From NCBI GenBank assembly GCA_963779325.1, contig CAVZXS010000011.1, forward strand, positions 400,858-464,857: a DNA stretch of 64,000 nucleotides, in the 5' to 3' direction. Shown here one piece after another: positions 1 through 64,000 of this stretch; within the stretch, counting starts at the first letter, position 1; each line of letters starts with the position of its first letter. A model generated the notes under the pieces. It ran no database searches, had not been told where the DNA came from, and saw nothing but the letters and a program-made list of their open reading frames with translations. The stretch is from an uncultured Bacteroidota bacterium. GTDB taxonomy: Bacteria > Bacteroidota > Bacteroidia > Chitinophagales > Chitinophagaceae. The translations under genes were made by a program, and so were the position numbers.

Positions 1-85
1 GCCGTTAACCACCTTCGAAACTTCAATCAGGCTTCGATATGCATACCTTGAAAAATTTTTAGAAAATACTTTTTTCCGCAGCAGC

Positions 86-673
86 TTGGGCAGCCCCTAT
101 CCCGTTGCCGATTTATTTATTACCAAAGGAACATCCGGTGTTTTAAAAAGCAGTTATAATTATACAAAAATTTCGGCCAGCGTAGCTGATTATATAAAAA
201 TTCCGCCATTGGGCAGTATTGATTTTATGATTTATGGCGGCCGTACATTCGGTACGCTTCCCTATGTACTGTTAGATATACACCCGGGGAATGAATTGTA
301 TTATTATAACAAGTATGCTTTTAATACCATGAACCGATGGGAATATATAAGCGATAAATATGCGGGCATTAATGTTGAACATAATATCGGCAACGGAATT
401 TTTAAAATATTCCCGAAATTAAAACTGCGGCAATTTTGGAATGTAAAAACTTTATGGGGCAGCCTCAGCGAAGCAAACAAGGCATTGAATTTTAAAAATG
501 GCAATACATTTCAAACCCTCGACGGAAAAACATTTATGGAAGTGGGTACAGGCATCAGCAATATACTTCGCGTATTAAGGTTAGATTTTGTGTGGCGTGT
601 ATTTCCCCGTCCGTTGCCTGCGCAAAAAAGCGGCCGCTTTGGTATTTACGGAAGTTTCAGGGTAGGTTTTTAA
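86..673 (+). CDS. hypothetical protein; possibly the C-terminal part of an outer-membrane beta-barrel protein whose start may lie upstream of the window
   Basis: 195-aa ORF beginning close to window edge; aromatic-rich C-terminus ending ...GSFRVGF resembles OM beta-barrel termini; no diagnostic motif recognised. Confidence 0.35.
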   Translation: MGSPYPVADLFITKGTSGVLKSSYNYTKISASVADYIKIPPLGSIDFMIYGGRTFGTLPYVLLDIHPGNELYYYNKYAFNTMNRWEYISDKYAGINVEHNIGNGIFKIFPKLKLRQFWNVKTLWGSLSEANKALNFKNGNTFQTLDGKTFMEVGTGISNILRVLRLDFVWRVFPRPLPAQKSGRFGIYGSFRVGF

Positions 674-805
674 TTTTAAATATCTCCCAAAGTCTTTTAA
701 CCGGGAAGGCGGTAAGACGGAAAGATTTTTAAATCGACAACTCAACACTTATCGTGTTACCGGCTTCTCCGCAGAATAGGCTCTTAGATAATCAGTAAAT
801 AAAAA

Positions 806-829
806 AACCACCCCGAATGCGGAGTGGTT
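806..829. terminator. bidirectional hairpin between convergent genes
   Basis: AACCAC-CCG-aatg-CGG-GTGGTT stem-loop flanked by A-run upstream and A/T-rich downstream, lying between the + gene ending at 673 and the - gene ending at 978. Confidence 0.45.
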
Positions 830-977
830 AAAAATTATAAAATTTTTTTATTCAGCAGGACAAGGTATTATAAAACCATCTTGATTTACTAAGTAGTCCA
901 AAGGACTACGTGGAATTCTTAGATGGTATTATGCCGACGTAGAACCGCTTTGAACTAAGTAGTGTTTATATTCGGCA

Positions 978-3440
978 TTAGTTAGTGTTTCCGATACCGC
1001 CGCCGCCTTGTGTTCTTTTCTTTTCTTCTTCGGCAGCTTCTTTACGTTGACGTGCAGCCTTCACCTGCGCATTACCAAATCTGTAAGTAAGATTCAATCG
1101 TAGTTGACGGCTTTCCCAGTTACCGCTTGCCGTAGTTACCTGGCCTGCAAAACGGCTGGTACCTTTCCAGCGTTGTGTAAAGAAAATATCGGTTACAGAT
1201 GCTTTCAGGTTGCCTTTTCCTTTAAATATTGTTTTTTGCAAACCTCCGTCTACACTGTAGATAGCTTTGCTTTCAAATGTTCCCTGCCAGATAGAAGGTG
1301 ATGCGTAGAAACCGCTCAGTTCTGCCCTCCATCCTTTTTTACCCAGGGTGAAAGAGTTTTGCATAAAGAAAGTATAAGCAAATACATCTAAATTAATTTT
1401 ACGATTGCCGCCGCCAAAATCTGCTACATACTTGGAATAATAGCTGTTTACATTAAAGAAAGCGCCGTACCATTTCCATTGAAAAGGATAGCTGATATTC
1501 AAACTGATGATATCTTGTGTAGCAAGGTTTTGTTTAGAAATAAAGCTTTTAGATTTCTCCGCTGTATCTATCAACTGTGTAAACACATCTGAAACATGAC
1601 TGTAATTTAAAGCGGTAGTCAATTTGTATTTATATGTATTGGTTATTCCAATTGTATTGGTATACTGCGGACGAAGCTGTGTATTTCCTTTTTGGAAAGT
1701 ATATTCATCCAATTTAAATTCAAAAGGATTTAAATCCTGGTATGCCGGCCTGTCTATACGACGGCTGTAAGATATTCCCCATTGATTCGTCGGTTTTTTA
1801 TTAAACGTAATGGCCGCACTCGGAAATAAACCGCCGTAATTTCTCTTAAACGGATCAATATTAATATCCCTGTTTACAGAACCATCGGCATTTAAGGGAT
1901 AAGAATCGCCGGTGGCGGTTGTATGTTCATAACGCAGGCCTGCCTGTATCATAAATCCTTTAAACGGGCGGTTATAATTAATATAGGCTGCGTTAATATT
2001 TTCGCTGTAATCAAATTGGTTACTGCGGCTCAGGTCAAGTAATTTATTATTACCCGTAACATTATAACGCCCAAAATTATTGCCTGTATTTACCAATGAA
2101 GATTTTACACCCAACCCCAACTTACCTTTTTTATAATTCTGTTCGTAATCAGCCTTTATTGTATAAATATCAATATCGGTAGGAGCTATAAAATTGTAAA
2201 TAAATTTATCCAACTCACTTCCGTCAGGTTTAAAATAATAATTAGGTTGAATTTGATTACTTTTTAACCTGAATAAGCCATAGTCCGCATCTACATTCAG
2301 TTCGCGACCCGCAGTATCGGTATAGCGATAGTTAAGATTTAAGTTTACATTATTTCGGTCGTTTTGGGTGGAGTTATCAGCAATAAGTTTCCTGTCGACA
2401 ATACCGGTGGGTATAAAAGAAATAGGCGTAACACTGTAATTCATAAACTCATTATCGGAAATATTACCGTTTACCACTACACCTATAGTATTTTTCTTAT
2501 CAATAGTATAATCAAGCCCGGCTTTAAACCCGTGGTTGGTATTCAGCATCTTCATATTCGATTTTTGATCGAATAATGTATCCAGTTGCTGACGATAGAG
2601 ATTGAACCTGTTATTATTTAATCCGTGATTAAAATTATAGTTGCCAAACACGTTCACATTTTTATTACGGTGGTTCAGCGATAAGCCTGCATTGTACTTG
2701 CCGTATATACCGATATTATATCCTGCATTTACAGAGCCATTGGTACCGAAGTTTTTATTCTTTTTCAACCTGATATTAATTATACCCGCATTACCGGCCG
2801 CATCATATTTAGCCGACGGGTTTGTAATAATTTCGATAGCCTCTATTTGCGAAGACTGCATATTTTTAAGGTAAGCAGCCAAATCGGCGCCGGCAATGGG
2901 TGTTGGTTTACCGTCAATATAAACCTGCACGCCATTTTTACCGGCAAGGCTTATATTTTCATCTTTATCTACCAATACACCGGGTGATTTGCGCAACAGC
3001 TCCAACGCATCATTACCAACCGCATTAATGGTACCTTCTACATTCAGAATAGTTTTATCCGCTTTCACCTCTATCATCGGCTTCCTGGATGTAACGGTGA
3101 CAGCTTTTAAATCGCCTGAAAGTTTGGTCAATTGCAAGTCGGGCAAATTTATATCTCCTGAGCCGGAAAGCTCAAATACCTTTGAATAACCGGATGAGTG
3201 ACCTACATGAGATGCATTAATAAGGTATGAACCCGGTTTGTCTCCGTTAAAAATAAATTGTCCGTCTGCCTTTGTTACCGCCAATTTTACAACCGAAGAA
3301 TCTTTTGCATTTAAAAGAGAAACGGTGGCTTTTTCTACCGCTTTCCCTTGCACATCCTTTACACTGCCCGAAATTTGTTGCGCTTTTGCGGCAAAAACAG
3401 CCAAAACTGAAAAACTCAACAACGTAAAAATCTTTTTCAT
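978..3440 (-). CDS. TonB-dependent-receptor-like outer membrane protein (N-terminal carboxypeptidase-regulatory-like domain plus large beta-barrel)
   Basis: 820 aa, signal peptide MKKIFTLLSFSVLAVFAAKAQ, N-terminal CarbopepD_reg-like segment, long Asn/Tyr/Gly-rich beta-strand-alternating barrel region, C-terminal charged tail. Confidence 0.7.
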   Translation of the reverse strand: MKKIFTLLSFSVLAVFAAKAQQISGSVKDVQGKAVEKATVSLLNAKDSSVVKLAVTKADGQFIFNGDKPGSYLINASHVGHSSGYSKVFELSGSGDINLPDLQLTKLSGDLKAVTVTSRKPMIEVKADKTILNVEGTINAVGNDALELLRKSPGVLVDKDENISLAGKNGVQVYIDGKPTPIAGADLAAYLKNMQSSQIEAIEIITNPSAKYDAAGNAGIINIRLKKNKNFGTNGSVNAGYNIGIYGKYNAGLSLNHRNKNVNVFGNYNFNHGLNNNRFNLYRQQLDTLFDQKSNMKMLNTNHGFKAGLDYTIDKKNTIGVVVNGNISDNEFMNYSVTPISFIPTGIVDRKLIADNSTQNDRNNVNLNLNYRYTDTAGRELNVDADYGLFRLKSNQIQPNYYFKPDGSELDKFIYNFIAPTDIDIYTIKADYEQNYKKGKLGLGVKSSLVNTGNNFGRYNVTGNNKLLDLSRSNQFDYSENINAAYINYNRPFKGFMIQAGLRYEHTTATGDSYPLNADGSVNRDINIDPFKRNYGGLFPSAAITFNKKPTNQWGISYSRRIDRPAYQDLNPFEFKLDEYTFQKGNTQLRPQYTNTIGITNTYKYKLTTALNYSHVSDVFTQLIDTAEKSKSFISKQNLATQDIISLNISYPFQWKWYGAFFNVNSYYSKYVADFGGGNRKINLDVFAYTFFMQNSFTLGKKGWRAELSGFYASPSIWQGTFESKAIYSVDGGLQKTIFKGKGNLKASVTDIFFTQRWKGTSRFAGQVTTASGNWESRQLRLNLTYRFGNAQVKAARQRKEAAEEEKKRTQGGGGIGNTN

Positions 3441-3637
3441 AATAAATCCTTGTTTTTTGGTTAATGTGCCCCAAAACTAACTTGACAATGCCGTGACAAA
3501 ATTGGAAATCCGACAAAAGGCTTAAAAATGGTTATGAATGGTTTAAATCGTTTCGCCAACTGTTTTAAAAAAATAAATTATATCCTGTCTTTTTTTCAAT
3601 CGTTTTACCAATATTTGCAACTCAAACATTTATAAAT

Positions 3638-4015
3638 ATGAATTTTCCTGCGGAACTTAAGTATACAAAAGATCATGAATGGGTTAGATTGGAAGGCGAT
3701 ATAGCCACCGTGGGTATTACCCAATTTGCCCAGGGCGAATTAGGGGATATTGTGTATGTAGAAGTAGAAACGATTGGTAAAGAATTGGAAGCAGGAGAAA
3801 TTTTCGGAACTGTAGAGGCTGTGAAAACGGTTTCTGATTTGTACCTGCCGGTAAAAGGTATCGTACTGGAATTAAATGCTTCTTTAGCAGGAGCACCCGA
3901 ATCTATAAATAATGACCCGTATGGTGCAGGTTGGATGATAAAGATGAAAGTAAGTGACCCTGCCGACGTAGCTGCTTTGATGGATGCTGCTGCTTATGAA
4001 GCATCTGTTGCCTGA
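3638..4015 (+). CDS. gcvH: glycine cleavage system protein H
   Basis: 125 aa; starts [17 protein letters not shown], lipoyl-lysine context [11 protein letters not shown]; classic GcvH length and motifs. Confidence 0.9.
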
Positions 4016-4107
4016 TTTTCTATAAACACTGCTAATTGCTTGTACTGAAGCGGCTGTAACCAAACGGTCGCTTTTTTTAATACATAAACAAATGATTTCT
4101 TATAAAA

Positions 4108-4503
4108 ATGAATGGATGGATGAAAAATTTGAAACCTTCTTTTTTACCGGCCGGTTTATGGCTTATTATTTCCACGGTACTCCTTACTTTGCCCGGCACT
4201 GCTTTTCCAAAAGAGGATTGGCTGAGCAAGATATGGTTTGACAAATGGGTACATATAGGTATGTTTTTTATAATGGTAGTACTTTTTTGTTGGGGTATCC
4301 TCGCAAAGAATCAGTTTCGGCAAAAGCTCAGTCAATATTTTTTATTAGCAGCCTTTATTTGCCTGGTTTACGGTGCAATAATGGAATTTGTTCAGGATAA
4401 TTTTATTCCCAACAGAGGATTTGATACCGGCGATATAATAGCAGATGCGGCGGGATGCTTAGCGGGATGGTTGTTTTCCGTCAAAAGGTTACTAAAAAAA
4501 TAG
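4108..4503 (+). CDS. VanZ-like family membrane protein
   Basis: 131 aa, 4 predicted TM helices, DKWVHIGMFF / AGCLAGW segments typical of VanZ-like proteins. Confidence 0.7.
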   Translation: MNGWMKNLKPSFLPAGLWLIISTVLLTLPGTAFPKEDWLSKIWFDKWVHIGMFFIMVVLFCWGILAKNQFRQKLSQYFLLAAFICLVYGAIMEFVQDNFIPNRGFDTGDIIADAAGCLAGWLFSVKRLLKK

Positions 4504-4524
4504 ACCCCTGTAGAAACAGGGGTC
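4503..4524 (+). terminator. terminator-like hairpin directly after vanZ-like stop (no U-tract)
   Basis: perfect 8-bp stem GACCCCTG-tagaaa-CAGGGGTC starting at the TAG stop. Confidence 0.45.
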
Positions 4525-4910
4525 GCAACCAAAACTAACTGCTTATGAGAAAATCGTGAGCTTTATATTTTTATATATCGCGAATTATTTATTTTATTCT
4601 TCGTTACTATTACAACGCAAATTTACTGCCATTGTTTCAATCTATTGTGTTAACAAATCTCTAAAGCTTAAAGTATTTTTCCTATCGTTCAAATACTATC
4701 TAACCTTAGGACTTTCACTTTACTTCCGTACAACTGCAAAGCTTTAAAAATAAGAGCTTTATTAATAAACGCAGTCCTTACAAAATTGTTGTACCGGAAT
4801 AAAAATTGTCTTTAAAGCTTAACCCTTCTCGTTACTTGCTGACAAATCAATGACGTAAAGAACTGTTACGAAATAGAAGATGCAAGAATGCTGCCAATTT
4901 CACAAAAGAA

Positions 4911-4947
4911 AAAGCCGCTATTAAAAAAATAACGGCTTTTTTTATTT
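4911..4947. terminator. hairpin with flanking A- and T-runs (weak, long loop)
   Basis: AAAGCCG ... CGGCTTT followed by TTTTTTTATTTT; lies just downstream (on the - strand) of the CDS 4972..5619. Confidence 0.4.
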
Positions 4948-4971
4948 TAAGACTTAAATCCCGAAATAATT

Positions 4972-5619
4972 TTAACCTCCTATAAGCCCTTTCAACATAT
5001 CCATTATACCACCACCCGGGCTCTGAACCTGCCGCTGCTGATTTTGCTGTGCGCCGCCCGTTACCTTACTTATTATATCCTGTAAGTTAAAACCCCCACC
5101 GCCGCCATTTCCGCCACCATTGCCGGTAAACTTGCTCAAAATATCTTGAAAATCAAACCCACTGCCACCGCCTGCTTCTGCAGGTTGAGCAGTTTCTACA
5201 TTACCACCTGTAAGAGCACGAATAATACCATTCATGTCAAAAGAATTATCATTAGGATCTTTCGTTTTGCTTATTAAGCCATTTAAAACATTGGGAATAA
5301 GATTGCTTGCAATACCGCTTGCCGCACTGCTGTTTAGCCCAAAATTTTTCATCAGCTTACTCATAAAATGACCGGCCATCATATTTACAATCGGGTTGGA
5401 CATAATGCCGTTGCCTTGTTGGTTATTTTGACCGCCGCCGGAAAATAACTGCATTATATTTTGCAAACCGCCACCGGCCAATACATTTTGTAACCCGCTT
5501 ACTACTGTATTGGTAGCCTCGGCAGTTGCTTCATTATTACGTTCGTTAGGTATAGCAGGATTGTCTATTATTTCTTTTCCGGCATATTGTTTAACTAAGT
5601 TGAAAAGTTGCTCAATCAT
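4972..5619 (-). CDS. Gly/Asn/Gln-rich low-complexity hypothetical protein with internal repeats
   Basis: 215 aa; repeated FDFQDILSKFTGNGGG / FNLQDIISKVTGGAQQ units and runs of G; no enzymatic motif. Confidence 0.5.
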   Translation of the reverse strand: MIEQLFNLVKQYAGKEIIDNPAIPNERNNEATAEATNTVVSGLQNVLAGGGLQNIMQLFSGGGQNNQQGNGIMSNPIVNMMAGHFMSKLMKNFGLNSSAASGIASNLIPNVLNGLISKTKDPNDNSFDMNGIIRALTGGNVETAQPAEAGGGSGFDFQDILSKFTGNGGGNGGGGGFNLQDIISKVTGGAQQNQQRQVQSPGGGIMDMLKGLIGG

Positions 5620-5697
5620 TGTATTTAATATTTAATTGGTGAAAAAATAATTAGAGGGAAAAGGTAGTAAAAAGGTTGTGATGCAAAAAAATAATCT

Positions 5698-6763
5698 TTA
5701 CTGTTGTGTTACCATTTTTTCCGAGTTCTCGGCAAACTGCAGCGCATCTATAAATTCCTGTATGTTTCCGTTCAAAACATCGTCAAGGTTATAAACGGTA
5801 AGCCCGATACGGTGATCGGTAACCCTACCCTGCGGAAAATTATAGGTTCTGATTTTTGCACTTCGGTCGCCTGTACTTACCAAGCTCTTACGCTGACGCG
5901 AAATCTCATCCTCCTGCTTGCGTACCTGCTCTTCGTATAACTTGGTACGCAGCATATTCATAGCTTTCTCGCGGTTGCCAAGCTGGCTTCGCTCCGTTTG
6001 GCAAACTACCACCACACCGGTAGGTATATGGGTTAAAAAAACTTTCGTTTCCACCTTGTTTACATTCTGCCCGCCGGCACCACCGCTCCTGGCCGTTTCC
6101 ATTTTTACATCACTCTCTTTCAATTCAAAATCTACTTCTTCAGCCTCAGGCATTACCGCTACGGTAGCGGCACTTGTGTGCACACGGCCGCTGGCTTCTG
6201 TATCAGGCACCCGTTGTACACGGTGTACACCGCTCTCAAATTTCAAGCGTACCATATACATCATCGCCGGTTACTTCCAATTGTACTTCTTTGTACCCGC
6301 CAACAGTGCCTTCACTTTCGCTGAGTATGGCTGTTTTCCATCCTCTTCTTTCGCAATATTTCAGGTACATTCTCAATAAATTGCCGGCAAATAAACTGGC
6401 TTCATCGCCACCTGTACCTGCACGTATTTCAAGTATAGCATTCTTTTCATCCTGCGGGTCTTTTGGTATCAGCATCTGGCGGATGACAGATTCCATTTTT
6501 TCTTTTTTTAATTCCAGTTCCGGCGCCTCAGCTTTAGCCAAATCTCTCATTTCCTCATCATCGCCGTTCAGCGCTTCTTTATAAAAATCTATATCCTCCA
6601 GAATTTTTCTGTACTCGTTATAAGCAGTCACAATTTTTTCCAGGCTGCGGTACTCTTTGCTGGTAGCTGTAAATTTTTTATTATCGTTTACAATCTCCGG
6701 GTTGGTAAGGGCAACACCCAAATTATCAAATCTTGCTTTTATTGCTTCTAACTTATCTAACAT
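5698..6763 (-). pseudogene. prfA: peptide chain release factor 1 (RF1), reading frame interrupted by a 1-nt indel near 6236-6264
   Basis: N-terminal ORF 6236..6763 (..[25 protein letters not shown]) and C-terminal ORF 5698..6264 ([42 protein letters not shown]) together recreate full RF1 (GGQ motif, [15 protein letters not shown] are RF1-type); junction CTTGAAATTTGAGAGC restores LKFESG if one base is removed. Confidence 0.85.
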
Positions 6764-6947
6764 TGAATCTGTATTTTTATGTCGTCAACTTATTATTTAC
6801 TATCATCGTCCCTTGCGTCGCACACTTGTACACCGGCAATTCTATTCAGCGCAGTCGAATACATTTTTCCGTATTCAATCATCTGCAATCAGAAAGGTCA
6901 ATATGCGCAGTTACCAATCGGACGAAGGGCAGCAAAGTTAACAATCT

Positions 6948-8163
6948 ATGGCATACCGCAAATTTCAGGCAGATCAATTATTTACTGGCTATAAACTATT
7001 GGCCCGAAACAACATATTAATAACCGATGAGGAAGGCATTGTACAGGATATTGTAGCGTCGGAAAGTGCGGGGGATGATATACAGATTTTGGAAGGCATA
7101 CTTAGTCCGGGTTTTATTAATAGCCATTGCCACCTGGAGCTTAGTCATTTAAAAAATATAATACCGCCGCATACAGGCTTGATTGAGTTTTTATGCTCAG
7201 TGGTTACTAAAAGAGAAGCCCCCGCCAAACCTCCCTCTGAGGGGGAGGCTTATGAAGACCCCGAACAATTAAAAATGCGGGCCATTATTGCAGCAGAAAA
7301 AGAAATGTATGATAATGGCATAGTGGCCGTAGGTGATATTGGCAATACAGCCGATACTTCACAATGTTAAAAGCACAAGCAATATCTATTGGCAAAATTT
7401 TGTAGAGGTAATAAGTTTTACCGATGCAAAAGCTGATGAAAATTTTGAAAACTATACCAAAGTTGCCAAAGAAATGGAATCCGCTCTCAGCACATCACGC
7501 ATTACTCATCGTACTTCTTTGGTGCCGCATGCTCCTTATAGTATCAGCCCAAGGACATTTCAAAAAATTAATGCGGCTACAAAAAATAAAATTATTTCCA
7601 TTCATAACCAAGAACACCCTGCAGAGGATGAGTTGTACAAAACCGGCGGCGGCGAATATTTAAAACTCTTTAAAATATTCGGAATGGATAAATCACCTTT
7701 TCCCGTTACCGGCCTGAGCAGCATCAGAAGTTATTTGCCTTATTTCAACAACGGGCAAACAATTTTTCTTATTCATAATACCTACATGCCCGAAGAAGAT
7801 ATTGTATTTGCCAATAACTATGCGGCCGAAAACGGGTTGACACTGATATACTGCTTTTGTATAAATGCAAATTTGTATATAGAAAACAAAGTGCCTGCTG
7901 TAGAAAATTTTATTAAGCACAATTGTCATATTGTATTGGGTACAGACAGTTACAGCAGCAATTGGCAGTTGAGTATCGGTAAAGAAATAAGCTCGATGCA
8001 AAAACATTTTCCGCAATTGGGTTTGGAGAAATATTTGCAATGGGCTACCATTAACGGCGCCAAAGCCCTGCACCGGGATGATCAATTGGGCAGTTTCGAA
8101 AAAGGTAAGAAACCGGGAGTTGTCTTATTAAATAAAAATTTTGACAGTAAAAGAATATTGTAA
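6948..8163 (+). pseudogene. metal-dependent amidohydrolase (chlorohydrolase/deaminase family), split by a frameshift near 7333-7370
   Basis: ORF 6948..7370 carries the N-terminal HxH metal motif (FINSHCHLELSHL) and ORF 7333..8163 the rest of the barrel (..IHNQEHPAEDE.., ..LGTDSYSSN..); 37-nt overlap in different frames. Confidence 0.65.
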
Positions 8164-8169
8164 TCAGTT

Positions 8170-8917
8170 CTAAAAAATTTCTTTAAGTACCGGTAAAGTT
8201 TTCATGGTACCAAAATCCTGTACATGCAGTGCATAATAAGTTTCATACGTATGCAGGAGTTTTCTTCTGAACTCGTGGTTGAGTTTTATATCTTCCAACT
8301 CTTCGGGCCGCATTACTTTTAATAATTCAGCTGTCATTAAAGCAGCAGCAGATTCAATAAAATGCGGATGCAGCGGTTGTTCGTTGGTAAAATTTCCCTC
8401 CTTCAGGTCAAAATATAAATTTTGCGTGCTTATCAGGTTTTCATTCAACGGGTTTGGCGGTATACCAAAAAAATTGGTTAGTTGCAATGCAAAGAACAAA
8501 GGGAAAGTTGGCTGTTACCGTTTCGCTGCTTTCATCAAGGTGTATAAAAGCATCTTCTGTAAAATGAAAGAGTTCTTCATTCGGTTCGGTTTGCTTGAGG
8601 CATTTAGTCAATAATTCAATCATAAATACAGCGACGGCATTTTTTTTTATATCAGAAAATATATGCTGATACAAAAAGCCCCACTTAAATTCTTTAATGC
8701 GTTGCAGTTGTTTTTGTTCACTGTGGTAAACGATCATATCCAGTAATGCACCGGGCTGAAAAAGGTTGGCCTTACCGCTGCCTTTTTTACTGCTTGTTCG
8801 CACACCATTTATCATATACGATTGCGTACCGAATTTTTCAGTAAACAACAATACAATCAAGCTGGTTTCACCGTATTTGGTGGCGCGCAGCACAATACCT
8901 TTCGTTTTGTGTGTCAT
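8170..8917 (-). pseudogene. recO: DNA repair protein RecO, split by a frameshift near 8441-8499
   Basis: N-terminal ORF 8441..8917 (MTHKTKGIVLRATKYGETSLIV..) matches RecO OB-fold N-domain; C-terminal ORF 8170..8499 continues; overlap in different frames at an A/G homopolymer region. Confidence 0.75.
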
Positions 8918-9135
8918 TATCTGTACAAAAATGCGAATAAAATTAAGGCGAACATTGTTTTATTTTATTCCGCTAATCACCCTTTAGGGTAACAGCATTT
9001 TATTATTATCTTTTTATTTTTACTTTCAGATAAACTTTAAAAGTTACAGTCCCGGTAATTTCATTTTTGTGCAAAATAAATTATTTAATCATTAAACTTT
9101 TTACTCCGGTAATCATCTGACTTAAAATTTTTATT

Positions 9136-10074
9136 ATGAAAAAACAAAAATTAATCCTTTGCATTGCCCTATCCGTCTTTGCATTTACAGAAACACAAGC
9201 GCAGCATATTCCCGCACAAGACTCTACCGGTTTGCCCGGCGACAATTTCAGCCTGCAAGGCGCCTTAGGAATGTTTCAAAAAGCCAATTCAGTTGAAGAG
9301 TTTGAAAAATTAATAAACTCAGAAGATAATAGCGTCAACAATCTTGACTTGAACGGCGATGGCGAAATTGATTATATCCGCGTAATTGATAATAAAGAAA
9401 AAGATGCGCATGCCTTTGTATTGCAAGCTGCCATTTCCGGTACGGAAAGCCAGGATATAGCTGTAATAGAAATGGAAAAAACCGGCGATACAACTGCCAT
9501 TTTACAAATTATTGGCGACGAAGATATTTACGGTGAGCAAACAATAATAGAACCCGGCGAAGGTGAAGAAGACGAAATAGAAGAAAGCAATTACCCGCAG
9601 AGCGGCCCGAGCCCGGGTTATACTATGCATTATAAATACAAACCGCGTTTTATAGTAAATGTATGGTTTTGGCCGGCAGCTCGGTTTGTGTATGCACCGG
9701 CTTATGTAGTTTATCGTTCGCCTTGGGGATGGCGTCATCATCCTAATTGGTACAGACCCTGGAGACCTTTTCGTTGGCATGTTTGGCATCCGCTGAGATA
9801 TCGTCATCACCATCATTGTGCCGTAGTGCGTACGCATCGGGTAATTCATGCACACAATGTTTACCGACCTTACAGAACAACTTCAGTTGTTGTAAGAAAC
9901 AGGCATCAAACGACTGTAAATAACTACCGCGTAACGAGAAGTACTAAAAGAACTGTTGTAACAGGCCCAAGAGGAAATAAAGCAGTGGCAACTAAAAAAA
10001 CTACAACCGTTCGAGGTCCGGGCGGCAATGTAAAAGGAAGGAAAACTACTACAACTGTAAGAAAGAAAAGATAA
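9136..10074 (+). CDS. secreted hypothetical protein with His/Arg/Trp/Tyr-rich low-complexity C-terminal half
   Basis: 312 aa, signal peptide MKKQKLILCIALSVFAFTETQA, acidic middle (EGEEDEIEESNYPQ), then WFWPAARFVYAPAYVVYRSPWGWRHHPNWYRPWRPFRWHVWHPLRYRHHHH.. tail. Confidence 0.5.
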   Translation: MKKQKLILCIALSVFAFTETQAQHIPAQDSTGLPGDNFSLQGALGMFQKANSVEEFEKLINSEDNSVNNLDLNGDGEIDYIRVIDNKEKDAHAFVLQAAISGTESQDIAVIEMEKTGDTTAILQIIGDEDIYGEQTIIEPGEGEEDEIEESNYPQSGPSPGYTMHYKYKPRFIVNVWFWPAARFVYAPAYVVYRSPWGWRHHPNWYRPWRPFRWHVWHPLRYRHHHHCAVVRTHRVIHAHNVYRPYRTTSVVVRNRHQTTVNNYRVTRSTKRTVVTGPRGNKAVATKKTTTVRGPGGNVKGRKTTTTVRKKR

Positions 10075-10090
10075 GTAATAGAACAAAAAA

Positions 10091-10127
10091 GAAAGCGCCG
10101 TCAAAATTTGACGGCGCTTTCTTTTTT
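10091..10127 (+). terminator. rho-independent terminator
   Basis: 13-bp stem GAAAGCGCCGTCA-aaatt-TGACGGCGCTTTC followed by TTTTTT. Confidence 0.75.
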
Positions 10128-10134
10128 GTCATTG

Positions 10135-10150
10135 TGCGGAGACTAAGGGA
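10135..10150. repeat. att core (left copy; partial duplicate of tRNA-Ser 3' end)
   Basis: identical to 20510-20525. Confidence 0.7.
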
Positions 10151-10267
10151 CTAAAACCTATGTTATTTTTAGCTAATTACCTTTAGCAAAATGCAGTCGA
10201 AAAATGACTTTAAACAGGGATACTAACAATATGAGTAAATAAGACTAAACGTAATTAGTATAAAAAT

Positions 10268-10289
10268 TGCTCCCCTTTTTGCTCCCCTT
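10268..10289 (+). repeat. 22-bp putative integrase arm-type site (left), TGCTCCCCTTTTTGCTCCCCTT (itself a tandem TGCTCCCCTT x2)
   Basis: identical 22-mer at 20436-20457 in the same orientation, each 50-120 bp inside the element ends. Confidence 0.6.
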
Positions 10290-10331
10290 TTTTTAAATGC
10301 CTTATCTTTACCCCAAGTTAAAAGCATAAAT

Positions 10332-11648
10332 ATGGGTACAATTCGTTTTGAACTCCGCAACGAAAAGACTGATAAAACAGGCAAAGCACCTGTACGAATG
10401 ATTTACCAAGTTAGCGGGCAACGTAAATACTATAATACAGGAAAAAAAGTACCTCCCCAAAGTTGGCACCCGGATAAACAGCAAGCTATTTACCTCGATA
10501 AAAAGACTGCAAAGAAATTACACCCGACAATTCCTTACGATTTACTTTTCACTCACAGCGAAACAGAAACGCTTAATAACGAACTTTCAGACCTGCAAAA
10601 ACAAGTGAAGGAAATTGAACATCGGTTTGAAATGGATAAAATTCCTTACTCCGCTGAAATGGTGATTGATAAACTAAATGACAATAAAAAACCAACTACT
10701 AAGAAAGAAGCTCCAAACAAAATATTATTTGATTTCATTGATAAGTACATTGAAGATCATAAAATGACAAGGGAGGCGGGGAGTTTAACGGTTTACAAAT
10801 CGTTGAAAAATCATTTACAGGATTACCAGCAGGCCACAAAAAAGAAAATAGCTTTTGATAAAATAGATTATTCTTTTTTTCAATCTTTCCAAAACTTCCT
10901 GATTGAAAAAAAGGGCTTAAACAATACCACCGTAGCTAAGCAACTAAGCACCGTTAAAACATTTCTTAACTATGCTAAAACACAGGGTATTGCCGTTACC
11001 GATAAGTATAAAGACTTTAAAATAAAGCGGGAAACATTGGAAGTAATTGCCTTAACCAATGAAGAATTTGAAGCCTTGTATTATCTCGACCTCTCGGCAA
11101 ACAAAAGACTTGCACAGGTACGGGACGTTTTTTGTTTTGCCTGTTCTACCGGGTTAAGGTATTCAGACCTCAATCAACTGAAACGGGAACACATAAAGCA
11201 TGATGAAATAAGGATAACGGTAAAGAAAACAAAAGAGCCTCTAAGCGTTCCCCTAACTCCGTATTCAAAAACCATATTAGCAAGATACGAAGCCATGCAC
11301 CGGCCCTTGCCTGTAATTAGCAACCAACGGTTAAATGATTATGTAAAAGAATTATGCAGCATGGCGGGTATTTCCGATCAGGTGGAAATAGTACGTTTCA
11401 GAGGTACGAAACGGGAAGCCATTACCTATAAAAAATATGAACTGATAGGAGTACATACCGGCCGTAAAACATTTGCCACACTATCGCTGGAAAGAGGAAT
11501 GAGTGCGGAGGAAGTAATGACAATCACGGGCCACAGGGATTACCAAAGTTTTAAACGGTATGTGAAGGTAACAGAGCAACGTAAAAAAATCGTAATGCTG
11601 AAAGCCTGGGGCGGCGAACTAAGTTCAATAAAGTTAAAAGCAATATAA
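10332..11648 (+). CDS. tyrosine site-specific recombinase/integrase with N-terminal arm-type DNA-binding domain (Bacteroidetes integrase family)
   Basis: 438 aa; N-terminus MGTIRFELRNEKTDKTGKAPVRMIYQVSGQRKYYNTGKKV typical of Bacteroides-type integrase arm-binding domain; C-terminal catalytic HTGRKTFAT...GHRDYQSFKRYVKV (R-H-R-Y). Confidence 0.9.
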   Translation: MGTIRFELRNEKTDKTGKAPVRMIYQVSGQRKYYNTGKKVPPQSWHPDKQQAIYLDKKTAKKLHPTIPYDLLFTHSETETLNNELSDLQKQVKEIEHRFEMDKIPYSAEMVIDKLNDNKKPTTKKEAPNKILFDFIDKYIEDHKMTREAGSLTVYKSLKNHLQDYQQATKKKIAFDKIDYSFFQSFQNFLIEKKGLNNTTVAKQLSTVKTFLNYAKTQGIAVTDKYKDFKIKRETLEVIALTNEEFEALYYLDLSANKRLAQVRDVFCFACSTGLRYSDLNQLKREHIKHDEIRITVKKTKEPLSVPLTPYSKTILARYEAMHRPLPVISNQRLNDYVKELCSMAGISDQVEIVRFRGTKREAITYKKYELIGVHTGRKTFATLSLERGMSAEEVMTITGHRDYQSFKRYVKVTEQRKKIVMLKAWGGELSSIKLKAI

Positions 11649-11656
11649 TTATCAGT

Positions 11657-12217
11657 ATGCAGATCATTAAAAGTATTCAAAACAGGATTTATGAAATAAG
11701 AGGCGAAAGGGTAATGCTTGACAGGGATTTGGCCGCACTTTATGAAACCGAAACAAAATCTTTGAATCTTGCTGTAAAACGTAATGCAAAGCGTTTCCCT
11801 CCCGATTTTATGTTTCAGCTTACCAAAACTGAATTTGAGGCTTTGAGGTTGCAAATTGAAACCTTAGAAAAATCAGACAATCCTTTGAGGTTGCAAAATG
11901 AAACCTCAAAAGGCAGGGGTGGCACAAGGTATTTACCCTATGCCTTTACCGAACAGGGCGTTGCCATGTTAAGCGGTGTATTAAACAGCGACAACGCCAT
12001 AAACATGAATATTGCTATTATGCGAGCTTTTGTAGAAGTAAGGAAGGTACTGATAAAACAAAATGATTTGAAAGAACAGTTGAAAGAGATAAAAGAAAGA
12101 TTGGGGGAACATGATGTACAACTGAATCAAATTTACGATGCAATGGAAAACCTGTTGGACGAAAAAGCAGCGGAGAGAAAGTGGGATGAAAGAGAAAGAA
12201 TAGGGTTTAAGAAATAG
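11657..12217 (+). CDS. ORF6N-domain protein (KilA-N-related DNA-binding/antirepressor-like)
   Basis: 186 aa; IRGERVMLDRDLAALYETETKSLNLAVKRNAKRFPPDFMFQL matches ORF6N domain; coiled-coil C-terminus. Confidence 0.7.
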   Translation: MQIIKSIQNRIYEIRGERVMLDRDLAALYETETKSLNLAVKRNAKRFPPDFMFQLTKTEFEALRLQIETLEKSDNPLRLQNETSKGRGGTRYLPYAFTEQGVAMLSGVLNSDNAINMNIAIMRAFVEVRKVLIKQNDLKEQLKEIKERLGEHDVQLNQIYDAMENLLDEKAAERKWDERERIGFKK

Positions 12218-12249
12218 ATTAAAATTTTAATATAAAGTGTAAAAGACTA

Positions 12250-14934
12250 ATGGAAAATAATCTTAAAAAAGAAACAATTGATTCATTCAATTTAGATATT
12301 TTTTTTCAGTTACATGGTACGTCGAAATACGCAAAGAGTGATAGCGACTTTCAGGTAATATTTGAAAGAGAAATGAAGGAGTTAAACGACGTAGGGTTAG
12401 CGATTACCAATAGAAGTAAAATTTTTCAAATCAAAGAAATAATTGCTGATGTAGAGAAATATATTAAGCGATATAATGAAGTTCGAACTTATAAAGCTGT
12501 TAGAAACAGGGGCTTACTTGAAGCTGCTCATGAGTTTATCAGTTGGTTGAAAATAAAAAAGGAAAGTCTAAGAGAACAGGGTAAGGAGGCAAATCACAGC
12601 AACAAAAAAAAGTCCTCGCTAAAAGAAAAATTATCTGAATCATTGACACAAAATAAATCTTCTGATATGATGGTTGATTGCGAGAAATGTAACAAGTTGT
12701 TTATAACGGAAATAAAGGATTTATGTAGCAATTGCAGCATACACAGACAAGTAAGTGATGTTAGGGAAAATATGATATTAAAGTTTGAAACACTCAGCAG
12801 TACAAATAATAAGAGTGCATTAATTGATTACCTTAAAGAGAAAATAGATAAAGGGAATAAAATTATAATAGATACTATAGACGGGGACTCACTACACGCA
12901 GACGATAATTACAGAAAAAATAGAGTTGCAATAATACTTAGCTGGAAAGATTGCGTGAAATATTATAGCGAACAATTGGATTTGCTGAATGATGCAGCCA
13001 CAAAAAATAATAATGAAGACCCTATTTTCTCAGGCTTAGAGCCTCCCCGATATTATTATGCAATTGATAACGGAAATTTTCGAATTACCAACAACGCTAC
13101 CCCGGAACAAATAAATAGTCTTGTTAAGAAAATTCAAGCTACAAACACAATGAAGTTTTGTAATGAACTAAAAAGTAAAACTGCTGATGAAATACCGGCA
13201 TACTTAGATTTTCATTTACGATGTTTTAAACGTAATGGGGGCAACCCTTCTGAGTGGCTTATCTATACAAAAAAGCAAATGCCCGGCGGTTTTTCGCATC
13301 AACAACAGGATGCTTTTTTGTTGTGGTTTGAAAACAACCGGTTAAATAACGAAACTAAAACCGGAAATGATATGCCCGAAGATAATCTAAACCATAATTC
13401 ACGGCAATACAAAGAAGCATTTGAAAAATATAATACTGCCTGCAATGAGCTAAGAAAAAAGTACAGGGTAGAATATATTATTACAAAGGAAGATTTGGAA
13501 GATATCCCCAACGCAAAAGAAGGTGATAAAACAACTACAAATCCACCTATCCCAAATAATACTAAAGAAGCATTTGAATTATTTAAAAACTACTATGGCG
13601 CTATACAACTTGAAGTGAATAAATTACACTTTTGCCAAAAATACCTCGCATGGAATGAACCTGCTATCAAAGCAGAAATAAAAATTATTGAAGACTGGAT
13701 AAACAAGGCGGAACAAATAAAGTATTCAGATTGTGCTATTAACCCGCAAGGCAATATTGAAAACTCTCATAGTCAGGAACATGAATATTTAAGATTAAAG
13801 AATGGGTTTTATGAAAGCTATTTAATGACGTGGGAGCAACACCAATATACATCAACTGCTTCAACTGTTTGCGGTAGGTATTTTTTATTTTATGAGTATC
13901 TTAAAGAATTAGTAAAAGGTGAAATTTGTAAGGTTCCCTCAATAATAGAAGCTATAAGGAATAATCCCAAAATCTGTGATGAAATACTATGGTCATATTA
14001 TAATATGGTAGATCAACCTAAAGAAAGACCTAAAAATTATGTAGGGCCACTTTGGAGGCACAATGCACCTTATCAGGTAAATATTTATGGAGCTTACCCA
14101 CTAATGAGCCAGTGGGAGATTTTGGAAATGCACATGGCTAATGTCGATGATAAAAGCGGGTATTACAAAGAATACAAAAAGGAGAAAGTTTTTGAATCGT
14201 TAAAGGATTATGCCAAAGGTTTTCGATTTGGCTTTGATAATTTTTTTGTTGATATAGCAAAAGAGAAATTAACTTCTGAATTGACCCGGGAAGAAAAAGT
14301 TTTTGCGATTATTGATTATTTGACAAATCCCTTTAACAGATCTGGCTTTTCCATATCACGCGGAGTAGGTGATGTTTTTTCAGGTTGGTATGATGACGGG
14401 GTAAACGGAGGGAAATACTATTGTGCGTGGTATTTTATAATGAGTAACCACCGACTTTTTGAGCCTCATTTTAAAGAAAAAAATAAACTCCCAGAAAAAG
14501 ATGAGAGCGGAGATTTTATAGAAGCTAATTTCGAAGAAGCAGCCGATGCAACTCGTGATTTGATTACTAAACATCTTCATTGCCTTTCAGGTAAATGGAG
14601 AGGTGTGCAAATAATGACTAATGATGAGTACGAAAGACTTATTAAATACGCTCTATACACCTTTAAAAATACAAAACTACCTTTGAAAATAGAGGCAATA
14701 AAAAAAGGCCAAAGCAAAACTCCAGAGTTATTTTACAGGCAAACAATATATCTGTTTTGGAAGATTGAACTAAAGGGAAATAAAGAGCATAGGCAGGATT
14801 TGTGGATTGATTTTTATAAAAAGATTTTCGCTCCATTTTGTAAGAATATTAAGAGTGAATGGAGTAAAAATTTTTCTAAATCTTACAAAAGCTATCCGGC
14901 GGATAAAAATAATATAGATTACACTAAAGCATAA
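12250..14934 (+). CDS. large hypothetical protein (894 aa), cargo of the integrative element; no recognisable catalytic motif
   Basis: intact 2.7-kb ORF, Lys/Glu/Asn-rich, one CxxC..CxxC cluster (CEKCNKLFITEIKDLCSNCS), several aromatic-rich blocks (GWYDDGVNGGKYYCAWYF). Confidence 0.6.
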   Translation: MENNLKKETIDSFNLDIFFQLHGTSKYAKSDSDFQVIFEREMKELNDVGLAITNRSKIFQIKEIIADVEKYIKRYNEVRTYKAVRNRGLLEAAHEFISWLKIKKESLREQGKEANHSNKKKSSLKEKLSESLTQNKSSDMMVDCEKCNKLFITEIKDLCSNCSIHRQVSDVRENMILKFETLSSTNNKSALIDYLKEKIDKGNKIIIDTIDGDSLHADDNYRKNRVAIILSWKDCVKYYSEQLDLLNDAATKNNNEDPIFSGLEPPRYYYAIDNGNFRITNNATPEQINSLVKKIQATNTMKFCNELKSKTADEIPAYLDFHLRCFKRNGGNPSEWLIYTKKQMPGGFSHQQQDAFLLWFENNRLNNETKTGNDMPEDNLNHNSRQYKEAFEKYNTACNELRKKYRVEYIITKEDLEDIPNAKEGDKTTTNPPIPNNTKEAFELFKNYYGAIQLEVNKLHFCQKYLAWNEPAIKAEIKIIEDWINKAEQIKYSDCAINPQGNIENSHSQEHEYLRLKNGFYESYLMTWEQHQYTSTASTVCGRYFLFYEYLKELVKGEICKVPSIIEAIRNNPKICDEILWSYYNMVDQPKERPKNYVGPLWRHNAPYQVNIYGAYPLMSQWEILEMHMANVDDKSGYYKEYKKEKVFESLKDYAKGFRFGFDNFFVDIAKEKLTSELTREEKVFAIIDYLTNPFNRSGFSISRGVGDVFSGWYDDGVNGGKYYCAWYFIMSNHRLFEPHFKEKNKLPEKDESGDFIEANFEEAADATRDLITKHLHCLSGKWRGVQIMTNDEYERLIKYALYTFKNTKLPLKIEAIKKGQSKTPELFYRQTIYLFWKIELKGNKEHRQDLWIDFYKKIFAPFCKNIKSEWSKNFSKSYKSYPADKNNIDYTKA

Positions 14935-15025
14935 AAACCAATCTCAATAAGGGTTTCGCTAACCCTACATTCCCGCTCTTTTTCCCGCTCATCCCTACTT
15001 CTAAGTTGCGTTCAAATTAATAAAA

Positions 15026-15316
15026 ATGACGCAACAAATCACAACCACACTTTCAGAGGGCGAATTAACTGCGCTAATTGAAAATGCTGTAAACAAAGTC
15101 GTACAGCAAATACCCGACAATCAAAAAATCAAAAGCACTCCTATCTCAAGACGGGAATTAATGAATCGGTTAAACATAAGTGAGCCGACAGTGATACGTC
15201 TCGAAAAAAAAGGTAAAATTCCATGTATGCACATCGGCTCGGCCGTAAGGTATGATTGGGAAGCAGTTATTGAAGCATTGGAAAGTAAAAAGAAAAGTGG
15301 AGGGTCTCAAAAATGA
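15026..15316 (+). CDS. excisionase-like helix-turn-helix DNA-binding protein
   Basis: 96 aa; ISRRELMNRLNISEPTVIRLEKKGKIPCMHIGSAVRYDWEAV resembles the Xis/MerR-like HTH_17 domain common in Bacteroidetes mobile elements. Confidence 0.6.
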   Translation: MTQQITTTLSEGELTALIENAVNKVVQQIPDNQKIKSTPISRRELMNRLNISEPTVIRLEKKGKIPCMHIGSAVRYDWEAVIEALESKKKSGGSQK

Positions 15317-15606
15317 AACACTCCACTAAAAAATCTTTGACTCAGCAAAGCAAAGATAAAAAATATAAAACAGAATTGAGGATAGTTTTTGATGCTTTTT
15401 TTAAGCAGCCAATGACTATGAAAGAACTGTCAGTAAAGTATAACGTTGATAGAGCCTCCATTTGTTGGTATTGCAGGGAGTTTCGGCTAAACAATCAAAT
15501 TGCAATAGTAAAAAAAGTGTATTGCAGCATTACAAAACATCTTGCCAACCGATACACTACCAACCCTGCATTGTTTCCTGTTTCATCACAATTAAAAATG
15601 TTTTGA
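15313..15606 (+). CDS. hypothetical small protein (translationally coupled to upstream gene, ATGA overlap)
   Basis: 97 aa; possible HTH (MTMKELSVKYNVDRASICWY). Confidence 0.4.
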   Translation: MKHSTKKSLTQQSKDKKYKTELRIVFDAFFKQPMTMKELSVKYNVDRASICWYCREFRLNNQIAIVKKVYCSITKHLANRYTTNPALFPVSSQLKMF

Positions 15607-15609
15607 TGT

Positions 15610-16779
15610 ATGGAACAAATAAAACCTCAATTCGATTTTGATAAATTCGGAATCGGCAGTATCCCGCCGTCCGAAACGCTGGAGCATGTCAACGGGTTTA
15701 TCAATAACACTATTAGCGATGCTGCGAATCAAAATAATTTGAATCCGCTCAAAGAATTTGAAAGACTGCGCATAACGGATACTACACCGATAAAGCCGCC
15801 TGTACCTGTTATTACTATCAATGGCGAAACTATAAGCACGGAAGGAAACCTGACTACCATAAGCGGTGCCAGTAAAAGCGGCAAAAGTGCGTTTAGCAGC
15901 ATACTCATTGCGGGGGCAATAAGCAATGACGGTGTTATTGACGGATTAGACAGTGTAGAAGTTCAACCCAATACAAACTGTAAAGCCGTATTACATTTTG
16001 ATACCGAACAGGCCCGGCATAAACATCAATACAATGTCAAGTCTATTCTTAAAAGGGCGGGTATGGAAAAATGCCATGAATACTTTCTGTCTTACAATAT
16101 TCGGGAATTGGATATAAGCGATTACGCAACTATCACCAATGACATTTGCCACGCAGCCGAAGAACAGTTTGGCGGTATCCACTTGGTTGTAATTGACGGT
16201 ATTGCTGATTACATAAGCGATGTAAACGACCCTATACAATCCAACGCTATTGTAAAGTTTTTTGAAGAGTTGGCAATTAAGCACCAAACGCCGATAATTA
16301 TTATTGTACATACCAACCCCGGCAGTGATAAAGAGAGAGGTCATTTGGGCAGTCAGTGCCAGCGCAAAAGCGAAAGTGTAATAATGGTAAAGACAGAGGG
16401 AGACATTTCATTTATTGAGCCTAAGTTTTTGCGGATGGCCGGCAAGGGCAGCATACCGCTCATTCAATTTATGTACGATAAAAATAAAGGTTACCATGTC
16501 GGGTGCGGAATAAGAACAGATGACAATGCAAAGAAAGATGCAGAACGTATTGCAGCAATTGAAAAAATATGCGGTAAAGTTTTTGGCGGACAAAAAGCAC
16601 ATGCTTACAGCGATGCGATTGCCGCCATAATGCGGGAGACGGATAAAAAAGAAAGAACAGCAAAGGATATGTTTACCGAAATGAAAGCGCATGAAATGAT
16701 AATACAGGGAGGTGATAAAAATTGGCGACTAAGCACCGGGCAAAGCGAAGAAACAGAGGAAGACAACTTGGTGCAGTAG
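15610..16779 (+). CDS. RecA-superfamily ATPase, RepA/DnaB-like (AAA_25-type) replication protein
   Basis: 389 aa; Walker A SGASKSGKS, Walker B IHLVVIDGIADY, RecA-fold core; typical of plasmid/phage replicative ATPases. Confidence 0.6.
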   Translation: MEQIKPQFDFDKFGIGSIPPSETLEHVNGFINNTISDAANQNNLNPLKEFERLRITDTTPIKPPVPVITINGETISTEGNLTTISGASKSGKSAFSSILIAGAISNDGVIDGLDSVEVQPNTNCKAVLHFDTEQARHKHQYNVKSILKRAGMEKCHEYFLSYNIRELDISDYATITNDICHAAEEQFGGIHLVVIDGIADYISDVNDPIQSNAIVKFFEELAIKHQTPIIIIVHTNPGSDKERGHLGSQCQRKSESVIMVKTEGDISFIEPKFLRMAGKGSIPLIQFMYDKNKGYHVGCGIRTDDNAKKDAERIAAIEKICGKVFGGQKAHAYSDAIAAIMRETDKKERTAKDMFTEMKAHEMIIQGGDKNWRLSTGQSEETEEDNLVQ

Positions 16780-16865
16780 TGTTGCACCGGTTCAATTGCA
16801 CTGCCCTGCACCGGTGCAGTGGTGCAATAGGGTATAGGGAATTGCACCGACTGCACCGCCCGTAA
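16780..16865. repeat. iteron-like cluster of TGCACCG repeats with embedded perfect palindrome CTGCACCGGTGCAG (candidate origin/operator)
   Basis: TTGCACCGG, TTGCACTGC, CTGCACCGGTGCAG, GTGCAAT, TTGCACCGA, CTGCACCGCC within 86 bp immediately downstream of the RepA-like gene. Confidence 0.5.
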
Positions 16866-16877
16866 TACCCTTTTACA

Positions 16878-17096
16878 ATGAAACAGCATTACATAACAGA
16901 CATTTCAAAAAAAATGGAAGAACAAAAACAAGCCCAAAAGCAGTTTAATGAAATAGTGAGCGAAGTTTTGAACAGTGACACGAACCCTGTTTATAAAAGT
17001 GTGGTTGGTGTAGTTTTTTCGCTTATTGAGGACAGGCGTTTGATTAGCCTTGACACACTACTAAAAGAAAACTATCCGGAATATTATTATGAATAA
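16878..17096 (+). CDS. hypothetical small protein
   Basis: 72-aa ORF between iteron cluster and hicB; no motif. Confidence 0.3.
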   Translation: MKQHYITDISKKMEEQKQAQKQFNEIVSEVLNSDTNPVYKSVVGVVFSLIEDRRLISLDTLLKENYPEYYYE

Positions 17097-17109
17097 GCAC
17101 AGCTGCATA

Positions 17110-17487
17110 TTACAGAATAAACCGGATAGCTGCCAACTCTTTACCTACTTGCTGCACACCCTTCAAAATACGCAGCGTTTGGACAGGCGAAGGTTTTTTA
17201 TTACCGTTGATGTATTGCGCCAAAAGACTTTGGTTAATGCCTATACGTTCAGAAAGAGCTTTAGCATTAATTACTTTGTAAAACGCAAAGAACTGCGGCA
17301 AGTCCAAACTTATTTTCAAATCACTTTCATCAACGACTTTTCCTTGCTTCTCAAAGTGAAGATTAAGGGCTTCCAGCATGTTGGCTTTAAGTTCTTCCAA
17401 AGAATCGCCAACAGTATAAACAGGATATTTTTCAGCATAGGCCGAATAACCTGTTTTAGTTCTTTCAACAATCATTTCAATTTTCAT
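17110..17487 (-). CDS. hicB: type II antitoxin HicB (RNase-H-like N-domain plus C-terminal HTH)
   Basis: 125 aa; MKIEMIVERTKTGYSAYAEKYPVYTVGDSLEELKANMLEALNLHFE matches HicB/UPF0150 fold, C-terminal ALSERIGINQSLLAQYINGNKKPS HTH. Confidence 0.8.
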   Translation of the reverse strand: MKIEMIVERTKTGYSAYAEKYPVYTVGDSLEELKANMLEALNLHFEKQGKVVDESDLKISLDLPQFFAFYKVINAKALSERIGINQSLLAQYINGNKKPSPVQTLRILKGVQQVGKELAAIRFIL

Positions 17488-17499
17488 AACTCACTATTT

Positions 17500-17685
17500 T
17501 TATTTTATACCTGCATCTTTTTTTATTTTCTTTTCCAATCCTTTACCCACTTCATGGCTGCCATGATACGGGCAAACAATTTGGCCCTTTTTAACAGGGT
17601 GTTGCATAATCATGTGGCTGCCCGTTTGCCTTACAACAAACCAACCGTCTTTTTTAAGCAGTCTTACCAGTTCGCCGGATTTCAT
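17500..17685 (-). CDS. hicA: type II toxin HicA (mRNA interferase)
   Basis: 61 aa; MKSGELVRLLKKDGWFVVRQTGSHMIMQHPVKKGQIVCPYHGSHEVGKGLEKKIKKDAGI is a near-textbook HicA (YcfA-like) sequence; directly upstream of hicB. Confidence 0.85.
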   Translation of the reverse strand: MKSGELVRLLKKDGWFVVRQTGSHMIMQHPVKKGQIVCPYHGSHEVGKGLEKKIKKDAGIK

Positions 17686-17713
17686 TTTTCAAAGGTAATA
17701 AATTTATTACTTT

Positions 17714-19084
17714 ATGCAAACACATAATCTAAAGCCATTGCCCAAACTTGAATTAGATAAAAAACGATTTCGGGTGAAAAGTTGCCCCTGTGGCAGAAGC
17801 AATAAGGACGGCAAATTTGTTCCCTATACAGGTTATGAAAATAAAGGCTATTGCCATTCATGCGGTGAAACATTTTTACCCGAACTAATAAAGAGTGAGC
17901 AATGGAATACCTCCCCTCCAAAAGCATACAGCAATCGGAGAACTATTGCGCCGAACCAAAAACAGGTTTCCTTTATTCCGGTCGAGGTATTTAAAGACAG
18001 CTTGAAAAATCATGAGACAAACCATTTTGTAAAATACTTAATTGAACTTTTTGGGATTGAGGTTACAAATGAATTGATAAGTAAATATTTTATCGGTACA
18101 TCAAATCATTGGCCCGGGGCAACCGTCTTTTGGCAAATTGATATTATCGGTAAAATAAGAACAGGCAAGATAATGCTGTACAATACTGATACGGGTAAAA
18201 GAGTAAAAGAGCCTTTCAATCATATTCAATGGGTACATAAATTGATTGACTACCCTGAGTTTGAATTAAAGCAATGTTTTTTTGGCAGTCACTTGTTACA
18301 TAATAAAACTAAACCCGTCGCAATAGTTGAAAGTGAAAAGACCGCAATCATAGCAAGTGTTTATTTGCCGCAGTTTATTTGGTTGTCCGTTGGCGGTGTT
18401 GACGGCTTGAACACCGAAAAATGCAGTGTACTAAAAGGGCGAAATGTTACACTCTTCCCGGACCTTAACCGCTTTGAAAATTGGAGTACTAAGGCAAAGG
18501 AGTTGTTAGTAAATGTTAGTGTTTCAGATTTGTTGGAACGCAAAGCAACCGAAGCAGAAAGAAAACAGGGGCTTGACCTTGCCGACTATTTGATAAAGTT
18601 CGATTACAAAGATTTTGCACTTGCCGAAACCCTCACGCAACATAATTTCAAAAATTTTCAAAAACTTTCAACATTAGAGCCGGCACCAACAGAAACCTTC
18701 CTAAAACCTCTAAATGAACTGTTAACTTATGTTAACATTGAAGGGTCTTTACCTCTACATCCGGCAATTGAAAAAACTACCGTAAAACGACGTGAAAACG
18801 CCGATAAAACCTCGGTAAAACCACCGCACAATCCAATTATAAAAGAATCACCAAAGCCCGAAAATTGGGAACAGGATATTACTGAGCTCGAAAATTATTT
18901 TGAAAGCATTGCAATCCCGCCCGGTCCCTTAATGCTGAACCAATGCGGTATAATAATAAATATTCCCTTATTCATTGAAAGCCATATTGCCACCTTGAAA
19001 GCAAATAACGGTAAGCTGACATTTGCACCGTTTTTAAGCAGGTTACAAACTTTAAAAACGATACTTCAAAATGAAAAACACTAA
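17714..19084 (+). CDS. putative DNA primase (N-terminal Zn-binding motif plus Toprim-like domain)
   Basis: 456 aa; CPCGRSNKDGKFVPYTGYENKGYCHSCGETF zinc ribbon; VESEKTAIIASVYLP ... FPDLNRFENW resembles Toprim E / DxD motifs. Confidence 0.55.
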   Translation: MQTHNLKPLPKLELDKKRFRVKSCPCGRSNKDGKFVPYTGYENKGYCHSCGETFLPELIKSEQWNTSPPKAYSNRRTIAPNQKQVSFIPVEVFKDSLKNHETNHFVKYLIELFGIEVTNELISKYFIGTSNHWPGATVFWQIDIIGKIRTGKIMLYNTDTGKRVKEPFNHIQWVHKLIDYPEFELKQCFFGSHLLHNKTKPVAIVESEKTAIIASVYLPQFIWLSVGGVDGLNTEKCSVLKGRNVTLFPDLNRFENWSTKAKELLVNVSVSDLLERKATEAERKQGLDLADYLIKFDYKDFALAETLTQHNFKNFQKLSTLEPAPTETFLKPLNELLTYVNIEGSLPLHPAIEKTTVKRRENADKTSVKPPHNPIIKESPKPENWEQDITELENYFESIAIPPGPLMLNQCGIIINIPLFIESHIATLKANNGKLTFAPFLSRLQTLKTILQNEKH

Positions 19085-19520
19085 AGCCATGCAAAAAAAG
19101 TTGAAAAAAGTTGATGAAAGTAAAAGGCTGAAATTAGTTGCGAAACTGCAAACTACATTTAACGGTAAACTTGAAGCCTTAAATATTGCTTATAAAAACA
19201 AAGACGGGTCTGCGGTTGATAAAGCAAACATAGAGTTATTTGAATTTATGGATAAGAATATACCCGAAGACAACCCCTCTCATATTCAAATGAAAAACCA
19301 TACGTGGCAGCGCAATCATTTGAAGATATTGGCAAGCATTTCAACCTCGACACAGGAAAAAAATCGTATGCCAACCAACACGGAAATATCCAATGATGCC
19401 GGGCTAAGTGAGGAAACGGTTTATAAACACCTGCGGGAATTTAAAGACCATGATCTTTACAAACATGAGGCTGATAAATACCGACTAATGATACATAGGG
19501 TACTTACAACAGTTTTTTAA
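19071..19520 (+). CDS. hypothetical protein
   Basis: 149 aa, Lys-rich; next ORF 19522..19734 starts 2 nt later in another frame (could be one gene with a frameshift). Confidence 0.35.
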   Translation: MKNTKAMQKKLKKVDESKRLKLVAKLQTTFNGKLEALNIAYKNKDGSAVDKANIELFEFMDKNIPEDNPSHIQMKNHTWQRNHLKILASISTSTQEKNRMPTNTEISNDAGLSEETVYKHLREFKDHDLYKHEADKYRLMIHRVLTTVF

Positions 19521-19521
19521 T

Positions 19522-19734
19522 TTGGGTGTACAAGGTGATATACGGGCTTGTAAAGTTTATTTGGATTACTTCATCGCTAACTCACCGGCAGCACCTGTGG
19601 AGCAAACTAATTACATACAAATAAACAATCTCAAAATAACACCTGATGAACTGGAAAAACTACCGCCTGCAACCCTGCAAAAAATAGAAACTTTAATTAA
19701 GATGCCGGTTAAAAAAACTTTGGACAGAAAGTAA
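19522..19734 (+). CDS. hypothetical small protein (or C-terminal continuation of 19071..19520)
   Basis: 70-aa ORF with non-ATG start. Confidence 0.25.
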   Translation: MGVQGDIRACKVYLDYFIANSPAAPVEQTNYIQINNLKITPDELEKLPPATLQKIETLIKMPVKKTLDRK

Positions 19735-19822
19735 GATAAATAATCCTTTTCCCGATTTCCTTTTCAATTACTATTTTTGATTAATATCCGAATAAAGTAT
19801 TAATCTATCAAAATTTTATAAA

Positions 19823-20341
19823 ATGAAAATTAAATTCATACTGTTTTCCCTACTTGCCCTGACACTTACCGGTTGTGCGCCAAAAGCATATCCTTTAAAA
19901 GGAACTTACACAAATGGTAACTATGAACAGCTTTCTGATAAAACAAAAGATCAGGTTTGGGATAACATTATTGATTTCTTTGCTAAGAATGGAATTGGTA
20001 TTAAAATAATTGATCGCAGCAGCGGATTAATTATTTCAGGGGAAACGACTTTAACGTGGAGTTATGAAAATAGTAAAGGTGAACTTTTAAATAAAGATGC
20101 GTGGGTGGCTATTTATAAAATCTATGATCCCGGTTCTCGTATTGTTTACAAACCTTATTTAGTTACCGGAGAGTGGAATATTAGAATAAAAGAGCAAAGT
20201 GGAAAAACTCTAATAAACATTAATTTGGTAAATCCAAGTTATACGCTAAGTCAGACTTCAGCAAGCAAATCAATATTTCAAAAAGGGTATTTGCAATCTA
20301 CGGGTAACTTTGAGAAATGGGTTTACGGCAATATAAAATAA
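19823..20341 (+). CDS. hypothetical lipoprotein
   Basis: 172 aa; signal peptide with lipobox LTLTGC. Confidence 0.5.
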   Translation: MKIKFILFSLLALTLTGCAPKAYPLKGTYTNGNYEQLSDKTKDQVWDNIIDFFAKNGIGIKIIDRSSGLIISGETTLTWSYENSKGELLNKDAWVAIYKIYDPGSRIVYKPYLVTGEWNIRIKEQSGKTLININLVNPSYTLSQTSASKSIFQKGYLQSTGNFEKWVYGNIK

Positions 20342-20435
20342 AAAGGGCAGGATAGAAATCCCGCCCGATAAGTTAAAAGCCATTGATATGGCCAGACAAA
20401 AATAAGATAAAAACGGCCTCAAAACAGAGGTAAAC

Positions 20436-20457
20436 TGCTCCCCTTTTTGCTCCCCTT
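20436..20457 (+). repeat. 22-bp putative integrase arm-type site (right copy)
   Basis: identical to 10268-10289. Confidence 0.6.
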
Positions 20458-20511
20458 CCATAAAATTAAAATGCAAATAATTGTAAATTAATTATTTGCG
20501 AAAATAAGTTG

Positions 20512-20598
20512 CGGAGACTAAGGGATTCGAACCCTTGATACAGTTTCCCGTATACACACTTTCCAGGCGTGCTCCTTCAACCACTCGGACAAGTCTCC
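20512..20598 (-). tRNA. tRNA-Ser (anticodon GGA), class II with long variable arm
   Basis: reverse complement reads GGAGACTTGTCCGAGTGGTTGAAGGAGCACGCCTGGAAAGTGTG...GGGTTCGAATCCCTTAGTCTCCG; anticodon loop CT-GGA-AA; its 3' end is the att core of the adjacent integrative element. Confidence 0.85.
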
Positions 20599-20633
20599 AA
20601 AAAAATCGGGTGGCAAAAATACAGTTTCATTGC

Positions 20634-21395
20634 TCAGGTTCCGAATAAAGTTTCAGCATTCTTTGTCGTAATAGAATCAACCTCTGCCAAAGACAAGTTT
20701 TTTATTTCGGTAATCTTTTCAGCTATCAGTTTCAAATAGCTGCATTCATTTCTTTTTCCCCTGTAAGGAACCGGCGCCAGGTAAGGCGCATCTGTTTCCA
20801 AAAGAATATGCTTTATAGCAATATTATTAAGTACTGTGTCCAACCCTGATTTTTTGAAGGTAACCACCCCGCCTATTCCGAGATAAAAACCAAGATCAAT
20901 AATCTTATTCGCCTGTTCGGCGCTGCCTCCAAAACAATGAAATACGCCTTTCAGTTTTCCATTTTGCTTTTTGCTCACTGCTTCAATACATTCATCTATC
21001 GAGTCCCGGGAATGAATAACAATTGGTATATCAAACTCCAATGCCCAATCCATTTGCATGTTAAAGACTTCAAATTGTTGCTCTTTAAAACTCAGGTCCC
21101 AATAAAAATCAAGTCCTATTTCACCAATAGCTATAAACTTCCTCTTTTCCAGGTATTGCCTCGCTATTTTCAGTTCTTCCTCAAAGCCTTCTTTTACCGA
21201 ACAGGGATGAAGCCCCATCATAGCAATGCATTGGCCCGGAAATCCTTCCTCTAATTGCAGCATGGAACTATGCGTTTCACTGTCGATAGCCGGTAATAAA
21301 AATTTGCTCACTCCTGCATTTTTCCCGCGCAGTATCATTTCGGCCCTGTCGGCATCAAACTCTTTGAGGTAAATATGGCAATGCGTATCAATCAT
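20634..21395 (-). CDS. tatD: TatD-family metal-dependent hydrolase/DNase
   Basis: 253 aa; [17 protein letters not shown] start and conserved His/Asp/Glu pattern of TatD. Confidence 0.85.
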
Positions 21396-21460
21396 CAGGG
21401 TATTATTTGAAACAAAACTGCCGAAAAATTTTAGCTTTACGTTAAACTTGTACTAATAAA

Positions 21461-22435
21461 ATGAATCTACCTTGCGTTATTAAATTGTACACAAAGCCCC
21501 TTTTTATGAAATTCGTAAAAACCCCTGCCCGATTACTGACTGCATTTCTGCTTATTACCCTTGCCTTTTTTACAGCTTGTAACAAAGATGAGAGTGCTTC
21601 ATTAACGGCACAAGAAGAAGAGCTGGCCTCTGTAGCCATCAGCGAAGCAGATGCTGAAGCAGATGTAGTATTTGACAATGTATTTGATGATGTAATGGGA
21701 GTGAGTGATGACGTGGGTTTACAGGGAACAGGGATATATGGTAAAATAGCTATCGTTAATCAAAATGCCCGTATTGACAGCATCAGCCCCACGCTGAGAT
21801 GTGCTTCACTTACAATAACCAAACCCAATCCACCCGCCCCTTTTCCGGTAAGAATTGTTGTTGATTTCGGCACGGGCTGTAAAGGCCCCGACGGTCGTAC
21901 ACGTTCCGGAAAAATAATTTCTGAATATACAGGACGTCTTATTACCCCGGGTGCAACGGCTACTACTACCTTTAAAGACTATAAAATTGACAGTATCTCC
22001 ATTGACGGTACCCACAAAATAAGCAATACAGGCAGCAGCAATACAGAGCGTAAGTTTAAAGTGGAGGTTAGCAATGCCAAACTCACTAAGCCCACCGGCA
22101 ATTTCGCCGAATGGAACAGTACTAAAATCATTACTCAAACCGAGGGGCTAAATACTCCCTTTATTGCAAAGGATGATATTTTCCGTATAGAAGGTAGTGC
22201 CGGCGGTCGTGTACGAAGAAATAATTTGATTGTGGCATGGAGGTCTGAGATCACGGATCCCCTTGTAAAAAGATTCAATTGCCGCTGGATTGTAAAGGGA
22301 AAAGTACGTATGATACGGTCAAACAGCAACGCAAATTCGCCGTGGACGGCATTATTAGATTTCGGCAACGGAGACTGCAATAACCGGGCTTTAATCACAA
22401 TTAATGGCATAATTCACGAAATTACTTTGCCATAA
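21461..22435 (+). CDS. hypothetical lipoprotein (paralog of 38280..39122)
   Basis: 324 aa; signal/lipobox FFTAC; shares VVDFGTGC...RSGKI and C-terminal FGNGDCNNRALITINGI..ITLP with the 38280 protein. Confidence 0.5.
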   Translation: MNLPCVIKLYTKPLFMKFVKTPARLLTAFLLITLAFFTACNKDESASLTAQEEELASVAISEADAEADVVFDNVFDDVMGVSDDVGLQGTGIYGKIAIVNQNARIDSISPTLRCASLTITKPNPPAPFPVRIVVDFGTGCKGPDGRTRSGKIISEYTGRLITPGATATTTFKDYKIDSISIDGTHKISNTGSSNTERKFKVEVSNAKLTKPTGNFAEWNSTKIITQTEGLNTPFIAKDDIFRIEGSAGGRVRRNNLIVAWRSEITDPLVKRFNCRWIVKGKVRMIRSNSNANSPWTALLDFGNGDCNNRALITINGIIHEITLP

Positions 22436-22562
22436 TAAAAAAAATATTATACCTTTAAATCAGTTTTCATAGGGTACGGATTAAAAACGGGCCAGGGTTT
22501 CTACCCCGGCCCTAACTTTTTTACTGATTTTCAATCATTTAGAATTCATTCCGCTTTTATAC

Positions 22563-23279
22563 TTACTCAATAAACTTAAACCGGTAGCCTTCTTTTTTTA
22601 AGTGAACCAGTACTTTCGGAAGCACATATTGCAATTTTTCAAAAGATTTTGTACTGTCGTGCAGCACAATTATAGAACCCGGCCCGGCATTAAAAATTAC
22701 GTTCTCAAGACATTTTTTATTGTTAATTTTTTCATCAAAATCCGCACTTAATACATCCCACATAATCACTTTAGCTTTCTTACCTTTCATTACGGCTTGC
22801 AAATTTTCTGCTTGAAATCTTGTGATTCTGCCATACGGCGGTCTGAATAAATCAGAGTCAATATGCCTTGCCGCTTCGGCTATATCTCGCATATATTTTT
22901 CATTAGAAACCTTCCATCCGTTCAGGTGATTATGGGTATGATTGCCTACACGATGACCTTCATTAATTATTCTTTTGTATAACTCCGGATGCGCCGCTGC
23001 ATTTTTACCAATACAAAAAAATGTAGCTAACGCTTCATATTTCTTTAATTCATTTAAAACAAAAGGAGTGGCTTCAGGATGCGGCCCGTCATCAAAAGTG
23101 AGATAAACAATTTTTTCAGCTGTTGGTATACTCCATATATAAGAAGGATAAATTTTCTTTATCCACCCGGGCGTTTTTACAAAATACATTGTATTCATGT
23201 ACAGCAAAGATACTGATGATGTACTTTCGCAGTAAAATTCTTCCTGCTTCAGCTGTTGCCGTTGCAACAGCAATTCCAC
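22563..23279 (-). CDS. polysaccharide deacetylase (NodB-homology domain)
   Basis: YLTFDDGPHPEATPFVLNELKKYEALATFF and downstream His motifs typical of CE4 deacetylases; true start probably an internal Met. Confidence 0.8.
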   Translation of the reverse strand: MELLLQRQQLKQEEFYCESTSSVSLLYMNTMYFVKTPGWIKKIYPSYIWSIPTAEKIVYLTFDDGPHPEATPFVLNELKKYEALATFFCIGKNAAAHPELYKRIINEGHRVGNHTHNHLNGWKVSNEKYMRDIAEAARHIDSDLFRPPYGRITRFQAENLQAVMKGKKAKVIMWDVLSADFDEKINNKKCLENVIFNAGPGSIIVLHDSTKSFEKLQYVLPKVLVHLKKEGYRFKFIE

Positions 23280-23338
23280 TTTATAAAATCGCCTGCAAAA
23301 AAATCTTATAGCACTAAAAAAATTATCTTTACAAACTT

Positions 23339-24871
23339 ATGAATAAAGTCAGAGTTCGTTTTGCCCCTTCTCCTACAGGCGGTTTGCACATGGGCGGTGT
23401 AAGAACAGTTTTATACAATTACTTATTTGCCAAAAAACATGGCGGTACGTTTGTATTGCGTATAGAAGATACGGATCAGAGCAGGTTTGTACCCGGCGCC
23501 GAGGAATATATTTTTAATTGTTTGAAATGGGCCGGGCTTGAACCTGACGAAAGCCCTGTACACGGTGGCCCCTATGGACCTTACCGGCAAAGCGAACGTA
23601 AAGAATTGTACAAACAATACGCGGAGCAGCTTATAAAAGACGGCTATGCTTATTACGCATTTGATACGCCGGAAGAGTTGGAAAAAATGCGTACAGATTT
23701 TAAAACTGCCGATAACCCCGCGCCGCAATACGACAAGTCGGTAAGAATGCGCATGCGCAATTCTTTATCGCTAAGCGAAGAGGAAACAAAAAAATTATTA
23801 GCCGCCCGCACAAGACATGTAGTACGGATAAAAATACCGGGCAACGAAACGGTTTCATTTACAGATATGATTCGCGGCGAAGTTCATTTTGATACTGCAT
23901 TGGTGGATGATAAAGTATTGCTGAAAGCCGATGGTATGCCTACTTACCATTTAGCTGTGGTGGTAGATGATTATTTAATGAAGATAACGCATGCCTTTCG
24001 CGGCGAGGAATGGTTGCCGAGTGCGCCGGTACATATTTTATTATGGAAATATTTATTTGGTTTGGATAAGATGCCGCAATGGGCGCATTTACCGTTGATA
24101 TTGGGGCCAAACGGTAAATTGAGTAAAAGAGACGGAGCGAAATACGGTTTCCCTGTTTTTGCTATGAATTGGATTGATAAAAAAGCAAATGACCCTGATA
24201 ATAATGCAGTAACAGAAGGATTTAAAGAAAAAGGATTTTTACCCGAAGCATTTATCAACCTGTTGGCATTATTGGGTTGGAACGACGGCACGGAGAAAGA
24301 AATTTTTACGATGGAGGAATTGATAGAGCATTTTTCGATAGAAAGAGTACACAGCGGCGGCGCCAAGTTTGATTATGAAAAAGCAAAATGGTTCAACCAC
24401 GAATGGTTGAAGAAATTACCTGTTGAAAATTGGATGGTACAGGTAAAAGAAATATTTGCAGCAAAAGGCATTGTAATTACCGACGATAATTATTTTAAAA
24501 AAGTATTGGAACTAATTAAAGAACGCTGTCACTTGCTGCCCGATTTTTATGAACAAGGTTCTTTTTTCTTTAAAACTCCCGAAAGCTTTGATACAGCCGC
24601 GGTCAAACCAAAATGGAGTGATGATAAGAAATTATTTTTTGAAGACTTTATAAATAGGTTCCCGGCAATCAGGAATTGGGAATCTGCCGGCATTGAAACC
24701 GAGTTTAAAAATTTGGCCGCAGAAAAAAATATTAAACCCGGCGATTTATTATTCGCCCTCCGCATTATGCTGGTAGGCGGAAAGTTCGGTCCGCCGGTTT
24801 TTGATATTGCCGCTTTAATAGGTAAGGAAGAAACTGTAAAACGGATAAAGTTATTTTTGTCGGTTATATAG
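23339..24871 (+). CDS. gltX: glutamate--tRNA ligase
   Basis: 510 aa; RFAPSPTGGLHMGG (HIGH-class motif) and GKLSKRDG (KMSKS-class motif). Confidence 0.9.
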   Translation: MNKVRVRFAPSPTGGLHMGGVRTVLYNYLFAKKHGGTFVLRIEDTDQSRFVPGAEEYIFNCLKWAGLEPDESPVHGGPYGPYRQSERKELYKQYAEQLIKDGYAYYAFDTPEELEKMRTDFKTADNPAPQYDKSVRMRMRNSLSLSEEETKKLLAARTRHVVRIKIPGNETVSFTDMIRGEVHFDTALVDDKVLLKADGMPTYHLAVVVDDYLMKITHAFRGEEWLPSAPVHILLWKYLFGLDKMPQWAHLPLILGPNGKLSKRDGAKYGFPVFAMNWIDKKANDPDNNAVTEGFKEKGFLPEAFINLLALLGWNDGTEKEIFTMEELIEHFSIERVHSGGAKFDYEKAKWFNHEWLKKLPVENWMVQVKEIFAAKGIVITDDNYFKKVLELIKERCHLLPDFYEQGSFFFKTPESFDTAAVKPKWSDDKKLFFEDFINRFPAIRNWESAGIETEFKNLAAEKNIKPGDLLFALRIMLVGGKFGPPVFDIAALIGKEETVKRIKLFLSVI

Positions 24872-24999
24872 GATGTTATTGTAACTCCATAGCGTTGTTC
24901 TTTAGTAAAAAAGTCAAAAAAATTAAGGGGTAATAAAAGCTCACTTAAGAGCATTATGCAATCCTGAAAGTTTCTGCATCCATAAACAAATAACTGTTT

Positions 25000-27900
25000 A
25001 TGAGAAAAAATCTACTCCCCCTATTCATTCTCCTTTTTTATACCAAATTAATAAATGCGCAAGCTAAAGATGATCCGATAGAACTTAAAAATTTATCGGT
25101 AAGCATTAAAGCGGACTTGTTTACAGCCATTACAACACTCAACATGGAATTTTATAATCCCAATGCAAAAGTGCTGGATGGTGAGTATAATTTTTCATTA
25201 AAAGACGGGCAAGTGATTACAGGCTTTGCATTGGACATTAACGGCTTCATGCGTGAAGGCGTAATCGTAGATAAACAAAAAGGCAGAGTAGCGTATGAAA
25301 ATATAATCCGGCGGCGTGTTGACCCGGGTTTATTGGAAATGACTGCAGGCAATAATTATCGCGTAAGAGTTTATCCAATGCCTTCCAAAGGAGCCAGGAA
25401 AATAAAAATAATAATTACCGAACTTCTTTCTATAAAAGAAAATGCATTGCAATACAATTTGCCGTTGGATTTTTCATATCCCGTCAGGCAGGTTAAAGTT
25501 GATATTGCGGCTGAAACCGATGATATTTTGCCCTTAACAAATGATGGTCTTTTGAAAAAATCAGTTTTTTCAAAAAGTAATTCACAGTTTATTCTTCAGT
25601 ATGACGAAAAAAATACTGAAATAAAAAAGCCCGTATCCTTTCGTATTCCGCTTGATTCGAAGAGGAAAATTTTATGTAAACAAACAACGGATAGTGTAAC
25701 CCGATTTGCAATTCATTTAAAACCTGAAATGGAAAATTCAAAAGCGGCTTCTTTTTCATCGGCAACTGTTTTTTGGGATATATCATCCTCTGCCGCTCAA
25801 ACGGGATATCAAAAAGGATATTCAATTTCTTGAAAACATAATTGAGGAAAAAGAACTTGGTGATCTTACCGTTGTCACATTTAGTAATGCGGTTCATGAG
25901 GTAAAAGATTTCAAGGGCAAATCGATTGTTAATGCAGTACGCAGGTTTCTGTCTTCACAAATAACAGATGGCGGCACACAGCTGGGCTCAATTGATTGCA
26001 GCAGGTTTGATTCAGATGTTTATTTTTTGTTTAGCGACGGCTTGAGCAATTTCGGGAGCGATAAAATAAATACAACACAAAAACCTGTTTATTGTATTTC
26101 ATCCTCCGCAACAACAAATCAAACTTTACTCAAAAGAATTGCTGAACAAACAGGCGGGCGATACATAGACCTTTACTCAACTGAAATAAAAAAAGCAATA
26201 AATGAATTCAACAGTTTACAAAAAATATTGCTTTATGTTCAGTCAGCCAATAAAATGATTGCTGCAAATCTATCAATGCCGATAGCGTTTGATGATTGGG
26301 TAACATTTTCAGGAGAAATAAATGCAAAAACAGATACACTAATATTCGCTTTTGGCGATAACGGGCAAGTGCTAAAAACCGAAACGGTTTATCTTAATGG
26401 GATTGAAACATGTGTATCTGAATCGCCCGGCACCATAAATATTTTGCAACAGTATGAAAAAATATTAAAAGACAATGATGAAACCGTTTTACTGCCTTTT
26501 GCCAAAAAGAATAAATTGGTATCGACGGTTTCGTCTTTCATTGTATTGGATAACTTAGAAGATTATATCCAGTATGGAATAGAACCGCCATCCGATTTGG
26601 CTGATGAATATAATAAGCGGTTGTATGTAGTAAAACAAAAAGAAGAGCAACAGAAAATAGACGAAACCAATGCGGTAATTAATAACCTGAGGAAAACAGT
26701 TGCTTTATATAATGACCGTATTACCTGGTGGGATAAAAATGAACCGCTAATCAGCTTACAGGAAGTTGAAAAAAAGAATGAAGAGCGGTTGTCGATTAAT
26801 AACAATTCGAACGCTGATCAAAATGAAATATCAGAAAAGTCCAATAACAACGACAATGCTGATGTTTTTAAACTAAGCACTAATTCATTAAACGAAGTAG
26901 TTGTGGTTGGTTACGGAACTCAACAAAGAAGAGATATAACGGGATCCGTAGCTACTATTCGTTCTTCCGAATTTGCAAATTCAGGTACACTGAGTGTACA
27001 ACAGGCATTACAAGGGAAAGTAGCAGGGCTGATGGTTGTACAAAATAACGGATCACCCGGAATTGCTCCCAAAATTTTTATTCGCGGAGTCGGAACATTA
27101 GGTGCCAATAGAGAACCGCTTTATATATTGGATGGCATGCCTGTTGACGGAGATTTTATCGCTACTATTAATGTAAACGATATTGAAAGCTGTAAGCGTG
27201 TATAAAGATATACAGGCAAGTGCATTATTTGGCAGTCGTGCAAGTAACGGAGCTATTGTAATTACAACAAAAAGGGGTTTCAGAAACAGCAATCAATACT
27301 TACAGGGTGTAGCCAAGTATAAAGATTTGGATGATGTAGAATATGTTACAGAGTTGAAGGAAGTCGATAAAACAATGATTTATAAAAATTACCTGGGGAT
27401 GAAAGACAGCTTAGGTAAAGAACCTGCTTTTTATTTTGATGTAGCCCAGTTACTGTTTGAATCAGGTGATAAAGAAAAGGCGTTTCGGGTTTTAACAAAC
27501 CTGGCAGAGCTTGATAATGAAAGCCATCAATTGCTCCGTGCCATGGGTTATGTACTGGAAAGTTGGAAGATGGATGATGAAGCGGTTTCAGTTTATAAAA
27601 AAGTCTTACTGATAAAAGAAGAAGAGCCGCAATCATACAGGGATATTGCATTGGCATATGAAAGAAAAGGAGATCATCAGCAGGCAGTTGATATTTTATA
27701 CACCTGTCTTACAAAAAATTGGTATCAATATGAAGCAAGGTACAGGGGCTTAAAATCATTATTGCTGAATGAAATGAATGCAATCATATTGCAACAAGGT
27801 AAAATATTGGATCTTTCAAAGATTAACGGAGGCGTTATTAAACCGTTACCTGTTGATCTGCGTATTGTTATTGACTGGAATAAAGATGAAACGGATATTG

Positions 27901-28214
27901 ACTTGCACATAATTGAACCGGGTGGTCAAGAGTGTTCTTATCAAAATCATAATACTAAGAACGGAGGTCGGCTGTCAGAAGATTTTACCCAAGGCTATGG
28001 TCCCGAAGAATACCAAATAAAAGAAGCTAAAAAAGGCAAGTATGCAATACGGGTAAAATATTATGGAGACAGGTACCAAAAGCAGCAGGTACCATCTTTT
28101 ATTAAACTGACGATTTATAAGAATTTCGGAAGACCTGATCAATCTGTAAAAATTGAAAACTTAATTATGGACTATCAAACGGGGATGGTTGAAATAGGAG
28201 AAGTTAAGTTCTAA
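25000..28214 (+). pseudogene. large multidomain protein (VIT domain, vWA domain, TonB-plug-like segment, TPR region, C-terminal DUF2135-like domain) broken into three ORFs by two frameshifts
   Basis: ORF1 25000..25833 (VIT-like; ...VFWDISSSAAQ then shifts), ORF2 26027..27205 reads back without stops to ~25800 in the +1 frame, ORF3 27183..28214 continues in another frame (IVITTKRG plug-like motif, TPR-like helices, DLHIIEPGGQECSYQNH...YYGD DUF2135-like). Confidence 0.6.
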
Positions 28215-28308
28215 AAAATATTTTCTAAAAAATTCTTTGCAAAAAGTTGGCAGTATCAAAAAAATAAATTCATCTTTGCACCGCAAAACAAAATTTAAAA
28301 AACAAAAC

Positions 28309-28401
28309 ATGTTACACATACAGCTACATATTGAGTCGGTGAATTGGTTTAGTCCTAAGGGTGACTATACAGTTTGCGGGGCATGTTATGCTGATGAATA
28401 A
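28309..28401 (+). CDS. candidate small peptide ORF (30 aa) MLHIQLHIESVNWFSPKGDYTVCGACYADE, followed by a strong terminator
   Basis: ATG at 28309, stop 28399-28401; below the ORF-track size cutoff; terminator at 28429-28456. Confidence 0.3.
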   Translation: MLHIQLHIESVNWFSPKGDYTVCGACYADE

Positions 28402-28428
28402 GTTAAACCGAATTCGATATAACACAGG

Positions 28429-28456
28429 CCCCGTAAGTGATTGCGGGGTTTTTTTT
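28429..28456 (+). terminator. rho-independent terminator
   Basis: CCCCG-taagtgatt-gCGGGG followed by TTTTTTTT. Confidence 0.65.
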
Positions 28457-28596
28457 GGCCCCGCCTAAATCCTCCCCAAAGGGGAGGACTTGAGAAAAAC
28501 TTAAAACTGTGCATTGTTTTGTGTAAAACAAACAGAATTGAATCTATAATAACATAAAAAATAAAAGTGCTGAAACAATTTAAACATAAACGATTT

Positions 28597-28725
28597 ATGA
28601 AACTGAATGATTCGTTATCATCGACAGGATGCTATTGGTATGTGCCGGCGGGCAGAAGTATTGAACCCATAGGCAATGAGAATGATAATAAACATATACG
28701 ACCGAGTTGTGCCCAAACACAGTAA
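28597..28725 (+). CDS. candidate small peptide/leader ORF (42 aa) MKLNDSLSSTGCYWYVPAGRSIEPIGNENDNKHIRPSCAQTQ
   Basis: ATG 28597, TAA 28723-28725; its 3' end overlaps the upstream arm of an antiterminator-like stem. Confidence 0.3.
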   Translation: MKLNDSLSSTGCYWYVPAGRSIEPIGNENDNKHIRPSCAQTQ

Positions 28726-28746
28726 ACTGTGTTTGAATAATAAGAA

Positions 28747-28775
28747 CCCGGTCGTATAAAACGACCGGGTTTTTT
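28747..28775 (+). terminator. rho-independent terminator with competing upstream pairing (attenuator-like)
   Basis: CCCGGTCGT-ataaa-ACGACCGGG plus TTTTTT; the CGGTCGTATA segment can alternatively pair with TATACGACCG at 28695-28704. Confidence 0.6.
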
Positions 28776-28875
28776 GTACCCCTAACCCCTAAAGGGGGAT
28801 AAAAAGCTCAGCAGGTCGTACATGAATTAAATAATTGGAAAATCCTTTTTGGGGAAGGGCTAAGGAAGGTAAGTG

Positions 28876-29013
28876 ATGAAATTTTTATTAGCAGTATTGG
28901 CTATTCATTTTATAATTGAATTGATCAACAATAAAAGAAAATCGGGGGAAGAGAATATAGAGAATGAGATGAATGAAAAAATTATTCATCCGTCGGAATA
29001 CAGCATAAGATAA
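28876..29013 (+). CDS. candidate small membrane protein (45 aa) MKFLLAVLAIHFIIELINNKRKSGEENIENEMNEKIIHPSEYSIR
   Basis: hydrophobic N-terminal helix then charged tail; terminator hairpin 29041-29073 follows. Confidence 0.35.
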   Translation: MKFLLAVLAIHFIIELINNKRKSGEENIENEMNEKIIHPSEYSIR

Positions 29014-29040
29014 AAGTATTAGATGCAGAAAGGAGGAATA

Positions 29041-29073
29041 AGTGCTCCCCGTGAGATGCAGCGGGGACACTTT
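29041..29073 (+). terminator. terminator hairpin GTGCTCCCCG..CGGGGACAC plus TTTT
   Basis: imperfect 9-bp stem with U-tract. Confidence 0.5.
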
Positions 29074-29210
29074 TAAAAGCCCCTATCCTCCAAAGGGGAT
29101 GATGAAAGTGAATACGGTTTGGTGTATGGTAACATATTCTTCTCCCTTTCTTTCTGAAAGGAAAATAGCAGGAGAAAGTTTTCGGTTCAAATCCGGAAGC
29201 CGTACAATGG

Positions 29211-29281
29211 TGGCTTATAGTTCAACGGAAGAATGCTGTGCTACGAACGCAGTGATATAAGTTCGAGTCTTATTAAGCCAA
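29211..29281 (+). tRNA. tRNA-Arg (ACG), AT-rich divergent
   Basis: clean cloverleaf: acceptor TGGCTTA/TAAGCCA, D arm GTTC-AACGGAA-GAAT, anticodon arm CTGTG-CTACGAA-CGCAG, T arm ATAAG-TTCGAGT-CTTAT. Confidence 0.6.
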
Positions 29282-29326
29282 CAAAAGTTGATGACCTGTA
29301 GCTTAAGTTTTTCAGTCATCACAAAA

Positions 29327-29401
29327 TGGTTCGTAGCTCAATTGGATTAGAGCTTCCGGTTTTTACCCGGAAGGTTGTGAGTTCGAATCTCACCGGGCCA
29401 A
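29327..29401 (+). tRNA. tRNA-Lys (TTT), divergent (two G-U pairs in acceptor)
   Basis: acceptor TGGTTCG/CGGGCCA, D arm GCTC-AATTGGATTA-GAGC, anticodon arm TCCGG-TTTTTAC-CCGGA, T arm GTGAG-TTCGAAT-CTCAC. Confidence 0.55.
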
Positions 29402-29405
29402 CAAA

Positions 29406-29483
29406 GGGAATATAGTTCAACGGCAGAATCCCGCACATGCGGGATTAAGCCATCAGATGAATGTTCGAATCATTCTGTTCCCG
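29406..29483 (+). tRNA. tRNA-like pseudogene (acceptor, D and T arms intact; anticodon arm replaced by a 6-bp/4-nt-loop hairpin)
   Basis: GGGAATA...TGTTCCC acceptor, GTTC-AACGGCA-GAAT D arm, GAATG-TTCGAAT-CATTC T arm, but central TCCCGC-ACAT-GCGGGA cannot form a 7-nt anticodon loop. Confidence 0.35.
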
Positions 29484-29487
29484 CAAT

Positions 29488-29574
29488 TGTGAGTTCGACA
29501 AAGATGGAGAGTTGTAGCAGACTGTAAATCTGTTGTTCAAAATACTGAGATGGTTCGAATCCATCCGCTCACAC
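29488..29574 (+). tRNA. tRNA-Tyr (GTA), class II, slightly non-canonical spacing
   Basis: anticodon arm GCAGA-CTGTAAA-TCTGT matches the bacterial tRNA-Tyr anticodon arm; long variable region; T arm GATGG-TTCGAAT-CCATC; acceptor TGTGAGT/GCTCACA. Confidence 0.45.
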
Positions 29575-29577
29575 AAT

Positions 29578-29661
29578 GGAGAGAGTCCGGTTGGTCGAGG
29601 AAGCTGTCTTGAAAACAGACCGGGTGTAATAGCCCCAAGAGTTCGAATCTCTTTCTCTCCG
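29578..29661 (+). tRNA. tRNA-Ser (TGA), class II
   Basis: acceptor GGAGAGA/TCTCTCC, anticodon loop CTTGAAA, T arm AAGAG-TTCGAAT-CTCTT (same T arm as E. coli tRNA-Ser UGA), long variable arm. Confidence 0.6.
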
Positions 29662-29816
29662 CCGGTGAAAACATCCCCTCCACGGAGGGGCGAGTTGAGG
29701 AAAACATATTGCTATAGGAGACCGGGGTGGGTTGCTGAATAGCCATATGCAGCACAAGTGTGCGACGCAAGGGACGATGACCGGAGTTACTACAGCCGGT
29801 AACAAAAAAATAGTTT

Positions 29817-29901
29817 GGAGAGTTGACAGAGTGGTAATGTAATGGCCTGCTAAGCCATACATCGTTTATTCGGTGCAAAGGTTCGAATCCTTTACTCTCC
29901 G
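29817..29901 (+). tRNA. tRNA-Ser (GCT), class II
   Basis: acceptor GGAGAGT/ACTCTCC, anticodon arm ATGGC-CTGCTAA-GCCAT, T arm AAAGG-TTCGAAT-CCTTT, long variable arm. Confidence 0.65.
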
Positions 29902-29962
29902 CTTTAATCAACAAAGCTTTAGCGAAGTTGATAAATTGTTTGACAATGGGTGAATTCGATAG

Positions 29963-29982
29963 CCTGCCTGCCGGCAGGCAGG
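29963..29982. repeat. perfect 20-bp palindrome CCTGCCTGCCGGCAGGCAGG
   Basis: near-identical 21-bp copy at 30269-30289. Confidence 0.7.
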
Positions 29983-30015
29983 TGAGGAAATAGTAATCAA
30001 TCAATACTCATTTCA

Positions 30016-30087
30016 AACAACCGGACGAATAGCTCCAATGGCAGAGCAGCGGTTTGAAGCACCGTGGTTATAAGTTCGAGTCTTATT
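30016..30087 (+). tRNA. tRNA-Phe (GAA)
   Basis: canonical 72-nt cloverleaf: acceptor GGACGAA/TTCGTCC, D arm GCTC-CAATGGCA-GAGC, anticodon arm GCGGT-TTGAAGC-ACCGT, T arm ATAAG-TTCGAGT-CTTAT (identical T arm to the tRNA-Arg at 29211). Confidence 0.65.
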
Positions 30088-30253
30088 TCGTCCGCGTAGA
30101 AAAGTACAATAAGAAAAAAGATGAATAAAGAACAAATGTCGAATGGAGCGTCGCCAATGTCGCTATATCAGGGAACAGAAGTTGGAAAACAAAATACTCC
30201 TTCGCTAAAGCTACGGAGTACAAGAAAAATTTAAATACCCTGCGGGGAAAACA

Positions 30254-30766
30254 ATGGAACAGGAACAACCTGCCTGCCGGACAGGCAGGCAACAATGGAG
30301 AAAATTAAACGGGCAACGGATTCAGCAACCAATTGAAGACGAAGTAAAAGAAGTATTGATGCGTGAAAAAGAAATGGGACATGAATTAAAAGTATGCATC
30401 GGTACCGATAGCCAGGTAAAAGGTCGTGTAACAGAGTTCGCAACCGTTATCGTTTTCATTCGTAAAGGAAAAGGCGGTTTTATGTATATACACAATGAAA
30501 CTACCAAACAGAAAATGACCATTAAACAACGGATGTTGATTGAAGTAGCAAAAAGTATTGATGCGGCTTACCCGTTGTGTAATATTTTCAGCCGGTACAG
30601 TGTGGATATGGAAGTGCATGCCGACATCAATACCAACCAAAACTTTAAAAGTAATGATGCCTTGAAAGAAGCAATGGGCTATATTATGGGTATGGGATTC
30701 GTTTTTAAAGCCAAGCCGGATGCTTTTGCAAGTTCAAGTTGTGCTAATAAAGTGGTAAACCCCTAA
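30254..30766 (+). CDS. hypothetical protein (possibly DUF458/YkuK-like RNase-H-fold protein); true start may be the internal Met at 30359
   Basis: 170-aa ORF; VCIGTDSQVKGRVTEFATVIVFIRKGKGGFMYIHNETT core; ORF N-terminus is encoded by the palindromic repeat, suggesting a later start. Confidence 0.4.
   Translation: MEQEQPACRTGRQQWRKLNGQRIQQPIEDEVKEVLMREKEMGHELKVCIGTDSQVKGRVTEFATVIVFIRKGKGGFMYIHNETTKQKMTIKQRMLIEVAKSIDAAYPLCNIFSRYSVDMEVHADINTNQNFKSNDALKEAMGYIMGMGFVFKAKPDAFASSSCANKVVNP
30269..30289. repeat. 21-bp near-perfect palindrome CCTGCCTGCCGGACAGGCAGG (second copy)
   Basis: see 29963-29982; lies at the 5' end of ORF 30254..30766. Confidence 0.7.
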
Positions 30767-30984
30767 ATCCCTTAAAGGGGACATCGGGCCGTTGATAACT
30801 GAATGAATCTTAAAATAATCATAAGCCTTTTAAGCCTCCCCTTTGGGGCAGGTTTAGAGGGGCTACAAAAAGCTTGCCTAACGGCAAGATGGTCATTAGT
30901 ATGTTGCCGGCAAACCGGATGAGTGTTTTTAAAACACCATAGTACAGACGTAGTAACTATCTGTATGCTGTTGCATCAATATGC

Positions 30985-31170
30985 AGTGTCCACCATACTC
31001 TGTGGGTCAAGGGTTCGATTCCCTTTCACTTTTACTAGTGGTAGCTCAGTTGGTTAGAGCAACAGAAAGCAGCGCCGGTTCGACTCCGGCTCCGACACAA
31101 CTCGGATAGTTCAGTGGTAGAACACTACGTTTAGGACGTGGAAGTCGGAAGCTATCGCCACTTCCTTAAA
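30985..31170 (+). other. cluster of tRNA-derived fragments / pseudo-tRNAs
   Basis: T-arm remnant AAGGG-TTCGATT-CCCTT (31007-31025) with no matching acceptor; D-arm-plus-T-arm unit TAGCTCAGTTGGTTAGAGC...GCCGG-TTCGACT-CCGGC (31041-31090) lacking an anticodon arm; D-arm unit TAGTTCAGTGGTAGAAC (31108-31124) with non-canonical 3' part. Confidence 0.35.
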
Positions 31171-31451
31171 AAGGCGACTAACTAAAAGCAGGTGTTGCTT
31201 TCCCGATGAATTGTAAATGCCGGGGTGAAAACCGGAGTTAACAAAACATCAATTTGATTAACACCAGAAAAATGCAATGCCGTTATACTACAGGTTGCAC
31301 TTAAACAATGTTGAATTACTGACAACAAGTTCAGTAAAAAATATAGTTTAACTGTTTCTTTAAAAATAACTAAAGGTATTTTCCGTGAGAATGAAATGGA
31401 AAGCAGCGCCTGCTTTATTAAAACAAACTTGAAAATTTAAAATAGAAGACA

Positions 31452-32549
31452 ATGAAAAAAGTAAAAGTAAATGCCTATCAAATTGCGTTGGTATTTAAAA
31501 ACGGTGTATATCGGCGTATGTTGAAAGAAGGTACCTATTGGTTGTGGAACGAAAATGTGTACATCTACGATGTAACCAAATCTTTTATTGCACCGATAGA
31601 GTTGAATATTTTATTGCAGGATGCCGAATTAGCCAATGCATTACAGGTAATTGATGTAAGCGATAACGAAATTGTATTGCAGTACCGGGAAGGTTTGTTA
31701 ACACAAGTATTGACTGCCGGTCGTTATACTTTTTGGAAAAGCGTAATTAACTACGAGTTTGTTAAAGCAGACATCAGCAAAATAGACATTACTGAAAACA
31801 TCAGCCGTGCCGTATTGCAAAACAAATTAGTAGCGCCGTATGTACATACTTACAATGTAGAGAATTATGAGAAAGCCGTATTATTTATTGACGGTAAGTA
31901 TGCACAAATATTGCAGGCCGGCGTATATTACTGGTGGAAAAACAATATTACCATTGCAGTAGGCAAAGCAGATACCCGTATGCAGCAAATAGAAATCAAT
32001 GGCCAGGAAATTTTGACCAAAGACAAAGCTGCGTTGCGTATCAATGGTTATGCTCAATACAAAGTTGCGGATATAGAAAAAGCTTTGTTGCAAAACAAAG
32101 ACTATGAACGCCAGTTGTATGTAGCTTTCCAGTTGGCATTGCGGGAGTACATCGGTGGCCTGGCATTTGATGAATTGTTGGAGAAAAAAGAAACCATTGT
32201 ACCATTTATTTTAGAAGCGGTAAAAACTGCTGCTGAAAATTTGGGTGTAGAAGTAAGCGGTTTCGGTATCCGTGACATTATTTTGCCGGGCGATGTAAAA
32301 GACATCATGAACAAAGTATTGGTGGCGGAAAAAAATGCGCAGGCCAACAGCATTATGCGGCGTGAAGAAACTGCAAGCACCCGTAGCTTGTTAAACACTG
32401 CCAAATTGATGGAGGATAATACCATGTTGTGGAAATTGAAAGAGATGGAATACGTAGAGAAGATTGCCGATAAAATCAGCAATATCAGCGTAAGCGGTAA
32501 TGGCGCATTGATTGAACAGTTGAAACAGATATTTGTAGCGCAGAAATAA
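31452..32549 (+). CDS. SPFH/band-7 (stomatin/prohibitin-like) domain protein with N-terminal triple-repeat extension
   Basis: 365 aa; C-terminal half has SPFH-domain pattern (..ALREYIGGLAFDELLEKKETI..GVEVSGFGIRDIILPGDVKDIMNKVLVAEKNAQANSIM..); N-terminal ~180 aa contain three ~55-aa repeats (VLQYREGLLTQVLTAGRYTFWK / VLFIDGKYAQILQAGVYYWWK / ALVFKNGVYRRMLKEGTYWLW). Confidence 0.75.
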   Translation: MKKVKVNAYQIALVFKNGVYRRMLKEGTYWLWNENVYIYDVTKSFIAPIELNILLQDAELANALQVIDVSDNEIVLQYREGLLTQVLTAGRYTFWKSVINYEFVKADISKIDITENISRAVLQNKLVAPYVHTYNVENYEKAVLFIDGKYAQILQAGVYYWWKNNITIAVGKADTRMQQIEINGQEILTKDKAALRINGYAQYKVADIEKALLQNKDYERQLYVAFQLALREYIGGLAFDELLEKKETIVPFILEAVKTAAENLGVEVSGFGIRDIILPGDVKDIMNKVLVAEKNAQANSIMRREETASTRSLLNTAKLMEDNTMLWKLKEMEYVEKIADKISNISVSGNGALIEQLKQIFVAQK

Positions 32550-32554
32550 CCTAA

Positions 32555-32587
32555 CATCCGGTATCATATCGGTGCCGGATGTTTTTT
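32555..32587 (+). terminator. rho-independent terminator
   Basis: CATCCGG-tatcatatcggtg-CCGGATG followed by TTTTTT. Confidence 0.65.
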
Positions 32588-33064
32588 CCTTATCCGCTGA
32601 AGCTTTAGAATTTATATTTAGCTTCAATGTGTCGCTGACTTTGAAGTATAACTGTCTCCAAAGTCTTAAATTATATAGGCGTATCGAATAGTTGGGTGAG
32701 GTTTTATAATAAGATTTACTAAATAATGGAAAAATTTAGAATAATGAATTATGGAGAGTTTAAAAGATTTTTGTACTGAAATTTCTATATTATTAGACAA
32801 CTCAGAATATGCAGAAGTTAAAAACAGGTTAGAAATAAAACTTGATCAACTTAATAAAGATGAGGGCAGTTATCCATACATCTTGGCTGAAATCGCAGGG
32901 TTTTATATTGGTATCGGCTAAGAAATTTTGGATAAAGATTGTACAGATAAAGGACTTAAAATTCTCCTTACTGAAGAACAATATTTAGGGGTTTTCTGAG
33001 TGAACAGAGTATAAATTACTGCTTAGGCAATGGTATTCACGCTTTATACAAAATCCAAACAGAT

Positions 33065-33442
33065 ATGGCAACATTGCCAACCCTTGAAATGATTAAGCTT
33101 AATATATCTGAAGACAAAAATTATTATTTTAAAGCATTTAAAAAAATCGACTTTTCGAATATCAAGCATCTTGATTTGCAAATCCTGACTAACCTTGGGA
33201 ATAATTTGAGCCAGTCCGGAAGAGTAGCAGACGCCATAAAATCATATACTATTGTATTAAGGGTTAACAATAAATTTCCACAAGCCTTAATAGGTTTAGC
33301 AGAAGATTTAGATTTTTGGACAAAAATTTCATTTCCCCCAAAAAGTATTTCTTTGTATTCAAATATTTACTCATTATATAAAACAGGTCTGTCAATTGGT
33401 GCAATTCAAGTAATCAAAGAATACACTATGAAAAAAAATTAA
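33065..33442 (+). CDS. hypothetical protein (low-GC orphan)
   Basis: 125-aa ORF, no motif. Confidence 0.35.
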   Translation: MATLPTLEMIKLNISEDKNYYFKAFKKIDFSNIKHLDLQILTNLGNNLSQSGRVADAIKSYTIVLRVNNKFPQALIGLAEDLDFWTKISFPPKSISLYSNIYSLYKTGLSIGAIQVIKEYTMKKN

Positions 33443-33566
33443 AAATTTACGAAGGATTGTTATCGAAAACGAATTTGATTTTTCTTCCCTTGACAAAGAA
33501 CTTAGGCTTAACGAGGAAGAGTATACCAACCATACACCCTTCAGAAAATTTTGTATTGACAATTTT

Positions 33567-34322
33567 TTGTCTTTAAATGAACATTCTCTGTATTGCAAAT
33601 GTTCTGCTGCTTCAAATGATGACCTAAGCATTGTTCATTCTGGAATACAGGTCTTTGGTGAAAAGGTTGGTAAAATGGAGCTTCTATTAAATAGATTAAA
33701 GTCAGAATTTCACTTGGCAAGAAAACTACACTTTGAGAGTTTCAGTAAAACCGTCGATAAAGAGGAAATATTTTTTAGCGAGCTAATGGACAAAGAAATG
33801 ATAGGAGAAGAAGTAGAAAAATTGAGAATAGCTTTTAGAATGTGCTTTGGCATATTTGACAAAATAGCGCATGGAATTTGTTACTTTTTTGAATTGCCGA
33901 AAAAAAAGAATGAAAATATCTATTTTGAAATTTTGGGATAATGGCAAATGTCCGAAAGGTGGAAGAAATTAAAAGATTTACAAAATCCGCATTTAGTGGC
34001 TTTATATAGCATTGCAAATGATTTTAATAACCGTCAAGGTGAGTTTAATTTCTACAAAGTATGGAGAAACAAATTTGAGCATAATAACTTAATATTAGTC
34101 GATAAAACTGACGAATTGGATTTACTTAAACTTTTTGATGATGAAGAATTTATAAGTAAGGTTTCGTTTTCTTTTTTCAAAGAACAAGCATTACATCTGT
34201 TGCAGATTTGTTGTTCTGCCATATATAGTTATACTTATTTGGTACGAACTGAAAGTATGCAGAGTAATAATGACGTGAATTATATTCCGTTTAGTATTAA
34301 ACCTAAAACTAAATCAATCTAA
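33567..34322 (+). pseudogene. hypothetical protein split by a single in-frame TAA (33939-33941); ORFs 33567..33941 and 33948..34322 share one reading frame
   Basis: both ORFs are in frame 0 and separated only by TAA-TGG-CAA before the next ATG. Confidence 0.35.
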
Positions 34323-34419
34323 AAAATAAACCACAGAGTCAGAGAGACACCGAGCAACACAGAGAAGTGAGATGGCCTAATATCTACGGACACAAAATTC
34401 CAATAAATTTACAAAATTT

Positions 34420-34719
34420 ATGGAACACAAACCCATCAGAAAGAAGCAACGTAAGTACGATGCGGATTTCAAAAAAGAAGTATTAAAGATGATCGAATCC
34501 GGACGTCCTGTACCGGAAGTAGCTCAGTCCTTAGGCATTGGCAGCAACCTGATTTATTACTGGAAAAAGCAGTTACTTAAGCCTGATGTAAAAAACAGGG
34601 TTGATACAGCCGTGGTGTATGACGAGGAGAAATCCTTGCTGCAGAAACGGATAAAGGAGTTAGAAACAGAGCGGGATATTTTAAAAAAAGCCTTGGGCAT
34701 TTTCAGCCGTCCGATATAA
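34420..34719 (+). CDS. IS3-family transposase OrfA (HTH)
   Basis: 99 aa; KKQRKYDADFKKEVLKMIESGRPVPEVAQSLGIGSNLIYYWKKQ HTH; leucine-zipper-like C-terminus. Confidence 0.85.
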   Translation: MEHKPIRKKQRKYDADFKKEVLKMIESGRPVPEVAQSLGIGSNLIYYWKKQLLKPDVKNRVDTAVVYDEEKSLLQKRIKELETERDILKKALGIFSRPI

Positions 34720-34724
34720 CAGCG

Positions 34725-35714
34725 TTGTATCAATTTGTCAGTACTAATCAACCTGAGTATGCTGTACAGCTGCAGTGCCGTGTGTTGGGCTGCAGCCGCA
34801 GTGGATATTACAGTTGGTGTTCGGGAAAAATACATCAGCCAAATGAAAAAATAAAAAAAATGGAACAACAGGTGATAAAAATATTTCAGGAACATCGCCG
34901 CCGCTATGGTGCCCGGCGTATAGCCAAAACGCTTCAATGCGCAGGTGAAAAGGTTAGCCGTTATAAAGCAGCAAGGATATTAAACAAGTTCGGAGTAAAA
35001 GCCATACAGCCCCGCAGCTTTGTTCCTAAAACAACGGACAGTCGCCACGCATATAAAATCAGTCCTCTGTTATTATTGGACAAGCCTAAGCCCGGCAAAC
35101 CTAATGAAGTATGGGTGGGTGATATTACTTACCTCCCGTTGTCGGGCGGCCAATGGTGTTATATGGCCGTATGGATGGATTTGTTTTCCCGGAAAATTAT
35201 TGGCTGGCACATTGATGATAACATGCAGGAGGCATTGATAACAACAGCATTTAAAAAAGCAGTAAGTACCAGAAGTATTGAACAGGGATTGATTGTTCAT
35301 TCCGACAGAGGAGGTCAATATGCAGGCAATGCGTTTAGAAAAATGATAGCAGCCAATAATATGCTGCAAAGCATGAGCCGCGCAGACAACCCCTATGATA
35401 ATGCCGCTATGGAATCTTACTTCAGCCGCTATAAGGCGGAGCTGTTGCAATATGGAATATTTGATAACCTGCAAGATGCCCGGACAGAAACATTCGAGTA
35501 TATAGAAATGTACTACAACACCAAACGGATACATTCATCGCTGGACTATAATAATCCCATGCAATACGAACAAATTTATGAACAAAACAATAACTTTATG
35601 CCGGACAAACAAACGGCGATGCTTTATAATGAAGAATCGTCTTTTATTGAAAGGGGCATCGAGCCCCTTTCAATAAAGCACAAACAAACAGGCTCAGCAT
35701 TACCCAAAGAATAG
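34725..35714 (+). CDS. IS3-family transposase OrfB (DDE integrase core), expressed as OrfAB fusion by -1 ribosomal frameshift
   Basis: rve-type core VWVGDITYLPLSGGQWCYMAVWMDLFSRKIIGW...HSDRGGQYAGNAF...; reading the -1 frame from the A7G motif joins OrfA to this frame without stops. Confidence 0.85.
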   Translation: MYQFVSTNQPEYAVQLQCRVLGCSRSGYYSWCSGKIHQPNEKIKKMEQQVIKIFQEHRRRYGARRIAKTLQCAGEKVSRYKAARILNKFGVKAIQPRSFVPKTTDSRHAYKISPLLLLDKPKPGKPNEVWVGDITYLPLSGGQWCYMAVWMDLFSRKIIGWHIDDNMQEALITTAFKKAVSTRSIEQGLIVHSDRGGQYAGNAFRKMIAANNMLQSMSRADNPYDNAAMESYFSRYKAELLQYGIFDNLQDARTETFEYIEMYYNTKRIHSSLDYNNPMQYEQIYEQNNNFMPDKQTAMLYNEESSFIERGIEPLSIKHKQTGSALPKE

Positions 35715-36665
35715 CTCTTTATTTTTTAACCTTGCAATTTACTGTCCGTGTAAATCAAGCCACCTCAAAGATCACCGTGTAACTCAGTGCCCTTGTGTCA
35801 CCGTGGTTCAAAACCATCCTTCGGAAAAGCTGCGGAGGATAAAAAAAATAAAAATGAGTAAATTAAAAACACAATGAAAGAATCAATATTTACAGCGTAT
35901 TCGGCAATTATTTGTCATCATCCGTTAATTCAAGATAAGCAAGCACCAACTCATTAAGCCGTTTATTCTTTTTATGAACAAGTAAATAGCTGTATATAAA
36001 CATACCACCGGCGTTAAATTGCTTGTTACCTTACAATTATGTGTTGAGGGATGGTCGTAGTAGTCAAACCAGCTTAAAAATTTTCTTGACCGCGCGGTTT
36101 CCTGCCATCGGAATTGTCGCAGACATATACAACGGCATTCGATTTTGATAAAAGGAAGTCACCAACAATTGTAATGACAGTATCAGCAATTTTTTATCAG
36201 TGCCTTTGCGAACAGTTTGCCTTTTTGACTATAAGTTCAGATTGAAAGAAAAGAAGTATGGTGCTATTTCAGGTCGTGATGCTAAAATATTCGGCATATG
36301 CAAATGAAATAACATTGATATTCATCACCTGCATTGGTTGTAAAAACAAAGGTAAGGTCGTCGATATTTGGATAAAGAGTATAGGCGTGCAAAATGAGGC
36401 CATGTGATTTTTCTAAGTTGTTTTAAGGAAGTTCCATGTTGCATGGCGTCCCGATAATTTTTTGATCGGCCAGCATTTTTTGAACCATTTCTAATTTGGT
36501 CATAGGTTTAACCTTTGGCCTGCGTTTGGAACGCACACTCTTTTTGGGTTTAACAATTGCTGAGGCCATGACAAATGATTTATTGCAATTTACAAAAATT
36601 TAAACAAAAAATGAGCAAATTAAAATCAATGCCGAAATAAAATCGGCATCAAAAATTTATAAATT

Positions 36666-36851
36666 ATGAAATTGAAATTAACAGGAAAACAAATCCGTGC
36701 CATTGGTTACGCAGAAGGGCCGGTGGTAAGTGTGGCCATGCATACCATGAGTACACACTTTAAACACAGTACCGAAGAAGAAGCATTGCAAATATTAAAA
36801 GATGTATTGGCAGCGCCGGAAAATTATTTGGCAGATGAAGTGATTATCTAA
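36666..36851 (+). CDS. hypothetical small protein upstream of rtcB
   Basis: 61-aa ORF. Confidence 0.3.
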   Translation: MKLKLTGKQIRAIGYAEGPVVSVAMHTMSTHFKHSTEEEALQILKDVLAAPENYLADEVII

Positions 36852-36868
36852 AATTGCAGAGAAATTAA

Positions 36869-38114
36869 TTGATAGTTGAAAGAAGAAAGGTAACTGGAAA
36901 TTCCATTAAGGAAAAAGGCGTGGAGTACAATGTTTTTGGTGCCAAGCATATTGAAGAGGGTGCTTTGCTGCAAATGCAAATAGCTGCTAAATTACCCGTG
37001 GCTGTTGCCGGTGCATTGATGCCGGATGCACACCAGGGCTACGGCTTACCGATAGGCGGTGTATTGGCAACAGATAATGCCGTTATTCCGTATGCGGTGG
37101 GTGTGGATATTGGTTGCAGAATGTGTCTAAGCATTTTTGCCATCAATCCCGATGAGTTGAAAAAGAGAGAAGCTAATTTTCAACGGGAGTTAGTGGCCAA
37201 TACATTGTTTGGTGCAGGAAGAGAATTCAGTACCGAACACTGAACATGAAGTACTGGACAGAAAAGAATTTACTGAAATAAATTTCTTGCAACCATTGCA
37301 GCATAAAGCATTAAAGCAATTGGGCAGCAGCGGCAGCGGTAATCACTTTGTAGAGTTTGGTAAAGTAGAAATTACGGACGAGAACAACCCGATGGGATTA
37401 CCGGTTGGTAATTATGTTGGTTTGTTAAGTCATAGCGGCAGCCGCGGTTTGGGCGCCACCATTGCCAATCACTATACACAAATTGCCATGCAAAAAACAC
37501 CGTTGCCGAAAGAAGCCAAGCATTTAGCATGGCTTGGGTTGGATACTGAAGAAGGAATGGAATACTGGCTGGCCATGAATTTGGCGGGTGATTATGCTTC
37601 TGCCTGTCACCATACCATACATGCAAAAATTGCAAAAGCCATTGGTGAAAAACCGTTAGCCATGGTTGAGAACCATCACAACTTTGCATGGAAAGAAATG
37701 TATGAAGGAAAAGAAGTGATTGTACACCGTAAAGGTGCTACACCTGCGGGTAAAAATGTATTGGGAATAATTCCGGGCAGTATGACGGCACCGGGCTTTA
37801 TAGTAAAAGGTAAAGGTGAATTGACTTCTTTAAATTCTGCAAGCCATGGCGCCGGGAGAAAAATGAGTCGCAGCAAAGCATTAGTCAATATTACCCATGA
37901 TGCATTGAAAAAAGAATTGAAGGAGCATGGTGTGAAATTAATAGGCGGCGGATTGGATGAAGCGCCGTTTGCTTACAAAGACATTCATGAAGTAATGCAA
38001 TGCCAAACAACGTTGGTAGATGTACTGGGGAAATTTTACCCGGTTATTGTACAAATGGATGGTAATGATCCAAGAAAACACAGGAAGAGAAGGGATGAAG
38101 TAGCAGGTGAATAG
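36869..38114 (+). pseudogene. rtcB: RNA-splicing ligase RtcB, split by a frameshift near 37209-37243
   Basis: N-terminal ORF has MPDAHQGYGLPIGGV..AVGVDIGCRM; C-terminal ORF has GSGNHFVEFG, LLSHSGSRGLG, HHNFAW, HRKGAT, IIPGSMTAPGFIVKG, SASHGAGRKMSR - all hallmark RtcB motifs. Confidence 0.85.
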
Positions 38115-38279
38115 TCATTAATTTAAAAAATTATAATTGAGCAGTCACTCCTGTTGTCATTCGGCAACAGGAGTTTTTTTTCGTGCTTTTACTTAGTAAA
38201 AATAGTATTGGAAAATTTTTTAACCGTTTAAACGTTTATGAAAACGTAATGTCTGAATTACTCTAAAAATCTAAACTTT

Positions 38280-39122
38280 ATGAAATTAACTTCAATCTTT
38301 ACTTTTCTTTCCGTTTCTGCAATTACTGTTTTAGTGTCTTGTAAAAAAGATGTGTCATCAGTTATTGCCGATGTGGAAACCACCTTTCAATTGAGCGAAA
38401 ATCAGGCGACTTCCGAAGCGTTACAGGATGATGCCAATGCCATTTTCTTTGAGGCCGCTACCGATAAAGGTTTGTTGGGAGCCCGTACTTCAGAGACGGT
38501 TCAAACAACCAATACACTGAGCTGCGCTGCGGTAACCGTAACACCGGCTGTCGGGTTTCCTAAAACTATTGTTGTTGACTTTGGTGCAGGTTGTGCATCT
38601 GCAGACGGTATCAACCGCAGCGGAAAAATCAATATTGTGTTATCTGATTCTGTGCGTAAAACCGGCAGTAATGCGGTAATTACTTTTACCAATTATTTTT
38701 CGGCAGGCTTCAAAGTAGAAGGCACCATTACATGGACCAATACATCTACACCTAATGCAATAAGCTGGACAAGACAGATTGCCAACGGTAAGATTACAGG
38801 ACCCAATGCCTATTACTGGCTGCATACAGGAACAAAGTCTATTACGCAAACAGCAGGCGCTTCTACCCCGTTGAATATATTGGATGATGTATTCTCTGTT
38901 ACGGGAAATCATACCGTAACCAATCCTTCAGGTAAAAGCAGAACAGCTACTATTACTGAAGCATTGGAAAAGAAAACTGTTTGTCATAATATAACCAAAG
39001 GAAAAATAAAAATAGAAGGCCCGGCGCACTTTGCTATACTTGATTATGGCGACGGCACTTGCGACAGGCAGGCTACCATTTCAATTGACGGCAGAACGCC
39101 GAGAACTATTTTACTTCCATAA
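38280..39122 (+). CDS. hypothetical lipoprotein (paralog of 21461..22435)
   Basis: 280 aa; lipobox LVSC; shared motifs with 21461 protein. Confidence 0.5.
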   Translation: MKLTSIFTFLSVSAITVLVSCKKDVSSVIADVETTFQLSENQATSEALQDDANAIFFEAATDKGLLGARTSETVQTTNTLSCAAVTVTPAVGFPKTIVVDFGAGCASADGINRSGKINIVLSDSVRKTGSNAVITFTNYFSAGFKVEGTITWTNTSTPNAISWTRQIANGKITGPNAYYWLHTGTKSITQTAGASTPLNILDDVFSVTGNHTVTNPSGKSRTATITEALEKKTVCHNITKGKIKIEGPAHFAILDYGDGTCDRQATISIDGRTPRTILLP

Positions 39123-39253
39123 AAAGATTATACCCTGATTAATAAAGCCGTGAAGAAAATTCTTCGCGGCTTTTATTTTTAAAATAAAAAGCCCCGGGGC
39201 GCCACCACCCCGGGAACTTTTGTATTTAAAATGGAGTACGTATTTTTTTAAAA

Positions 39254-39532
39254 TTAAGCCCTCGCCTGCCGCAATACATTTTTCGTATGTATATCATTTA
39301 ATATACCGTTGACGACTTTAATCTCTTTGCACAAAAAAATTATTTCCTTCGTGTTTTCACCAATACTCAGGCAGTTCAATAATTCTTTCAGCATGGAAAG
39401 CCGGTCGTCATAATATACTTCCATTGTTTCAATGGAGTCGGCCAGGATATGCGTTTGTAAAGTTTTCGGCGGGGACTTTTTAGAATTTTCAATTACAACT
39501 TTTTTCAGTTGCTGCAGTCGCTGCTGTTTCAT
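39254..39532 (-). CDS. hypothetical protein
   Basis: 92-aa ORF, no motif. Confidence 0.35.
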   Translation of the reverse strand: MKQQRLQQLKKVVIENSKKSPPKTLQTHILADSIETMEVYYDDRLSMLKELLNCLSIGENTKEIIFLCKEIKVVNGILNDIHTKNVLRQARA

Positions 39533-39696
39533 AATTAAAAAAATTACAGGTTAACAAAATAAGGTTTAATGCCTGCCCGACTGACGTCGTTCAGGCGGGG
39601 TCAATGGTCAACTATTTTAAGAACTTCTTTTAACAACCCAAAGTTGGGAGCTTAGAGCTTCCGTAACAAGAGCAGCCGTACTGATTTTTAAACGTA

Positions 39697-40278
39697 GTGC
39701 TGCCTTTAAAAAAACGTAGTTCTACTTATGGCAGTCCATGCGGGGTTGTATACTTTTACTGTAAATCGTTAATCTTAAAATTTATTATTATGAGAATGCA
39801 ACCAACAATTTGTAAAATTTCCTTCCTGCTTGTTTTATCAGTAATCGTTTTATCCTCCTGCGATAATGAAAACGGCACAGGTGTTAATATTCCCAACCCT
39901 AAAGACACATCGGCCCTGGGCAGGATCAATCATTTTATCCCGCAGGATGAAATAGAAAGATTTAAAAAAGATTATATGGTAGTTCGTGACAGCCTGGCCC
40001 GTTCCAACCCCGATTTTTTTATTCCCCTTACAGAAGCATTTAATAAACAAGCTCTGCTTGATTTATTGAAAGACCCTAAAAACGTAGGCCTGAAAATTTA
40101 TTACGGTGTAAAAACAGGTAAGAGAAAAGAACTCCGCATGATCATTGTGGGCGTAGATGAACAAGGCAATGATTTATACCTAATCGGAGGCGAAAAATCT
40201 GCAGTGGCAGCCCAAGTAACAGGTGGCGGCGGTAAAGGTGGTTTAGAATACGGCCAATGTCCTCCCTGCGAAGAATAA
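39697..40278 (+). CDS. hypothetical lipoprotein (likely start at Met 39790, MRMQPTICKISFLLVLSVIVLSSC)
   Basis: signal peptide with lipobox LSSC; C-terminus GQCPPCEE. Confidence 0.45.
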   Translation: MLPLKKRSSTYGSPCGVVYFYCKSLILKFIIMRMQPTICKISFLLVLSVIVLSSCDNENGTGVNIPNPKDTSALGRINHFIPQDEIERFKKDYMVVRDSLARSNPDFFIPLTEAFNKQALLDLLKDPKNVGLKIYYGVKTGKRKELRMIIVGVDEQGNDLYLIGGEKSAVAAQVTGGGGKGGLEYGQCPPCEE

Positions 40279-40327
40279 TCTGTTAGTGACAGGTTTTATA
40301 TATTGAAAGAACTGTAACAGAGAAAAC

Positions 40328-41002
40328 ATGAACGATACCATTCGCTTTATTCTAAGCCTTAGTATATTACCCGCGACAGTTATAGGGGCGGTAAAATTCC
40401 GTAAGATGGATCCGTCTTACCGCCTCTTTATATATTATATATTTTTTGTTCTGGGCTTTGAGGTATTTGTGTATTCCCTGATGCGCCTTGCCGAACAACA
40501 GGCGGCGTTTAGTACCCTGGGAGTTTCTTATAATATATACGCTATTGCAGAATTCAGTTTTCTTACATGGGTATTCCATAAATGGGGCTTATTCAATAAC
40601 AATCAAAAAGTTTTTCTTTCCATCATAGTTGTTTTCCTGTTATCGTGGTTTCTCTCCACTTTACTTATTAAGGGATTTTATAAAAGGAATCACTATTTTG
40701 CCATCGCCTATTCATTTGCATTGATTTTTTTCAGCATTTCGGCATTCAACAAGCTGGTGGTGCAGGAACGCAAATCCATGTTGAGAAATCCTAAATTTTG
40801 GATTTGCCTCGGCATTGTTATTTTCTTCAGTTATTTTGCTATAAGCAGTTCTGTAAAAATTCTGATATTTCGAAATGATGACAATAAAGAATTTTTTGAT
40901 AAACTTCAAGATATAAATGTTTACGCAAATCTCTTAGCAAATCTGCTGTATGCTGCAGCTATATTATGGATACCCAACAAAAAGAATTTTATAACTCGTT
41001 GA
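40328..41002 (+). CDS. polytopic membrane protein (6 predicted TM helices), possibly the sensor domain of the downstream histidine kinase
   Basis: 224 aa hydrophobic; overlaps start of 40966..41712 by 37 nt in another frame. Confidence 0.45.
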   Translation: MNDTIRFILSLSILPATVIGAVKFRKMDPSYRLFIYYIFFVLGFEVFVYSLMRLAEQQAAFSTLGVSYNIYAIAEFSFLTWVFHKWGLFNNNQKVFLSIIVVFLLSWFLSTLLIKGFYKRNHYFAIAYSFALIFFSISAFNKLVVQERKSMLRNPKFWICLGIVIFFSYFAISSSVKILIFRNDDNKEFFDKLQDINVYANLLANLLYAAAILWIPNKKNFITR

Positions 41003-41712
41003 TGATTGTTGTAGTGGTGGTGGGTATCATATTACTCTTCTTCATCATTACCATCATTCGTTACCAGCGAAAAACAATGCGCTGGAACAAGGAGAAAATA
41101 CGTGCCGAAATAGATACATTGGAAAATGAACGCCGCCGCATTGCCGCCGATTTGCACGATGAACTGGGGCCTTTGCTTTCAGCAGTTAAATTGCAAATTA
41201 ATAACTTAGATACCAACAATGCGGATGATAAAATTATTATTGATAAATCCAGTCACTACATTGATAATATTATTGGTAAGCTGCGGGAAATTTCCAACAA
41301 CCTGATGCCCAATACGCTTTTACGCAAAGGGTTAAAAAAAGCGATGGAAGAGTTTTTGGAAAGCAGCAGCCGGTTGTATAAGATGGAAATAAAATTTACC
41401 TGCGATGACAACCTGCAGCTTGATCAGCAACAGGAAATAAATATTTACCGCATTCTGCAGGAGATATTTCACAATACAATAAAACATGCAGAAGCCACTT
41501 GCCTCATTATACGGATGACGGCGGAAAACAACCGGCTGATAATAGTAACGGCCGATAACGGGCAGGGCTTTGATTATTCTACAAAATCGAGAGAAGTTTC
41601 GGGCCTCGGGCTTCGTAACTTGCAGAGCAGGGCCGAGGTACTGGGCGGAGAAGTGGCCTGCTCCTCCGAACCCGGCAAAGGAACTATGTATACTTTCGAA
41701 ATTCCTGTTTAA
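40966..41712 (+). CDS. sensor histidine kinase (HisKA_3/NarL-type partner)
   Basis: one TM then H-box IAADLHDELGP, N/G-box region NTIKHAEAT..DNGQGFD, GLGLRNLQSRAEVLGG. Confidence 0.75.
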   Translation: MDTQQKEFYNSLMIVVVVVGIILLFFIITIIRYQRKTMRWNKEKIRAEIDTLENERRRIAADLHDELGPLLSAVKLQINNLDTNNADDKIIIDKSSHYIDNIIGKLREISNNLMPNTLLRKGLKKAMEEFLESSSRLYKMEIKFTCDDNLQLDQQQEINIYRILQEIFHNTIKHAEATCLIIRMTAENNRLIIVTADNGQGFDYSTKSREVSGLGLRNLQSRAEVLGGEVACSSEPGKGTMYTFEIPV

Positions 41713-41735
41713 TTTTTTTGTAGTTTAGCTTTAGT

Positions 41736-42407
41736 ATGACTAACACCCCTATCATTAAAATAATTGTAGCAGACGATCATGAAATTTTTCGTGACGGCCT
41801 TCGAATGATGCTGCTTAAGCAAGCCGATATAGAATTGGTAGCCGAAGCTGAGGACGGAAAGGAACTGATAGAGAAAATAAAAGTCTTTTTACCCGACGTA
41901 GTTATTACCGATATAAAAATGCCCCGCATGGACGGCATAGCGGCTACCCGCCACATTACAGAGCATTATCCATCCATCGGTATCATTGCACTTACCATGT
42001 TTGATGAGGATGACCTGATTGTAGACATGATGGAAGCCGGCGCCAAAGGTTATTTATTAAAAAACGCCGATAAAAATGAAATGGTGAATGCCATTAAGTC
42101 CGTGTATACACAGGAACCCTACTATTGCAAACACACTTCGCAGCGCTTGGCGCAAATGGTTGCTAAAAGCAAGTTTAATCCTTACAAGCAATCAGCAAAG
42201 CCTGAGTTTAACGAAAGAGAAGTGGAAATAATTTGTTTTATCTGCGACGGTTTGACAAATAAAGAGATAGCAGCAAAAATATTTTTGAGTGTGAGAACGG
42301 TAGAAGGTCTCCGTATGAAAATATTGGAAAAAATGAACGTAAAGAACACAGCGGGTATTATTATTTATGCCATAAAGAATAATCTGTATACCGCCGCAAA
42401 AATCTGA
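41736..42407 (+). CDS. LuxR/NarL-family two-component response regulator
   Basis: REC domain (IIVADDHEIFRDGL..DIKMPRMDG) plus C-terminal LuxR HTH (LTNKEIAAKIFLSVRTVEGL). Confidence 0.85.
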   Translation: MTNTPIIKIIVADDHEIFRDGLRMMLLKQADIELVAEAEDGKELIEKIKVFLPDVVITDIKMPRMDGIAATRHITEHYPSIGIIALTMFDEDDLIVDMMEAGAKGYLLKNADKNEMVNAIKSVYTQEPYYCKHTSQRLAQMVAKSKFNPYKQSAKPEFNEREVEIICFICDGLTNKEIAAKIFLSVRTVEGLRMKILEKMNVKNTAGIIIYAIKNNLYTAAKI

Positions 42408-42441
42408 GAGTTGCCGTATCTTTGCCCGCTATATACAGCAT

Positions 42442-43437
42442 ATGACACCTGATCAGCTTACGTATCTCATTTTCGGAATTTTATTAGTACTCGCACTTGT
42501 CTTCGACTTAGGCCTGCTAAGCAAGAAAAATCAAACCATTACTATTAAACAGGCCCTGTATCAAACTTTTTTTTGGGTAACGCTTGCGTTGGGGTTTTTT
42601 GTTTTTATGTGGATTGAAAACGGGCAGAAAGCGGCGTTGGAATATATAAGCGCCTACCTGATGGAGTGGAGCCTCAGCATTGATAATATTTTTGTATTCA
42701 TTCTTATCTTCTCCGCATTTTCGGTAAAAGAAAAATATTATGGCCGTGTACTACTGATCGGCATTTTAATGGCCATTGTTTTTCGTATTATTTTTATTAC
42801 CGTAGGCGTAGCCTTAGTCGATCGTTTCAGTTTCATATTGTATATTTTCGGCGCATTTCTTTTATACACGGGTTATAAAATGTTTACCGCTACCGAAGAT
42901 GAAGAATTTAAACCGCAGGAAAGCAAGATATATAAGTTCATAAAAAAATTTGTTCCGCTGGTTCCGCACGACGGTGACGGACGCTATCGCATTATTGAAA
43001 ACGGCAAACCGGCTTACACTACATTATTCGCGGTCATCATTATGCTGGCGGCTATTGATTTGGTATTTGCATTAGATTCTATTCCCGCCGTACTGGGCAT
43101 AGTAGACAACTCGGAGGAGCATAAAAATATTGCCCGACTGGTGATTTACACTTCTAATATTTTCGCCGTATTGGGATTGCGTTCATTATTTTTCCTGCTT
43201 CGCGGCGCTGTAAGTAAGTTCGATTATTTACAACAGGGCATCGCCATCGTATTAATTTTTATTGGTTTAAAAATGCTGGGCGAACATTGGATTAATGAAT
43301 GGGTAGATAAAACCACCCAGGTATTTATTTCGCTGGGCGTAATATTAGTTTGTATTTCGGGCTCTATATTTTATTCCATTTTTGCAGAGAAGAAAGGAGA
43401 ACCCGCCGATGTGGTGGATGATTCTTTACGCAAGTAA
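42442..43437 (+). CDS. TerC-family integral membrane protein
   Basis: 331 aa; paired SIDN-type motifs (EWSLSIDNIFVF / LDSIPAVLGI) and multi-TM topology. Confidence 0.75.
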   Translation: MTPDQLTYLIFGILLVLALVFDLGLLSKKNQTITIKQALYQTFFWVTLALGFFVFMWIENGQKAALEYISAYLMEWSLSIDNIFVFILIFSAFSVKEKYYGRVLLIGILMAIVFRIIFITVGVALVDRFSFILYIFGAFLLYTGYKMFTATEDEEFKPQESKIYKFIKKFVPLVPHDGDGRYRIIENGKPAYTTLFAVIIMLAAIDLVFALDSIPAVLGIVDNSEEHKNIARLVIYTSNIFAVLGLRSLFFLLRGAVSKFDYLQQGIAIVLIFIGLKMLGEHWINEWVDKTTQVFISLGVILVCISGSIFYSIFAEKKGEPADVVDDSLRK

Positions 43438-43495
43438 AATATTGTTTACCGGTTTCGTAACAAGCATTAAACTTTTCAGGAAATTAATTTATTAA

Positions 43496-45991
43496 ATGAT
43501 AACGGACTCCCGGCCGTACATGATTTATACAATTGAACATATAGCAACCGTAACCGGCGGCGACGCCCGCCTGATAAATACTGAAAGCGTAATAGAACAT
43601 TTATTACTTGACAGCCGTAAAGTATATTCACCCGCAACTTCTTTATTCATCGCTATTAAAGGCCCCCGCCGGGACGGACATTTATTTATAAAAGATTTGT
43701 ACCGGCTGGGTGTAAGAAATTTTATTGTAAGCGAAGTAATCCCACCGGAAGATTTCGCCGACGCCAATTTTATTACAGTACACGACACGTTGGCGGCATT
43801 ACAACAAATAACCTTGCATCATCGCAGGCGGTTTTCGCTACCCGTTATCGGTATTACGGGCAGCAACGGAAAAACAATTGTAAAAGAATGGCTCTATCAA
43901 TTACTGCACGACGATTATATAATTGTACGCAGTCCTAAAAGTTATAACTCACAAATAGGTGTGCCGCTGAGTGTGTGGCAAATAAACGAGCGTCATACAT
44001 TGGGCATTTTCGAAGCGGGTATTTCGCAACCGGGAGAAATGGAAAAACTTCAATCAATCATTTTACCGACTATCGGCGTACTCACAAATATAGGTGAAGC
44101 GCATAGTGAAGGATTTTCTTCGCTGAGCGAAAAACTAAATGAGAAACTGAAACTCTTTACCGCCTCCGATATTATTATTGCCTGCAATGATAATGAAGAA
44201 ATAAACAGAGGCTTGGCTGCCACGGAAAGAAAATTATTTACTTGGGGTAAAAGTAAAAAAGCCGATATAGAAATCACATCTGTTTTAAAGCAATTACATC
44301 ATACGGACATAAATCTGCTGTTTAGATCACAGCCCTTGCATTTTACCATTCCCTTTACCGATGATGCGTCTATCGAAAATGCACTGACCTGCTGCGCCGT
44401 ATTACTTTATTTAAATGTGTCGTTTGAAAATATTGCGACGGGAATGAGCCTGCTGCAGCCCGTAAATATGCGGCTGGAACTGAAAAAAGGAATCAATAAT
44501 TGCGCCGTTATTAACGACAGTTACAGCGCCGATTTAAGTTCGCTGGATATAGCGCTCAATTTTTTACACAACCAAAGTGCCGGAACCAAAAAAACAGTTA
44601 TACTTTCTGATTTTTTGCAAAGCGGCCTGGCCGAAGATGAATTATACAAACAAATTGCCGCTGCATTACAACAACATGGAGTACATACAATAATCGGCAT
44701 CGGAGAAAAAATATCGAACCGGCTTCCCGTCGCTTTATCTTCCGCAGCCATACAGCAAGATTATTTTACCAATACAGAATCTTTTATTCAGCACTATCGT
44801 TTTTCGCAGTTGAAAGATGAGACGATACTGATAAAAGGCGCCAGGATTTTTGAGTTCGAAAAAATTGTTCGCCTGCTGGAACAGAAAGCTCACCAAACAG
44901 TATTGGAAATTAATTTAACCGCTATAGCGCATAACCTGAATCAGTACAGGCAATTGCTGAAACCCGGCACCAAAATAATGGCTATGGTAAAAGCTTTTGC
45001 TTACGGAAGCGGCGGCGCCGAAATAGCCGGTGTAATGCAATACCACAAAGCAGATTACCTGGGTGTAGCCTACGCCGATGAAGGTGTTGAATTACGAAAA
45101 GCGGGCATTACTTTACCGATAATGGTGATGAATCCCGAAGTAAATACATTTGATGTAATAACCGATCATAATCTTGAACCGGAAATTTATTCTTTTGAAT
45201 TACTAAAAGAGTTTGACAACTATTTACAACGGGAGGCGGTTACCGAATACCCTGTACACATAGAAATTGAAACCGGGATGAATCGTCTCGGTTTTAACCC
45301 TGATGAAATTAACCGGCTGATTACTTTTTTAAAAGGCACTTCTTCATTTAAAGTACAATCTGTTTTTACACACTTAGCCGCCGGCGAAGACGCCGCGCAG
45401 GACGAATTTACACTGCAACAAGCCGACAAGTTTAAATCGGCTGCGGAGCAATTAAAAAATTCGTTGGGGTATAGTTTTATGAGTCATATTTCAAACTCGG
45501 CGGCTATACTTCGTCATCCGCAATTGCAAATGGACATGGTGCGCTTGGGCATTGGTTTATACGGCATAGATGCAGGCAATACAGGAAAACTTAATTTGCA
45601 AACCGTGGCTACGCTTAAATCCACCATTGCGCAATTAAAAAAATTAAAAGCCGGCGATACGGTTAGTTACAACAGGAAAGGCGTAATAGCCAACGACACA
45701 TTGATTGCTACAGTACGCATAGGTTATGCCGATGGTTTCAGCAGGCGGTTGGGGAACGGTGTCGGAAAAATTTTTGTAAAGAACAAGCAGGTACCCGTTG
45801 CAGGTACGGTATGTATGGATATGGTAATGATTGACGTAACGAATATTGCCGGTGTAAAAGAAGGGGATGATGTAATCATCTTTGGAAAAGAATTACCGGT
45901 ACAGCAGGTAGCTGCATGGGCGGGTACTATACCTTATGAAATAATGACCGGCATTTCGCAAAGAGTTAAAAGAGTTTATTACGAGGAATAA
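43496..45991 (+). CDS. bifunctional UDP-N-acetylmuramoyl-tripeptide--D-alanyl-D-alanine ligase (MurF) / alanine racemase fusion
   Basis: N-terminal Mur ligase GITGSNGKT P-loop; C-terminal racemase PLP-lysine motif AMVKAFAYGSG and ..YGID.. Confidence 0.85.
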   Translation: MITDSRPYMIYTIEHIATVTGGDARLINTESVIEHLLLDSRKVYSPATSLFIAIKGPRRDGHLFIKDLYRLGVRNFIVSEVIPPEDFADANFITVHDTLAALQQITLHHRRRFSLPVIGITGSNGKTIVKEWLYQLLHDDYIIVRSPKSYNSQIGVPLSVWQINERHTLGIFEAGISQPGEMEKLQSIILPTIGVLTNIGEAHSEGFSSLSEKLNEKLKLFTASDIIIACNDNEEINRGLAATERKLFTWGKSKKADIEITSVLKQLHHTDINLLFRSQPLHFTIPFTDDASIENALTCCAVLLYLNVSFENIATGMSLLQPVNMRLELKKGINNCAVINDSYSADLSSLDIALNFLHNQSAGTKKTVILSDFLQSGLAEDELYKQIAAALQQHGVHTIIGIGEKISNRLPVALSSAAIQQDYFTNTESFIQHYRFSQLKDETILIKGARIFEFEKIVRLLEQKAHQTVLEINLTAIAHNLNQYRQLLKPGTKIMAMVKAFAYGSGGAEIAGVMQYHKADYLGVAYADEGVELRKAGITLPIMVMNPEVNTFDVITDHNLEPEIYSFELLKEFDNYLQREAVTEYPVHIEIETGMNRLGFNPDEINRLITFLKGTSSFKVQSVFTHLAAGEDAAQDEFTLQQADKFKSAAEQLKNSLGYSFMSHISNSAAILRHPQLQMDMVRLGIGLYGIDAGNTGKLNLQTVATLKSTIAQLKKLKAGDTVSYNRKGVIANDTLIATVRIGYADGFSRRLGNGVGKIFVKNKQVPVAGTVCMDMVMIDVTNIAGVKEGDDVIIFGKELPVQQVAAWAGTIPYEIMTGISQRVKRVYYEE

Positions 45992-46021
45992 AAATCGATG
46001 TATACTGCCGGATGTTTCTTC

Positions 46022-47839
46022 TCAGTCAAAATCTTTAAATACTTCCAGCAGGTATTTCTTTCCTCCGTTCAATACTTGTATATAGTAGCTTCCTTCGGCC
46101 AGCATATTAAGGCCTGTTATCGAAAGAGTATCGTCCCGTTTTTTATCGGCGTATACCAAATTTATTATTCGTTGGGCCCGGTAGTCGTAAAGGTTCACAT
46201 TAATTTCTCCGGGCATATCAATAAGCATCTTAACGGTAATATCAGAGGTAAACACTTCCTTTTCCATTTTAAACCCGGTTAGCCCCGGCGCTATATTTCT
46301 CCTCATTCGGAACAAAGGAGTATGATCGGTATGATTATCCGCTTCAATAATTTTAATACGATAATAGCAGCTTTGCAATGCAGGAGACAAAGTACTGTCC
46401 TTAAATGTGCAATTTCCTTCAATGCATTCCTTTGCCTGTTTTTGTCCCGCCACTTCAAACAAAACGCCGTCGTTGCTTCTTTCTATCGAAAACAGCTTTG
46501 CATTGTTATAGTTTAATGTATTCCAGGAAAGATCGATAGCTTCTCCATTTTCAACCGCGGTAAAATGCTGAATAAGCACGGGTGAAGAACTGAATCTTCG
46601 TACACTGAAATTAGCTACTGAAAAAGTACCGCTAGTACTGGCCATATCAACATAAGTTAGTTTCACGCTGTCCGTAAAGCCTTTAAAAAAAACAGTGATC
46701 GCCATATCAAGGGAAGAAGGTATCAGGTAATCATTGCCCGCATCGGTAAACCCGTCACTGTATATTTCATTAGTTTCATCATTGAATTCATAAAAATGAT
46801 TGTCCGTTATATTAGAAACGGAAAAAGAAACCGGCATTCCTTTACGAAAGCCTTCAATTTTTACTTTGTCGCCGCCGTCAATATCAATTAATTGAAAACT
46901 TAAATTCTCCACTACTGAATCTGTTTTCACAGTAAGTACAATCGGGTTGCCGGGTCCCACTTCCACATCATCATGACCAAGTCGCAAACCTGTAATGGAA
47001 GCTTCGTGCAAATTATTAATACCAATCATTTGCGGAACAGTACCCGAAACCCTGAATGCCATTTCCCTGCTGCCGATTTTCATTTTTCTTATAATATCAG
47101 TAACATTGGCAAACCCATTAGCACCGTAATAGGTATTAAAATCTATGTAATCCCTCAGCTCGGAAGAAGAAGGCAGAGGTTTCACAATTCGAACCACGTA
47201 ATCTTCTACCTCACCGGTTTTTACTTCACCGTCGGGGAATTCCAAATCCTGCTCATAATCTTTTTTACAGGTGCGTATCCTGGCATAGGTCAGTTTCGAG
47301 TTAAGTTTAAAAGGCAAAATCCAGTTCAATGAAACGTTACTGCCGCCGCTGTACGAGGCAGCAGCTTTTTCAGTACTCTCAAATTTTCCATTTCCGTTAA
47401 AGTCAATCCAACCTCTTACGGGGTCACCTTCTTCGGCATCTTTTACGGGAATATTTATGGTGTACTTATCGTTTTCGGCCAATATTTCAGGAAGAAATAC
47501 AGTTAATGAAGAATCAGCTTCAGGGCCGGCGGTAGCCATGGTATTTTTAAATGCATCTTCGTCACTACCCCACGAAGCATTATCGGCGGTAGCAAATATT
47601 CTTTCGTCAATATAAGCTGTATCCGTTCCGTCATTGTTGCCTCTTTTAGAACCGAAATAGGGACCCTGTTCAGGTTTATAATGAATCGCGGCGCCGTACG
47701 ATTCAGGGGCATCGCCCTTATCGGAAGTACGGTTAAGAATGTTTCGTTGGTATAAATCGACCCCCAAGCCGGCTAAAGCCAGTGCGATTAAGCCGAAAAA
47801 AATATGTTTGCTCAAGGGATGATCAGATTTGGTTTGCAA
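46022..47839 (-). CDS. secreted protein with GEVED-like motif and T9SS C-terminal sorting domain
   Basis: 605 aa; signal peptide; KTGEVEDYVVRIV motif; C-terminal ~80 aa (..NVNLYDYRAQRIINLVYADKK..GSYYIQVLNGGKKYLLEVFK) fits the Por secretion tail pattern. Confidence 0.5.
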   Translation of the reverse strand: MQTKSDHPLSKHIFFGLIALALAGLGVDLYQRNILNRTSDKGDAPESYGAAIHYKPEQGPYFGSKRGNNDGTDTAYIDERIFATADNASWGSDEDAFKNTMATAGPEADSSLTVFLPEILAENDKYTINIPVKDAEEGDPVRGWIDFNGNGKFESTEKAAASYSGGSNVSLNWILPFKLNSKLTYARIRTCKKDYEQDLEFPDGEVKTGEVEDYVVRIVKPLPSSSELRDYIDFNTYYGANGFANVTDIIRKMKIGSREMAFRVSGTVPQMIGINNLHEASITGLRLGHDDVEVGPGNPIVLTVKTDSVVENLSFQLIDIDGGDKVKIEGFRKGMPVSFSVSNITDNHFYEFNDETNEIYSDGFTDAGNDYLIPSSLDMAITVFFKGFTDSVKLTYVDMASTSGTFSVANFSVRRFSSSPVLIQHFTAVENGEAIDLSWNTLNYNNAKLFSIERSNDGVLFEVAGQKQAKECIEGNCTFKDSTLSPALQSCYYRIKIIEADNHTDHTPLFRMRRNIAPGLTGFKMEKEVFTSDITVKMLIDMPGEINVNLYDYRAQRIINLVYADKKRDDTLSITGLNMLAEGSYYIQVLNGGKKYLLEVFKDFD

Positions 47840-48111
47840 TAATGTTTAAAAAACGATTTTACCGGTATTTTAGTGTGTTTAGTCTTAATATAACTACCCC
47901 CTTCGAAATAGCAGGGAAATTTATTGAAAAAAGGCAATAAATACAGGCTATTTTGTGTTTTATTCAGTGCTGTAAAAGCCGGTTTTAAAAAAGGTGGCCT
48001 GAATAGTTTAGCCGCATACTTTTTATCGGTATTTTGAGCCATATTTATTTACGGATTTATTTCATAATCGCGAAATTTATCCTTTAAATCCAAACTATTC
48101 TGAACTCAGTA

Positions 48112-50241
48112 ATGCAAATAGAAAAACCGGCAAGGTCGTTATGGCCGTCATTGCGCCAGGCAAAGACTGACAGAACAAGTAAGTCTGCATCTGAAAATCA
48201 GCAATTGTTTTTCAACTTCAACGCTATACGGCTTACCTGCATAATCTGCTTCGCCATCTCTTCGTTTTCAAATTACCAAGCCGATTTAACCTACAGCTTT
48301 TACATTACCGCTTCCTGTTGCCTGCTGTTCATCGCAAGTATTTATTTCATTAGTGCAAAAAGGCTAAATTTACTCAGGTACTTTTTTGTCGTTGTATTTA
48401 ATATTGCCATTCTGTGGCTCAGTTACGCCGAAGGGCTTGCATCCGGCGATTATCTTTATTTATTCGCCTTATTGCTCATTTGTATTTTTATATGTGATCT
48501 GAAGAATTCCATTTCACTCATTGCATGTTATTCACTTACTCTTATTACATTAGTATTATTGTTTATACTGGCGCCTGTACACAGCAGCGTACAGCGCATG
48601 AACGAACAATTGGAACAAACCACCTTCTTCGTCAATATTTTTTCTTCATCCATCGTAGTTTGCATAATATCTTACTGGTTGCTGCGGCAAAATTATTTAA
48701 ATGCAAAAGGATTGGCCGAAAAACAGCATTTCCTGGATGCCGTATACAATACATCGTTGGATGCCGTTTTTATAGCGGATATTAATACCAATCAAATTAC
48801 CAATTGTAATTTACAAAGTCTCAAGTTGTTTGATGTAACGAGTGACGGGCAGCTCAAGAATCAACCGCTTACTATTCTTTTCAAAAACTTAGAAGAATCG
48901 GGTGCGGCGGCGCAGGCCTTGCAGGATCCGGGTCGTTCCTGGCAAGGCGATTTAATTTGCCTTACTTCCGCCGGCACAGAGTTTCCCGGTTACGTCAGTA
49001 TCGTTCCGTTGATTTATAATGAAATGGTTTTTAAAAAAATAAATATTCTTGATATTTCCGATATTAAAAAAGTAGAAGCCGAATTAGTAATTGCAAAAGA
49101 AAAAGCCGAGTCGGCTATGAATGCAAAATCCAAGTTCTTATCAAATATGAGCCATGAGTTGCGAACACCGCTCAACGGCATTATCGGAACCGCTAATTTA
49201 TTGATGGATGAAGCAAGCATGCCCGAACAAAAAGAACATTTCGGTTTGTTGAAATACTCATCAGAACACATGCTCAGCCTCATAAACGATGTACTTGATT
49301 TCAGTAAGATTGAAGCGGGCAAAATGGATTTAGAAAAAATTCCTTTTAACTTAAAGGAGCTTTTTGGAAAAATGCACAGTTTGTTTGCGGCGCAGTTTGC
49401 TGCAAAGGGAATTGAACTGGAGTTTAATGCCGATGACAAACTCAATCGTTATTTCATGGGCGATGAAACAAGACTGAGCCAGGTACTCAGCAACCTGATC
49501 GCCAATGCATTAAAATTTACCGAAAGAGGAAAAGTAACCGTAACGGCGCATATGCTCAGGTCTACCAGTAAAACAGCTATGATTTCTTTTTCTGTAAAAG
49601 ATACCGGTATTGGTATTACGGAGCAACAGCAAAAAATTATTTTTTACAGCTTTACACAAGGTGATACCACCACCACCAGGAAATTTGGCGGTACGGGCCT
49701 TGGGCTTTCCATCAGCAAGCACATTATAGAGTTGTACAACGGCGAGCTGAAAGTAGAAAGTAAAAAAGGGCTGGGCAGCAATTTCTTTTTTACACTGCAG
49801 CTTGACCTGCAAATGGAGAACAAGAGCTTTGTGAATGAAAGAGTGCTGAACACGTTAATCAGTTTAAAAGATATAAGAGTATTGATTGCGGAAGACAACA
49901 CGATTAATATGCTGATAGCAAAACGCTTTTTGCATAAATGGGAAATAACAACGGAAGAAGCGGTAAACGGTATTGAAGCATTGGAAAAATTCGCCGCCTG
50001 TCATTTTGATGTATTATTAATAGATCTTGAAATGCCCGAGATGGACGGCTACAAAACCATCGCCGAAATCAGGAAGAAAAATCAATCAATTCCGGTCATT
50101 GCTTTTACCGCCGCCGTGTATGACAATATGCAGGCTGATTTAATAAGTCATGGTTTTACAGATTATATTCAAAAGCCTTTCCGGCCCGAGGACCTGCACA
50201 AAAAATTATCAATGTATGCAAAAGTGAAACAGCCTTTATAA
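48112..50241 (+). CDS. hybrid sensor histidine kinase/response regulator
   Basis: N-terminal TM region, HisKA H-box MSHELRTPLNGI, HATPase (GTGLGLSISKHI), C-terminal REC (LIDLEMPEMDG). Confidence 0.8.
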   Translation: MQIEKPARSLWPSLRQAKTDRTSKSASENQQLFFNFNAIRLTCIICFAISSFSNYQADLTYSFYITASCCLLFIASIYFISAKRLNLLRYFFVVVFNIAILWLSYAEGLASGDYLYLFALLLICIFICDLKNSISLIACYSLTLITLVLLFILAPVHSSVQRMNEQLEQTTFFVNIFSSSIVVCIISYWLLRQNYLNAKGLAEKQHFLDAVYNTSLDAVFIADINTNQITNCNLQSLKLFDVTSDGQLKNQPLTILFKNLEESGAAAQALQDPGRSWQGDLICLTSAGTEFPGYVSIVPLIYNEMVFKKINILDISDIKKVEAELVIAKEKAESAMNAKSKFLSNMSHELRTPLNGIIGTANLLMDEASMPEQKEHFGLLKYSSEHMLSLINDVLDFSKIEAGKMDLEKIPFNLKELFGKMHSLFAAQFAAKGIELEFNADDKLNRYFMGDETRLSQVLSNLIANALKFTERGKVTVTAHMLRSTSKTAMISFSVKDTGIGITEQQQKIIFYSFTQGDTTTTRKFGGTGLGLSISKHIIELYNGELKVESKKGLGSNFFFTLQLDLQMENKSFVNERVLNTLISLKDIRVLIAEDNTINMLIAKRFLHKWEITTEEAVNGIEALEKFAACHFDVLLIDLEMPEMDGYKTIAEIRKKNQSIPVIAFTAAVYDNMQADLISHGFTDYIQKPFRPEDLHKKLSMYAKVKQPL

Positions 50242-50512
50242 TATTCGTTTTCATTCGCCTCTTTCTCCTTAAAAGTCATTTGGTTTATTTTTAGCGGAAA
50301 AACCGGCTTACAAGCATTTAAAATACAGGTTTCCCGCGGTCCGATATTTATGAACCATTTGACATACTGACTAACAACCTTCCCTTATATTTGCAACTTG
50401 TTCAATACTTCCCGTGTAAATGATAACTGCGAATAACTAATTTTATTCACGCGGCGTACGAAACAATTGAAGGCGTCCCAAAGGGAGGTTAAAAGCAGAT
50501 AAATAAAAAATT

Positions 50513-51217
50513 ATGATGAAACGTAAGCATATTGTTTTATTAATATTATTGATTTTAATTTTTGACCAGGCATTAAAAATTTGGGTAAAAACAAGTTTTA
50601 CCTGGCAGCAGCAGCAGCCTGTTGCAGGCAATTGGTTCCGTTTATTTTTTATAGAAAATGCGGGCATGGCCTGGGGCTGGAAGCTGGGAAATGAATGGGG
50701 CAAAGTAGCATTAACTTTATTCAGGTTGGCCGCGGTAATTTTTGGCGTATGGTATATAGGTAAAATAATAAAGCAGCGTTATCATAAAGGATTTATTATT
50801 TGCGCCGCACTTATTTTTGCCGGCGCCCTTGGCAATTTAATAGACAGTATGTTCTACGGTCTTATTTTTGATAAAGGTATGTTGTATGATGCCGCGGTAA
50901 AAGATCATGTGGGTTACTCAGGCATTGCTAATTTTTCTGCAAAAGGCTATACGGGTTTCCTGCACGGCAATGTAGTGGACATGTTATACTTTCCCCTTAT
51001 TGAGGATAAGCAATGGCCCGGCTGGGTTCCGTTTATCGGCGGCGACAGGTTTACTTTTTTCTCTCCTATTTTTAATATCGCCGATGCTTCTATTTCCGCA
51101 GGCGTTATTACATTGTTACTTTTCCAAAAGCGTTTTTTTAAAAAAATGCACGGTCACGATGAGCCGGCAACCGTTGTTACCAACACTGAAGTAAATGACA
51201 ATGCGCAGGTGTCTTAA
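50513..51217 (+). CDS. lspA: lipoprotein signal peptidase (signal peptidase II)
   Basis: 234 aa; FFIENAGMAWGW, NVVDMLYFPL and FNIAD blocks match SPase II conserved regions. Confidence 0.8.
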   Translation: MMKRKHIVLLILLILIFDQALKIWVKTSFTWQQQQPVAGNWFRLFFIENAGMAWGWKLGNEWGKVALTLFRLAAVIFGVWYIGKIIKQRYHKGFIICAALIFAGALGNLIDSMFYGLIFDKGMLYDAAVKDHVGYSGIANFSAKGYTGFLHGNVVDMLYFPLIEDKQWPGWVPFIGGDRFTFFSPIFNIADASISAGVITLLLFQKRFFKKMHGHDEPATVVTNTEVNDNAQVS

Positions 51218-51273
51218 AAAGATAAAGGCCGTTATGTAAACGACCTTTATTATAATCCGAATAACAAAGAGAA

Positions 51274-53610
51274 CTATTTTTTCTTTAGTAAGGTTTTCGT
51301 TATTGTTTCGCCATTTACCGATACTTTTAAAATATAAATACCCGCGGATAATGAAGCGGTTTCTGTAACGGTTAAACTGTTCATCCCCTGCGAAAGTGTA
51401 TAATTTATTTTTTTGAGCAAATTACCCGACGAACCTATAAGAACTGCTTCCGCCTTAGCTGTTTTATTATAATTTATTTCAAAATTTATATTACCGGTAA
51501 ACGGATTGATCACCGTACCAAATGCAAATTCATTAGTTCCGGGAGTAAGTACAACAATACGGCTGTAAATAAATTTATTTTGATTATTTTTTATCTTAAT
51601 ACGGTAGTACACTTTCCCGTTAACAGCTTCAGGATCGGTAAAATTGTATACGTTTAAATCATTACCCGGGTTATTATACCCTGCAATACTTCCTGCCGCA
51701 GCATAGTTAATACCGTTATCACTTCTTTCAATATCAAAATAAACCTCTTCGTCTTCCGTGCCGGTACTCCAGGTAAGTTTTGCGCTGCTATTATTTAATT
51801 TACCGGTAAAAGAAATAAGATTAACAGCCAGCGGCGGCGGGCAATCGAGAAAATTAATTGAGATTGTATTAGTAGGATCTGTAAACCTGCAATTTATATT
51901 TGACAAGTTGGGTGTAGTACTTGCTACCACCATTCTGTATTTATCGGTGCTGTTGGCAGGCGCAGTCCATGCAAGGGGAATTGTATAGGCTGCAACGTAT
52001 TGATAAGCTGTTCCGTTCCATACCGGGGTAGCAGGACCCTGGTTGCCGGTTATATCATTCCAGATCGTACCTCCGTCAGTGCTTCGTTGCCATTTGTAAT
52101 AAACATAGTTATTAAAAAAAGATCGTACTGTGTCATAAATTGTTACCGGGTTATTTTTACAATAATCCGGAACAGCAGCCGGCGAATACTTCATGTTGGG
52201 CGAGCAAGATGCAACCGTAATATCATCCAACGCCCAGTCATTGCCTCCGCCGCCGGGTGCGTTATTAAAAAATTTCATGGTAAAACTTGTTTGCGCATTA
52301 CCTGTTCTGAAAACCAATCCTTTTTTCACCCATTGCCGGGTATAATTTAAATTGCCGGTTGTATAATAATCTACATTATCCAATGCGATAGCAAGGTTAG
52401 GTTTTACCCCCGATGAATCTGCAAACCCCGGCGCACCCGGTGTAGTGGGTATATAGCCGGCGGTATTTGCACCCGTACCGTTCGAATCGGTTCCGCACTC
52501 GGAACAAATATTCCTCATCCAAAAAGAAATTTCGTAATACGTATTGGGGCATAAATTAGAAATGGTATGCTGAAACGCGGAGTCAATTCGGTATGCTGCA
52601 TTTATTACGAGCATATAACCGCCGGTTTTACCGCCGGTTGTATCTGTAGCAGGGTTTCCCAGCGCAGGCGATGCAGCACCGGTATGATCGCCAATAATAT
52701 CCCATACAGTAAAAACGCGGTGACTTGGTGCGGAAGCATCGGGTATGGCCCAGGTATTTAATGTTGTATAATTTGTACGTGCCGAGGTATTATTGGCAAT
52801 ACCATAAGTATAATCATTTGGCGCACTTTGTGTAAATATTTGATACAGATATCCCGCCGGTACATTGGCTGATGCTACCCTGTTGCGTGTATTACCGCTG
52901 CCAAAAGTTCCGTTAAACTCTGCACCCAATGCATTAACGCCGGTAGCATTGGTACAGAAACCTATATTTTGATATAGTGCAACAACACGGGAAGGAAATC
53001 GAAAAGTAACAGGTGCTGCTAATGAGGTGCTTAATTTATAAGTCATGGTACCAAAACCCATATTAATAAAAGTGCCGGTAGCAGCCGTTACTTGTACTCT
53101 ATAGGAGGCCACCTGTATAGTGGAACCGCCAAAAGTCGGTTTGTGCCCGGCACCATTTCTTATCCTTCCTCTTCGGTACACTGTTGCCGGTATATCTGTT
53201 TGCAGATAGCCCATATTAATTCGCAATGCTGTAACAGATGGAGATACGACTGTTATCCACCCTTCATCGTTGGGTGTAGTTGGCGCCGTAAATCTTGCGT
53301 CGCTGAATTGCTTGTAAATTTTACCCTCGTTGGTAAGTACCCTGAGTGTACCTGCTATATACGATGTGCCGGCAGGTATGGTATCAAAAAAAGCACAGCT
53401 GTCATAAATTAATGAACGAACAACAAAGGAGGCTCTTATCTCCAGTATATCGCCTGCATCAACCGTACCACCGGCGGGCTTGGAAACGTTGATATAGCTT
53501 TTACCGAAATCAGGTTGTGCATCGGCATGCAAAAAGCTAAAGAAAAAAAACAAATAAAAAAATGGTTTTACATAAGTCGATTTAAATAGTACAAGTGTTT
53601 TCATACGCAC
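51274..53610 (-). CDS. large secreted protein with T9SS C-terminal domain (tandem paralog of 53876..57127)
   Basis: 778 aa; signal peptide; shared blocks (LEIRASFVVRS..DSCAFFDTIPAGT, RGRIRNG, GGGGNDWALDDITV, YVYYKWQRS); C-terminal Por_Secre_tail-like FAFGTVINPFTGNINFEI..GIYILKVSVNGETITKTLLKKK. Confidence 0.65.
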   Translation of the reverse strand: MRMKTLVLFKSTYVKPFFYLFFFFSFLHADAQPDFGKSYINVSKPAGGTVDAGDILEIRASFVVRSLIYDSCAFFDTIPAGTSYIAGTLRVLTNEGKIYKQFSDARFTAPTTPNDEGWITVVSPSVTALRINMGYLQTDIPATVYRRGRIRNGAGHKPTFGGSTIQVASYRVQVTAATGTFINMGFGTMTYKLSTSLAAPVTFRFPSRVVALYQNIGFCTNATGVNALGAEFNGTFGSGNTRNRVASANVPAGYLYQIFTQSAPNDYTYGIANNTSARTNYTTLNTWAIPDASAPSHRVFTVWDIIGDHTGAASPALGNPATDTTGGKTGGYMLVINAAYRIDSAFQHTISNLCPNTYYEISFWMRNICSECGTDSNGTGANTAGYIPTTPGAPGFADSSGVKPNLAIALDNVDYYTTGNLNYTRQWVKKGLVFRTGNAQTSFTMKFFNNAPGGGGNDWALDDITVASCSPNMKYSPAAVPDYCKNNPVTIYDTVRSFFNNYVYYKWQRSTDGGTIWNDITGNQGPATPVWNGTAYQYVAAYTIPLAWTAPANSTDKYRMVVASTTPNLSNINCRFTDPTNTISINFLDCPPPLAVNLISFTGKLNNSSAKLTWSTGTEDEEVYFDIERSDNGINYAAAGSIAGYNNPGNDLNVYNFTDPEAVNGKVYYRIKIKNNQNKFIYSRIVVLTPGTNEFAFGTVINPFTGNINFEINYNKTAKAEAVLIGSSGNLLKKINYTLSQGMNSLTVTETASLSAGIYILKVSVNGETITKTLLKKK

Positions 53611-53875
53611 GGACTTTTAGGGTATATAGGTGTAGCAACGGTTATATAAAATTAGGAGTAAGCAAATCCTTTAACAATAGACGTATCACTGCATTTTTCG
53701 CAGTTAATACTTTTTGGCAAAATCGTAATTCCCCTGCTGATTTTTTTGCGGCATGACAGGGTTTTCCATGTTTGCCCCGCTGAAGAAGTCAATAGGAGGG
53801 GCATAAAAAAAACACCCTGTTTAAAGCAGGATGTTTTTTAGTTGATTTTTCTAAAACAGAAAGGCAGCGGAAAAA

Positions 53876-56800
53876 TTATTTTTTCATCACCCGTTTAGTA
53901 ATGATCGATCCGTTGTTATGTAAACGCAGGGTATATATACCTTTTGACAGAACTTCTGCGTCAGTAATACTTAAACTGTTGGCACCCGCGGCCAAATAGA
54001 ACGATTTTCTTTTTACAACTCTTCCGTTTTGATCAATAAGTTCGGCTTCAACATTCGCATTCTTGGGTACAAATACTTCAAATAACAATTCATTACTGAA
54101 AGGATTGATTACGGTACCGAAACTGAAGTCTTTCGCATCTTTATTAAGCTGTACAATGCGTGAAATTTTTCTTTTGTTATCGTTGCTTACCATTACAATC
54201 CGGTAATGTGCTTTCCCGTCTACTTTCACAGGGTCCGTAAATGAATATTGGTTTGTTTCCGATACGCTATTGCTGTAGCTGTTAACCGTACCGATGGTTG
54301 TATAGTTAATTCCGTCAGCGCTTCTTTGCACTTCAAAACGAAACGAAACATCTTCTTTAGAAGTGGTCCAGAATAAATTGGCCAGACCATCCGCCAGTTT
54401 GCCATTAAACGAAAGTAACGTTACATTGAGAGGCCAGGGGCATTCTATATAATTAATCGTAATATTATTCACTACATCCGTTGAACTGCAATTGGCATTT
54501 GAAAGATTAGCTGCTGTAGTACTTACTACCAACCTGTATCTATCCAATGCGTTTGCGGCTCCTGTCCAAAACCAAGGAACAGTATAAGTAGCTACATACT
54601 GATAAATGCTGCCGTTAAAGGTTGGAACAACCGGGCCGATATTTCCCGTAACAGCCGTCCAGGGTCCAACACCGTTTACACTCCGTTCCCATTTATAATA
54701 TACATAGTTGGGATAAACCGATCTTACTGTATCTGTAATAAAAACAGGATTGTTTATGCACCAATCGGGTGTAACTGCCGGAGAGTAACTCATATTAGGC
54801 AAACAATTAGACACCTGTATATCATCCAAAGCCCAGTCATTGCCGCCGCCACCCGGAGCATTATTGGTAATAGCCAATTGAATACTTGTTTGTGAAGGGC
54901 CTGTAACAAAAGTAAACCCTCTTTTAACCCACTCGCCGCTGAAACCCCGATACGTCATATTGCCCGTGGTATAATGGTTTACATTATCAACAGAAAAACT
55001 CAGGTTGGGATAAACACCTGAAGAATCGTTAGGTGCAGTAGGAATGTATCCGACAGGCACAGTTACACCCGAAGCTCCCGCACCTGTAGAATCACCGGCG
55101 CAACGTTTGCAAATATTTCTTACCCAGCATGATATTTCATAATAAGTGCTCGGGCAAAGATTTGATATATTGTATTTAAACGCTGTATCAATATTATACG
55201 AAGCATTTACAAGCAACATATATCCGCCTGTAGCGCCGCCTGTAGTATCAGCAGCAGGATTTCCGGCTATGGGGTCAGCTGCACCTGTATGATCACCAAT
55301 TATATCAAACACACCAAAAACGCGGTGATAATCTAAGGGACCTGCGCCATCGGGGTCAGCCTCGGGTTTGGGCCATGTATTTATGGTGGAATACGTAGCC
55401 GGCGTTGAATTTCTGCTGGTATTATTCGGGATACTGTAAAAAAAGTCGCCCGGATCGCCGCCGTTCATTGTTGTATAAGTATAACCGGGCGGCACATTGG
55501 GCGATGGAATTCTGTTTTTAAAATTCCCGGAACCAAATGTACCGTCAAAATCTCCTGTAAGTGTGTTATCCAAAATATTTAGACCTGTAGCATTGGAACA
55601 CAAACCGTAGTCTGTATAAACGATAACGTTATTATTGTTAAATGTATTTGTAATAATCGTTGCAGGAGTTGAATAATTAGCATACGTAAAGGTACCTCCT
55701 CCCAAACTGATGATATTACCAACTGTTTGCGTTACCGTAACCCTGTACGAGGCGAGCATAATACTGGAGCCGCCGCCTACAACCGGTCGATGGCTATTCC
55801 TGATTCGGCCCCTGCGGAAAGCTGTAGCCGGGTTATCACCCGGGTTATATCCCATATTTATTCTTATAGCCGAACCTGCTATTTGACCTTCATCATCTCC
55901 GGCAGCATCAGTAAATGATTTATACACTTTTCCTTCATTGGTTAAGATAGCTAGTGAGCCGGGTACATAAGTAGTACCTGCCGGTATGTTATCAAAAAAT
56001 GCGCAACTATCCAAAATACTTGTAGGTCGCAGCACCACCGATGCTCTTATTTCCAAAACATTCCCGGTTTCTACAGTACCGCCGATAGCATTCTTTGTAA
56101 TATTCTGAAAACTTTTTCCGAAGAATACTACAGGTGCGGTGGTGGCAGGATTCTGAACACAAATAGTAAAGCCCCCATTAGCATTAAGCGATATACTGTT
56201 ATTACTGTAAACACGTATATAATAGGTATTACCAACCGTTAAGCCATTTGGATAAAGCACAAGATTCCCCGTACCATAGTTGCCTTGTGTACATTGAATA
56301 GAAGTAAGACCAAAACAGGAGCCTGAAAAAATTTGTGCCCTTACCGGACCGCCAATACCGGAATTATTTAAAGCGATGGCACTACCGATACCGCTTATAG
56401 TAACCGTTTGCGTATTGTATTGCGCTACAAAACTATACCATACATCATCATCAGCAGTACCTGCACAAGGAGCTGCAGCCAATAAAGAATTTGTTGCTCC
56501 TACTAATGTACCGGTTGCCTGACTTGCCGGCGCAGTAGTGGTACAGGTGGTGTTAGGTGTTAGTGCAACGGTTGTAAGACAATTATCATTCGCCGGCGAA
56601 TTTACTTTAGTAACACAAATAGTAAACTGTCCCTGGCCGGTTCCGTTGGCGTTACTGTGAACACGTATGTAATAAGTATTCCCGTTAATTAAATTGGCGA
56701 GTGTAGCTGTTTCAGCAGTACCGGCACCAGTAGATGCATTTTGACAAACAACAGATGTAAATGTACCCGTACAAGTATTATCGCTGCTGGAAAAAACCTG

Positions 56801-57127
56801 AAATACAGGATTATTAAGTGAAGTGCCGCCGGAAGGTGTCACAGTTACAGTATGCGATCCGCCATTTGCAACAAACCTGTACCAAACATCGTCATCGGCT
56901 GTACCTGAACAGCCTGCCAGCGATTGTGTGGCAGCTACTGTAGTTCCTGTAAATTGGCTGATAAAGTTGGTACAACCGGTTCCTGTTGTAGTGGGAGTTA
57001 TCAATACAGAACCTCCGCAATTATCATTTGCAGGTTGTGCAAAAACTATTTGGGGTATAACAAAAGATAGTAAAAATGTAAGTACAAAGAAATTAATCCC
57101 GTCTTTAATACGTAAGAGTTTTTTCAT
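53876..57127 (-). CDS. large secreted protein with N-terminal PPC-like repeats, conserved unknown core and T9SS C-terminal domain
   Basis: 1083 aa; repeated ..DDDVWYRF..NTYYIRV.. PPC-like modules; core blocks shared with 51274 protein; C-terminal FSFGTVINPFSNELLFEVF..GIYTLRLHNNGSIITKRVMKK. Confidence 0.65.
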   Translation of the reverse strand: MKKLLRIKDGINFFVLTFLLSFVIPQIVFAQPANDNCGGSVLITPTTTGTGCTNFISQFTGTTVAATQSLAGCSGTADDDVWYRFVANGGSHTVTVTPSGGTSLNNPVFQVFSSSDNTCTGTFTSVVCQNASTGAGTAETATLANLINGNTYYIRVHSNANGTGQGQFTICVTKVNSPANDNCLTTVALTPNTTCTTTAPASQATGTLVGATNSLLAAAPCAGTADDDVWYSFVAQYNTQTVTISGIGSAIALNNSGIGGPVRAQIFSGSCFGLTSIQCTQGNYGTGNLVLYPNGLTVGNTYYIRVYSNNSISLNANGGFTICVQNPATTAPVVFFGKSFQNITKNAIGGTVETGNVLEIRASVVLRPTSILDSCAFFDNIPAGTTYVPGSLAILTNEGKVYKSFTDAAGDDEGQIAGSAIRINMGYNPGDNPATAFRRGRIRNSHRPVVGGGSSIMLASYRVTVTQTVGNIISLGGGTFTYANYSTPATIITNTFNNNNVIVYTDYGLCSNATGLNILDNTLTGDFDGTFGSGNFKNRIPSPNVPPGYTYTTMNGGDPGDFFYSIPNNTSRNSTPATYSTINTWPKPEADPDGAGPLDYHRVFGVFDIIGDHTGAADPIAGNPAADTTGGATGGYMLLVNASYNIDTAFKYNISNLCPSTYYEISCWVRNICKRCAGDSTGAGASGVTVPVGYIPTAPNDSSGVYPNLSFSVDNVNHYTTGNMTYRGFSGEWVKRGFTFVTGPSQTSIQLAITNNAPGGGGNDWALDDIQVSNCLPNMSYSPAVTPDWCINNPVFITDTVRSVYPNYVYYKWERSVNGVGPWTAVTGNIGPVVPTFNGSIYQYVATYTVPWFWTGAANALDRYRLVVSTTAANLSNANCSSTDVVNNITINYIECPWPLNVTLLSFNGKLADGLANLFWTTSKEDVSFRFEVQRSADGINYTTIGTVNSYSNSVSETNQYSFTDPVKVDGKAHYRIVMVSNDNKRKISRIVQLNKDAKDFSFGTVINPFSNELLFEVFVPKNANVEAELIDQNGRVVKRKSFYLAAGANSLSITDAEVLSKGIYTLRLHNNGSIITKRVMKK

Positions 57128-57310
57128 GGAATGGACGATTTGGCTTTTCTAATTGGATAAATGATCTTGCGAAAATACAGTGCATCTGTTTTTTTTACAA
57201 TAGTATAACTGCTAAACTTAAATGCGAACTCTACGTATAATAATTAAGTATTAATACCATTGATACAAAAACAACCCTGCCTTACTTTCGTTGCCAAAAT
57301 CCACTATTAA

Positions 57311-60300
57311 ATGAAAAAGCTACTATCCTGCTTACCCATTCTGTTTATATCCAACTATTTATTTGCGCAGGCAGGTAATAACACCTGCGCCACAGCTTTA
57401 AATCTTAATACTTTATCCGGCAATTATACAGCTACCCGGGGTGATTTATATCTGGCTAATGCTACTGCTGCCCCAACCGGTACTGCCTGTACGGGTACAA
57501 GGTATGATGTGTGGTATAAGTTTACACTCCCTGCAGGTTCCACCAGTGTAATCATTACCGTAGTACTCGATTTACCTAATACGGGAACAGGCAGTCTTAC
57601 AAATACCAATACATTTATTGAACTTTTCAATACCGCTAACTGTACACTTACTTCAACCTCTACCGGTGGTTGTAACAATGTATCGCAGTCAAGAAAATAT
57701 ACGGGCTTAACAGGCGGCGGAACTTATACATTCCGGGTTAATACTACACAAAATCCAAATGTACTTGCCCAGCCATACTACGGATTTAATCTCTTTGTAG
57801 TTCCTAACAATGATAATTGTAATAATCTCGCTACTGTTTTGCCCGCCGGCGGTACAGTGGACGGCAATCTTCTTGCGGCAACTAATTCCGGCGTTGCAGT
57901 GGCACCTTGTACCGGTAATCCCGATGATGACATCTGGTATAGCTTTAATGCATTATATAATTATGCTACTATTACATTAGGTAATATTGGCAGTGATTTG
58001 GCTGCATCAGGTGCAAGGATGCAATTGTTCTCAGGAACTGGAGCTTGCGGAAGTCTTGCTTCTCTTGCCTGCAGTGGTACCGGTGATGTTATTAATGCAA
58101 CAGGTCTTACTGTCGGCAATACTTACTATGTAAGGGTGTATTCGGCCGGTACAGGACAAGCGGGTACCAACTGGGGTTTCCGTATTTCATTAACACCTTC
58201 GGCCAAAGTACAATTACAAGGTAGCCGTATGAGGGAAGTATTTCATCAGCAAATAATATCAGCACCGCAGGTGTTGGCCGATCCATGGGAGGTTACTTAT
58301 GGTCCTGATAATAATTTGTGGTTGACCGAATCGAAAGGCTATAGGGTTTATATAGTAAACCCCACAACAGGTGTACGGGATACTATATTAAACATTTCAC
58401 AAGGTGCTACTTTTTTACCGGCAGGAGATCAAACCTTCAATGCACAATTCAATATTAACACTAATGGTGCGCAGGGCGGCCTCGCAGGTCTGGCTATTCA
58501 CCCCGAATTCATAACTAATCCTCTCAAGAAGTTTGTGTACATATCTTATATATACAGTTATGATTCCGCTTCTGTATTTAATGCACAATGCAAATTTTTT
58601 AAGAACAGGTTGGTAAGGTTCACTTATAATACAGGTACTAACCGTTTAGAATCACCGGTATCACTTTGCGATACACTGCCGGGTGGTAATGACCATAACT
58701 CGCAACGAATGATAATTGCTCCGGTTGGCGGGACAGATTATTTATTTTATGCTTCAGGCGATATGGGTGCAGGTCAATTAAATTGTGCGGCAAGAGCAAT
58801 GAAAGCTCAACAGCTTAACTCTTACGAGGGTAAAATTTTAAGGTTTAATCTTGAACCTGATGGCGATGCAGGTTTAAATGCCTGGATACCCAGTGCGGGT
58901 GCAAATGCTAATCCGTTTAATGCAACCTTGGGAGTGCAAAGCGCTGTTTGGGTAAATGGTATACGTAACAACCAGGGATTTGCATATGATCCTGTATTAG
59001 ATAAATTGTACGGATCATCTCACGGCCCATACAGCGATGATGAAATAAACATTATAGAGCAGGCAAGAAACTACGGGCATCCATTAGTAATTGGATTTGC
59101 CGCAGATAATAACTATGCCAATGCATCAGCAGGTACTCCGAAAAATACACCCGCTTCCACTTGCCCCATTATTGGCAGCGAGATTACCAATGCTTCAAAC
59201 ATTGGAGCAAGTTATAAAGATCCACTGTTCTCAGCTTATCCCAACAGCCCTTCGTATCCGAATATCTATACCAATATATGGAATGCAACAACAACACCAA
59301 ACAATGGTAACTGGCCATCCGAAGGATGGTCCGGTCTTGATTTATATACGAACACTGTTATTCCCGGTTGGAAAAAATCATTAGTCAATGCTTCATTAAA
59401 ATGGGGCAGGTTGGTACGAATGAGATTAGGGACTGCCGGCACTACAACATTGCCTAATAACACTGTTAATGATACGATCAGTTATTTTGGAAGTATAAAC
59501 CGTTTCCGTGATCTGGTTTTTGCACCTAATGGAAAGGATGTTTATGTAATTATGGACAGGTCTACTTCTACCTCAGGTCCCAGTTCATTATTCCCCGTTG
59601 TACCTTCTTGCCAGGGCTGCCTGCAGAAATACACGTTTCTAGGTTATAACGATGACGGAACAGGCAAAAGCACCATACCTGCTTCTATTGATGTTACAAC
59701 TGACGCCACGAATTTTGTGTGCAATGCCGGTACAAGTGTAACCATTGATAATACCAATAATAATCTTTGGGTACCTATTACGGGGCCCGATGGCAATATA
59801 TTGGCAGAGATAAAAGCCAACGGCAATAACCTGGGGCTTATTACATCCTCTTTTTATCAAAATGCGGGAGCAATAAGAGTACGTAATTCCAACCGTTACC
59901 TCGATCGCAATATCACCATTACACCTGCAGTACAGCCTTCTTCTGCTGTAAATATCAGATTGTACCTGACAGCGGCCGAATACAATGCACTGGATGCAGA
60001 CCCGCTGAGTGGTGTAAGCGCTATTGGTGATTTAAAAATTTTAAAAAATAATGATGCTTGTGCGGCAGCTGTTGCTTCCAATACAACATTGATTAATCCA
60101 ACATTTACTCTGGCGCACGGCGCCGGTGGTTATATGTTGCAGGGCAATACAAGTACCTTTTCTTCTTTCTATATCGGCAGCAGTAATATTACCTTGCCTT
60201 TACAGTTAATCTATTTCACCGGTACATTAAAAAACAATGCAACCTTGCTGAACTGGGAAACAGAGAACGAAAAAAATGTTTCATCTTTTAATGTTGAAAG

Positions 60301-60751
60301 AGGCATTGACGGACGCAACTTCAGCAGCATCGGAACGGTGGCTGCCATTGGTAATACGACAACCAAATCGCAATACGCAAATACTGATTACGATGTAACC
60401 AAACAATCTTCGCCCGTAGTATATTACCGGTTGCGGATGGTGGATAGAGATGGAGCGTTTACCTACTCGCAGATTGTAGCCATTTCACTGGCTGATATCA
60501 CAGGCAGAGTATCCGTATTCCCCAATCCTGCTTCGCAAAAAGTTACCGTAAGCATTAATGCGCCGGCTAACGGAAAAGTAATTTGGAAGTTGACGGATAA
60601 CACCGGCCGTATCGTAATGCAAAACACTGATCTGTTGAGACAGGGTAATAACAATCTTCAGATAGACGTGAACAGGCTGCCGGGCGGCTTGTACTACCTC
60701 ACTGTAGCAGGCGCGGGAATAGATCAGAAAGTAAAACTGCAAAAGTTATAA
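57311..60751 (+). CDS. large secreted protein: PPC-like repeats, PQQ/sGDH-like beta-propeller segment, T9SS C-terminal domain
   Basis: 1146 aa; signal peptide; ..PDDDIWYSF..NTYYVRVYS..; GSSHGPYSDDEINIIEQARNYGHPL resembles soluble glucose/sorbosone dehydrogenase signature; C-terminal VSVFPNPASQKVTVSI..GLYYLTVAGAGIDQKVKLQKL. Confidence 0.6.
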   Translation: MKKLLSCLPILFISNYLFAQAGNNTCATALNLNTLSGNYTATRGDLYLANATAAPTGTACTGTRYDVWYKFTLPAGSTSVIITVVLDLPNTGTGSLTNTNTFIELFNTANCTLTSTSTGGCNNVSQSRKYTGLTGGGTYTFRVNTTQNPNVLAQPYYGFNLFVVPNNDNCNNLATVLPAGGTVDGNLLAATNSGVAVAPCTGNPDDDIWYSFNALYNYATITLGNIGSDLAASGARMQLFSGTGACGSLASLACSGTGDVINATGLTVGNTYYVRVYSAGTGQAGTNWGFRISLTPSAKVQLQGSRMREVFHQQIISAPQVLADPWEVTYGPDNNLWLTESKGYRVYIVNPTTGVRDTILNISQGATFLPAGDQTFNAQFNINTNGAQGGLAGLAIHPEFITNPLKKFVYISYIYSYDSASVFNAQCKFFKNRLVRFTYNTGTNRLESPVSLCDTLPGGNDHNSQRMIIAPVGGTDYLFYASGDMGAGQLNCAARAMKAQQLNSYEGKILRFNLEPDGDAGLNAWIPSAGANANPFNATLGVQSAVWVNGIRNNQGFAYDPVLDKLYGSSHGPYSDDEINIIEQARNYGHPLVIGFAADNNYANASAGTPKNTPASTCPIIGSEITNASNIGASYKDPLFSAYPNSPSYPNIYTNIWNATTTPNNGNWPSEGWSGLDLYTNTVIPGWKKSLVNASLKWGRLVRMRLGTAGTTTLPNNTVNDTISYFGSINRFRDLVFAPNGKDVYVIMDRSTSTSGPSSLFPVVPSCQGCLQKYTFLGYNDDGTGKSTIPASIDVTTDATNFVCNAGTSVTIDNTNNNLWVPITGPDGNILAEIKANGNNLGLITSSFYQNAGAIRVRNSNRYLDRNITITPAVQPSSAVNIRLYLTAAEYNALDADPLSGVSAIGDLKILKNNDACAAAVASNTTLINPTFTLAHGAGGYMLQGNTSTFSSFYIGSSNITLPLQLIYFTGTLKNNATLLNWETENEKNVSSFNVERGIDGRNFSSIGTVAAIGNTTTKSQYANTDYDVTKQSSPVVYYRLRMVDRDGAFTYSQIVAISLADITGRVSVFPNPASQKVTVSINAPANGKVIWKLTDNTGRIVMQNTDLLRQGNNNLQIDVNRLPGGLYYLTVAGAGIDQKVKLQKL

Positions 60752-60781
60752 GAGTAGTATTTTAAATAATTATTTTAAAAC

Positions 60782-60816
60782 AAAAACCCTCTTCGTAATT
60801 CGAGAGGGTTTTTTGT
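60782..60816 (+). terminator. rho-independent terminator
   Basis: AAAACCCTCT-tcgtaattcg-AGAGGGTTTT then TTGTTTTTTTT. Confidence 0.7.
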
Positions 60817-61375
60817 TTTTTTTATATAATATTAAAGTACAAACATGTTTTACAAAACGAAACACATGCAGAATCGTTTTGCCTACCCTATGTTTCGTGT
60901 CTCACCATGACTAACACAAGGGACTGACTGTATTGAAATAATATCGCCCGTGAAAACCTTTTCCACATCACATCCACCCGACATGCAGAAGCACATCGAA
61001 GAGTATATTATAAAAGCAGGGCGTAGCAGATGCTTCTACCGCCGGTGGCGGTATCAGCATGACAGCGGGACGAGAGTGACAAGTAGGTGGCAGTTCTATG
61101 AATGAAGAGTAGCCCTAAAAGAAAAGCATTCCTGTAATGAAGCTGCGTCACGAATAAAAAAACTCGTCCTGCCGTCATGCTGCCTGCCCTGTGGGAATGA
61201 GCGCAGCGAAATGAAGAGTCTGTTACACATGACTTGCGTACCCGATGCCTCCCGCATGACAAAGCAGAAAGAGCCTGATAAAAAGATAATACCCTGAAAT
61301 AAGAAAACATCATGCAAAAAGGAAAACTTCATAGCAATGAAATATTTCTTCAGGGGGAAGTGTACAAAAAAAATT

Positions 61376-61402
61376 GTCCCGCGAATCAGGCGGGACGTTT
61401 TT
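61376..61402. terminator. bidirectional terminator hairpin GTCCCGC-gaatcag-GCGGGAC with A-run upstream and T-run downstream
   Basis: serves the - strand small ORF ending at 61426 and any + strand transcript from the 60.8-61.4 kb region. Confidence 0.55.
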
Positions 61403-61425
61403 GGTTTATAATAAATGAGAAACTA

Positions 61426-61683
61426 CTACTCGTAATTATTGTACCACCCGGTATCGAAAGACTGTACGTGGTCGGGGTTTGTTTTCCTTACTACAGGTTC
61501 ATTATTTTCTTCCTCACGATACGGATCGGCCATGGGCATTACAAAAAGGCGGTTGTTAAACCTTTTTTTATCCGTCGCTTTACTGCTAATATGTAAGTAA
61601 GAAGATTGTTCCGCCTCGGGTAATTTCAATGCTTTGAGCGGGTAAGCTGAAAAATATAAAGAAGATTGCGCACTGCTTTTCAT
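61426..61683 (-). CDS. hypothetical small protein
   Basis: 85-aa ORF followed (on its strand) by the 61376-61402 terminator. Confidence 0.3.
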   Translation of the reverse strand: MKSSAQSSLYFSAYPLKALKLPEAEQSSYLHISSKATDKKRFNNRLFVMPMADPYREEENNEPVVRKTNPDHVQSFDTGWYNNYE

Positions 61684-61827
61684 GAGTAAAGGATTTAGAC
61701 GATTTTTATTTTTATTCTGAACGTTAAATTACCACGATAAATTATACCGGCAAACCATTTTTTAACAAAATTAAAAAAGAAGAAGGCGGGCTTCATCTTT
61801 TACGTAGGAAATTTACGATGCCGGGTA

Positions 61828-63228
61828 TTAATCAATCTTCCCTACCATATTAGCCGGCACCACCCATTCATCAAATTCTTTAGGTGTTACATAACCCAAC
61901 TTCACCGCCATGGCTTTCAGCGTAGTTCCTTCTTTATGCGCTTTCTGCGCTATTTCCGCGGCTTTATAATAACCAATCTTAGTATTCAAAGCCGTTACCA
62001 GCATCAATGAATTGTCAACATGCTTTTTAATATTGGCTTTAATAGGCTCAATACCCGCGGCACATTTATCATTAAATGAAACACAACCGTCGCCAATGAG
62101 CCTGGCGCTGTGTAAAAAATTATAAATCATTACGGGTTTAAAAACATTTAATTCAAAATGGCCGTTGCTGCCGCCGATACTTATGGTAACATCATTACCC
62201 ATTACCTGCGCGGCAATCATAGTCAATGCTTCACATTGCGTTGGGTTTACTTTGCCCGGCATGATGGATGAACCCGGTTCATTATCCGGAATAAATATTT
62301 CACCGATACCGCTTCTCGGTCCGCTACTGAGCAACCGGATGTCATTAGCGATTTTCATAAGACTTACCGCTACTGTTTTTAATGCGCCGTGCGATTCTAC
62401 TATTGCATCATGCGCTGCCAATGCTTCAAATTTATTTTTTGCCGTTACAAAAGGCAACTTGGTGAGTTTGGCAATATGCTTTGCCACATTTACAGAATAA
62501 CCGGGCGGTGTATTGATACCGGTACCTACAGCCGTACCGCCCAATGCCAACTCCGATAAATGCGCCAATGTATTTTTAACAGCTCTCAATCCGTGATCCA
62601 ATTGCGAAACATAGCCGCTGAATTCCTGTCCCAACGTAAGCGGGGTAGCATCCATACAATGTGTACGCCCGATCTTGACTACCTTTTTAAATGCTTTTGC
62701 TTTTTTATCTAATGTATTGCGCAGTTTTTCAATACCCGGAATAGTTGTCTCCATTAAAATTTTATACGCGGCAATATGCATGGCCGTAGGAAATGTATCA
62801 TTACTGGACTGCGACTTATTTACATCATCATTGGGATGCAGGTATTTTTCTTTGTCACTTAATTTACCCCCGTTTAATACATGTCCGCGATAAGCAATCA
62901 CTTCATTCACATTCATATTGCTTTGCGTACCGCTGCCGGTTTGCCACACAACCAGCGGAAAATAATCATCCAATTTTCCGTCCAAAATTTCTTTAGCCGC
63001 CCTGCCGATTAAATCCGCTTTCTTTTTTGTCAATATGCCTGCTTCCAGATTTGTAATAGCGGCCGCATGTTTTAAATAAGCGAATGCTCTTATAATTTCT
63101 TTCGGCATACGGTTAATATCCTGCGCTATTTTAAAATTATCGATGCTGCGCTGCGTTTGCGCACCGTAGTAGGCTTTTGAAGGCACTTTCACTTCGCCCA
63201 TGGTATCTTTTTCTATTCTGAATTCCAT
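61828..63228 (-). CDS. fumC: class II fumarate hydratase
   Basis: 466 aa; [26 protein letters not shown] (fumarase GAQTQRS signature rather than aspartase), [16 protein letters not shown] lyase signature. Confidence 0.85.
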
Positions 63229-63339
63229 ATATTTTTTTTAATAGCATAAAGGTAGGGCAAGAATTTTTTTTTAAAAGAAAAAGAAAACTGCTTTTTCCGT
63301 ATATTTAGAGAAATGCCGCAGCCGGTTTTAAAAGCGATT

Positions 63340-64000
63340 ATGATTAAATTACTTTCCCTTGTTATATTTTTTGTTCCCTTTTTTTCTGCGGCGCAGCAAG
63401 CATTACCAAAACCTTCCGCCGCGCAACTTTCATGGCACCAACAGGAGTTTTACCTTTTCATTCATTTTGGCCCCAATACATTTACCGATAAAGAATGGGG
63501 CGAAGGAACGGAACATGAAGAAATATTTAATCCGTCCGATTTAGATTGCGATCAATGGTGCCGTATTGCAAAGCAGGCCGGCGCCAAAGGCGTTATTATA
63601 ACAGCCAAACACCATGACGGTTTTTGTCTTTGGCCAAGTAATTTTTCCAAACATACCGTACGTGAAAGTAAATGGAAGAACGGTGAAGGTGATGTATTAA
63701 AAGAATTATCCGAAGCATGTAAACGAAACGGATTAAAGTTTGGTGTGTACATTTCGCCATGGGACAGAAACCACCCTGACTACGGAACGGAGCAATACAA
63801 TGATGTATTTGTAAGTATGATGACTGAACTGTTTATCAACTACGGTCCCATTTGGGAACTGTGGTGGGATGGCGCTAACGGTGAAGGACCGAATGGCAAA
63901 AAACAAGTGTATGATTGGGATAGGTTTAAAAAAACAGTAACTGCTCTTTCACCAAATACGGTTGTGTTTAGTGATGTGGGGCCGCATATACGATGGGTGG
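63340..64000 (+). CDS. alpha-L-fucosidase (GH29), 5' portion; continues past window end
   Basis: signal peptide MIKLLSLVIFFVPFFSAAQ then WHQQEFYLFIHFGPNTF..ITAKHHDGFCLWPS..FGVYISPWD GH29 blocks; open to the end of the window (not in ORF track because no stop). Confidence 0.7.
   Translation, partial: MIKLLSLVIFFVPFFSAAQQALPKPSAAQLSWHQQEFYLFIHFGPNTFTDKEWGEGTEHEEIFNPSDLDCDQWCRIAKQAGAKGVIITAKHHDGFCLWPSNFSKHTVRESKWKNGEGDVLKELSEACKRNGLKFGVYISPWDRNHPDYGTEQYNDVFVSMMTELFINYGPIWELWWDGANGEGPNGKKQVYDWDRFKKTVTALSPNTVVFSDVGPHIRWV

Follow-up and report, generated by a model that had tools for sequence, protein, structure and literature searches.

A tRNA array in a Chitinophagaceae genome, probably an eroded spare tRNA operon tied to tRNA repair

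Little is yet understood about the spare tRNA arrays of bacteria, and a literature search for functional studies of them found only the work on Anabaena sp. PCC 7120. There the trn operon (an L-array) stays silent until translation inhibitors induce it, shares its regulation with rtcB and helps the cells to survive (Santamaria-Gomez et al., 2021, PMC8421152). Bacteroidetes are listed among the phyla carrying such arrays (PMC8421152). A repair system made of RtcB, Band-7 and b7a-tRNA was predicted by Burroughs and Aravind (NAR 2016), and, according to the preprint in which that prediction is quoted, a YrlA-like RNA sometimes takes the place of b7a-tRNA beside RtcB/Band-7 (bioRxiv 10.1101/312249). 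Large lytic phages carry tRNA arrays that have been proposed as a counter to host tRNases (PMC10264068; PMC11555353), and changes in the anticodon loops of phage tRNAs have been proposed to allow tRNase evasion (PMC10264068).

Here we describe a tRNA array in a 64,000-nucleotide stretch of DNA (the window) from an uncultured member of the Chitinophagaceae. The explanation we favor, and hold to be probable though well short of certain, is that the array derives, by shrinkage and partial erosion, from a spare (supernumerary) tRNA operon on the chromosome, which these soil bacteria have conserved throughout the family, and which is tied to tRNA repair and provides a conditionally expressed pool of reserve or decoy tRNAs. 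By analogy, it resembles a variant of the L-array and RtcB/Band-7/tRNA-like systems already known or predicted. Like an L-array, it consists of many same-strand, closely spaced and non-periodic tRNA genes in a neighborhood enriched in RNA-processing genes, and it shares the link to rtcB, which is co-regulation in Anabaena and physical linkage only here. L-arrays add redundant isodecoders; the arrays described here range from 0 to 17 tRNAs among relatives, and one relative (L031) has a canonical tRNA-Phe outside its array. Unlike L-arrays, which are scattered by horizontal transfer and reach 43 genes, these arrays are syntenic across one family, hold at most 17 genes, and are fused to a fixed cassette of YkuK, a non-coding RNA, Band-7 and RtcB. 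They also have elements of their own (units X and Y, a leader and array-specific palindromes), and no HNH homing endonuclease was seen in them. With the predicted RtcB/Band-7/b7a-tRNA system, the locus has in common the proximity of RtcB to Band-7 (more than 40 loci) and a conserved tRNA-like RNA beside Band-7; relative to the description quoted in the preprint, which is all that was compared, the array of true tRNAs, YkuK, unit X and the palindromes are additional.

Units were called with ARAGORN and Rfam covariance models. The seven-unit array reported in a first-pass annotation of this DNA is present, except that its true 3′ end is 30095 instead of 30087; together with unit X, the seven units occupy 985 bp of one strand. 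The units, and a tRNA remnant lying between two of them that the annotation had not listed, are as follows.

29211–29282, forward strand: tRNA-Arg(ACG); Rfam 60.9 bits, E 1e-11; U1-A72, no encoded CCA
29283–29326, forward strand: collapsed tRNA remnant; acceptor strands TGATGAC...GTCATCA enclosing a D-arm stub, read directly from the sequence
29327–29402, forward strand: tRNA-Lys(UUU); U1-A72; Rfam 64.3 bits; aligned with 43 orthologs
29406–29484, forward strand: odd unit of Asn(GUU) type; palindrome TCCCGCACATGCGGGA instead of the 5′ half of the anticodon arm
29489–29574, forward strand: tRNA-Tyr(GUA); Rfam 31.9 bits, barely over the gathering score of 29
29578–29663, forward strand: tRNA-Ser(UGA); found by ARAGORN only at a lowered threshold (-ps80); anticodon stem of 4 bp plus a mismatch
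29817–29902, forward strand: tRNA-Ser(GCU); Rfam 63.5 bits; 24 orthologs
30023–30095, forward strand: tRNA-Phe(GAA), type A; G37 in the anticodon loop; Rfam 56.7 bits

These are real tRNA-type genes, well past chance. As a test of canonical form we required an Rfam RF00005 score of at least 29 bits, a full cloverleaf and a 7-nt anticodon loop; Arg, Lys, Ser(GCU), Phe and Tyr passed, and the odd unit, Ser(UGA) and unit X failed. Six cloverleaves had earlier been folded by hand, of which Arg, Lys, Ser(GCU) and Phe hold up at 57–64 bits while Tyr and Ser(UGA) prove weak. In Tyr, the acceptor stem contains T6-G67 and a T7-C66 mismatch, against seven perfect pairs in orthologs (8 aligned). Ser(UGA) has no RF00005 match, and the best that Rfam offers is the tRNA-Sec model with 37.8 bits, short of its gathering score (47); by blast it matches the Ser(UGA) genes of other arrays. 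U1-A72 pairs, claimed for three units, occur in two, Arg and Lys; the identical T arm said to be shared by two units is indeed common to Arg and Phe (ATAAGTTCGAGTCTTAT). To call the array divergent and AT-rich beside the nearby tRNA-Ser(GGA) was an overstatement, as the GC content of the units (0.42–0.53) is similar to that gene's 0.52 and Arg, Lys, Ser(GCU) and Phe all score above its 54.4 bits. For tRNA-Arg, an alignment of 25 orthologs contains compensatory changes at 14 of the 21 pairs, and U1-A72 is retained in 24 of the 25.

For comparison we used 80 Chitinophagaceae loci retrieved via the YkuK protein (L-numbers denote these loci). In 59 of them, a same-strand array of 2–17 tRNAs in conserved order lies directly upstream of YkuK; 45 loci have at least five tRNAs, 20 have at least ten, the maximum is 17 (about 1.7 kb), and 17 of the 80 have none. 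A full array reads Pro-Glu-Asp-Gln-His-[unit X]-Arg(ACG)-Ile(UAU)-Met-Ile(GAU)-Val-Lys-Asn-Tyr-Ser-Ser-Cys-[unit Y]-Phe-Trp, with no periodic pattern in the spacing in the window or in relatives. Downstream of YkuK on the same strand, Band-7 is found in 47 of the 80 loci and RtcB in 43, and intact loci also have AAA and DinB_2 genes. The complete module, all on one strand, comprises a small membrane-type ORF, a terminator-like leader hairpin, the array, YkuK (accompanied in some loci by an AAA ATPase), a structured RNA, SPFH/Band-7, a DinB-fold protein and RtcB; the combination of array, YkuK, Band-7 and RtcB keeps the same orientation in at least 10 genera of the family. Genomes with the module include those of the isolates Niastella caeni HX-16-21 (NZ_STFF01), Niastella populi (NZ_LWBP01) and Chitinophaga agrisoli BN140078 (NZ_VUOC01), and the Ferruginibacter chromosome OZ251999. 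Most array members in relatives score 45–72 bits with the Rfam tRNA model, and, judged from the alignments, the cloverleaves are under purifying selection.

Array content changes quickly against this stable background. The closest relative, L087, is 86–91% identical to the window in the flanks and lacks Arg, Tyr and both Ser tRNAs, which bears out the earlier suggestion of a fast-changing region. The remnant at 29283–29326 occupies the Ile(UAU)-Met-Ile(GAU)-Val slot of full arrays, and its blastn-short matches are Ile tRNAs from other arrays. The annotation had also named standard, high-scoring tRNAs that are core in relatives as the outcome that would speak against it, and here the answer is divided: four of the seven units score high and the array is conserved, but a content of 0–17 genes means that the array is not core translation equipment.

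The same observations bear on whether this might be an ordinary housekeeping tRNA operon, which would hold the organism's principal copies of these tRNA genes, in a cluster like those of Firmicutes. Four window units and most units of relatives do score like standard tRNAs, compensatory changes preserve their cloverleaves, the array is conserved in relatives, and its tRNAs read common codons. Yet content differs between close relatives and is nil in some, array members are often interrupted by palindromes, and non-decoding tRNA-like units lie within the arrays. Among about 480 array tRNAs, Thr is absent and Ala, Gly, Leu and Val are rare, though these amino acids are abundant in this genome, so that array composition does not follow codon demand. 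Anticodon loops are atypical as well. Several array families (Asp, Glu and His) include genes with a pyrimidine, U or C, at position 37, and A37 is never seen in Asp. G37 is present in 29 of the 46 array Phe genes. The canonical tRNA-Phe of L031, 5 kb from its array, has A37 and is GC-richer. We therefore regard the housekeeping reading as highly improbable, and the earlier view of the array as a class distinct from housekeeping tRNA genes is upheld. Codon supplementation was rejected as well, since the codon-usage comparison that the first-pass annotation had suggested found that array tRNAs read common host codons.

Several elements around and within the array are not standard tRNAs. Unit X, the conserved leader (small ORF and hairpin) and the array-specific palindromes had, like the tRNA remnant, escaped the first-pass annotation.

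28876–29013, forward strand: small ORF, 45 aa (MKFLLAVLAIHF...HPSEYSIR); hydrophobic N-terminus, conserved C-terminal HP(A/S)E(Y/F)xLR
29042–29074, forward strand: leader hairpin GTGCTCCCCG-TGAGATGCAG-CGGGGACAC followed by TTTT; terminator/attenuator-like; 5′ edge of the array
29111–29210, forward strand: unit X, a non-canonical tRNA-like RNA; covariance model R1, 104.2 bits, E 2e-28
29936–30019, forward strand: unit Y, a conserved non-tRNA element of about 60 nt; TGTTTG..AATTCGAT-GATGAGGAAATA..ATCAGTCAATA..CAAACA

Unit X combines a 7-bp acceptor stem, a D arm and a T arm with a bipartite anticodon arm of 13 bp, which has an 8-nt 3′ bulge and a conserved loop, YTTTCTR. In 35 loci, model R1 matches exactly once per locus with more than 80 bits. 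Its structure is supported by covariation, with compensatory changes in 18 of 29 pairs, 97.2% of cells paired and none of 500 shuffles as good; neither ARAGORN nor Rfam calls unit X in the window. Unit Y always stands before tRNA-Phe (24 pre-Phe spacers aligned), and the window copy is interrupted by the palindrome CCTGCCTGCCGGCAGGCAGG at 29963–29982. A hammerhead ribozyme was considered for unit Y, which has GATGAG...GAAA, and was rejected because the C3 position is A and no stem II lies between the boxes. At gathering score, no Rfam family matches units X and Y, the leader or the RNA upstream of Band-7, and Rfam holds no b7a-tRNA family.

The same leader hairpin precedes the first array unit in 19 loci and in the window, whichever tRNA comes first, and in all of these no same-strand tRNA lies further upstream. 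Homologs of the small ORF occupy the equivalent place in L001, L013, L020, L021, L039 and L053, with variants in six further loci; searches of Pfam, NCBIfam and PADLOC gave no match. As a classic codon-run attenuator peptide the ORF was rejected, its N-terminus and C-terminal motif being conserved as protein and its middle variable. Attenuation by the small ORF is possible, and the leader hairpin may be a mere terminator of it.

Short palindromes are nearly confined to these arrays, where they insert in tRNA loops: at one constant position of the T loop (GTTC[TCCCG..CGGGA]), in the anticodon loop and in the D loop. CCTGCC..GGCAGG is another of the inserted sequences. Array members disrupted by such hairpins are common across many genomes. 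In the window, the unit at 29406–29484, rightly described before as having a collapsed anticodon arm, is collapsed because a palindrome inserted in an Asn-type tRNA. A 7-bp stem with a 4-nt loop stands at the anticodon-arm position, Rfam reaches 41 bits only with permissive filters and a 2-nt loop, and array Asn tRNAs are the best blast matches. The same architecture fills the Asn slot of L034, L038, L062 and L076, and the Asn tRNA of L087 is intact.

Hairpin-disrupted members fit poorly with a useful back-up pool and could instead reflect weak selection. They might also not be decayed at all: unit X and the hairpin-bearing tRNAs could be dedicated RNA parts of a YkuK/AAA/Band-7/RtcB machine, serving perhaps to bait anticodon nucleases or to feed a bacterial pathway that cuts and religates tRNAs, with the palindromes as a tiny mobile or templated diversifier of the pool and the small ORF and leader hairpin as an attenuator sensing translational trouble. 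We consider this alternative improbable. That unit X or the hairpin-bearing tRNAs would be archaeal-type intron-containing pre-tRNAs was rejected, because there is no bulge-helix-bulge and removal of the insert restores no normal loop, and is kept only as a low-probability reading. The recurrence of the array-specific palindromes at set positions of tRNA loops is a peculiarity in its own right.

Downstream of the array, the window contains the following.

30254–30766, forward strand: YkuK-family RNase H-like protein (PF04308); Pfam E 3.7e-36; start ATG at 30254
30919–31188, forward strand: structured non-coding RNA, supported by covariation, upstream of Band-7
31452–32549, forward strand: SPFH/Band-7 (stomatin-like) protein; Pfam E 4.2e-30; stomatin structures 3e-16
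33567–34322, forward strand: HEPN_LA2681 RNase-family gene with one in-frame stop; the Pfam halves correspond to profile positions 6–96 and 109–204
34420–35714, forward strand: IS3-family transposase, two ORFs; Pfam HTH_Tnp_1 and rve; between Band-7 and RtcB
36669–38114, forward strand: RtcB RNA ligase pseudogene; three pieces in differing frames

YkuK homologs across Chitinophagaceae are 70–96% identical, and residues D38, E83 and E106/H108/D110, which form an RNase H-type acidic site, are invariant, phage homologs included. The N-terminus of the window protein carries one of the palindromes as a 21-nt in-frame insertion (30269–30289), and an exact-protein lookup returned no identical record. 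A PDB sequence search gave no match for YkuK, and a search of the literature on YkuK/DUF458/PF04308 found nothing beyond fold classification.

The RNA upstream of Band-7, about 270 nt long, is present at 36 loci, about 265–530 nt from the Band-7 gene. It is laid out as a 5′ hairpin, two circularly permuted tRNA-like modules (each with a T arm, a closed acceptor hairpin and a D arm), an anticodon-like arm and a 3′ hairpin. An alignment of 32 sequences has compensatory changes at 36 of the 54 pairs, with pairing kept in 97.4% of cells, which none of 500 shuffles equaled. A known RNA of similar architecture is YrlA (Rfam RF02553), a circularly permuted tRNA mimic that occurs with Rsr/Ro60 and RtcBA in Salmonella. 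The two share the permuted order of T arm, closed acceptor and D arm beside an RtcB operon. The Band-7 RNA nevertheless scores only 35.6 and 30.9 bits with the YrlA model (gathering score 69), besides a partial tRNA match of 29.6 bits, and it has two tandem modules and extra conserved hairpins. Its partner here is Band-7, with no Ro60/TROVE-domain protein among the ORFs scanned around the module, and YrlA was not found at gathering score in seven related loci.

The first-pass annotation had suggested a prophage remnant, in which a phage or integrative element imported the tRNAs and the whole then decayed. There are real ties to phages. YkuK homologs occur in 73 phage records, all from large tRNA-rich phages: in Stenotrophomonas phage DLP_6 the homolog lies inside the tRNA array, in Vibrio phage KVP40 it adjoins a DUF2828/DUF7788 'RNA-binding protein', and in Cronobacter phage S13 it adjoins a CCA-adding enzyme. 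The arrays of large phages (T4-like, T5-like, DLP_6, KVP40) are similar in their clustered extra tRNAs, atypical anticodon loops and tRNA-Ile(UAU). This last tRNA, which is seldom found in bacteria but often in phages, belongs regularly to the Chitinophagaceae arrays. An IS3 element and a HEPN pseudogene inside the window's module, and the rapid turnover of array content, point in the same direction.

Against this, the roughly 27 ORFs scanned between 19.8 and 46 kb of the window include no phage structural, replication or integrase domain, and the array does not pass as a phage array by flanking phage genes or integrase/att sites or by similarity to phage genomes beyond the tRNAs, the IS3 transposase being the sole mobile gene. 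A blastn search of positions 28000–32000 against 50,697 phage records returned matches the size of single tRNAs only, and on viral contigs the sole YkuK relative, on one contig, is 40% identical and has no tRNAs nearby. The arrays, unlike those of phages, are chromosomal, inherited in a bacterial family, and coupled to RtcB and Band-7, with module order and orientation and the same chromosomal neighbors kept in at least 10 genera. A recent phage remnant is excluded, and we judge the phage or mobile-element explanation as a whole very unlikely; what stands of the earlier phage connection is a distant link through the YkuK homologs in or near large-phage tRNA arrays. The module may have an ancient phage origin.

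The window copy is decaying, as had been suspected. Queries with the intact RtcB of L013 and L033 (tblastn) place residues 3–61 in frame 3, 68–190 in frame 2 and 191–487 in frame 3, whereas RtcB is intact, at 481 aa, in L087. The Band-7 and RtcB genes stand 4 kb apart, with IS3 and accessory genes between them. A homolog of the HEPN_LA2681 gene occurs at this place in just 1 of the 80 loci, and on this comparison the gene is accessory and outside the conserved module. With RtcB a pseudogene and about 10 array members gone, the module is being lost in this genome, and its function is probably impaired because the ligase is broken.

This erosion raises the question of whether the array still has a function in this lineage or is a neutral relic of a module under deletion, of which only YkuK, the non-coding RNA and Band-7 are still useful. 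The three-piece RtcB, the nonsense codon in HEPN and the IS3 insertion are in keeping with a relic, as are the absence of AAA and DinB genes from the window, the disrupted Asn tRNA, the tRNA remnant, the weakened Tyr acceptor stem and the empty slots (Pro to His, Ile to Val, Cys and Trp). On the other side, four tRNA genes (Arg, Lys, Ser(GCU) and Phe) have survived whole and near the family consensus, as have unit X, the leader, YkuK, Band-7 and the non-coding RNA, and the frameshifts, including those in RtcB, might be sequencing errors in a draft assembly. We think a functionless array unlikely, though of the alternatives it deserves to be taken seriously. Because it concerns only the state of the window copy, it complements the spare-operon explanation and does not account for the existence of the module throughout the family.

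The array is best read, from comparison of the loci, as dispensable and fast-changing. If it is a spare tRNA operon, its tRNAs would probably serve, by analogy with the known arrays, as back-up or decoys when tRNAs are damaged. In such a scheme, read-through of the leader hairpin would allow the array and the repair proteins to be made together when tRNAs are cleaved or translation is impaired; YkuK would process the array transcript or trim damaged ends; and the resealing of cleaved tRNAs would fall to RtcB, aided by Band-7 as scaffold and by the tRNA-like RNA of Band-7. A pool of reserves or decoys fits the arrays in that they contain nearly only split-codon-box tRNAs, many with unusual anticodon-loop positions. 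The modified wobble bases of split-codon-box tRNAs are recognized by anticodon nucleases. Counting against a reserve or decoy pool, no regulator or tRNA-damage sensor was identified at the module, and no defense system known to PADLOC was found there (PADLOC 2.0 gave no significant match to the module proteins, with a weak TRIP13 match for the AAA ATPase only, E 5e-4). NCBIfam returned nothing informative for the module proteins.

For annotation, the array in the window is a chromosomal, partly pseudogenised feature and no prophage marker. The link between array and rtcB, seen as co-regulation in Anabaena, is written into the genome in Chitinophagaceae, where a whole family keeps its array fused to a nuclease, to the RtcB ligase and to an SPFH scaffold that brings a tRNA-mimic RNA of its own. 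Culturable isolates of Niastella and Chitinophaga allow one to ask whether the spare tRNAs act as a reserve or as decoys for toxins that cleave tRNA, what part is played by the YkuK/PF04308 family, which is also present in or near large-phage tRNA arrays, and what purpose the tRNA-like RNA associated with Band-7 serves.

ARAGORN called seven tRNA genes in the whole window, a tRNA-Ser(gga) on the minus strand and six plus-strand genes within 29211-30095. With a lowered ARAGORN threshold and Rfam models, all seven units of the first-pass annotation were recovered at the positions given there. The array and its neighborhood comprise the following features.

20511-20598, minus strand: tRNA-Ser(gga), called by ARAGORN; 54.4 bits, GC content 0.52
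28876-29013: conserved leader ORF of 45 aa upstream of unit X, with a hydrophobic N-terminus and a C-terminal HPxEYxLR motif
29042-29074: leader hairpin and T run, terminator-like; the hairpin loop repeats an upstream AGATGCAG
29111-29210: unit X, a tRNA-like RNA immediately 5' of the reported array
29211-29282, plus strand: tRNA-Arg(acg), Rfam 60.9 bits, U1-A72
29283-29326: collapsed tRNA remnant
29327-29402, plus strand: tRNA-Lys(ttt), Rfam 64.3 bits, U1-A72
29406-29484: odd unit, Rfam 41 bits under permissive filters only; a 7-bp stem with a 4-nt loop replaces the anticodon arm
29489-29574, plus strand: tRNA-Tyr(gta), Rfam 31.9 bits
29578-29663: tRNA-Ser(tga), called by ARAGORN at the lowered threshold; no match to the tRNA model, and 37.8 bits to the tRNA-Sec model, below its gathering score of 47
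29817-29902, plus strand: tRNA-Ser(gct), Rfam 63.5 bits
29936-30019: unit Y, a conserved non-tRNA element of about 60 nt
30023-30095, plus strand: tRNA-Phe(gaa), Rfam 56.7 bits
30254-30766: YkuK-family RNase H-like protein (PF04308), directly downstream of the array
30919-31188: structured RNA of about 270 nt, between YkuK and Band-7
31452-32549: SPFH/Band-7 protein, downstream of YkuK
33567-34322: HEPN_LA2681 gene, split by one in-frame stop codon
34420-35714: IS3 transposase
36669-38114: RtcB, in three frame pieces (two frameshifts)

Unit X, the leader, unit Y and the collapsed remnant had been overlooked in the first-pass annotation. The T arm said to be common to Arg and Phe is indeed present in both, while the U1-A72 pair attributed to three units was found in Arg and Lys only. 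The contrast drawn with the 'host' tRNA-Ser is weaker than claimed, given its 54.4 bits and a GC content of 0.52 against 0.42-0.53 in the array units.

Close homologs of YkuK number in the thousands in Chitinophagaceae. A genome scan with this protein yielded 80 loci from Ferruginibacter, Niastella, Chitinophaga, Flavisolibacter, Puia, Lacibacter, Flavihumibacter, Segetibacter, Sediminibacterium and others. The array is present in most of these relatives, a point the first-pass annotation had thought worth checking: ARAGORN placed at least two same-strand tRNAs directly upstream of YkuK in 59 of the 80 loci, at least five in 45 and at least ten in 20, with a maximum of 17. Their conserved order is Pro-Glu-(Gly)-Asp-Gln-His-Arg(acg)-Ile(tat)-Met-Ile(gat)-Val-Lys-Asn-Tyr-Ser(tga)-Ser(gct)-Cys-Phe-Trp. 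Downstream of YkuK lie Band-7 (47 loci) and RtcB (43 loci), and intact loci also carry an AAA ATPase and a DinB-fold protein. Because each unit in the window matches its orthologs in other arrays, the window array is a reduced form of this family-wide module.

The array had also been read as part of a prophage remnant, which does not fit this copy. Its Pfam-annotated surroundings are ordinary cellular genes (TatD, glutamyl-tRNA synthetase, polysaccharide deacetylase, a VIT/Plug/TPR set, a two-component system, TerC and a MurF-Alr fusion), and blastn against 50,697 phage records returned matches of tRNA size only. VIT, Plug and TPR/DUF2135 ORFs stand in series at 25000-28214, and this trio adjoins the module, on either side, in four other loci (L011, L019, L021 and L035). 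A set of four genes, among them a HisKA_3 histidine kinase and a LuxR-type response regulator, is found downstream of RtcB in the window (39697-42407). In seven other loci (L014, L016, L024, L030, L033, L039 and L053) it stands immediately 5' of the array. This set may be the regulator of the module or merely a conserved neighbor.

The odd unit, described as having a collapsed anticodon arm, aligns with the Asn(gtt) gene of other arrays, with the palindrome TCCCGCACATGCGGGA in place of the 5' half of the anticodon stem-loop. This arrangement recurs at the Asn slot of four further loci, where the 3' junction is conserved and the 5' junction variable, and Asn is intact in L087, the closest relative. 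The odd unit is therefore a recently disrupted tRNA-Asn. Such palindromes are concentrated in the arrays: the TCCCG..CGGGA type occurs 46 times in 77 kb of array against 29 times in 1341 kb outside arrays (about 27-fold enriched), and the CCTGCC..GGCAGG type nine times against once in the same sequence (about 150-fold). At many sites across the 80 loci their location within the T, D or anticodon loop is fixed. The T-loop GTTC is directly followed by a TCCCG hairpin in 16 of the 46 cases, in a fixed architecture, and in the tRNA-Lys of six loci the sequence reads GTGAGTTC[hairpin]TCACC. Identical copies inside one array were found in five loci. The window itself has three palindrome sites (29429-29444, 29963-29982 and 30269-30289); the second is a CCTGCC palindrome within unit Y and the third, of the same type, is an in-frame 21-nt insertion at the N-terminus of YkuK.

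In most arrays the gap of about 100 nt between His and Arg(acg) contains unit X, a conserved tRNA-like RNA called by neither ARAGORN nor Rfam. It comprises a 7-bp acceptor stem, D and T arms, and a 13-bp bipartite anticodon arm (7+6 bp) with an 8-nt bulge, closed by a conserved YTTTCTR loop that resembles that of tRNA-Glu but has U at position 37. It is strongly supported by covariation: compensatory changes affect 18 of its 29 pairs and 97.2% of cells are paired, a level reached by none of 500 shuffles, whereas slid controls are 42-49% paired. A covariance model scored the window copy at 104.2 bits (E = 2e-28), and 35 loci each yielded one copy scoring over 80 bits; in the phage loci the same search found none. 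Upstream of unit X, the leader hairpin delimits the array on its 5' side in the window and in 19 loci, irrespective of the identity of the first tRNA. The leader could be an attenuator, or just a small membrane-protein gene with its own terminator. In the arrays, unit Y is invariably found immediately 5' of tRNA-Phe; it has no Rfam match. A hammerhead ribozyme was considered for unit Y and rejected.

A further structured RNA accompanies Band-7. At 31001-31123 it gives two matches to the Rfam YrlA (Y RNA-like) model, below the gathering score, and a partial tRNA match. Its double module recurs upstream of Band-7 in 36 loci, with a consensus of a 5' hairpin, two circularly permuted tRNA-like modules (each a T arm, a closed acceptor hairpin and a D arm), an anticodon-like arm and a 3' hairpin. 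Its covariation is strong as well, with compensatory changes at 36 of 54 pairs and 97.4% of cells paired, again a level reached by none of 500 shuffles. A preprint quotes the prediction that the RtcB gene in some cases has as neighbors a Band-7 protein and either a tRNA-like RNA (b7a-tRNA) or a YrlA-like RNA (bioRxiv 10.1101/312249). The RNA described here fits this prediction and is probably the Band-7-associated tRNA-like RNA concerned.

Selection maintains the array genes as RNAs of tRNA shape. The cloverleaf is preserved in orthologs of tRNA-Arg(acg), where 14 of 21 pairs show compensatory changes and 24 of 25 sequences retain U1-A72; for most array members of seven relatives, Rfam tRNA-model scores range from 45 to 72 bits. 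The array tRNAs are also dispensable: 17 of the 80 loci are without any array, and in L087, whose YkuK is 96% and flanking DNA 86-91% identical to those of the window, the array holds X, a disrupted Arg, Lys, the intact Asn, Y and a Phe of the other type, without Tyr or either Ser gene; in addition, a canonical, GC-richer tRNA-Phe with A37 lies 5 kb away from the array of L031. Phe and Asn each come as two distinct sequence types that substitute for one another at the same slot. Array composition is out of step with codon demand. Thr is missing from the set of about 480 array tRNAs, and few of them are for Ala, Gly, Leu or Val, though these rank with the most frequent amino acids here; the array tRNAs read common codons. 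Anticodon loops frequently depart from the usual pattern: position 37, nearly always a purine in working tRNAs, is G in 29 of 46 array Phe genes of the 80 loci, G or U but never A in Asp, U in six of 14 Glu and C in ten of 44 His genes.

The copy in the window is eroded. RtcB, intact in L087, is frameshifted, HEPN carries a nonsense codon, IS3 has inserted, neither the AAA nor the DinB gene is present, and the array has lost about ten slots, with one further member disrupted and one collapsed. 'Decaying array' and 'recombination hotspot', both proposed in the first-pass annotation, are thus fair descriptions of this copy.

Beyond the observed parts list, order, conservation and RNA structures, the array may be a reserve or decoy pool of tRNAs that is conditionally made, coupled to tRNA end-processing by YkuK and to religation by RtcB together with Band-7 and its RNA. 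We infer this from three lines of evidence. The L-array of Anabaena, which is the best-studied analogue, is a silent array that antibiotics targeting the ribosome induce; it aids survival and its regulation is shared with rtcB (PMC8421152). Array membership is skewed toward tRNAs from split codon boxes, and loop positions are unusual. There is also a parallel in phage tRNAs with altered anticodon loops, which have been proposed to escape tRNases (PMC10264068). The many disrupted array members are a weak point of such a role, as is the fact that the analysis turned up no sensor. Supernumerary tRNA arrays are already known, as is the RtcB/Band-7/tRNA-like association, the latter as a prediction only. 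The literature searched contained no report of the family-wide fusion of array, YkuK, non-coding RNA, Band-7 and RtcB, nor of unit X, the leader or the array-specific palindromes, though part of this may already stand in Burroughs and Aravind 2016.

YkuK belongs to the RNase H-like superfamily and has no known function (PMC3985635). Residues D38, E83 and E106/H108/D110 are invariant from Chitinophagaceae through phage homologs, which occur in 73 phage records, all of large tRNA-rich phages. The homolog lies within the tRNA array of Stenotrophomonas phage DLP_6 (L083 5983-6465), adjoins a DUF2828/DUF7788 'RNA-binding protein' about 5 kb from the tRNAs in Vibrio phage KVP40 (L084 4451-6462), adjoins a CCA-adding enzyme in Cronobacter phage S13 (L086 5947-7519), and in Pseudomonas phage Astolliot lies 1-3 kb from tRNAs. 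ARAGORN also calls a permuted tmRNA-like gene where the DLP_6 array begins (L083 710-1053). Given these positions of the phage homologs, YkuK is repeatedly associated with tRNA arrays, in phages as well as in bacteria, and this gene context suggests that the uncharacterised YkuK family has a general role in tRNA metabolism.
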